The notes under the pieces were generated by a model, which saw only the letters and a program-made list of their open reading frames with translations, made no database searches and was not told where the DNA came from. From Candidatus Saccharimonadota bacterium (lineage in GTDB: Bacteria > Patescibacteriota > Saccharimonadia > Saccharimonadales > Saccharimonadaceae), in the NCBI GenBank assembly GCA_020160975.1, contig JAIUPJ010000001.1, positions 150,001-182,000 on the forward strand: 32,000 nt of DNA, given 5' to 3'. The position numbers and the translations under genes are program-made. Each line of letters begins with the position of its first letter. Positions within the stretch are counted from its first letter, which is position 1. This document shows, piece after piece, positions 1 through 32,000 of the stretch.

Positions 1-170
1 GGCCATTTGAAACGCTCAAGCGCTTTTTCAAAATCTATATCAGAGACTTCGATGGCGCCAGCGACCTCCGCGACCAACTGATGCACTGCACAAGCACCAA
101 CGAAGTTCGCCGCATCCTCAGTAACCATCGTTAGCTCTGACATACACCCTGCCATCCATCCACTACTCAT
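1..170 (-). CDS. hypothetical protein, 5' part only (gene continues past left edge)
   Basis: Minus-strand frame is open from ATG 170..168 to position 1 (MSSGWMAGCMSELTMVTEDAANFVGACAVHQLVAEVAGAIEVSDIDFEKALERFKW..). Absent from the ORF track because there is no stop in the window. GGAGGG lies 12 nt upstream (long spacing). No family recognised. Confidence 0.3.
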   Translation of the reverse strand, partial: MSSGWMAGCMSELTMVTEDAANFVGACAVHQLVAEVAGAIEVSDIDFEKALERFKW

Positions 171-354
171 CCATTTGTCCTACCCTCCGCCGATTGATCG
201 ATCCAGATCAATGTTATGTACAATTTTCTATGACGGCCATCACAAAAAGTGATACAAATTGTGGCATGATGTAGTTCCTATAAGAGAGCAAAGATGGTCT
301 TGATAATGTAAATAATTTCGACAGGCTCGATAGGTACGCTGTGAGGTACGCGCG

Positions 355-780
355 TTAGCGACGGCGGTGTCGTCGTTGCAAATCAGCTACCTTGAGGCGG
401 ACGGCGTGACGATCCACCAGTTGATGGGCCTTCTCGAGCTCTACTTGATCACTGGCGGCATCGCGCAGTTGTAGGGCACGGTCGAGTGCCGCCTGGGTCT
501 CAGCCTCGACAATGTCTTCGCCGTGCTCCGCTTCATTGACTAGCACGCGCACGCGTGAGCTGTTGATCTCGACGATACCTCCACTAATTGCAAACAACTC
601 TAGCTGGCTATCGCTATCTTGCTTGTTCCGCCGCACCATGACGACTCCCGGTTTCGCCACGGTTACGAGATCTTCGTGACCAGGAAATATCGAAATTTCA
701 CCGTCTTTGGTTGGCAACATAACTTCGTAGACATTTTCATTGATTTTTGTCCCGGACAGGGTGATAAGCTCAAGATCCAT
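355..780 (-). CDS. atpC: F1F0 ATP synthase subunit epsilon
   Basis: 141-aa ORF. N-terminal beta-sandwich-like segment (EVMLPTKDGEISIFPGHEDLVT, ISGGIVEI) plus C-terminal helical region typical of epsilon. Lies at the distal end of the atp cluster. Confidence 0.9.
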   Translation of the reverse strand: MDLELITLSGTKINENVYEVMLPTKDGEISIFPGHEDLVTVAKPGVVMVRRNKQDSDSQLELFAISGGIVEINSSRVRVLVNEAEHGEDIVEAETQAALDRALQLRDAASDQVELEKAHQLVDRHAVRLKVADLQRRHRRR

Positions 781-796
781 ATAGTTCTATGATAGC

Positions 797-821
797 AGAA
801 AACCCCTCGGCGAGCGAGGGG
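797..821 (-). terminator. putative intrinsic terminator downstream of the 101-aa membrane gene
   Basis: Minus strand reads CCCCTCG-ctcgc-CGAGGGG (arms 821..815 and 809..803) followed by TTTTC. 7-bp GC stem, 5-nt loop. Confidence 0.5.
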
Positions 822-849
822 TACGAAAAGGAGTGAGACAGGGGCGGCG

Positions 850-892
850 GGGGGCTGTGCACAGATGACGGATGTCACCGCGCACAGCCCCC
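850..892 (-). other. GC-rich stem-loop directly after the stop of the 101-aa membrane gene
   Basis: GGGGGCTGTGC (850..860) pairs perfectly with GCACAGCCCCC (882..892). The 21-nt loop contains an inner TGAC/GTCA pair. No T-run follows. Confidence 0.4.
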
Positions 893-907
893 ATGCATCT
901 GCTGGTG

Positions 908-1213
908 CTAGAAGCCGTGGAAGCCATACACCAGCATGGCGGCGAAGATGCCCCACAGCAGCACACTGCCGATCAACCCGAGCCAGAAATAACGGCCCAA
1001 GTGAATGGCCCAGCTACCGCACTGGACAGCACCGAACAACAGATACGCCCCCAGCCCCCACCAGAAGCCACCGATGGCCGCCGCGAAGATGGTCATCAGG
1101 ATACCCACCAGGGTGGCGATGATCGGGATGACAAGGTCAATCTTCTCGTCCTCATCTTCCACGTACAGGTGCGTACGCTCGGTGACAGTGAACGGGTCGG
1201 GACGATGCTCCAT
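908..1213 (-). CDS. small integral membrane protein (about 3 TM), unknown function, located between atpD and atpC
   Basis: 101-aa ORF with acidic N-terminus (YVEDEDEKID) and hydrophobic segments (LVIPIIATLVGILMTIFAAAIGGFWWGLGAYLLFGAV; WLGLIGSVLLWGIFAAMLVYGF). AAGGAG at 1225..1220 lies 6 nt before the ATG. Has its own promoter and flanking hairpins. Confidence 0.7.
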   Translation of the reverse strand: MEHRPDPFTVTERTHLYVEDEDEKIDLVIPIIATLVGILMTIFAAAIGGFWWGLGAYLLFGAVQCGSWAIHLGRYFWLGLIGSVLLWGIFAAMLVYGFHGF

Positions 1214-1264
1214 CTCAAACTCCTTACGATAGGTTCGACCTGAAGTAATCAGGTATCAATCATC

Positions 1265-1293
1265 ATTATACCATACTTAACAAAAAAATACAA
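1265..1293 (-). promoter_or_regulatory. sigma70-type promoter for the 101-aa membrane gene
   Basis: Minus strand: TTGTAT (1293..1288), 17-bp spacer, TGgTATAAT (-10 at 1270..1265). The -35 sits in the 3' arm of the atpD terminator. Confidence 0.5.
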
Positions 1294-1318
1294 GTGCGCC
1301 CTGATCGCACTTGTATTT
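1282..1318 (-). terminator. intrinsic terminator immediately after atpD
   Basis: Minus strand: ATACAAGTGCG-atcaggg-CGCACTTGTAT (arms 1316..1306 and 1298..1288, extendable by 2 A-T pairs) followed by TTTTTTT (1288..1282). Begins about 20 nt after the atpD stop. Confidence 0.8.
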
Positions 1319-1338
1319 CGTCACCGCAAAGGGAGAGG

Positions 1339-2862
<1,524 letters not shown>

Positions 2863-2866
<4 letters not shown>

Positions 2867-3729
2867 TTCATCGCCTCCGCACCACCGCTAATCTCGGCTA
2901 GCTCTTGGGTAATTGCACCCTGGCGGGCTTTGTTCATCTCCAGTGTCAAGTCGTCGACCAGGTCAGTCGCGTTGTCGGTGGCGTTTTTCATGGCCAGCAT
3001 GCGCATGCTGTGTTCGCTGGCGCGGCTATCCAGCAAAGCTTGAAACAGACGCGAGCCTATCAGGCGATAGGCGACATCGTCGAGCACGGCTTCGACACTC
3101 GGCTCGTATACGGCGTCACGCACAAAACTCGATACTGGCACCTCTGAAAATCCAGCGGGAAATAGGCGAGCCACCCTCGCTTCTTGGGTGATACTACTGA
3201 CGAATTTTGTATAAATCACGTCGACTGCATCTACTTCGTGAGCTTCAAACGCATCTTTGGCGGTGTTGAGAATCGCATGAAACTGCGAACCCTCGGGGTG
3301 GTCGGGTAGGTCTTCATAGGTTCCCACCACCTCGGTGTCTTTGATGCGCGTCACAAAGGCCGAGGCCTTGCGCCCGACGGCGATTGTCTTGTTCGCCACC
3401 TTGTCAGTATCATCGGATTTCAAGTTCGACACATAGGCCTTGAGGACATTGGCATTGAATGCACCCGCCAAACCCTTGTCGCTGGCAATGACGATAATCA
3501 TGCGCGATTTGATGGGGCGCTCCTCAAACCATTTGTGGTACGTAGTCACACCCTGGCTATTGAGATAGCTCAGCAGTTCGTTGGCGGCGCGCTCATAGGG
3601 CGCTGAGGCCTTGGTAGCATCCTGCGCTCGGCGCATTTTGCTTGCCGCGACCATCTGCATGGCCTTGGTAATCTGCTTGGTTGATTTCACCGAGCGGATG
3701 CGGGATTTTAATTGCTGCGTTGAGGCCAT
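2863..3729 (-). CDS. atpG: F1F0 ATP synthase subunit gamma
   Basis: 288-aa ORF. Gamma-type termini (LKSRIRSVKSTKQITKAMQMVAASKMRRAQ ... ITQELAEISGGAEA). TAATG junction with the atpA stop. Confidence 0.95.
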
Positions 3730-5267
3730 TAGCCCTCAAACCCTTTCGCGACTGATTTGCCGACTTCTTTTAGTGCTTTTTCGACTTCTGCTTGATCGTC
3801 AAGCTTCTTATCACCCTTGTTGAGGGCGCGCATGGCTTCTTTGTGATCAGTCCAGAGGCGAGTCAGGTAGGCTTTTTGAGCATCTTTGATCTTGCTGGCA
3901 GGAACTTTGTCGAACAAGCCTTCGCTGACCGCAAAGATGCTGGCAACTTGCTCCCAGATGCTCATTGGCTGGTATTGCGGTTGCTTGAGAAGTTCTGTCA
4001 GGCGCTGACCACGCTCGATCTGCGCCTTGGTGGCATCGTCGAGATCACTGCCAAATTGTGCAAAGCTGGCGAGCTCGCGGAACTGTGAAAGTCCAAGCTT
4101 CAAGTGGCCAGAAACGCTCTTAACTGCCTTTGTCTGGGCATCGCCACCTACGCGACTGACCGAGAGACCAGCCGAAATTGCCGGGCGAATCCCTTGGTAA
4201 AAGAGGTCTGTCTCCATGAAAATCTGGCCATCGGTGATCGAAATTACGTTGGTAGGAATATACGCCGAGATATCTCCCGCTTGGGTCTCGATAATAGGTA
4301 GCGCCGTCAGGCTGCCAGCACCAAGCTCATCGCTCAACTTGCTCGAACGCTCAAGCAAGCGAGAGTGCAGGTAAAACACATCACCAGGAAAGGCTTCGCG
4401 GCCTGGCGGGCGACGGAGCAGCAGAGACATCTGCCGATACGCCACCGCGTGCTTTGTTAGGTCATCATAAATCATCAATGCATGGCCTTTGTTGTCGCGG
4501 AAATATTCACCCATCGCTGTACCAGCATAGGGAGCCAAGTAGAGCAGAGAGGCTGGGTCAGATGGACCGGTGGCCACCACAATCGTTTGATCCATCACGC
4601 CTTCTTGCTTGAGGCGCTCGACGAGCCGCGCAACCTTTGAGAGCTTCTGGCCAATCGCGACATAGACGTTCACTACCCCTGTCTTTTGCTTGGCTTGGTT
4701 AATCATGGTGTCAAGGGCAATAGCAGTTTTGCCTGTCTGGCGGTCACCAATGATAAGCTCGCGCTGACCACGACCGATAGGGAACATGGCATCGATCGCC
4801 ATAATACCGGTCATCATCGGCTCGTGCACATGCTTACGGCCGAGGACACCAATTGCTTCGCGCTCCACTGCGCCGCGCTCTTTGGTAGTAATCGCAGGGC
4901 CGCCATCGAGCGCTTCACCGAGCGGGCTTACTACACGGCCAAGCAGCTCTGGACCGACTGGAACAGATAGCACCTCGCCTTTGAGCTTTACGCTATCCCC
5001 AGCCGAGACACCTTGGTCACTCCCCAGCAACACCGCACCAATCTCATCTTCCATCAAGTTAAGAGCAAACGCTTCAACCACACCGCTCGCGGTCTCTATC
5101 TGTAGCACCTCGCTGTAGCCAGCACTCGACAATCCGTGAATCCAGGCCACGCCATCTCCGACGCGCGTTACAATGCCTCGTGACTCAAGTTGGTCGCTCG
5201 TGTCGAGCTTCGCAATCGCATCACGCAGGCTTTTTGACAAATCTGTTACTGCTATATCAGCCATCAA
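3729..5267 (-). CDS. atpA: F1F0 ATP synthase subunit alpha
   Basis: 512-aa ORF. Walker [55 protein letters not shown]. Confidence 0.97.
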
Positions 5268-5278
5268 AAGTCCTTTCC

Positions 5279-5659
5279 TTATAGCTTTGCCCGCTTGAGG
5301 GCCTGTAGTTTAGTTCTTACTGTCGCATCGAGCATTTTGCCGGGCGTTTTCACGCGTACGCCACCGATAATCTGCTGATCAACCGTTTCTCTGAAATACA
5401 CGCTGTTGCTACCAATCAATGTTCGGATATCTGCTTTTTCTGCGTCAGTCAGGGCATAGGCAGTGGTAACATCTGCCACTACCACGCTCCGTGCAGCGAG
5501 CTCATCTTCGATTGCCCGCACTACCAGCTCTGCTTCTCGAACGCGACCAGATTCTGTCAGATAGGCGGCAATCTCGGCAATAACGGTCGCTGAGATCGCT
5601 CCATCAACCACCTGGTTTGCAGCATACAGAGCGAGCTTGCGGCGCGACAGTTTGTCCAT
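5279..5659 (-). CDS. atpH: F1F0 ATP synthase subunit delta (OSCP-like), unusually short
   Basis: 126-aa ORF in the delta position. OSCP-like C-terminus ([27 protein letters not shown]). Start shares a TAATG junction with the atpF stop, so no longer in-frame start is available. Confidence 0.8.
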
Positions 5660-6189
5660 TAGTTGAGCGCTTCCTTGATCAAGGTTTTATCAACCTTCGC
5701 ATTGATGGTCTTACCAACGACTTTTTCAGTCGCGAGCGCCACGAGATCAATCGTCTCGTTGTGGAGCGCTTTTTTGGCTGCCAATACATCCTTTGCGATT
5801 GATTCTTGGGCCTCGGCCACGATCCTCTCAGCACTTGACTTGGCTTTCTCTTCAGAAGCCGCAATCATGTTTGTCGCCTCTGTTTTAGCGGTCATCACGA
5901 TGTCACTGGCTTCTTTTTGTGCGTCACGCATGAGTGATTTAATTTTCTCTTCGGCCCTGGCCGCTTCATCCTGAGCTTCTTTGGCGGCTTTTTGGCCTGC
6001 TTCGAGCTCGGCCTCTCGCGTATCGATCATTTTGTTGAGCACAGGGTAGACAAACTTCGAAAGCAGCCACAAAAGCAGCAAGAATGCGATCGACTGCAGT
6101 ACCAAAAGCTTCCAATCAATCCCCAGCGACTCAAACAGCCCCGAATTCTCGGCAGAAGTGTTGGCGACATAGGTTAATGCTGTTGGCAT
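5659..6189 (-). CDS. atpF: F1F0 ATP synthase subunit b
   Basis: 176-aa ORF. Single N-terminal TM (LLVLQSIAFLLLLWLLSKFVYPVL) then a long charged Ala/Glu/Lys helix. Canonical operon position. Confidence 0.85.
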   Translation of the reverse strand: MPTALTYVANTSAENSGLFESLGIDWKLLVLQSIAFLLLLWLLSKFVYPVLNKMIDTREAELEAGQKAAKEAQDEAARAEEKIKSLMRDAQKEASDIVMTAKTEATNMIAASEEKAKSSAERIVAEAQESIAKDVLAAKKALHNETIDLVALATEKVVGKTINAKVDKTLIKEALN

Positions 6190-6207
6190 AGTTCTCGGGC
6201 TCCTTGA

Positions 6208-6423
6208 TTATTTCAAGAACTTTACGAGAATAGCCACCACGAAACCAATGATCGCGAGTGCATCGACAAAAGACACGGCCAGGATCATCAGGCCCCGCAG
6301 GTCACCGATCTTCTCTGGGTTGCGGCCAGCGGCGTTTAGGGCGCCCATGCCGACCAAGCCAGCGCCGATACCAGCACCGAGTGCTGCAATTGCATAAGTG
6401 AGACCAAATGCGAGTGATTCCAT
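6208..6423 (-). CDS. atpE: F1F0 ATP synthase subunit c
   Basis: 71-aa two-helix hairpin. Gly-rich helix 1 (GAGIGAGLVGMGA), polar loop GRNPE, carboxylate in helix 2 (SFVDALAIIG). Confidence 0.9.
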   Translation of the reverse strand: MESLAFGLTYAIAALGAGIGAGLVGMGALNAAGRNPEKIGDLRGLMILAVSFVDALAIIGFVVAILVKFLK

Positions 6424-6477
6424 TATTATTTCTCCTTTAGTTAATTACTTAATTTCTTACGGTCACGAGCACGATTG

Positions 6478-7293
6478 TTATGCCGTCGACACCACCTGCT
6501 TGTCAGCGTGGGTATCGTCCGAGTGCTCGCCGTGGCTCACCATACCGAGCCCGATAAACACTGTCGTAAGCATAAAGAACACATAGGCTTGGATCGAGCC
6601 GATAAATAGCTCAAAAATCATAAACGGCAACAGCGCGATGCCCGCCAGGTATTGGGTCATGAAGCCCACCATGATGATGAGAACCTCACCCGCAAAGACA
6701 TTACCAAATAAACGAAGCGACAGGGCAAGCAGACGCGAAATCTCGGCAATCAGCTCGAGAATACCCTCAAATGCGCCCGCCGGATCGGTGATGGGATTGC
6801 GGAAATACCGGCCGAGATTGCCAAAAAAGCCGTGTGTTTTAATGGCATAAATCTGCACCACTACCATACTGATGATTGCCATCGCGAAGGTGACATTCAT
6901 ATCAGCCACCAAGCCGCGAAATAGTGGCACGCCGCCAACCGTCACAGGGCCGACAAAGGGTAAGATACCCAGCCAATAGTTGACGATGATGATGAAAAAC
7001 AAGCTAATCGACAGAGGAGCTATCCGCCGTGCGAGTGTTTTGTCTCCCAAGACCTGCTCTACCGTACCGAGCAGCATTTCATAGATCATCATCACGAGTT
7101 TAGTCACCACATTGCCACGCCCCGTCTTTGCCGCACGCGCCGTCGAAAACAATGCCCAAATCACCAACGCATAGCCGATTAACCCTAGCAACATCGAGTT
7201 TGTGACTGGAATCGTTCCGAGGTGAAACAACACATCAGCCTTGATGTTGATATGCGGACTGGCCGCAGCAAATTGTGTCAGTGATTGATTCAC
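6478..7293 (-). CDS. atpB: F1F0 ATP synthase subunit a
   Basis: 271-aa multi-TM ORF with the a-subunit signature LSLRLFGNVFAGE. GTG start overlaps the upstream stop (GTGA). Confidence 0.9.
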   Translation of the reverse strand: MNQSLTQFAAASPHINIKADVLFHLGTIPVTNSMLLGLIGYALVIWALFSTARAAKTGRGNVVTKLVMMIYEMLLGTVEQVLGDKTLARRIAPLSISLFFIIIVNYWLGILPFVGPVTVGGVPLFRGLVADMNVTFAMAIISMVVVQIYAIKTHGFFGNLGRYFRNPITDPAGAFEGILELIAEISRLLALSLRLFGNVFAGEVLIIMVGFMTQYLAGIALLPFMIFELFIGSIQAYVFFMLTTVFIGLGMVSHGEHSDDTHADKQVVSTA

Positions 7294-7559
7294 GAATGTT
7301 CCTTATTATTAGAGGCCTTTGTGGCTGCTTTGTACTGCATATATACGAGGACAACGGCCATGATACTACCGATAAAGGTGCCCGCCAGCACGCCCACAGG
7401 GCGGCTCGCGACTAATTTATCGATACCATAACCGATGATCGCACCGCCAAGAACGGGAACGAACATACGCCAGGTTGTGTCACCGATTGTCGCCAGGACA
7501 ACCATCGTAGGTGACGGGTCGGCTGAGCGCGCGCCATCGTTAGTTGGCTTTATCACCAT
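7290..7559 (-). CDS. AtpI/AtpZ-like small membrane protein (atp operon leader gene)
   Basis: 89-aa ORF with two predicted TM helices (MFVPVLGGAIIGYGIDKL; VLAGTFIGSIMAVVLVY). Translationally coupled to atpB. Call rests on position, size and topology. Confidence 0.6.
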   Translation of the reverse strand: MVIKPTNDGARSADPSPTMVVLATIGDTTWRMFVPVLGGAIIGYGIDKLVASRPVGVLAGTFIGSIMAVVLVYMQYKAATKASNNKEHS

Positions 7560-7599
7560 GTACCTCTATACTATATCAGTAGAAAGAAAGAGGTTCAAG

Positions 7600-7803
7600 A
7601 TGCCACGGCGCAACCGCACTCCCAAACACCAGCCTTACCAGCCGACCACTGCCGCGGCACCGCTCAAAAAGCGTTTTGCGAGTAAACAGGCTGCAGCGCG
7701 TGCCGTCGTAGAACTTTCCAAATACCATCTTGATCTGCAGCTCGACATCTACCAGTCACCTGTCGATGGGGGATGGTACTTGACTACTGCAACAGAGCTT
7801 TAG
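7600..7803 (+). CDS. small basic hypothetical protein (67 aa)
   Basis: Internal ATG of track ORF 7435..7803. AAGAGG lies 7 nt upstream. The longer version would overlap the AtpI/AtpZ-like gene on the other strand. Sequence MPRRNRTPKHQ...LDIYQSPVDGGWYLTTATEL. Confidence 0.5.
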   Translation: MPRRNRTPKHQPYQPTTAAAPLKKRFASKQAAARAVVELSKYHLDLQLDIYQSPVDGGWYLTTATEL

Positions 7804-7813
7804 GTCAGCCCTA

Positions 7814-9628
7814 CTAATAGATCGAGTACTGCTGATTGTACACCGTCGCCATCTGAGGCATGCCTTGTCCCGAGAAAGAGCCTGGCGCAAGCTGGATGCC
7901 ATCAATCACCAGGCCGATCGCCGCTGGAGTAGCTCCTGCTGCGTCTGGATTCGCAATATAACTGATATAGCCTGCTGTACCTAGCTGTGGATAGGTGCTT
8001 CCATCCTCATCTGCTAGGTAGGCGTTGTCCGCGATATACATCCTACCATCTGGACCACGGCGAACCTGACCACCACTACGATCATTGGCTAAACTGACGC
8101 TTGGGGAGGTGCGATTTGTCATAATGGTACTAACAATCGACTGGGTGGCTTTTATGCCTGAGGATGATCCCGCGTTGAGATCATATCGTACCAGACTGCC
8201 CGGAAACTTGTGCGTCACATACACATATCGCTCGGCAGGGGAAAGATCTGCCGTATATCCATCATGATCTCCAGTGGTCGCCACGGTGGCGGTCTCCCAC
8301 GATACGTTAAGGCTGACCGCGCCCGTAGTAGGATCAAGGTTCATGTAGTATATCGTTCCACTTGGAGTGGTACTCGATTTGCTGCAAGCAAACGCGCCGA
8401 CCAGCACCAGCATCTTCGTGTAGTCGCCCGAGAAATTGATGGAACCAAAACCGTAAGTACCGTGATTTGTCGGCACGTTGAGACCCGTTCCTAGTTGGCA
8501 CCTTCTTGGCAGCGGGTTTAGCGCCCAGGTAGTCGGCGTCGGGTCAATTGAGCCATCGGTTTTAACAAGAAACCCAATTATTTTTTCTCTACCGGGGGTC
8601 GGACTATAGGTATACACATAATACCCGCCACCGCCCACCTTTGGAACCGCTCCGAGCGCCTCGGCGGAATAACTCTTGTCGGGGTTATTGCCATTATAAC
8701 TGTTTGGAATTCCCAACCCTTTACCCGTACCGAGCATAATGTTCTTTGAGATTACCGCTCCGTTGCCACTGTTTCTTGTCATGTCGATAATGTTGAGATA
8801 GAGTTCACCGAGGCCAGTCTGCGCTTGTCCGGTGTTGCTTATTACCGCATAGCGCGTGCGCTTGACATCGAGAGGAAAGACTGCCGCGCCCTGAGTCGCA
8901 CTACTTGCACCTTTCATAGGATTAGGGTCGCCAGTTTGATCGGCCATTACTGCTCCGGTCTTGTCCCAAACGGTAAGGCCATTGGAGAAGAATTGCAAGT
9001 TACCATACATGTCGTTTACTACGGTCGATCCCTCTTCTATACTAAATGCCATACCGCCGGGAGGAGCCAGCGCAACAGGCATTGCGTTGCCATTCGCCCC
9101 GAAGTCAAGTCTCCCGTTATTACCAAAATACCAGTTTCGTTTGCTCGCACGGTCACCCACAGGGTCGATCTTGTTTGTGGCCTGAAGATGAGACCGCTTC
9201 GTATAGTCTTTCCACGATACTCCTGTCGAGGTTTGGACAAGCTGTGTCGTGCCGTCGACTACTACAATCTTAGACTCCGCCGTCGCTTGGGTCATCCTCG
9301 CGGTGTAGGTAGTTCTGTAGAGCGGTGCCCCTGATGATTGGTTGATAATATAGGCAGACGCCCCTGATTGTACGACGCCTGCGCAATTCGTAGCGGGAGT
9401 GATGCTGACGGCCCCACCTTTGAATGTAGCGTCGTCAAGACACGCCTCGGCGTGTTTGATGCCGCTTTCTGCGGCATCACGCGCCAACGCTTCGTAGTAC
9501 TGCGTGTCGAGTACGGTTCGTACTGACGCCGCACTACCGAGAGTGACCACCATAACCGCAAAAAGGACCGTCCCCACAATCACAACTGTCGGGAGAGCAA
9601 ATCCAGCGCGTAATGTTCTGCGCAACAT
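7814..9628 (-). CDS. PilX-type minor (pseudo)pilin with large C-terminal repeat/propeller-like domain
   Basis: 604-aa ORF. Class III signal-like N-terminus MLRRTLRAG|FALPTVVIVGTVLFAVMVVTL with no Glu at +5. Followed by QYYEALARDAAESGIKHAEACL, reminiscent of PilX N-terminal domains. The rest is Gly/Thr/Ser/Tyr-rich beta-type sequence (ERYVYVTHKFPGSLVRYDL, GPDGRMYIADN). Confidence 0.6.
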   Translation of the reverse strand: MLRRTLRAGFALPTVVIVGTVLFAVMVVTLGSAASVRTVLDTQYYEALARDAAESGIKHAEACLDDATFKGGAVSITPATNCAGVVQSGASAYIINQSSGAPLYRTTYTARMTQATAESKIVVVDGTTQLVQTSTGVSWKDYTKRSHLQATNKIDPVGDRASKRNWYFGNNGRLDFGANGNAMPVALAPPGGMAFSIEEGSTVVNDMYGNLQFFSNGLTVWDKTGAVMADQTGDPNPMKGASSATQGAAVFPLDVKRTRYAVISNTGQAQTGLGELYLNIIDMTRNSGNGAVISKNIMLGTGKGLGIPNSYNGNNPDKSYSAEALGAVPKVGGGGYYVYTYSPTPGREKIIGFLVKTDGSIDPTPTTWALNPLPRRCQLGTGLNVPTNHGTYGFGSINFSGDYTKMLVLVGAFACSKSSTTPSGTIYYMNLDPTTGAVSLNVSWETATVATTGDHDGYTADLSPAERYVYVTHKFPGSLVRYDLNAGSSSGIKATQSIVSTIMTNRTSPSVSLANDRSGGQVRRGPDGRMYIADNAYLADEDGSTYPQLGTAGYISYIANPDAAGATPAAIGLVIDGIQLAPGSFSGQGMPQMATVYNQQYSIY

Positions 9629-9634
9629 ATGTCT

Positions 9635-9643
9635 AGTGTAGCA
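9635..9643 (-). promoter_or_regulatory. extended -10 box (TGcTACACT) 6 nt upstream of the pilin-like ATG, leaderless geometry
   Basis: Minus strand reads TATGCTACACT-agacat-ATG(9628). No SD in between. Confidence 0.5.
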
Positions 9644-9732
9644 TAAGTAGTTTCATCCAGCTACTTGACCCATAGTGCTTATGTTGTTATCATAGACGCT
9701 ATATATAGAGTCTAATCAATAAAGGATCGCGT

Positions 9733-9990
9733 ATGAGTCAAGTCATTCTCTACAGTGCGCCGTGGTGTGCATTTTGCAAAACTGAAAAACAATACCTTGA
9801 TCATCTCGGTGTACCATTTGTGGTACGCGACATCGAAGAAGACGACGGAGCTATGGCAGAACTACTGGCAAAGGTCGGCGGCGAAACCAGTAGTGTACCT
9901 GTCACCGACATCGACGGCACAATTATTCGCGGCTTTGATCGCATCAAGATCGATGCTGCTCTTGAAGAAAAAGGCCTTGTCGAAAAATAA
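9733..9990 (+). CDS. glutaredoxin-like (NrdH/YruB-type) small redoxin
   Basis: 85-aa ORF. CAFC active site near the N-terminus after a beta strand (VILYSAPWCAFCK). SVPVTDIDG matches the cis-Pro region. AAAGGA lies upstream of the ATG. A TTGACC(9665..9670)-17-TATCAT(9688..9693) promoter is possible. Confidence 0.85.
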   Translation: MSQVILYSAPWCAFCKTEKQYLDHLGVPFVVRDIEEDDGAMAELLAKVGGETSSVPVTDIDGTIIRGFDRIKIDAALEEKGLVEK

Positions 9991-10012
9991 TCAATACGTA
10001 TAGTATTTACGC

Positions 10013-10041
10013 TTGATTGAGACATAGTCCAGGGGTATAGT
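10013..10041 (+). promoter_or_regulatory. sigma70-type promoter with leaderless geometry for the AAA+ gene
   Basis: TTGATT (10013..10018), 17-bp spacer, TATAGT (10036..10041), then 6 nt (acccct) to ATG 10048. No SD. Confidence 0.55.
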
Positions 10042-10047
10042 ACCCCT

Positions 10048-11637
10048 ATGTCACAATACGATCCGGCTCCGTCAAACAATCATGAACGAAACAGCCATGT
10101 ATCGCACGGGTACGTTCAAATTGATCTCGGCCCGAAGCACCTTCTCAATGAGTGCGCTTCTACGACCGACCATTCTGAACACGCCTTTTTACATCTGGTG
10201 GAAGCTGATGCGCTTCCAATTTCAGTTGATGAGATTGAGTTTGGGTATCGTTCTGGCGACAACAAAGTTCACCCAAAAATACCGAGCTTTTATGGCACGA
10301 TCGGACTTAACCCCCACTACACCATAGCCAGCAAACTTGATAACTGGCAGCGTGACCTCATCGACACGATCGAAGATGCACTTATCAGTGAGGGCTGCCA
10401 AACGCATCATACGCGACATGAAGATACTGCCGTCTACGTCGAAGTTGGAAATTATCACGCAGCCCGTATTGTCACAGGTGCGAGCACCGACGAGTGTTCA
10501 GTGATTCTTGACATCATGTCGATTGATCACCTCGGTCATGTTATCGAAAGCATGGCATATGATGAGCCAGAGCTATACAGGCCAGACAGAGTAGCAGTGC
10601 TTGAATCAACAGCCCAAATCTTTGCGCTATGCCTGTCAGAGACCATCGAATACTTTAAAGAAGAGCATGATGAAACATATCTCAATCTTCAACTCAAGCC
10701 AACACGAGTCCGTCAACGTCGTGTTGGGCGCGGGGTCGTCAAGGCATCAGAAACACCTGAAGCCCCCACGGCTGTCATTATGCCTGGCTACGACGACATT
10801 GATCCTAACCAATTAACATTCGACAGTCTAGGTGGTCTTCACGAACCAAAAAGCCGACTAAAGGCTGTCGCAAACTGCATAAAAGACCCTGAAGGCACGG
10901 CACGATATGGTATTGCCCCGACACACTTTGTCCTACACGGGCCCCCGGGCACAGGAAAGACGAGTCTCGTCAAAGCGCTCGCGGGAGAAGCCGGAGCCAA
11001 GCTCGAAGTCATCCGATCAACCGATATTATCGACATGTGGGTGGGGCAGTCCGGCAAGCATCTCCGCGAAGTTTTTGAAAAAGCAATCAATTATGCCGAT
11101 GGTTCTATCATCCTCTTTTTTGATGAATTCGACTCAATTGCCAGTGATGCACATGGAACCAATGAGCACTCCCAGGTGAAGCGTGTTTTTCAAGAGTATG
11201 TGACGAAGATTGAGAAAGACCACTCTCATATCACCATAGCAGCAGCGACGAATTCAGACATGAGCAGACTTGATCGGGCGTTAATTCGATCCGGAATGCT
11301 TGAGCCTATTCCAGTACCATGCCCGACCGAATATGAGCTGGTAGAAGTCTGGGGCACCATCATCACCGAGTCGAGTCGGTCGCTACCTACAACATGGGAT
11401 GCGCCGAGCGACAATCCTTCTGTAGCGGTGCCATTCAGTATCTATGCCGCTGATGTTAATCCTATCAAACTTGCTACCATTTCAAGCGGCCTCACCGGTG
11501 CGGATATTGAATTTGCCCTTGCCGCGGCACGGCGACAAGCCTACGGCATCTTCCGTGAGACTGGCGTCGATACATCCGTCGACTATGCCTTGCTTGAGCC
11601 AATCGTACTTCGGCTCCAAAGAGAGAAGACTGCGTAG
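10048..11637 (+). CDS. AAA+ ATPase (classic AAA clade) with about 280-aa uncharacterised N-terminal region
   Basis: 529-aa ORF. Walker A GPPGTGKT, Walker B IILFFDEFD, sensor-1 AAATN. SRH-like LDRALIRSGMLE replaces the canonical RPGRFD. I do not recognise the N-terminal half. Confidence 0.85.
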   Translation: MSQYDPAPSNNHERNSHVSHGYVQIDLGPKHLLNECASTTDHSEHAFLHLVEADALPISVDEIEFGYRSGDNKVHPKIPSFYGTIGLNPHYTIASKLDNWQRDLIDTIEDALISEGCQTHHTRHEDTAVYVEVGNYHAARIVTGASTDECSVILDIMSIDHLGHVIESMAYDEPELYRPDRVAVLESTAQIFALCLSETIEYFKEEHDETYLNLQLKPTRVRQRRVGRGVVKASETPEAPTAVIMPGYDDIDPNQLTFDSLGGLHEPKSRLKAVANCIKDPEGTARYGIAPTHFVLHGPPGTGKTSLVKALAGEAGAKLEVIRSTDIIDMWVGQSGKHLREVFEKAINYADGSIILFFDEFDSIASDAHGTNEHSQVKRVFQEYVTKIEKDHSHITIAAATNSDMSRLDRALIRSGMLEPIPVPCPTEYELVEVWGTIITESSRSLPTTWDAPSDNPSVAVPFSIYAADVNPIKLATISSGLTGADIEFALAAARRQAYGIFRETGVDTSVDYALLEPIVLRLQREKTA

Positions 11638-11638
11638 G

Positions 11639-13291
11639 CTATTTAGGCCCTATCTGTACTATCTCGCCGCCAATTTTGTCGCGGAAATAGTTGTCGTGGC
11701 TGACGTAAAGGATCGCACCCGAATACTTTTCGAGCGCGGTCTCAAGCTCTTCGATACTCGGCAGATCAAGGTGGTTGGTCGGCTCGTCAAGGATGAGTAG
11801 CTGCGGATCATTTGCCAACATGCTAATCAGCTGGAAACGTGCCTTCTGGCCACCGCTGAGACGGCTGAGTGGCACTTTGCCGTCACTCTCGGTAAAGAGA
11901 TAGTCGGCGAGCAGACTACGCACCTTCGTCGTCGATATTGACAGACCCTTGTCGAGATACATCCGTTCGATCGCTTCAAAGAGCGACAACTCAAAATACT
12001 CTCCGCTCACTTCCTGCTCATAGATACCGATGCGGACATGCGAATCAAGCTTGAGAGTACCCGCAAACACCTTGGGATCACCCACGCCAATCCTGTCGCC
12101 GAGCAGTGCCTTGATGAGCGTCGTCTTGCCCGCACCATTGCGCCCACGCAGCTCCATCGCTTCGCCCTCACGCAGGTCGATATTAACGCCTTCAAATAGC
12201 GGTGCGTCTCCGTAGCCAAGAGCTACATCTTTGGCCTCGACCAATACGTGGTTGCTGCGCGATTGGTCGCTCTTTAACTTCATGCGAATATTGCGCGCTT
12301 TGAACTTTTCATACTGGCCAGCGACTTTGTAGTTGAGGTTCTCGACCGAATCTTTGTCAATCCAAAATGTCGGCTTTTCTTTCGCCTCGAGCTCAGCCAA
12401 TTCTTTGCGACTGATGGTTTCGAGTCGTTTGAATTTCTGAATTGTAGCCGGATTTCGCGCCTTTTCCTTGAGCCGCTGGTAGTCAAGCACCTTTACTTTA
12501 AGGTTAGCGATTCGTTTCTCGATCATCTCAAATTCATTCATGGCAGTGCCAGTATGGACAGCGTTTTGTTTGAGATAGGCATCGTAGTTACCCTTGTAGC
12601 TAGCACAACCACCGTCTTTAAGCTCGATAATTCGGTCGACATGTTTGAGTACATCACGGTCGTGGGTGATGATCAACATCGCCTCGCGCGCGCCCGAAAG
12701 CCAATCAATAAATTGTTTCTTCGCAACATAATCCATATGGTTGGTTGGTTCATCGAGCAGCGCCAGATGCGCATCGCTATGCATGACCTTCACCACTTCA
12801 ACTAGGCGCTTTTGCCCGCCGCTAAGTGAGGAAAGGGGACGGTGCGCCACACCGCTCAGCTGAAAGTTCTCCAGCTCTTGCTCGATATCGCTCTCTATCT
12901 GGTAATAACCTTTTTGCTCGAACCGCTCCAGTGCCTCGCTATATTCGTTGATGAGGCGCATATTGTCACCCATCGTTTCGGGGTAGGTCTCGATAATACG
13001 GCTCAGCTCGGCGTATTCTGGCAGCCCAGCTAGGACATACTGTAGCACCGTCTGGTCGTTGCTCACATGGTGCTCTTGAGCCGTAGCTACCACTGTTGTG
13101 CCACGCTTGAAAATTACTTCACCGGTATAGTCGGTGTCAGTCCCTGCTACGATGCCAAAGAGTGTCGATTTGCCGACACCGTTTCGCCCCACTACGCCGA
13201 CCTTTTCGCCATCGTCCACGCTGAACTTCACCCCGGTCATCAGGATTTTGGGGCCAAACGATTTTTCAGTGATAGAAATATCAGCAATCAT
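11639..13291 (-). CDS. ABC-F family ATPase (two ABC cassettes, no TM domain)
   Basis: 550-aa ORF. Walker A GRNGVGKS and GRNGAGKT, signatures LSGGQKRL and LSGGQKAR, Walker B LALLDEPTNHMD and LLILDEPTNHLD. Charged inter-domain linker. Confidence 0.9.
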   Translation of the reverse strand: MIADISITEKSFGPKILMTGVKFSVDDGEKVGVVGRNGVGKSTLFGIVAGTDTDYTGEVIFKRGTTVVATAQEHHVSNDQTVLQYVLAGLPEYAELSRIIETYPETMGDNMRLINEYSEALERFEQKGYYQIESDIEQELENFQLSGVAHRPLSSLSGGQKRLVEVVKVMHSDAHLALLDEPTNHMDYVAKKQFIDWLSGAREAMLIITHDRDVLKHVDRIIELKDGGCASYKGNYDAYLKQNAVHTGTAMNEFEMIEKRIANLKVKVLDYQRLKEKARNPATIQKFKRLETISRKELAELEAKEKPTFWIDKDSVENLNYKVAGQYEKFKARNIRMKLKSDQSRSNHVLVEAKDVALGYGDAPLFEGVNIDLREGEAMELRGRNGAGKTTLIKALLGDRIGVGDPKVFAGTLKLDSHVRIGIYEQEVSGEYFELSLFEAIERMYLDKGLSISTTKVRSLLADYLFTESDGKVPLSRLSGGQKARFQLISMLANDPQLLILDEPTNHLDLPSIEELETALEKYSGAILYVSHDNYFRDKIGGEIVQIGPK

Positions 13292-13299
13292 CGCTATTT

Positions 13300-13308
13300 A
13301 GTGTAGCA
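13300..13308 (-). promoter_or_regulatory. extended -10 box (TGcTACACT) 8 nt upstream of the ABC-F ATG
   Basis: Minus strand reads TATGCTACACTA-aatagcg-ATG(13291). Same 12-mer as upstream of the pilin-like gene. Confidence 0.45.
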
Positions 13309-13323
13309 TACCTCTGTTTTTAG

Positions 13324-13352
13324 TTGACATTTATATTGTTATTTGTTATAAT
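13324..13352 (+). promoter_or_regulatory. perfect-consensus sigma70 promoter
   Basis: TTGACA (13324..13329), 17-bp AT-rich spacer, TATAAT (13347..13352). Confidence 0.65.
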
Positions 13353-13355
13353 AGA

Positions 13356-13688
13356 ATGACACATGGGCATCCGGCTCATCGAAGCAGAAAGATTTTCACC
13401 ATGACCGCACAGACCGACATCAGACAGCTCGTGGAGTGCGCCGCGCGCCTCGAGACGATTATCAACACGAAGCACTGGTCTGGCGGGATCTTCGTACCGC
13501 TCACCGAGATGCCCTACAAGCTCAGGGACATCGATGCGGTCGCGATCGCCTTGCAGCTCTCAGGTGCACGGCAGACCTGCGACATCACCTACAACGGGGT
13601 CGTCGGAGTGTTCGTGATCATCAACAAGCACTTCGCGACCCGCCTCAACTCGCGCGGCGTGACGGCGAGCATCGATCGCCTTCTCTGA
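13356..13688 (+). CDS. GC-rich orphan protein (95-110 aa), unknown function
   Basis: Track ORF of 110 aa. ATG 13356 lies only 3 nt after the -10 box, so the real start may be ATG 13401 (MTAQTDIRQLVECAARLETI...). About 60% G+C by hand count (181/300 over 13381..13680). No family recognised. Confidence 0.5.
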   Translation: MTHGHPAHRSRKIFTMTAQTDIRQLVECAARLETIINTKHWSGGIFVPLTEMPYKLRDIDAVAIALQLSGARQTCDITYNGVVGVFVIINKHFATRLNSRGVTASIDRLL

Positions 13689-13725
13689 CCAACACCCAGG
13701 AACCAAGCAGACAGGAGGTGAGAAC

Positions 13726-13800
13726 ATGATCGTTCGACTGCGCCGTGTGCTGCAATGCCCGAAGTGTTGCAGCATCTACTGCAATGGTGGGTGCGACTGA
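13726..13800 (+). CDS. candidate 24-aa cysteine-rich micropeptide (MIVRLRRVLQCPKCCSIYCNGGCD)
   Basis: AGGAGG (13713..13718), 7-nt spacer, ATG 13726, TGA 13798..13800, then a strong hairpin from 13810. 5 Cys in 24 residues (CPKCC..C...C). Below the ORF-track size cutoff. Hand-translated codon by codon. Confidence 0.5.
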   Translation: MIVRLRRVLQCPKCCSIYCNGGCD

Positions 13801-13809
13801 ACCGTCCCA

Positions 13810-13867
13810 GTGGGGCCGCTCCGGATTTACATCCGAGCGGCCCCACCAGGGGCGGTATTTTTATTTT
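13810..13867 (+). terminator. strong stem-loop / probable intrinsic terminator closing the cassette
   Basis: GTGGGGCCGCTCCGGAT (13810..13826), loop TTAC, ATCCGAGCGGCCCCAC (13831..13846): 16 bp with one bulged C. A T-rich run TTTTTATTTT (13858..13867) starts 11 nt after the stem, so the geometry is not textbook. Confidence 0.6.
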
Positions 13868-13946
13868 CTTGCAATTGGGAAGTGCCCGACAGCAAGATTA
13901 TGGTTGTGCTTGTGTTTGTTATTTTTTACCGCCACAATTGATAGAT

Positions 13947-14516
13947 ATGGCAGAGTCTATTTATCCATCAATTGTCGAGAGGTTTCGTGGAGGTGCTGCG
14001 CTTGAACTGCGGCCGCAACTTAATGAGTTTGAACCCACGAGTGTACGGTTAACGCGGCTCCGCGAGCTTGGTATCAAGGCTGGTTTTTTGGTTCATCTGC
14101 GCTGGGGTAATGTATTGCCTCATCCGAAGATATCACAGACGCTGCTCGAGACGGCGAGCGATACGAATGCAGCTATCAATTGGCTCTCAGCCAAAATCAC
14201 GATCGATGAAACCGATGGCTGCTGGGCGTTGCCACTGCCGGTTGAGCACGATGATAAGGATCGTGCGCGGTACCCGAGCTTAACGCGCAAGGAATTCGGA
14301 GCAAAAGGGGAGCTTGCACATCGCTTTGTCGTCCGGCGCCTCCTCGGCTCGCTTGCCACCGAGGAGCACCTCGACCATATCTGCCGCGCCCATGCCTGCT
14401 GCAATCCGATGCACCTTGAGGTGGTGACTCATACGACAAATGTCCGACGCGGCCGATACGCGCGCAGTATGACAGAGGGGCAAATTGCGCTGCTTAATTG
14501 GCAAGGCCACTCATAG
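13947..14516 (+). CDS. HNH endonuclease, paralog 1
   Basis: 189 aa from the internal ATG of track ORF 13755..14516. This start is chosen because it aligns with the paralog 2 start (MAESIYPSIVERFR vs MAYEIPASTVERFR) and because the longer version would run through the hairpin. HNH core GELAHRFVVRRLLGSLATEEHLDHICRAHACCNPMHLEVVTHTTNVRRG. Confidence 0.8.
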   Translation: MAESIYPSIVERFRGGAALELRPQLNEFEPTSVRLTRLRELGIKAGFLVHLRWGNVLPHPKISQTLLETASDTNAAINWLSAKITIDETDGCWALPLPVEHDDKDRARYPSLTRKEFGAKGELAHRFVVRRLLGSLATEEHLDHICRAHACCNPMHLEVVTHTTNVRRGRYARSMTEGQIALLNWQGHS

Positions 14517-14717
14517 CCGCGAGCTCATTGTCAATAACCGTGGCAGTAAATCCAGCCGCACCCCGTCGCCTGGTCCAACAATGTGTCTTTCGTGAAGACT
14601 AAGGAACTTTTCTCGATCATGGTCGTTGAAGAACAGCTGTCGCCCAGCGGCGCCCCTGTTGTATAAGTGATAGTAAGCAGGAGCATCATAATGTTTAATT
14701 ACATTTTTAGCAGGCAT
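14511..14717 (-). pseudogene. truncated RAYT / IS200-like (Y1) transposase remnant
   Basis: The first roughly 45 of the 68 aa (MPAKNVIKHYDAPAYYHLYNRGAAGRQLFFNDHDREKFLSLHERHI) match the N-terminal pattern of REP-associated tyrosine transposases (..YHV.NRG..R..IF.D..D...FL..L). The HUH motif and catalytic Tyr region are missing. The tail runs antisense into the 3' end of HNH paralog 1. Confidence 0.55.
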
Positions 14718-14723
14718 GTCAAG

Positions 14724-14732
14724 AATATATCA
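14724..14732 (-). promoter_or_regulatory. extended -10 box (TGaTATATT) 6 nt upstream of the transposase-remnant ATG
   Basis: Minus strand reads TGATATATT-cttgac-ATG(14717). Same leaderless geometry as the housekeeping genes. Confidence 0.4.
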
Positions 14733-14878
14733 CCGTACTATAAAAAATACTAGTTTATCTCTTAAAAGGTTCAACCTTTTCGATCTTTTCGATTAATCAT
14801 TGCTGTCGGGGACGACCCGATGGCAAGGTAGTGGTTATGATTGCATAGAGAAGGAGCAGGGTACATAGTAGATACTCT

Positions 14879-15442
14879 ATGGCATATGAGATTCCAGCAT
14901 CGACCGTTGAGCGGTTTCGGCGACGAGCTGCAAAGGAACTCCGTCCGACGTTGGATGAATTTGAGCCGACCGCAGTTCGCCTGCAGCGACTACGCTCGAT
15001 AGGCCTTCGTGCTGATTTTCTCGTACAACTAGACTGGGGCAATGACGTGCCGCATCCTGATCTATCTCTGGCGCTACTCCAGGAGAGTGCCGACGCGAGC
15101 GAAGCCCTCGCGTGGCTCATGCCAAAGATTACTATCGACGAGGCACAGGGCTGCTGGGCGCTGCCAATACCATACGAGCACGATGACAAAGGTCGCGCCC
15201 GCTATGCGAAGCTATCCAGCAAAGAATTTGACGCCAAAGGTGAGCTGGCCCACCGCTTCGTGGTGCGCCGACTCCTCGGTTCGCTCGCCACCGAGGAGCA
15301 CCTGGATCATATTTGCCGCGCGCACGCCTGTTGTAACCCCATGCATTTGGAAGTGGTCACACTAGCAACTAACACGAGGCGCGGGAATGCCGCCCGAAAC
15401 ATGTCGCGAGGACAGTCGCTACTTATTGCGTGGCAACACTAG
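14879..15442 (+). CDS. HNH endonuclease, paralog 2
   Basis: 187-aa ORF, colinear with paralog 1 over its full length. Identical 41-aa HNH core (GELAHRF...HLEVVT). CW..P and AHR/HLDH/NP.HL/N..R motifs. Confidence 0.85.
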   Translation: MAYEIPASTVERFRRRAAKELRPTLDEFEPTAVRLQRLRSIGLRADFLVQLDWGNDVPHPDLSLALLQESADASEALAWLMPKITIDEAQGCWALPIPYEHDDKGRARYAKLSSKEFDAKGELAHRFVVRRLLGSLATEEHLDHICRAHACCNPMHLEVVTLATNTRRGNAARNMSRGQSLLIAWQH

Positions 15443-16649
15443 CCAGCTGCTCATCAAACACCGAATCTACTGTCGCAAGCACACCGATACGCTGGCGCAT
15501 ATCATTCGTTAGCAAGTTAGCGCGGTCCAGCAGCGACAATGCTTCAACAGCAGCGTGAAAAAGCGATGCGACCGCGAGTTTCCTTCGCTTGAGATAGGCC
15601 GCTTCTTTATCATCCTCATCACTGATAGCAAGACTAAATAGCTCTCCTTGCATGCCCAAAGCTTTCACATGGTCTACGAGCGCCGGCAAGCTAATATCTG
15701 GCATGATATACGATGGATCGCGACGCTTTTTTAACTTTTCGGCCTTGATACGAATAAAGCACGTTTCGACCTCATAAGCTGCTACCTCTTCAACTGATTT
15801 GAAGTCGATCCTTCCCGTCAGAGAAATAAAACCATCCCGCTCTTCTTCGGACAGGTTTTTTTGGGCATCCGTATGATGCTTTACCCATGCTAAATACAAA
15901 TCTTTTGCAGCCACCAGGGTCGAGTAAGGATAGCGATCCAGTAGTTTCTGCATGGCAGGGGGGTAATCCGTAAAAGTGATCGCATCACTAATTTTGTCGG
16001 GACTGACACTAAACGCTTCGGCACATTGAGTGTGCGTAAATCGTCGCGGTCTGCCTTTTTCATCGGTCTGCCGCTCCATCAGTTTTTTCATAGCATCGTA
16101 GTATTTACGGATTGCAGCCGCTTCATCTTGCGGCGGGGGATTAACTCGTGCATTATTTTCAACAAACTGGAGTGGCAATGCCTCGGTATATTCGATATTT
16201 TCTTTGATCGCACACTGGAATAATGAGTCCGGCGAGAGGTTGTCGCGCTCAATGATAATGCCGCCCGCAAGGTAGCGTCGCTCACCAGCAATATGGAAAT
16301 ACCAGCGCGGGCCGCGAGGAGTCTCTGTGGGGGTAAAGTCAGCCAGTCTAAATGAGGTACCGTTAATCTGGTTATACTGTCGCAGGTACCGTTGTGCACT
16401 CATTTCGTCATGGCGGCCTTCGGTGAGAGGCTCTAACAGGTCATAGCGAGGATTGCCACCATGTTCTAGCTCAGTGTCAATTTGCTTGATACTACTCGCT
16501 AGTTCTTGTAACTTAATAGGGTCGAAGACAGTGCGAATCTGCGGCAGCACATGAATAGCACTCCTGGGTATCCATTCTGTCTGTTGACCAAATTCCCCAA
16601 TCTCCTGCTGCACCTCCACCTGCGCAGGAGTCTTCTCGCGTCTTGCCAT
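15423..16649 (-). CDS. divergent ParB/Srx-fold N-terminal domain protein with HTH region and unknown C-terminal domain (no parA nearby)
   Basis: 408-aa ORF. IPRSAIHVLPQIRTVFDPIKLQELASSIKQ (box I-like), HIAGERRYLAG (GERRxRA-like box II), FVENNARVNPPPQDEAAAI (EN..R..L.P.EEA-like), then an HTH-like FTHTQCAEAFSVSPDKISDAI. An insertion of about 60 aa separates box I from box II. Confidence 0.65.
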   Translation of the reverse strand: MARREKTPAQVEVQQEIGEFGQQTEWIPRSAIHVLPQIRTVFDPIKLQELASSIKQIDTELEHGGNPRYDLLEPLTEGRHDEMSAQRYLRQYNQINGTSFRLADFTPTETPRGPRWYFHIAGERRYLAGGIIIERDNLSPDSLFQCAIKENIEYTEALPLQFVENNARVNPPPQDEAAAIRKYYDAMKKLMERQTDEKGRPRRFTHTQCAEAFSVSPDKISDAITFTDYPPAMQKLLDRYPYSTLVAAKDLYLAWVKHHTDAQKNLSEEERDGFISLTGRIDFKSVEEVAAYEVETCFIRIKAEKLKKRRDPSYIMPDISLPALVDHVKALGMQGELFSLAISDEDDKEAAYLKRRKLAVASLFHAAVEALSLLDRANLLTNDMRQRIGVLATVDSVFDEQLASVATQ

Positions 16650-16719
16650 ATATTTCTATTGTGGCACAGCCACCGGCAATTCAAAATTGTATTATTCGCT
16701 ACAGACACTTATCTCCCTC

Positions 16720-16728
16720 TGTTATACT
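16720..16728 (+). promoter_or_regulatory. extended -10 box (TGtTATACT) 6 nt upstream of the smpB ATG
   Basis: TGTTATACT-agtgtt-ATG(16735). No SD. Confidence 0.5.
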
Positions 16729-16734
16729 AGTGTT

Positions 16735-17217
16735 ATGAAAGGCAAAAAGCCCACGAAATCGAAATCTACTGCGCCCATCATTAATCGCCGGGCGAAATTT
16801 GATTATGAACTTGGCGACGAGATTGTCGCCGGAGTAGTGCTGACTGGTCCAGAAGTTCGTGCTGCCCGCGATGGACACATCCAGCTCAAGGGGAGCTATG
16901 TGACAATCAAAAATGATGAGCTCTGGCTCAACAACGCCAGCTTTAGCCTGAAACTCAACGAGCGTGGCAAAGCAGGAGCCCGTACCGTCGACACCGAAGC
17001 CCGCAAGTTACTCGCAAGTCGCAAGCAGATTACACAGCTGGCACTGCAAAAAAAGTCCGGCATGACGATCGTGCCGACAAAGCTACTGACAAAAGGTAAG
17101 TTCATCAAGCTTGTCATCGCACTCGGAAAAGGCAAGAAGTCATGGGACAAGCGTGAGACTATAAAGCGACGTGACCTCGACCGCGAATACAAAAAATCCA
17201 CCAAATTTCATGCCTAA
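16735..17217 (+). CDS. smpB: SsrA-binding protein SmpB
   Basis: 160 aa from the internal ATG of track ORF 16687..17217. NRRAKFDYELGDEIVAGVVLTGPEV, KLLASRKQI, GKGKKSWDKRETIKRRDLDRE are SmpB-typical. Confidence 0.92.
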   Translation: MKGKKPTKSKSTAPIINRRAKFDYELGDEIVAGVVLTGPEVRAARDGHIQLKGSYVTIKNDELWLNNASFSLKLNERGKAGARTVDTEARKLLASRKQITQLALQKKSGMTIVPTKLLTKGKFIKLVIALGKGKKSWDKRETIKRRDLDREYKKSTKFHA

Positions 17218-17686
17218 AGAGTATATCCGTCAGCCATTTTGGAAGACAATCTTTCTGATACCTGCTGGAATTTCGCTCAAGCTACTGCTCGCGCTGGTAT
17301 GGCGACGACCGACACCGCGCACTCGGGTGCTCATACGACACGACGATAAAATCCTCATGGTGTCAAACATCACGTCACCGTGGCAATGGACGCTCCCCGG
17401 CGGTGGATACAACACGAACGAAACTGCCAGCGAATGTAGCGCTCGCGAAGTCAGAGAAGAGCTTGCTATCGACATTGCTGTCAATGAATATACGTTTATT
17501 GGCCACTACCGCGAACGTATTCATGGCGTGACGTGGCGCTATGACTGCACGCAGGCAATGCTCCATACTCAGCCTTTTCTCCGTCTTAGTATGGAGATTT
17601 TTCGAGCAAAGTGGTTGCCTATAGATACGCTGCCATCCAGCACACCCGACTATATACAAAAGGCCATCGGTGCTGTCGAAAAGTAG
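17210..17686 (+). CDS. Nudix hydrolase
   Basis: Nudix box GGGYNTNETASECSAREVREELAI. Start ATG 17210 overlaps the smpB stop by 8 nt (the longer track start 17171 lies inside smpB). Hydrophobic N-terminal segment. Confidence 0.8.
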   Translation: MPKEYIRQPFWKTIFLIPAGISLKLLLALVWRRPTPRTRVLIRHDDKILMVSNITSPWQWTLPGGGYNTNETASECSAREVREELAIDIAVNEYTFIGHYRERIHGVTWRYDCTQAMLHTQPFLRLSMEIFRAKWLPIDTLPSSTPDYIQKAIGAVEK

Positions 17687-17689
17687 CAG

Positions 17690-17698
17690 TGCTATACT
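17690..17698 (+). promoter_or_regulatory. extended -10 box (TGcTATACT) 7 nt upstream of the hydrolase ATG
   Basis: TGCTATACT-atatttt-ATG(17706). No SD. Confidence 0.45.
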
Positions 17699-17705
17699 AT
17701 ATTTT

Positions 17706-18566
17706 ATGCAACAAACGCTTTCTCTTTCGACTGGCACCACTGTTCATTACTGGACACATCGTTCTGAGCTAAAAGCAACGATTGTTATGATTCACGGCAT
17801 TACAGGAAACCACGAAGGCTTTCAGTATATCGAGCCACTGCTTGATACGTACCGGTTAATTATTCCCGACCTCCCAGGGTTCGGCGAGAGCGATCTTCCA
17901 GTTAGTAGCGAGTGGTCTATTGAAGACCTGGCGCGACTGACGAACGAGTTCATAGCAAAGCTCGAGCTTACCGAACCGCCCATTATCCTCGGTCATTCTA
18001 TGGGAGGATTAGTGGTGAGCGCTATGGTAGCGCAAAGTCCTGGGCTTTTTAGTGATATCATTTTGATAAGCCCGGTACCAACCCGCGTCACAAAACGAGA
18101 TAGTCGCTACATAGGAGCCACTCTCGGTGGGCTACATTACAAACTCGGCTCTAGACTCGGTAAATCTGGGGAAAAACTAGTGAAGAGTCGCACAATATCA
18201 GCAGTCACGACTAGTGTGATGACAAAGACTTTTGACAGCGCACGCAAAAAAGACATCCAGCAGCACCACTTCGACAATCTAGAAAGAATTAGTAGTAGCG
18301 CGTTTTACTATGCGCTCCATCAGGATATCAATCGTCAAGGTGCTATCGATTATGCAGACATTCTCAAGAAAAAACGCGTTGCGCTTATCGTCGGAGATGA
18401 TGATATCGTCACACCTCTTGACGAAGAAAAAAAACTTGCTGCTGCTATCGAGCCAGCGCAGTTTACTGTTATTTCAGGAGTCGGACACCTAATTCACTAT
18501 GAGAAAGCGGCCGAGGCCGCCGAAGCGATTAAAGCTTTTTTATCTCCTCGTCAGTCATCGCACTAA
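17706..18566 (+). CDS. alpha/beta-fold hydrolase
   Basis: 286 aa from the internal ATG. HG oxyanion motif (VMIHGITGNHEGF), nucleophile elbow GHSMGG, C-terminal GVGHLIHYEK (catalytic His region). Confidence 0.8.
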   Translation: MQQTLSLSTGTTVHYWTHRSELKATIVMIHGITGNHEGFQYIEPLLDTYRLIIPDLPGFGESDLPVSSEWSIEDLARLTNEFIAKLELTEPPIILGHSMGGLVVSAMVAQSPGLFSDIILISPVPTRVTKRDSRYIGATLGGLHYKLGSRLGKSGEKLVKSRTISAVTTSVMTKTFDSARKKDIQQHHFDNLERISSSAFYYALHQDINRQGAIDYADILKKKRVALIVGDDDIVTPLDEEKKLAAAIEPAQFTVISGVGHLIHYEKAAEAAEAIKAFLSPRQSSH

Positions 18567-19839
18567 GCTCTTCGTCGTCACTTGAGCGAACTGCACGAAT
18601 GTACTCTACAAATTCACTTTCCAAAATTCTATCGCGCCAACCACTTGGTCGAGCGGTAATTTCTTCAGCCTTTTTCTCGATTACCGCTTCGTACAATGCT
18701 ACGAACTGCTCGATAGTGAAGTCAAGATTATGGCTGCGTGCAATCGCTAAACTTTCTTGAGAAAATTCTTCGCGTAGCGAGTCGTCGTCGAGCACGGCAA
18801 TAATTTTTTCGGCCGCCATATCATAGTCGTCGAGATCGAATAAATACCCGTTCTCTCCATCGTGGCATAGCTCAGATAACGCCCCCGCATCGACCGCCAC
18901 AACTGGCTGGCCGCTCGCCATCGCTTCGAGCGCGGCGATACACTGTAGCTCAGCAGGCGAGGCGACAGCAAACAATGTACCGATACGATGCAGCTCAGCC
19001 TTGTCCTCTTCAGGTACTCGTCCTGTAAACGTCACGTGTTCATCAATACCAAGCTCCTCGGCGAGTTGTTGAGAATTTTCCAGGTCGACACCACTTCCCA
19101 CAATCATCATATGGACATCATGGGTCTCGAGAATCTTTTTCATTGCCCTTAGCAACACCCATACATGCTTTTCGGCATCAAGTCGACCGAGATAGGTGAT
19201 GATGGGCTTATCGGTAGGCAAATGATACGTATCATACAATTCTTCTCGCACCTCGCCCGGAGAATACTCGTTAAGATTGATACCATTTGAAATCACATAT
19301 AGTGGGGCATCGAGCTTTGAGGTAAATTTAGCAAAGCCATCGATACCTGATTTTGTCGGTGATGTCACCGCATCAGACTTCGAGTGGTAGCGTCGGCCAA
19401 AGTCTGCCAGCATGTAGTTAAATGGCTTTGAAAACGCTGAAAGTTTCGACAGATTATCCATGAGGTTCTCTGGCATCGCGTGGCTCGTCGACACAATGGG
19501 TGTGTCATGACGGCGAGCGATCATTGTTGTGGCTTGACCGATCGCCAGCGGCATCTGGTTATGGATGATATCTGGCTTAAACTCCTGCAAGATATTGCGC
19601 ACTTCAAGCTGCGGCGCCACACAGATACGAATGTTTTGATAAAACGGAAATATCACCGAACGAACTCGATGAATGGGAATGTCGCCATCGTACTCCACAC
19701 TGCGTTTGCCGTCTTGGCTTGGTGCGATGACCAGCACTTCATGACCCGCTGCAACCAGACCACGAGCAAGGTTTTGGCTAAATGTTGCGACGCCATTAAT
19801 AACCGGAGGGTAAAGATCGGACGTGATCAGAATTTTCAT
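18529..19839 (-). CDS. glycosyltransferase, GT4-like (GT-B fold)
   Basis: 436 aa from the internal ATG (MKILITSDLYPPVINGVATFSQNL). C-terminal EAMASGQPVVAVDAGALSELCHDGENGYLF motif. The track N-terminal extension would overlap the divergent promoter region. Confidence 0.85.
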   Translation of the reverse strand: MKILITSDLYPPVINGVATFSQNLARGLVAAGHEVLVIAPSQDGKRSVEYDGDIPIHRVRSVIFPFYQNIRICVAPQLEVRNILQEFKPDIIHNQMPLAIGQATTMIARRHDTPIVSTSHAMPENLMDNLSKLSAFSKPFNYMLADFGRRYHSKSDAVTSPTKSGIDGFAKFTSKLDAPLYVISNGINLNEYSPGEVREELYDTYHLPTDKPIITYLGRLDAEKHVWVLLRAMKKILETHDVHMMIVGSGVDLENSQQLAEELGIDEHVTFTGRVPEEDKAELHRIGTLFAVASPAELQCIAALEAMASGQPVVAVDAGALSELCHDGENGYLFDLDDYDMAAEKIIAVLDDDSLREEFSQESLAIARSHNLDFTIEQFVALYEAVIEKKAEEITARPSGWRDRILESEFVEYIRAVRSSDDEELSAMTDEEIKKL

Positions 19840-19846
19840 TATGTCT

Positions 19847-19855
19847 ATTATAGCA
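19847..19855 (-). promoter_or_regulatory. extended -10 box (TGcTATAAT) 7 nt upstream of the GT4 ATG
   Basis: Minus strand reads ATGCTATAAT-agacata-ATG(19839). Confidence 0.5.
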
Positions 19856-19932
19856 TTGTCGACACAACTGGAAATGCGAGTATCGCTCGTGAAATATCGT
19901 ATTGCTGCGTTCGAGGTATAATGCATAGCAGC

Positions 19933-21027
19933 ATGAAAATAATTTACGATGCACGGTGGATACTGGTAGATAATCGATTTGATGGAGTCAGTCGTTATAG
20001 TCTTGAGCTCGCAAAAGAGCTCGCCAAACGCGACGACCTTGACATCACGTGGCTGATCTACGACGAGCGCCAGCTCGCCAAACTTCCATCTCGTCCAGCG
20101 ATCTACGCCAACAACCCGAACGATGGATTTCGAGAGCTATTTCTCGCTCGTACGCTCAACAAAGCGGGAGCCGATGCCGTGTATTCGCCATTTTTTGTCA
20201 TGGGAACGCTCGGCAAGCGCTATAAGCTCGTGCTGACGATACATGACATGATCTATTTTACCCATCGCACACCACCACAGTGGCTACCATGGCATGTACG
20301 CCTCGGCTGGAGACTGTTTCACTTGACCTACTGGCCAATGCGCTGGCAACTCAACCGCGCCGATGCAGTGGCGACCGTCAGCGACACAGCTCGCCAAGAG
20401 CTTCTGGATGCTCATGCGACCAAGCGAGCTATCGTAACGGTTGCAAATGCCGTCAGTGACAACTTCAGAGACACGGTGAAACGAGACCATAGCGCTATGG
20501 ACGGCGTAGTGTATATGGGGGCATTCACCCCGTACAAAAATGTCGAGTGCGTTATCGATGCTGTCGCGCTCGTACCGGATGTCACGCTGCATCTTTGCGG
20601 TAAATTACCGCCAGCGCGCAGACCGGCTATCGAAGCGCGTATCGCCAAGCATGACATTGCAAATCGTGTCGTGATTTATGACGGCACAACTGATGAAGAA
20701 TACAAAGAAGCGCTGGCGCAAGCACGCTGCGCTATCTCGGCTAGTCGTCTCGAAGGGTTTGGATTACCGCTACTGGAAGCCCAGCAATTCGGCGTCCCGT
20801 TCGTCGCCGCGGATACACGAATTTTCCGCGAAGTCGGGCAGGAGAGTGTGTTGTTTTTTGACCCTGATTCGCCAGAGCAAGCCGCCAAGCATATTCGCAG
20901 CCTCGCCGACAAAGCCACAAATCAAAAGTATGTCACTCTTGGTCATGAAAATGCCGCCCGCTACAGCTGGACAAACTCCGCCAACAAAGCTGCCGAAATG
21001 ATGAACGCTATCACGCACAAAAGCTAA
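19933..21027 (+). CDS. glycosyltransferase, GT1/GT4-like (GT-B fold)
   Basis: 364 aa from MKIIYDARW. GFGLPLLEAQQFGVPFVAADTRIFREV motif. The track ORF 19480..21027 N-terminal part overlaps the divergent GT4 gene and is rejected. ATG 19921 is an alternative start. TATAAT at 19917..19922. Confidence 0.8.
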   Translation: MKIIYDARWILVDNRFDGVSRYSLELAKELAKRDDLDITWLIYDERQLAKLPSRPAIYANNPNDGFRELFLARTLNKAGADAVYSPFFVMGTLGKRYKLVLTIHDMIYFTHRTPPQWLPWHVRLGWRLFHLTYWPMRWQLNRADAVATVSDTARQELLDAHATKRAIVTVANAVSDNFRDTVKRDHSAMDGVVYMGAFTPYKNVECVIDAVALVPDVTLHLCGKLPPARRPAIEARIAKHDIANRVVIYDGTTDEEYKEALAQARCAISASRLEGFGLPLLEAQQFGVPFVAADTRIFREVGQESVLFFDPDSPEQAAKHIRSLADKATNQKYVTLGHENAARYSWTNSANKAAEMMNAITHKS

Positions 21028-21028
21028 A

Positions 21029-21050
21029 GGCCCAGGACGAATCCTGGGCC
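21029..21050. terminator. perfect 9-bp GC hairpin between convergent genes
   Basis: GGCCCAGGA-cgaa-TCCTGGGCC. In the minus-strand reading it is followed by TTTAGCTTTT, which suits termination of the 21079..21975 gene. No T-run on the plus side. Confidence 0.6.
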
Positions 21051-21078
21051 AGTAGCACCGCGTAGGTAGTAGGGATGG

Positions 21079-21975
21079 TTAGTTGCCGAGCACCAGCTTG
21101 TGGGCGTCGACGTTGGCTCGAGGAGCCTCGGCGATGCCGACATGGGTGCTGTTGACGTAGGCGACTTCGATCTCCTGGGGACCAAAAGCACCCTTCCACT
21201 CCTTCACCGCAACTGGCTGATCAACCGTCTCGTAGTCCTTGCCAAACCACATGAAGACGACACGGTTAGCCAGCTGGTAGAGCGAGCGAGAAGCATACGG
21301 ACCACGGCCCGCAAAACTCTTCAACTCCGACGCAACGCGCCAGAGCGGGGTCCGCTTGGCAGCCGCCACTGACTCGTCGATGAAGGTCCGGTGGGCCCCC
21401 GCTTCGATGTTCTCCGGCTTGGGAGCACCAGCCAGTATCTGACCAGCAGGCAACAAGCCAAAAACCGAACCGAAGGGGATGTGCGCGATACTCCGCGAGA
21501 CGTACTTGAGCGGTCCGAAGATCGCCCTGTACGTCATGGGTGCGCCTTCGAGCAGGAGAGTACTGCTCGGCAGACTCACACCTCGTTTCTCGAGAAGCAG
21601 CAATGTGTCGACTGCTCCTCGTGCGCCGAGCGACAAGCCGTCGAAGACGACGTCAGTGTAGTGGTTCGCGCGGATGGCCGTCTCGATTGCCTCTGCGGCC
21701 TTCCGTGCGACACACCCAGGGCAATACAACCCAGTCGCCTTGACGAACAGGAGGTCATACCCGTTGTTGCGATACCAATCGGCAACTGCGCCGAACTGCG
21801 TGTCGACGTCGCCCATCAAGCCGGCGTACAGCACAGCCAGCTTGCGGTTGTTCTCCGCAAGCTTGCTCCGCACGGTCGCACCAGTCGGCATCAGCTGACG
21901 GCTCAGTCCGTCGATGAGAGCCAACAGGATCAGCGCCACAACCACGAGTGAAATGACCTTGATCACCTCAATCAC
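21079..21975 (-). CDS. GC-rich membrane-anchored alpha/beta-hydrolase-like protein
   Basis: 298-aa ORF (GTG start; GTG at 21966 fits the AAGGTAGG SD better). N-terminal TM (VISLVVVALILLALI). GLSLGA nucleophile-elbow-like motif. About 65% G+C by hand count (79/120 over 21301..21420). Confidence 0.55.
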   Translation of the reverse strand: MIEVIKVISLVVVALILLALIDGLSRQLMPTGATVRSKLAENNRKLAVLYAGLMGDVDTQFGAVADWYRNNGYDLLFVKATGLYCPGCVARKAAEAIETAIRANHYTDVVFDGLSLGARGAVDTLLLLEKRGVSLPSSTLLLEGAPMTYRAIFGPLKYVSRSIAHIPFGSVFGLLPAGQILAGAPKPENIEAGAHRTFIDESVAAAKRTPLWRVASELKSFAGRGPYASRSLYQLANRVVFMWFGKDYETVDQPVAVKEWKGAFGPQEIEVAYVNSTHVGIAEAPRANVDAHKLVLGN

Positions 21976-22009
21976 CTACCTTAAAGATCGCGAACGCTGT
22001 ACGTCCGTT

Positions 22010-22024
22010 GTAGCACGGTGCTAC
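22010..22024. promoter_or_regulatory. perfect 15-bp palindrome in the 5' leader of the GC-rich hydrolase gene (operator or RNA hairpin candidate)
   Basis: GTAGCAC-g-GTGCTAC, immediately downstream of the predicted transcription start of the promoter at 22033..22061. Confidence 0.35.
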
Positions 22025-22032
22025 TTATCTAG

Positions 22033-22061
22033 ATTATATCATACTTTGTTCAAATTAGCAA
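22033..22061 (-). promoter_or_regulatory. sigma70-type promoter for the GC-rich hydrolase gene
   Basis: Minus strand: TTGCTA (22061..22056), 17-bp spacer, TGaTATAAT (-10 at 22038..22033). Confidence 0.5.
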
Positions 22062-22083
22062 TATCAAACAGAGGCAGCGATAC

Positions 22084-22908
22084 CTAGTTTGTCAAATATC
22101 GCTTGATCAACCGAATCACTGGGAGAGCCATGGTATCAAATGGCAGCTCAATACTTCGATCTACAATCACACTAGGACAGGGAGTGGCAAAGGGCAGTTC
22201 GCCGGGTAGATCAGAGACTAAGTATTTTTTGGCTGATACTGGTGGCACGACGGGCTGAACAGCGCGCTCACCATCTGCCTTATTGCGAGCTTCGATACTA
22301 CGCACCAGCTCGTCGACAGCTTGCTTCGTTTCAACATCAAGTTCTTCATACGGCTTTGGCATAAAACCAAGTGTACGCTGCGCACTGACGATCGGGTCAC
22401 AGACAAAAAATAGCCCGAGTACATACTCACACAACCCTTCACGCGCCAGCATGGCACCGACTTCTTCGAGCGCGCGGCCGTCGAGTAGCACTGTATCGAA
22501 TCCTTCCATGCGTGCATCGCGCAGCCATTTGCGCAGCAGGTCGTCCTTGAAACTCTGGCTGAGAGGTCGAGCACCAATTTTAGCGCTATTGGTACTAATT
22601 TCAGGACTGTAGAGCAACGCGTCCCGCTGCTGCTTGGTCATGTGATAGACTTCTTTGACACGCTGCACACACTGTTCGGCACGCGCCTCATCGGACAAGT
22701 ATGCGTCGATAGCAGTTGGATTATCAAGGTCGATACCGTCTTCGGTCATAACGAGCACCAGCACACGAAAGACTTGACCCGCATCAATCAACATGACTTT
22801 GTGGCCAAGTTCGTCGCGCAGATAATCTTTGACGAGACTGACAATCGTGCCTTTACCGCTGCGCGCCTGCCCATCGAAGGTTACGAGCTTGGGAAGTGGG
22901 TATTGCAT
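22084..22908 (-). CDS. cytidylate-kinase-like P-loop NMP kinase family protein
   Basis: 274-aa ORF. N-terminal P-loop TFDGQARSGKGT, DAGQVFRVL and VLLDGRALEEVG resemble the Cmk pattern (DG..GSGK..., D.G..YR, DGRD.GT). Longer than typical Cmk. TATAGT (22922..22917) lies 8 nt upstream of the ATG. Confidence 0.55.
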   Translation of the reverse strand: MQYPLPKLVTFDGQARSGKGTIVSLVKDYLRDELGHKVMLIDAGQVFRVLVLVMTEDGIDLDNPTAIDAYLSDEARAEQCVQRVKEVYHMTKQQRDALLYSPEISTNSAKIGARPLSQSFKDDLLRKWLRDARMEGFDTVLLDGRALEEVGAMLAREGLCEYVLGLFFVCDPIVSAQRTLGFMPKPYEELDVETKQAVDELVRSIEARNKADGERAVQPVVPPVSAKKYLVSDLPGELPFATPCPSVIVDRSIELPFDTMALPVIRLIKRYLTN

Positions 22909-23004
22909 TACTCTTTACTATACGACATGTCGCTCGATTTTAAACAATTAAGGCAAAGCCGTTATGCTTGAGACTACGACTGCAAGAGGGTAGGCTAGAG
23001 ATAG

Positions 23005-23643
23005 ATGAGACTCCGTGGGAAATCACAAGAAGCCGCTGGCTACCGTGCTGCTGCTGCCAATGCAGGGCTACTCGCTGCCCGTGCTGGCGCCTGGTGGGCG
23101 ACGGGCAATGACGGATTTATTGTCGATGCTGGCCACGATATGGGTGATGTGATTTCACTCGCTGCCAAAGCAAAGGCAATCGAAACAGAGTCGCACGATA
23201 CGCCCAAGCGCAAGAAGCTTCGTCAACGACTGCGAATTGGGGCAGCAGGACTATTCCTGTCTGGTGGACTCTTCGGGCTCTATACCGGAGCTGACCAACT
23301 CGCCAACGACAAGAGCGAGGACGCTGGCGCGCTTGCACTCGCAACTGCTGTAGCAACTGCTGCTGCAACGTTCGAGATAGCTCGGCGCACTCACGCCCAT
23401 ATCGACGATGGCGATGACCACCATGCCGACCATTCTGCCAGTCACGACCTCAAGTTGCACGTCTGGGGCGACGCCGCGTCCAGCGCCGTCTACGCCACTA
23501 GCTTAGGCCTGCAAGCCATAACAGGTGCGAGCTACGCCGGCTCAGCAGGGGTAGCTGCTTCAGGCCTCATCACGACCGGACTCGCCCTGTGGACGTTTCA
23601 TACGATTAGTAAAGAAACTAAAGAACCGGCTCATGGCCAATAA
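23005..23643 (+). CDS. cation diffusion facilitator-like membrane protein lacking the cytoplasmic C-terminal domain
   Basis: 212-aa ORF. NAGLLAARAGAWWATGNDGFIVDAGHDMGDVISL resembles CDF TM1-TM2 (N..L...K...G...S.AL.ADA.H...D). LKLHVWGDAASSAVYATSL resembles the TM5 H(V/L)LGDALGSV motif. His/Asp-rich loop HAHIDDGDDHHADHSASHD. Ends right after the last TM. Confidence 0.45.
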   Translation: MRLRGKSQEAAGYRAAAANAGLLAARAGAWWATGNDGFIVDAGHDMGDVISLAAKAKAIETESHDTPKRKKLRQRLRIGAAGLFLSGGLFGLYTGADQLANDKSEDAGALALATAVATAAATFEIARRTHAHIDDGDDHHADHSASHDLKLHVWGDAASSAVYATSLGLQAITGASYAGSAGVAASGLITTGLALWTFHTISKETKEPAHGQ

Positions 23644-23753
23644 AATGCGAAGACAATAAAAAACGATCCTGTGGTCGTACGAATGAATTCTATGTTGTTT
23701 GTGGTGGGGCTCAGCGTTCGCCAAGCCCCACCACTCACAATTCTTGCATCACC

Positions 23754-25295
23754 TCACTTCTGGGCGCGTTTACCCAATTCGTCGACAAGCTTGCCAATGC
23801 AGTCTCGTAGCTGTTCCGGCGTAAGTTTCTCGGGTGCGTCGCATCCGATCACAGTTACGTCTGAACTCGGCGTGGTCGTTGAAGGCTCCGCGGGAGTGCT
23901 GCTCGAAAGCGACACAACATTGGGGCTGATGGAATCGTTGATGTCGATCTCCACCCTGTACACGACATTACCGCCACGTTCTGCATAGATCTGCCAGGTG
24001 GTCTGACCCACCGGCAAGAACTCTGTCAGCTTTCCCATGGAGGATTCTTCACCCGTGAAGAACGCGGGCTGACGCTGGTTGACGGCGTCGACAACACGGT
24101 TGTAGAGGCGCTGCATGTCAACGACGCTTCCGTCGTTGGCATTCAGCACATACAGATCATGTCGATTGAGCTCACCCATGACAGCTTCATCGGCCGGAAC
24201 GACCGAATACGCCACCACTTGCTGACTCTGCGTAGAGCCAGGGCGCATTGGAGTGACCCAATAGCGCCGACCATCAGAAGCAGTCAACAAGTACTCAGAC
24301 GGGTTGGCCCATTGGCTCGGCACATCGCTGATGGTGTCGTACCCGAAGTCACGCAACCACTTGTTAACCCAGCCAGCTGAGTAGCCGAAGCTCTCTCGCT
24401 GCTGCTTCGCCAAGCTAGCCGGATAAACCGGACCAGGCAACGCGCCAGTCTCGACCTTCTCGACGAGCTCCATTTTTGGTGCGCCCGAAGGTGAACCCGT
24501 GATGATGATGAGCCCCCCGAAACGATCGGTAGTGACGTGCTCGTACCCGCTCTGCTTCCAGGTCGGGATGACGATGACCGGCTCCTTGACGCCAGACTTG
24601 GAGGTCTGCTTGCAGTACCCCCACATGTCGGAGTTGCTGTACAGATTGTCCGGGTACTCGTCGGCGATCAAGTTCGCCAAGTTATGCCCGAATCTGCCGT
24701 CGAAGGCCATGTCCAGCTCGTAGTCGCCATCGAACGTGCACATGCTGGTCCGGCCAGAGCCATCCCACTCAGCGACACCCACGATGGGCTGGCGCTTCTG
24801 TCCGTCACGAATGGCAGACCAAACCGCACCCGAGGCATACTCGATATACGCGAGGCTGTCCTCCATGATGTACGAGAGCTGATCGCTCTCGCTGGCACGC
24901 TTGAGCACGGTCTTGGCGCCCTGGGCGGACGCCATGCGTGCCTCCCACGACATCGCGAACTTCTTCTCGCTGATGCAGGACTGGACGCCGAGGTTGTTGC
25001 CGACATACACACACTCTCCGTTGCTGCGGCTACTCGTGTCAACGAGCTGCTTCAGGCTGGTGGGCATGGCGTCGGCGTTCTCGACGTGCACTGTGGTATT
25101 GCCGGCAAATGACGCCGATCCAGCACCGATGTTGGTGAACCAACTGACGATGCCGAAGGTGGCCACAAGCGCCGCCGCCACGAAGGCGGCAGTGTTTGCT
25201 CGAGCTACTCTCCCATTTAGGTAGAAGTAGCTCAGACCGGCTATCAGGCCAGCGATGAGCAAGAGGCCGAGCGGGGTAGCCCCGACCGGATTCAT
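23754..25295 (-). CDS. GC-rich orphan envelope protein (2 N-terminal TM helices plus large extracytoplasmic domain)
   Basis: 513-aa ORF. TM1 PLGLLLIAGLIAGLSYFYL, TM2 AAFVAAALVATFGIVSWF. Ser/Thr/Pro linker near the C-terminus (SSSTPAEPSTTTPSS) and paired Cys. About 61% G+C by hand count (73/120 over 24661..24780). No family recognised. Confidence 0.6.
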   Translation of the reverse strand: MNPVGATPLGLLLIAGLIAGLSYFYLNGRVARANTAAFVAAALVATFGIVSWFTNIGAGSASFAGNTTVHVENADAMPTSLKQLVDTSSRSNGECVYVGNNLGVQSCISEKKFAMSWEARMASAQGAKTVLKRASESDQLSYIMEDSLAYIEYASGAVWSAIRDGQKRQPIVGVAEWDGSGRTSMCTFDGDYELDMAFDGRFGHNLANLIADEYPDNLYSNSDMWGYCKQTSKSGVKEPVIVIPTWKQSGYEHVTTDRFGGLIIITGSPSGAPKMELVEKVETGALPGPVYPASLAKQQRESFGYSAGWVNKWLRDFGYDTISDVPSQWANPSEYLLTASDGRRYWVTPMRPGSTQSQQVVAYSVVPADEAVMGELNRHDLYVLNANDGSVVDMQRLYNRVVDAVNQRQPAFFTGEESSMGKLTEFLPVGQTTWQIYAERGGNVVYRVEIDINDSISPNVVSLSSSTPAEPSTTTPSSDVTVIGCDAPEKLTPEQLRDCIGKLVDELGKRAQK

Positions 25296-25352
25296 GCCGT
25301 GAGCAGCAAAATACTGGCGCCAGAGGCCCCAGTGAATCGCTTGCCACAGACT

Positions 25353-25457
25353 CTACTCGCTGTCGGAGTACCACCCAAAGACGGCGTAGCAGATGGCGAG
25401 AAGTGCGGTGATACCAGCACTCCACGCGATGATCGTACGCTTGCGGTCGGATACCAT
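25353..25457 (-). CDS. candidate 34-aa single-TM peptide upstream of the 513-aa gene
   Basis: MVSDRKRTIIAWSAGITALLAICYAVFGWYSDSE. Internal ATG of track ORF 25353..25568, whose upstream part is the AT-rich promoter. GAAGGGA lies 7 nt upstream. Confidence 0.4.
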   Translation of the reverse strand: MVSDRKRTIIAWSAGITALLAICYAVFGWYSDSE

Positions 25458-25539
25458 TTCTGAATCCCTTCTGTAGAGGTTGATTTGATGCAAATTGTGA
25501 TGATCTAGCGTCCAAATAAAATTGGACAGCCTATATTTT

Positions 25540-25568
25540 ATTATAACAAAGAAAGTATATTTTGTCAA
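25540..25568 (-). promoter_or_regulatory. perfect-consensus sigma70 promoter for the 34-aa/513-aa operon
   Basis: Minus strand: TTGACA (25568..25563), 17-bp spacer, TATAAT (25545..25540). Confidence 0.65.
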
Positions 25569-25620
25569 TAATCACCAGAGGTACATGGTTACCCGCACCT
25601 CTCGTTAGAGAGATTCTCTT

Positions 25621-25668
25621 GCAAAACGAACAGCCGCCCGCGCTTCCAGTCAAGGAAGGGCGGGCGGC
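25621..25668 (-). terminator. intrinsic terminator after the 138-aa gene
   Basis: Arms 25633..25647 and 25654..25668 pair over 14 bp with one G-G mismatch, loop of 6 nt. The minus strand continues TGTTCGTTTTGC. Starts 9 nt after the stop at 25677. Confidence 0.7.
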
Positions 25669-25676
25669 ATGTACGC

Positions 25677-26093
25677 TCAGCGGGAGTGGCTGCGGTCGGG
25701 GCCACGGCCCATGATTCGCATGCCCGCAGCCCGGCCACTCGGTGGTCGGAAGCTGGGGAGTGTCTCCTGAAGCACCATCCATCGCCTTGTCGGCGCTGTG
25801 CGGCGGTCGAACCCAAGCCGACTGCCACTGAGTGTCTCAGCGTAGAGCTTACCGTCACGCCTAACGACCGTGAAGCCCGCCGTGAGGTGGACGGAGATCA
25901 GCTCGTGACAAACGACATCGTGTGTAACGGGGTCCACCTCGTACTTGCCAGCCTGCCATGGGTAGATCTGGATGGATAGATCGTCAACGCATTGCATGGA
26001 TGGGCGGTGATTCTTGCCTCCGATGCGTATATCGCTGACGGCGTTCAGCGTATCGATAAGTCGCTGCGAGTCTTCGCTGGCCACTAGGCTCAA
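25677..26093 (-). CDS. GC-rich orphan protein (138 aa as drawn, TTG start) with Arg-rich tail
   Basis: Track ORF whose first codon is TTG (26093..26091). GAGGA lies 6 nt upstream. First ATG only at residue 33. The terminator right after the stop supports the 3' end. No family recognised. Confidence 0.5.
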   Translation of the reverse strand: MSLVASEDSQRLIDTLNAVSDIRIGGKNHRPSMQCVDDLSIQIYPWQAGKYEVDPVTHDVVCHELISVHLTAGFTVVRRDGKLYAETLSGSRLGFDRRTAPTRRWMVLQETLPSFRPPSGRAAGMRIMGRGPDRSHSR

Positions 26094-26170
26094 GCGTGTT
26101 CCTCGAGGAACGTGTCTAGAGCCCTCTTGGCCTCCACCTCGCTGTATATTGCGATCGGGTCAAATGTCAC
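26090..26170 (-). CDS. candidate 26-aa ORF coupled (TTGA overlap) to the 138-aa ORF, or N-terminus of a frameshifted single gene
   Basis: AGGAGG followed by gatt and GTG (26170..26168). Peptide MTFDPIAIYSEVEAKRALDTFLEEHA. Its TGA (26092..26090) overlaps the TTG (26093..26091) of the next ORF. Confidence 0.35.
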   Translation of the reverse strand: MTFDPIAIYSEVEAKRALDTFLEEHA

Positions 26171-26214
26171 AATCCCTCCTGGGAGTTTGGTAGGTGCCGA
26201 TAGCGTACTATTCT

Positions 26215-26243
26215 ATTTTATCATATTACACATGTAAAGTCAA
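26215..26243 (-). promoter_or_regulatory. near-consensus sigma70 promoter for the 26-aa/138-aa unit
   Basis: Minus strand: TTGACT (26243..26238), 17-bp spacer, TGaTAAAAT (-10 at 26220..26215). Confidence 0.55.
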
Positions 26244-26269
26244 TAATCAGGGTTTGAAGACCAAAGAGG

Positions 26270-26278
26270 TGGTATACT
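26270..26278 (+). promoter_or_regulatory. extended -10 box (TGgTATACT) 6 nt upstream of the xth ATG
   Basis: TGGTATACT-agctct-ATG(26285). No SD. Confidence 0.5.
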
Positions 26279-26284
26279 AGCTCT

Positions 26285-27079
26285 ATGAAATTATACTCCT
26301 GGAACGTCAACGGCATCCGTGCCGTGCTAAATAAAGGCATGTTGCAGAAATTTATCGAAGAGCACGACCCGGACGTGCTGTGTTTGCAAGAGACAAAGGC
26401 CGAGCGAGGACAGTTTGAAATCGACTTTCCGCAGTACGAGGAGCACTTTTTCTCGGCAATGAAAAAAGGCTACAGCGGCACGGCGATCTTCACTAAAACT
26501 CCAGCTTTGCAGTATATCGATGGTTTTCCTCAAGATATCATCGACAAGTACAAGGTAACGGGCGACACCTACGGCGATCCGAATGCCGAAGGACGGGTCA
26601 TCGCTGCTGAATTTGATGAATTCTGGGTGGTAACCGTCTACACTCCCAATAGCAAGCGCGATCTAAGCCGTCTCAGTGTCCGCCACCAACACTGGGACAA
26701 AGCATTTCTGGCCTATATGCAGCGACTCGAAGAGACAAAGCCAGTACTGTTTTGCGGCGACCTAAATGCCGCGCATACCGAGATTGACCTGGCACGCCCA
26801 AAAGAAAACCGCAAAAGTGCGGGCTTTACCGACGAAGAGCGTGAGGGTATCACAAATGTCATTGACGCGGGATTTGTCGACACCTTTCGTGCCGCTCACC
26901 CCGACACTCTCGGCGCCTACACCTGGTGGACTCACTGGGGTAATGCCCGTGCCAACAACGTCGGGTGGCGCATCGACTATTGGTTCGCGAGCAAATCCAT
27001 CGCCGGACAAGTAAAAAATCCACAAATTCACCCTGATGCGATGGGGAGCGACCACTGTCCAGTGAGCATCGAAATCTGA
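26285..27079 (+). CDS. xth: exodeoxyribonuclease III (AP endonuclease, EEP fold)
   Basis: 264-aa ORF. MKLYSWNVNGIRA, LCLQETK, FCGDLNAAHTEIDL, WWTHW, DYWF, GSDHCPV are Xth/ExoIII signatures. Confidence 0.93.
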   Translation: MKLYSWNVNGIRAVLNKGMLQKFIEEHDPDVLCLQETKAERGQFEIDFPQYEEHFFSAMKKGYSGTAIFTKTPALQYIDGFPQDIIDKYKVTGDTYGDPNAEGRVIAAEFDEFWVVTVYTPNSKRDLSRLSVRHQHWDKAFLAYMQRLEETKPVLFCGDLNAAHTEIDLARPKENRKSAGFTDEEREGITNVIDAGFVDTFRAAHPDTLGAYTWWTHWGNARANNVGWRIDYWFASKSIAGQVKNPQIHPDAMGSDHCPVSIEI

Positions 27080-27085
27080 TATAAT
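27077..27085 (+). promoter_or_regulatory. extended -10 box (TGaTATAAT) overlapping the xth stop, 7 nt upstream of ATG 27093
   Basis: TGATATAAT-cacaaca-ATG(27093). Confidence 0.4.
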
Positions 27086-27092
27086 CACAACA

Positions 27093-27206
27093 ATGACCAC
27101 TCCTTGCTCAATAGAAATCGCAACCATAAACAAGAATCTTGAGCACATCGCGCTCTTGCTTGCCAAAAAAATGAGCGTTAGTCTCACTAGGCTTGAAGTC
27201 CTGTAG
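27093..27206 (+). CDS. candidate 37-aa leaderless small ORF filling the xth-downstream spacer
   Basis: MTTPCSIEIATINKNLEHIALLLAKKMSVSLTRLEVL. The stop at 27204..27206 is 1 nt before ATG 27208 of the next gene, in a different frame. It could equally be a 5' UTR or a frameshifted N-terminus. Confidence 0.3.
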   Translation: MTTPCSIEIATINKNLEHIALLLAKKMSVSLTRLEVL

Positions 27207-27207
27207 C

Positions 27208-27747
27208 ATGAAGATTGCAATTGCTTACGGACTCTTTGAAGGACCACTGTGCGGTCGAATACTACGCAAAGAGCTACGTCAGCGTGGCCACTCAATTGTC
27301 GGTATAAAGAATGCTGATTATCTGATATTGCACTCTGGCGCCTGGCTCATGATGGACAAGTACCCGACAGACAAACGCATTCTGCTGATTGATCCGGCCT
27401 ATCGGACCACGCAGTCGGTGCTCACAAAGAGTGTTCGGCGCATACAGTACGACCTTCGTCACTTGCGGCCTTTGCAATACCCGGGTTATTTGTTACGACG
27501 AAGTTATAATCTGTGGTATTTTATCACCAAACTTCCTTATTGGATCGAGATGTTGGAAAATTATCGCAGCAAAGATATCTCATCATTATTGCGACAGAAA
27601 CATGTTCATTTATTTGAGGCGAGCGATCCAGCGTGGCACGACACAGTCGTCACCAACAGGGCGGCAAATGCTATAGTTGCGCTACCTGGAGACCATGATG
27701 CCCTCTGGCATACTCCTCGTCTCACAGCTGATATACTAGGTTTATGA
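27208..27747 (+). CDS. hypothetical protein (179 aa)
   Basis: ATG internal to track ORF 27193..27747 (whose first codon is TTG). MKIAIAYGLFEGPL...ADYLILHSGAWLM suggests a Rossmann-like or alpha/beta start, but I recognise no family. Stop overlaps the next gene as ATGA. Confidence 0.55.
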   Translation: MKIAIAYGLFEGPLCGRILRKELRQRGHSIVGIKNADYLILHSGAWLMMDKYPTDKRILLIDPAYRTTQSVLTKSVRRIQYDLRHLRPLQYPGYLLRRSYNLWYFITKLPYWIEMLENYRSKDISSLLRQKHVHLFEASDPAWHDTVVTNRAANAIVALPGDHDALWHTPRLTADILGL

Positions 27748-28286
27748 CAGTCGCACAAACAACACTGCAAACCACCCTCGTCTTCCTCCAAAAAGACGGT
27801 CAGATTTTGCTTGGCAAAAAGCAACGTGGGCACGGTAAAGGCAAGTGGAACGGCGCGGGGGGAAAATGCAAACCCCACGAATGGCCAGAGGCGGCGGCGC
27901 GGCGCGAGGCGAGAGAAGAACTTGGTGTCGCCGCCATGCACCTAGAGCCGGTTGCGGTACTGTACTTCACCCAACAGCCGACTATCGATGAATATTCGTC
28001 TATCACGACCTATGTGTACCTCTGTAGAGAATGGGAAGGTGAGCCTGTAAATAGCGACGAATTGTCCGATCTGACTTGGTTTGATATTACTGCTATCCCG
28101 TATGAAACAATGTGGGAAGACGATACCTACTGGTTGCCGCAAGTGCTCGCTGGCGATAAAGTGACTGGTAACTTTGAATTTGATGGCGACTACCGCATGA
28201 CATCTCATGACGTGACGATCAACGGCGCCGACCAACCGACTCTTGACATCCCAGCCAGAGTCGAAGAAATTCTCAGCGAAGAATAG
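27744..28286 (+). CDS. Nudix hydrolase, MutT/8-oxo-dGTPase-like
   Basis: 180-aa ORF. Nudix box GGKCKPHEWPEAAARREAREELGV preceded by GKWNGAGG. Confidence 0.8.
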   Translation: MTVAQTTLQTTLVFLQKDGQILLGKKQRGHGKGKWNGAGGKCKPHEWPEAAARREAREELGVAAMHLEPVAVLYFTQQPTIDEYSSITTYVYLCREWEGEPVNSDELSDLTWFDITAIPYETMWEDDTYWLPQVLAGDKVTGNFEFDGDYRMTSHDVTINGADQPTLDIPARVEEILSEE

Positions 28287-28288
28287 CT

Positions 28289-29086
28289 ATGGAGCACTCG
28301 TATTGGCGCACTCAAGATCCTGCGAAACCGTTGTTTCCTGATATCGAGTGGAGCAAGCCCGAACAGCGCAGTGCACGCGGCAAACTTGGGATCATCGGTG
28401 GCAACAAGCTCGGATTTGCCGGCGTTGCCGAAAGCTACCGAACAGCATTGCAAACCGGCGCAGGCGAAGTGCGTGTGCTGCTACCCGATAGTTTGCGCAA
28501 GCAAATTCCTGCTAGTATGACCGACGTCAAATTTGGCGAGAGCAACCCCAGCGGTAGCCTTGCCAAAGACGCACTGCCCGAAGCAGCAGCGCTCGGCTAC
28601 TGGTCGAGCTGCCTGCTGATGGCGGGTGACGCCGGGCGCAACAGCGAGACGGCGATTCTCTACAGCGATATACTGCGAAACCACACAGGGCTACTGGTAA
28701 TCTCGCGTGATGCCATCGATCTCATCAAGAACGATAGTGAACTGCTTGTTAATCGTCCAAGGACAGTCCTGGTGCTTAGTTTTGCGCAGTTACAGAAATT
28801 ATTTCAAAGTGTGCATTACCCTAAGATCTTGACGTTTAGCATGCAACTCATGCAGCTGGTCGAAGCAGTGCATAAATTTACCATTACTTACCCTGTCACT
28901 ATTGTAGTGCTTCACCGAGAAACACTTGTCGTCGCCCATGGCGGCGAAGTCACCACTACCAAATGGGAAAACCCGATGGCGGTCTGGCGCGGCCAAACGG
29001 CAGCCCGTGCCGCCAGTTACTTGATGTGGACGCCAGCTCAGCCGCTCGAGGCATTGACGGCAAGTCTGGTGAGTCAAGCGAGATAG
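28289..29086 (+). CDS. YjeF C-terminal / NAD(P)HX dehydratase-like (ribokinase-fold) protein
   Basis: 265-aa ORF. RGKLGIIGGNKLGFAGVAESYRTALQTGAGEVRVLLP resembles the G(H/K).L.IGGS..Y.GA..L...AALR.GAG.V start of the family. LMAGDAGRNSET corresponds to the GPGLG region but is degenerate. Confidence 0.55.
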   Translation: MEHSYWRTQDPAKPLFPDIEWSKPEQRSARGKLGIIGGNKLGFAGVAESYRTALQTGAGEVRVLLPDSLRKQIPASMTDVKFGESNPSGSLAKDALPEAAALGYWSSCLLMAGDAGRNSETAILYSDILRNHTGLLVISRDAIDLIKNDSELLVNRPRTVLVLSFAQLQKLFQSVHYPKILTFSMQLMQLVEAVHKFTITYPVTIVVLHRETLVVAHGGEVTTTKWENPMAVWRGQTAARAASYLMWTPAQPLEALTASLVSQAR

Positions 29087-29098
29087 CTCGACACGCGG

Positions 29099-29104
29099 TA
29101 TAGT
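29099..29104 (+). promoter_or_regulatory. -10 box (TATAGT) 6 nt upstream of ATG 29111
   Basis: TATAGT-aaagag-ATG. The same TATAGTAAAGAG string precedes the Cmk-like gene on the other strand. Confidence 0.4.
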
Positions 29105-29110
29105 AAAGAG

Positions 29111-30493
29111 ATGTTCGAAACACCATTTGTATTTGTCGATATCGAGACAAACGGCGGCAGCGGAGAGCGAGGGCGAATTATTGAGATTGCCGCCATTAAA
29201 GTACAGTATGGCGAGGTGATCGAGTCATTTCAGACACTGGTGAACCCTGGCAGCGGCATCCCTCGCTGGATTACAACCTTGACCGGTATTCAGCCAGGCG
29301 ATCTTGCTGAAGCGCCGTATTTTGAAGACATCGCTACCCAGGTCTATGAGTTTCTCAGTGACAGTGTGTTTGTCGCACACAATGTGCTATTTGATTATTC
29401 CTTTATCAAGCGCGAACTTGCAGCCGCAGGGTATCGGTATAATCCAAAATTATTTTGCACCGTGAAAATGTCGCGCGCACTCTACCCAGAGCATCGCGGT
29501 CATAGCCTCGAGAAAATCATTCAGCGACATGGCCTTCTCACTCAGCACCGTCATCGCGCCTACGATGACGCACTTGCAATCGTTCACTTCACTCAGCTCG
29601 CATTGGAGCAAAAAGGTGAGACGTTGCTCAGGAAAAATATTGCACTGCAATTAAAAACCAAGTCCTTACCCTCCAACGTCGACGAGTCCGTGATAGTATC
29701 ACTGCCTGAAACGGCAGGGATTTACATCTTCGAGGACGACAGCGGCGCCCCGCTATACGTTGGAAAAAGCATTAATATTCGCGCTCGCGTGCGGTCGCAC
29801 TTTGCCACTGCTACTTCTATCGCAAAGGAGATGAAATTGTCGTTGCAGAGCCATAATGTGACATACATTCAGACCCAAACAGAGCTCGAGGCGTTGCTTC
29901 TCGAGTCGGCAAAAGTCAAGGAACTACAGCCAGTGTTCAATCGCAAGCTTCGACAGACGAAAACTCAGCATATTCTGGTCAAAGACCGCGCCGCAGACGG
30001 GTATGCCACGATTCGAGTCGAAAGCCACAACTTGTCTGACTACCATACACTATCGAACGTGTATGGGGTATACACCTCGAAAAATCAAGCCAAGCAAGCG
30101 CTCGAAAGCGCAGTACGGACCTACCAGCTATGCCCAAAGCTTCTCGGGCTGGAAAAGACAAAAGGAGCGTGCTTCCGTCGACAGCTCGGCCTTTGTCGTG
30201 GCGCGTGTGTTGGCACAGAGCCACCTTCACCCTATAATGCGCGCGTCGAAACAGCACTCGAACGGAGCAAGATTGAGTCTTGGCCTTACGATAGCGCCGT
30301 GTCCGCGCCGATCAGTGCTACACGGTCAATTGTCATCGACCAATGGGTTCCCGTCGCCATCGTCGACCATGAGTTCGACACCTATACAGAACTCATGAGT
30401 CCTTTTGACCTGGATACCTACAAAATCCTCCGCTCTCACATACGCAAAGTCCACGGACAAGTTACGAAATGGTCACGTCATGATACCGAATAA
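29111..30493 (+). CDS. DEDDh 3'-5' exonuclease (DnaQ-like) fused to a GIY-YIG (UvrC/Cho-like) nuclease domain
   Basis: 460-aa ORF. Exo I FVFVDIETNG, Exo II VAHNVLFDYSF, Exo III HRAYDDA. Then GIYIFEDDSGAPLYVGKSINIRARVRSHF and ELEALLLESAKVKELQPVFNRK (GIY-YIG). Confidence 0.85.
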   Translation: MFETPFVFVDIETNGGSGERGRIIEIAAIKVQYGEVIESFQTLVNPGSGIPRWITTLTGIQPGDLAEAPYFEDIATQVYEFLSDSVFVAHNVLFDYSFIKRELAAAGYRYNPKLFCTVKMSRALYPEHRGHSLEKIIQRHGLLTQHRHRAYDDALAIVHFTQLALEQKGETLLRKNIALQLKTKSLPSNVDESVIVSLPETAGIYIFEDDSGAPLYVGKSINIRARVRSHFATATSIAKEMKLSLQSHNVTYIQTQTELEALLLESAKVKELQPVFNRKLRQTKTQHILVKDRAADGYATIRVESHNLSDYHTLSNVYGVYTSKNQAKQALESAVRTYQLCPKLLGLEKTKGACFRRQLGLCRGACVGTEPPSPYNARVETALERSKIESWPYDSAVSAPISATRSIVIDQWVPVAIVDHEFDTYTELMSPFDLDTYKILRSHIRKVHGQVTKWSRHDTE

Positions 30494-30737
30494 CCCCGCA
30501 CACCTCAATCATAACGGTACGAAGATTGCCCTCTTAGTTTTAACGGTTGTTATTTACATTATATCATAAAATTATATATTATTCAATATACCAACCCATA
30601 CCGAAAACATTTGCAAACGGGTAGCTGGATTTGTGATATAATTTCATCTGTTACCTTAATAAAATCGAAATCTGTTTTGTGCGATGGTAGTCTAATTAGT
30701 CGACCACCTACGGCAGCGATGTAAAATCTATATTGAT

Positions 30738-30824
30738 GGGCTGGTGGCGGAATTGGTAGACGCGCTAGACTCAAAATCTGGTGAGCAATAGCTCGTGCGG
30801 GTTCAAGTCCCGCCCGGCCCACCA
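30738..30824 (+). tRNA. tRNA-Leu (anticodon CAA), CCA encoded
   Basis: 87 nt. Acceptor GGGCTGG/CCGGCCC (one G-U), D-loop AATTGGTAGA, anticodon loop CT-CAA-AA, long variable arm, T-arm GCGGGTTCAAGTCCCGC, terminal ACCA. Confidence 0.9.
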
Positions 30825-30871
30825 ATATAGGTTTTAAACGCACCGGCTCTTACTGATGTAACACTTCACAT

Positions 30872-30922
30872 AAATCTGGTGAGCAATGGTCTGTGACGGT
30901 TCACTTCCAGTTCGCGGCACTA
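30872..30922 (+). repeat. degenerate duplicate of the 3' half of tRNA-Leu (anticodon loop to 3' end)
   Basis: The first 16 nt (AAATCTGGTGAGCAAT) are identical to 30774..30789. Overall 36/51 positions match in my ungapped hand alignment, including a T-loop remnant GGTTCACTTCC. Confidence 0.55.
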
Positions 30923-31022
30923 TAGGAGTGATTGCCAGACCGTGTTCACTGCGAAGACGGAGAGCTCGCTTAAGCCATAGCCGATATGCCTTTACTCCTG
31001 TATACTAGGGTGAGAATTTATC

Positions 31023-32000
31023 ATGCGCCCAGAAGATAACCGACAACCAGCGTCAATAGTGGTACCGCCGCGCCAGTCGACGGCTTTTCGTGCGAGCGAT
31101 CATGATACAGCCCAGGCGGTTGCGGCCGACGTGGTGCGGAGCCAGATTGATAGCATTTATCACCAGGACGACAACGCAACGCAGGCTGTCGAGACTGAGA
31201 CAACAACAGCCCCGCACAGCCCCACAGTTGCCTCAACCGCTGACACTGGCAATATCCAATACGACCACCAGCAAGCCTCGTCAGCGAACCCGTACGCGCG
31301 AACTCACAACGAAAAAGAGCACACCATCCAACCAAGCGCATGGGAAAAGTACCACAGCGCATGGCAAAGTTACTACCAACAATACTATGAACGCTACTAT
31401 GCGGGAGAAGTGCATCAAGTCAAGCAGTCTCTTGAGAATGAGCGGCAGAAAAACCGCGCCGAAGAGCAGTCGACATCACCAGATGAAGCGATGTACGACC
31501 TACGCAACAAACTTCGCCAGCAAATCGAAACAAAAGCCACCACAGTGCGCAAGAGTCGACATTTTGTCCCAGCCGTGGCGGCGATTTGTGTCATGGTGCT
31601 ATTTTTATTTTTGCAGTATAACCGCGTCATCTTTGCCAACGTCGCTGCCTATGTTAGTCCGGGCAATATGGATCCCTCAACACTGATTGTTGATCCATCA
31701 GCATCGGTTGATGTCGGGCCTGAGGCAAAGCTAATCATCCCAAAGATCACAGTACAAGTACCGATTGTCTGGGATGCCGTCGCGAGCGACCAAAATTCGC
31801 TTAACGCCGCTATGGATAATGGGGTAGCGTGGTTCAATATCCCTGGCGCAAATGCCAAACCAGGCGAAAAAGGCAACTTCGTCCTCTCAGGCCATAGCAG
31901 TAACGACTGGATGGATGGCGGCAATTACAAATTCATTTTTGCGCGCCTCGAGCAAATCCAAGAAGGTGACACCATCTATGTCAATTACCAGAGTAAGCGC
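31023..32000 (+). CDS. sortase family transpeptidase, 5' part (continues past right edge)
   Basis: Frame hand-translated with no stop from ATG 31023 to 32000 (326 codons). Absent from the ORF track. Gln/Tyr-rich cytoplasmic N-region, TM (FVPAVAAICVMVLFLFL), then LIIPKITVQVPIVWD, GNFVLSGHSS, FIFARLEQIQEGDTIYV, typical of the sortase His-containing half. The catalytic Cys lies beyond the window. Confidence 0.8.
   Translation, partial: MRPEDNRQPASIVVPPRQSTAFRASDHDTAQAVAADVVRSQIDSIYHQDDNATQAVETETTTAPHSPTVASTADTGNIQYDHQQASSANPYARTHNEKEHTIQPSAWEKYHSAWQSYYQQYYERYYAGEVHQVKQSLENERQKNRAEEQSTSPDEAMYDLRNKLRQQIETKATTVRKSRHFVPAVAAICVMVLFLFLQYNRVIFANVAAYVSPGNMDPSTLIVDPSASVDVGPEAKLIIPKITVQVPIVWDAVASDQNSLNAAMDNGVAWFNIPGANAKPGEKGNFVLSGHSSNDWMDGGNYKFIFARLEQIQEGDTIYVNYQSKR

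Follow-up and report, generated by a model that had tools for sequence, protein, structure and literature searches.

Among the described systems closest to the 24-codon open reading frame (sORF) considered here, the retroviral-type zinc knuckle has the form CX2CX4HX4C and is preceded by basic residues. The sORF peptide shares its C-x2-C-(G)-x3/4-[C/H]-x3/4-C spacing and has an Arg-rich flank, features which by analogy suggest a possible minimal nucleic-acid-binding knuckle. This is a resemblance only, as the ligands are CCCC and not CCHC, with x3 in place of x4 as the last spacer; the Pfam zf-CCHC model does not match the peptide even at E = 10. Zinc-ribbon knuckles in general are also near to it, and the CPxCG zinc-finger micro-proteins of prokaryotes, such as Brz of Halobacterium salinarum (PMC2253796) and the HVO_2753-type proteins of Haloferax, share a hydrophobic-x-C-P-x-C-G knuckle with the sORF peptide, whose consensus allele has four cysteines and whose weak PDB matches include an HVO_2753-like protein. 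However, these micro-proteins are about 40-70 aa long, whereas the sORF peptide has 24 aa and one CPxCG; its second half-site, CxxxC, is only 4 residues away, which is too close for a ribbon hairpin. In addition, its ligands are not conserved among alleles and there is no homology.

Polycysteine leaderless short-ORF attenuators exist in mycobacteria (Canestrari et al., bioRxiv 10.1101/834739), and the sequence-only reading of this locus was correct in pointing to such a role for Cys-rich short ORFs. The sORF is likewise short, contains Cys codons and lies on what looks like a polycistronic transcript, but it is not leaderless, is not the first cistron and has no polycysteine tract. Type II toxin-antitoxin and defence cassettes resemble the locus as compact two-gene operons with a strong promoter in a variable island with nucleases and, in some strains, a reverse transcriptase (RT). 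Here, in contrast, no toxin or antitoxin domain is recognisable, the second gene has 24 codons and the first persists alone in some loci. With a canonical unit bounded by a sigma-70 promoter and a rho-independent terminator the locus shares the textbook features, the perfection of the promoter being its sole oddity.

The region 13324..13870 of the window (the whole 32-kb stretch of DNA that was analysed) is, by its sequence, a single autonomous, terminator-bounded small transcription unit of a Saccharibacteria-type genome (Table 1). The sequence-only reading had described a self-contained cassette of promoter, orphan ORF, Shine-Dalgarno (SD)-led 24-codon ORF and terminator, and all four are present. 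A base-by-base check found every sequence feature that it listed in its place, and its G+C counts are exact (181/300 at 13381..13680 versus 143/300 at 17701..18000). Promoter and terminator are kept in every related locus, and the sORF is intact wherever it is carried. The most likely interpretation, which we favour at somewhat less than even confidence, is an autonomous accessory operon that lies in an island differing between strains and encodes a micropeptide which is translated and zinc-knuckle-like yet dispensable. A constitutive consensus promoter with an extended -10 would produce an mRNA of about 500 nt that stops at a 22-bp intrinsic terminator. This mRNA would carry ORF95, for a cytoplasmic orphan protein, and the independently initiated 24-codon ORF, whose start would be driven by the strongest Shine-Dalgarno sequence of the window; co-transcription of the two is plausible. 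The peptide would have MIVRLRRVL as its cationic N-terminus, together with a minimal Cys4 knuckle (C-P-K-C-G-x3-C-x3-C), and may plausibly bind zinc or another metal and serve ORF95 as an accessory partner. It would be dispensable and fast-evolving, and the cassette would exert no control over the downstream HNH gene (HNH1).

Table 1 Features of the transcription unit (coordinates of the window)
Feature	Coordinates	Strand	Details
Sigma-70 consensus promoter	13324..13352	+	-35 TTGACA 13324..13329, 17-nt spacer, TATAAT 13347..13352
Predicted 5' UTR	13359..13400	+	transcription start predicted from sequence at about 13359-13361
Conserved 13-codon uORF	13363..13404	+	MGIRLIEAERFSP, then stop; TGA overlaps ORF95 ATG (ATGA)
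ORF95, 95-aa orphan protein	13401..13688	+	N-terminal 38 residues conserved; C-terminal 57 mosaic, variable
Intercistronic spacer	13689..13725	+	Shine-Dalgarno AGGAGG 13713..13718, 7 nt ahead of ATG
24-codon sORF	13726..13800	+	ATG 13726, TGA 13798..13800; peptide MIVRLRRVLQCPKCCSIYCNGGCD
Intrinsic terminator	13803..13870	+	outer stem 13803..08/13849..54; inner 16-bp stem 13810..26/13831..46; loop TTAC
T-rich tract of terminator	13855..13870	+	GTATTTTTATTTTCTT; T-tract 13856..13868

The TTGACA-17-TATAAT promoter noticed earlier scores 12/12, and has in addition the TG of an extended -10 (TGTTATAAT, 13344..13352). Perfect consensus promoters occur twice in the 32-kb window, against 0.00 expected (100 shuffles), and both hexamers of this one are invariant among all related loci. 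Conserved and placed ahead of a gene, the element can be assigned by its sequence to the consensus sigma-70 class. The second perfect consensus promoter of the window is also found upstream of an SD-led small ORF. The predicted 5' UTR has zero indels across loci; a conserved hairpin in this segment was considered and rejected (z = +0.28), and any role for the 13-codon uORF is speculative.

The orphan ORF behind this promoter had been given a length of 95-110 aa. It is a real orphan gene, but of 95 aa, as the start is at 13401 and not at the alternative ATG 13356, which lies 3 nt past the -10 hexamer and is missing from several alleles. The GC1/2/3 values of ORF95 are 0.54/0.43/0.86, with a strong third-position G+C periodicity confined to its own frame, and no antisense ORF spans it; from these coding signals, we judge that ORF95 is a real gene. 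The GC3 of 0.86 may be explained entirely by horizontal transfer of the gene from a donor of high G+C. Expression-linked codon bias stays an alternative, because other orphan genes of the window are GC3-rich too, including the gene behind the second consensus promoter. No paralogous donor cassettes for ORF95 or the sORF were found inside the window.

Searches for relatives of ORF95, which had been suggested with the first description, reached a narrow clade only: homologues of the same length are found in about 18 metagenome loci of one Saccharibacteria clade, all of 95 aa except where the gene call is longer or shorter or, in one case, where a deletion has created a fusion. Outside this close clade, no homologue turned up among 5.8 billion proteins (word-indexed search) or among 1.84 billion representatives (profile search). 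Profile searches of Pfam, PADLOC, PHROGs, NCBIfam and PDB gave no remote homologue, tblastn gave no match in phages and plasmids, and the ORF95 profile had no match in GTDB genomes, JGI metagenomes or IMG/VR. The AlphaFold2 model, built from a 9-sequence alignment, has a pLDDT of 52, and a Foldseek search of PDB with this low-confidence model returned nothing meaningful. The pN/pS of ORF95 is 0.44-1.09, compared with 0.12 for ABC-F, which points to weak constraint, and variable positions number 10/38 in the N-terminal region versus 27/57 in the C-terminal region. This weak constraint counts against the micropeptide operon, as does the lack of a homologue, a family or a confident fold for either ORF95 or the peptide.

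The island that houses the unit is flanked by the ABC-F and SmpB genes and varies from strain to strain; it also contains genes for HNH endonucleases and a ParB-like gene, joined in some strains by a retron-type RT. The neighbouring ABC protein, a soluble one of the ABC-F type, matches two ATPase domains but no membrane domain. In five related loci (L005, L009, L014-L016) the SD-plus-sORF module is absent and ORF95 persists, with a convergent retron-type RT in the sORF's place. DGR-type hypermutation of ORF95 by the RT was rejected: the RT best matches retron models, and in our own reading of its sequence has the retron/group-II-type ...ASP... motif, not the DGR SQ, and also a VTG motif; the window has no RT, and the variation of ORF95 is mosaic, not point-wise. 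Joint acquisition of ORF95 and the RT was also set aside, the GC3 being 0.50 for the RT versus 0.92 for the adjacent ORF95'. The 68-aa ORF at 14511..14717, considered as an IS200/Y1-transposase on the strength of a motif, has no Pfam or NCBIfam match.

A toxin or bacteriocin-like product, with the upstream ORF as its partner, was one of the functions first proposed for the peptide. The two genes would then be a toxin/antitoxin- or bacteriocin/RiPP-like pair in a defence island that alternatively holds a retron; ORF95 would be the antitoxin or immunity protein, the Cys-rich peptide the toxin or precursor, or the roles would be reversed. Two small co-transcribed genes behind a strong promoter would fit such a pair, as would the conserved N-terminus, variable C-terminus and high pN/pS of ORF95, and neighbours that include HNH nucleases, a ParB-like protein and, in some strains, the retron-type RT. 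We consider it improbable, since PADLOC, Pfam, NCBIfam and PHROG give no match for either product, no modifying enzyme, transporter or leader-cleavage motif is nearby, the peptide is neither hydrophobic nor provided with a signal sequence, and ORF95 persists in the five loci without the sORF. Genes for radical-SAM, LanM/LanB/LanC, peptidase or exporter proteins were not found among the neighbours examined, and the locus shows no toxin, bacteriocin or RiPP context.

The start AGGAGG-7 nt-ATG, the 24-aa frame and the stop of the sORF are all present as first read. AGGAGG occurs 4 times in the window against 10 expected, and the sORF copy alone precedes a start codon; SD and spacing are invariant in the sORF-bearing loci, except for the chimeric forward copy in L013. 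The GC3 of the sORF is 0.68, versus 0.48/0.52 at positions 1 and 2, and the GC3 periodicity shifts into its frame. In the clade consensus, position 15 is G and the pattern reads CPKCG-x3-C-x3-C (C11-x2-C14-x4-C19-x3-C23), and the two forms of the peptide can be written MIVRLRRVLQCPKC(C/G)SIYCNGGCD. The five cysteines reported for the peptide are those of the window allele; the fifth (C15) depends on a single T carried by this allele and L012 (same strain) only. The CxxC...CxxxC pattern is unique within the six-frame translation of the window. From these sequence signals, a 24-residue cysteine-rich peptide is probably encoded.

Conservation across homologous loci of the 24-codon frame and its Cys positions, with synonymous-only change, had been proposed as a check; it is borne out for the frame, and not for the Cys codons or the kind of change. 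SD, ATG, frame and stop are kept in all nine distinct sORF alleles, with no indels. Of the 17 site changes, 12 are non-synonymous and 5 synonymous (expected 2.9:1, p = 0.45), by which the peptide appears to evolve almost neutrally; the probability of zero ORF-disrupting changes in 17 events is 0.15, a deficit that is not significant. Core cysteines have been replaced (C14R in L003/L004, C11S in one L013 copy, the forward one), the number of cysteines ranges from 3 to 5, and the four knuckle ligands are intact in 7/9 alleles. New cysteines arise in 3/12 non-synonymous changes versus 4% expected (p = 0.011, post hoc), a hint of selection on Cys content. A degenerate sORF pattern had no match in GTDB genomes and IMG/VR, nor did the exact SD-ATG string in JGI metagenomes; a 45-aa padded query gave a single match, P0011, on a foldback-chimeric 1-kb contig.

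The neutral substitutions, the turnover of Cys ligands and the absence of the module from five loci all weigh against the micropeptide operon. They leave it a serious possibility, almost as likely, that the sORF is functionless, 13689..13800 being either a 3' UTR that belongs to ORF95 or a fragment that was inserted or is decaying. SD, ATG and frame would then be intact through the recent common ancestry of a handful of close strains, and ORF95, promoter and terminator alone would matter. Along with the neutral N:S ratio, the Cys turnover and a deficit of disruptive changes that is not significant, the density of variable sites (about 0.12 per nt in ten loci) is like that of the spacer and the promoter/5' UTR, there is no homologue beyond the clade, and where the retron-type RT is present the module is absent and the terminator directly follows ORF95'. 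However, a perfect AGGAGG with optimal spacing, in a window depleted of this hexamer, is very unlikely to be inert to ribosomes, and the nine alleles without an indel, nonsense change or start loss, the GC3 enrichment in the sORF frame and the excess of Cys gains also speak against a functionless sORF.

PDB sequence matches of the peptide are weak (E 0.01-10) and fall on zinc-ribbon knuckles only (LysW, eL43, Rpo12, Nop10); Pfam, NCBIfam and PHROG gave no match at E up to 10, 0.1 and 1, respectively. The proposal of a metal-binding or disulfide-rich peptide is possible but gains no positive support: the consensus allele does have a CPKCG knuckle and a CxxxC, but the neutral substitutions, C14R, C11S and the sORF-less loci speak against it. 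No functional tie between the peptide and ORF95 was found, which also counts against the partnership envisaged for the micropeptide operon. An unlikely extension is that ORF95 and the Cys-knuckle peptide form a new two-component accessory module, for example for defence or conflict, in a hot spot of ultra-small Saccharibacteria genomes that alternatively holds a retron, with the peptide among the smallest metal-knuckle proteins and its Cys content, which would have risen in three independent gains, under selection. A translated sORF would be a clean SD-led micropeptide gene in a candidate-phyla-radiation bacterium which, at fewer than 30 codons, is too short for standard gene callers to see. 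It would be tied to an orphan protein that is restricted to one clade and is driven by a promoter ranking with the strongest possible ones, in a genome of 1 Mb; in obligate epibionts, orphan genes with high expression are candidates for a part in host interaction or conflict. The wider importance is limited by the restriction to one narrow clade and by the neutral evolution of the peptide.

The 16-bp hairpin described downstream of the sORF is present (13810..13826/13831..13846), and is the inner part of a larger structure of 22 pairs (13803..13854) that begins 2 nt past the sORF stop codon. The hairpin abuts the T-tract and is therefore an intrinsic terminator. The fold of 13700..13880 has -88 kcal/mol (z = -6.5), and the consensus fold across relatives has 21 pairs, 4 of them with compensatory double changes; in the sORF-less loci the hairpin is kept directly 3' of the ORF95' stop codon. 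With its G+C-rich stem, adjoining U-tract and conserved structure, it can be placed on sequence grounds in the rho-independent class. Rfam gave nothing on the locus beyond spurious miRNA-like hairpin matches on the terminator.

This arrangement brings in an unlikely alternative, in which translation of the sORF, and not the peptide, lowers termination or stabilises the 3' end and so tunes read-through into HNH1. A ribosome at 13798..13800 is 2 nt from the outer stem, which is needed to join hairpin and T-tract (the inner stem alone ends 9 nt short of it), so translation would lower termination. A neutral peptide with a preserved ORF is the pattern expected of a cis-only ORF, and in the sORF-less loci the ORF95' stop is equally near the same hairpin. 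Yet HNH1 has no SD, begins 80 nt past the terminator and is preceded by a promoter-like element of its own, TTGTGT-17-CACAAT-8-ATG. Its distance from -10 to ATG is like that of other genes of the window that appear leaderless, which supports the independence of HNH1; the gene appears to have its own leaderless-type promoter. In addition, no conserved antiterminator structure was found, and terminators adjacent to stop codons are common in compact genomes and need not regulate.

A cysteine-responsive version of such control had also been proposed, in which ribosomes stalling at Cys codons for scarce cysteinyl-tRNA switch hairpins and thereby control HNH1. The three repeats on which it was built (GCTGCAA 13749..55, TTGCAGC 13767..73, CTGCAA 13779..84) are all present, and the window allele, with 5 Cys in 24 codons, allows either GCTGCAA/TTGCAGC or TTGCAG/CTGCAA pairing; a terminator follows the sORF, and the mycobacterial precedents are real. 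The two alternative hairpins are thus possible in the window allele, but are absent from the other alleles except L012, because the perfect GCTGCAA/TTGCAGC pairing rests on the single T that these two share. The z of the internal hairpin is -1.84 in the window allele, -0.97 in L003 and +0.21 in the consensus allele, which therefore folds no better than shuffled sequence. The Cys codons are dispersed, neither consecutive nor conserved, with the CC pair confined to the window allele and L012, and the sORF is no leaderless first ORF but an AGGAGG-led second cistron, which follows ORF95 and starts about 365 nt past the promoter. The gene to be regulated, beyond the terminator, encodes an HNH_3 endonuclease with no link to cysteine or sulfur metabolism. 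Neither a conserved duplex sequestering a downstream RBS (HNH1 has no SD) nor, for a trp/his-type antiterminator, a conserved alternative pairing with the 5' arm of the covarying terminator was predicted. A cysteine-sensing switch for the HNH nuclease gene is close to refuted, and we set it aside as a useful negative result.

The end of ORF95 allows one further product. The prfB frameshift site reads CUU UGA C, and UGA followed by C makes a weak stop. If ribosomes shifted by +1 at the stop of ORF95 (CUC UGA C), this would give a 132-aa fusion of ORF95, linker and Cys knuckle beside the 95-aa product. We regard this as very improbable: there is no SD-like stimulator upstream, re-pairing from CUC to UCU would be poor, and the sORF's own perfect SD and ATG favour independent initiation. 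Position 13687 is in frame with 13726, the stop has the weak UGA-C context, and no allele has a stop within the 13-codon linker, although this is expected by chance about half the time. A natural in-frame fusion does exist, in the P0009/L010 allele, where a 130-nt deletion has joined the N-terminal part of ORF95 to the sORF.

The cassette made up of the promoter, ORF95 (the 95-aa orphan ORF), the Cys-rich 24-codon sORF and the terminator is real, but its interpretation as a cysteine-sensing device does not hold. We favor an autonomous two-gene accessory operon that would be strongly and constitutively transcribed within a strain-variable island, with ORF95 as its presumed main product. The sORF would probably be translated, because a perfect Shine-Dalgarno (SD) sequence at optimal spacing before an ATG recruits ribosomes, yielding a cationic Cys-knuckle micropeptide that would be dispensable and weakly constrained, and that may bind metal as a partner of ORF95. 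We are highly confident in the transcription unit and in ORF95, lean towards translation of the sORF on the strength of its start signals, and regard a function of its peptide as possible but doubtful. The parts are textbook (consensus promoter, SD, intrinsic terminator) and the kind is known, namely an annotation-missed gene for a small Cys-rich/zinc-finger-like micro-protein beside an orphan gene; only this clade-restricted ORF95-sORF pair is new.

Features of the cassette, its flanks and other parts of the window (window positions, unless a related locus is named)
Feature	Position	Strand	Details
604-aa protein	7814..9628		neighbor of the AAA ATPase
AAA ATPase	10048..11637		529 aa, upstream of ABC-F
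ABC-F ATPase	ends 13291	-	upstream of cassette
Promoter	TTGACA 13324..29; TATAAT 13347..52	+	17-nt spacer; TG ahead of TATAAT (extended -10)
uORF	13363..13404		13 codons
ORF95	13401..13688	+	95 aa
10-nt direct repeats	13543..13552; 13673..13682		CGATCGCCTT, inside ORF95
sORF	AGGAGG 13713..18; ATG 13726; TGA 13798..13800	+	7 nt from SD to ATG; 24 codons
Terminator	outer stem 13803..08 / 13849..54; T-tract 13856..68		6-bp outer stem
28-nt inverted repeats	13868..13895 / 14800..14827		82% complementary
HNH1	13947..14516	+	189-aa HNH_3 endonuclease, after cassette
68-aa ORF	between HNH1 and second HNH	-	YHxYNRG-like motif
HNH2	after 68-aa ORF		second HNH paralogue, 187 aa
ParB-like protein	after second HNH	-	408 aa, weak similarity
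SmpB	after ParB-like gene		last in gene order
Second promoter	25540..25568	-	TTGACA-17-TATAAT; TGT ahead of -10
34-aa ORF	25457..25353	-	SD-led; MVSDRKRTIIAWSAGITALLAICYAVFGWYSDSE
513-aa orphan gene	23754..25295	-	GC3 0.74
RT-bearing segment	L005 609..2096; L014 6355..7863		also in L009, L015, L016

Base checks confirmed the consensus promoter, the SD-led start and the three short repeats within the sORF (13749..13755, 13767..13773 and 13779..13784) described in the sequence-only reading, whose hand counts of G+C (181/300 at 13381..13680 and 143/300 at 17701..18000) were also correct. Perfect TTGACA-N16-18-TATAAT promoters occur twice in the window and not once in 100 window shuffles. A conserved uORF, M[G/S]IRLIE[A/P]E[R/G]FSP*, starts ~2-4 nt past the predicted transcription start, and its TGA overlaps the ORF95 ATG (ATGA); termination-reinitiation might bring ribosomes to the SD-less ORF95. 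All three uORF changes seen among the loci are non-synonymous.

ORF95 is a real gene and an orphan. Of the 95-110 aa first proposed, the shorter length stands, since the homologues have 95 aa and the 110-aa calls in the protein collection begin at an ATG (13356) that lies 3 nt past the -10 hexamer and is missing from several alleles. A 973-kb contig carries an identical protein under the annotation hypothetical protein LCH21_00890. The G+C content by codon position is 0.54/0.43/0.86, with a periodicity that spans the whole ORF and is lost at both ends, and no antisense ORF spanning it was found in an ORF scan of the window. The extreme GC3 may reflect a foreign origin or expression-linked codon bias. 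A profile search of 1.84 billion representatives revealed no relatives beyond the close clade, except for one borderline repetitive protein (E = 1.8e-4). ORF95 has no match in Pfam, PADLOC, PHROG, NCBIfam or the PDB, nor does it occur in GTDB representative genomes, the JGI scan, IMG/VR, or phage and plasmid records. The AlphaFold2 model is alpha/beta and unreliable (pLDDT 52), and a fold search with this low-confidence model was empty.

Among 13 alleles, ORF95 residues 1-38 are largely fixed (10 variable positions) and residues 39-95 are mosaic (27 variable positions), with the C-terminal blocks KLRDIDAV/DLTLIEAG and GARQ/DTRS reassorted among strains. Pairwise pN/pS is 0.44-1.09 for ORF95 versus 0.12 for ABC-F. 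Between the window and the related locus L001, ORF95 differs at 11-13% of sites, whereas HNH2 and the ParB-like gene differ at ≤1%. The mosaic pattern is just as strong in other segments, and recombination between divergent strains is therefore a general trait of the region. In one metagenome allele (L010), the 130 nt between the two CGATCGCCTT repeats are deleted, which joins ORF95 residues 1-50 (through ...AGAIA) in frame, via the spacer, to the sORF; this fusion is the 104-aa called protein P0009, with the ATG changed to a Leu codon. The ORF95 stop context (13683..13689) reads CUC UGA C, where a +1 frameshift would enter the sORF frame. Every allele keeps this frame open across the spacer, for a hypothetical product of 132 aa, but no stimulatory element was seen at 13683..13689, and we consider a frameshift fusion very unlikely.

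AGGAGG is depleted in the window (4 copies versus ~10 expected), and only the copy before the sORF stands ahead of a start codon. Nine distinct sORF alleles were recovered: the consensus MIVRLRRVLQCPKCGSIYCNGGCD (L001, L002, L006), G15C (window, L012), Q10R + C14R (L003/L004), R6H (L008), R6C (L010), Q10R + Y18F (L011), V3G, R6C, K13N (L017/L018), and C11S and Y18H + G21C, both in L013. The SD, its spacing, the ATG, frame and stop are intact and free of indels in all nine, except that the forward copy in L013 has its SD replaced at a chimeric junction. L013 (783..1077), a JGI contig of 1 kb, is a foldback chimera with the terminator hairpin at its centre. The contig holds its two different alleles in inverted orientation and gave rise to the spurious 49-aa protein P0011; its left part presumably encodes the N-terminus of a DnaK/Hsp70-type chaperone. 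The five cysteines and the perfect GCTGCAA/TTGCAGC pairing noted earlier are present in the window, but both depend on the same single T, found only in the window allele and in L012 (same strain).

The outcomes that the sequence-only reading named as counting against it are seen in part: the sORF frame is never broken, but its Cys codons are not conserved, and five loci (L005, L009, L014-L016) have no sORF. The 17 site changes of the sORF comprise 12 non-synonymous and 5 synonymous (neutral expectation 2.9:1, p = 0.45) and the chance of zero ORF-disrupting changes in 17 random changes is 0.15, so the test could not reveal purifying selection. Variability in the sORF equals that of the non-coding sequence around it. 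The main alternative, in which the sORF is a neutral leftover within the 3' UTR, is a tangible, if not the favored, possibility. Two weak hints speak for the sORF: GC3 enrichment shifts to the sORF frame (0.68 versus 0.48/0.52), and 3 of the 12 non-synonymous changes create a new Cys versus 4% expected (p = 0.011, post hoc). The peptide has the hydrophobic-x-CPKCG motif, a classic zinc-ribbon/rubredoxin knuckle, and its C-x2-C-x4-C-x3-C spacing presumably resembles a retroviral CCHC knuckle. Matches in the PDB are weak, all to zinc-ribbon/rubredoxin-type knuckles, and there is no match in curated families (Pfam, NCBIfam, PHROG). That the peptide and its neighbor ORF95 form a TA- or bacteriocin-like pair is quite improbable.

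The 16-bp stem described previously is present, but the hairpin is larger: the outer stem sets it directly against the T-tract and therefore makes it an intrinsic terminator, which begins 2 nt past the sORF stop codon. In the fold of 13700..13880 (-88 kcal/mol, z = -6.5) the 13803..13854 hairpin dominates, and the consensus structure of seven divergent versions has 21 pairs, 4 with compensatory double changes (e.g. U-A to C-G, and C-G to U-A in L008 and L005). The same hairpin lies ~6 nt 3' of the stop codon of ORF95', the version in loci with a reverse transcriptase (RT) and no sORF, so the ~112-nt SD-plus-sORF module is an insertion/deletion that falls between the stop codon of ORF95 and a terminator common to both kinds of locus. 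Translation of the sORF acting in cis on this adjacent terminator is an unlikely alternative. The mutually exclusive hairpins suggested inside the sORF lack conservation, with z = -1.84 for the window, +0.21 for the consensus allele and -0.97 for L003. HNH1 probably has its own weak promoter, given the absence of an SD ahead of it, the upstream sequence TTGTGT-17-CACAAT-8-ATG and the -10-like boxes before many window genes. Mycobacterial Cys attenuators are defined by an sORF that is leaderless and comes first, a polycysteine tract, genes of cysteine metabolism downstream and a duplex that sequesters the RBS (Canestrari et al., bioRxiv 10.1101/834739), and the window sORF has none of these features. 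A Cys-responsive attenuator of read-through into the HNH gene, as once suggested, is placed last and is barely credible.

The 18 related loci, recovered from ENA, Logan and JGI assemblies, share ABC-F and SmpB flanks wherever contigs are long enough, and the source organism is of Patescibacteria/Saccharibacteria type. The island interior is strain-variable, with one or two HNH genes, and HNH1 is partly deleted in L006. The 28-nt inverted repeats flank HNH1 and the 68-aa ORF, which matches no transposase family; the interior of this segment and its HNH copy number differ among strains. In the five loci lacking the sORF, the ORF95 C-terminus, sORF and HNH1 are replaced by a convergent 315-aa RT, which is not found in the window. 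Its best matches are retron models (PADLOC RT_II-A, 1e-23; NCBIfam retron St85 RT, 1e-24, below that model's cutoff), and upstream lie ~520 nt of G+C-rich, structured, stem-loop-rich non-coding DNA. No effector gene co-oriented with the RT is recognisable in these loci; the RT and non-coding DNA may represent an undescribed retron in Saccharibacteria. Upstream of ABC-F, the AAA ATPase matches anti-phage IetA/IteA models (~1e-24 and 8e-22) and generic CDC48/FtsH AAA models equally well; a defence role is putative. The neighboring 604-aa protein has no match.

The 34-aa ORF, which reads as hydrophobic and membrane-like, lies ~75 nt downstream of the second promoter and is followed by the 513-aa orphan gene, so both consensus promoters of the window are followed by small ORFs that escape annotation and by orphan genes. 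The GC3-richest genes are the four tested without a Pfam match (21079..21975, 23754..25295, 25677..26093 and 13401..13688), including the gene behind the second promoter. Among the two-fold codons of these genes, the fraction with C as last base is 0.75-0.90 for NNY and that with G is 0.84-1.0 for NNR, and they may form a class of lineage-specific genes that are foreign or very highly expressed. At many gene starts (e.g. 13291 -, 10048 +, 16649 -, 26285 +, 29111 +) a -10-like TAnnnT box stands 6-8 nt ahead of the ATG and there is no SD, which suggests that leaderless mRNAs are widespread in this genome; SD-like GGAG motifs stand mainly ahead of internal operon genes.
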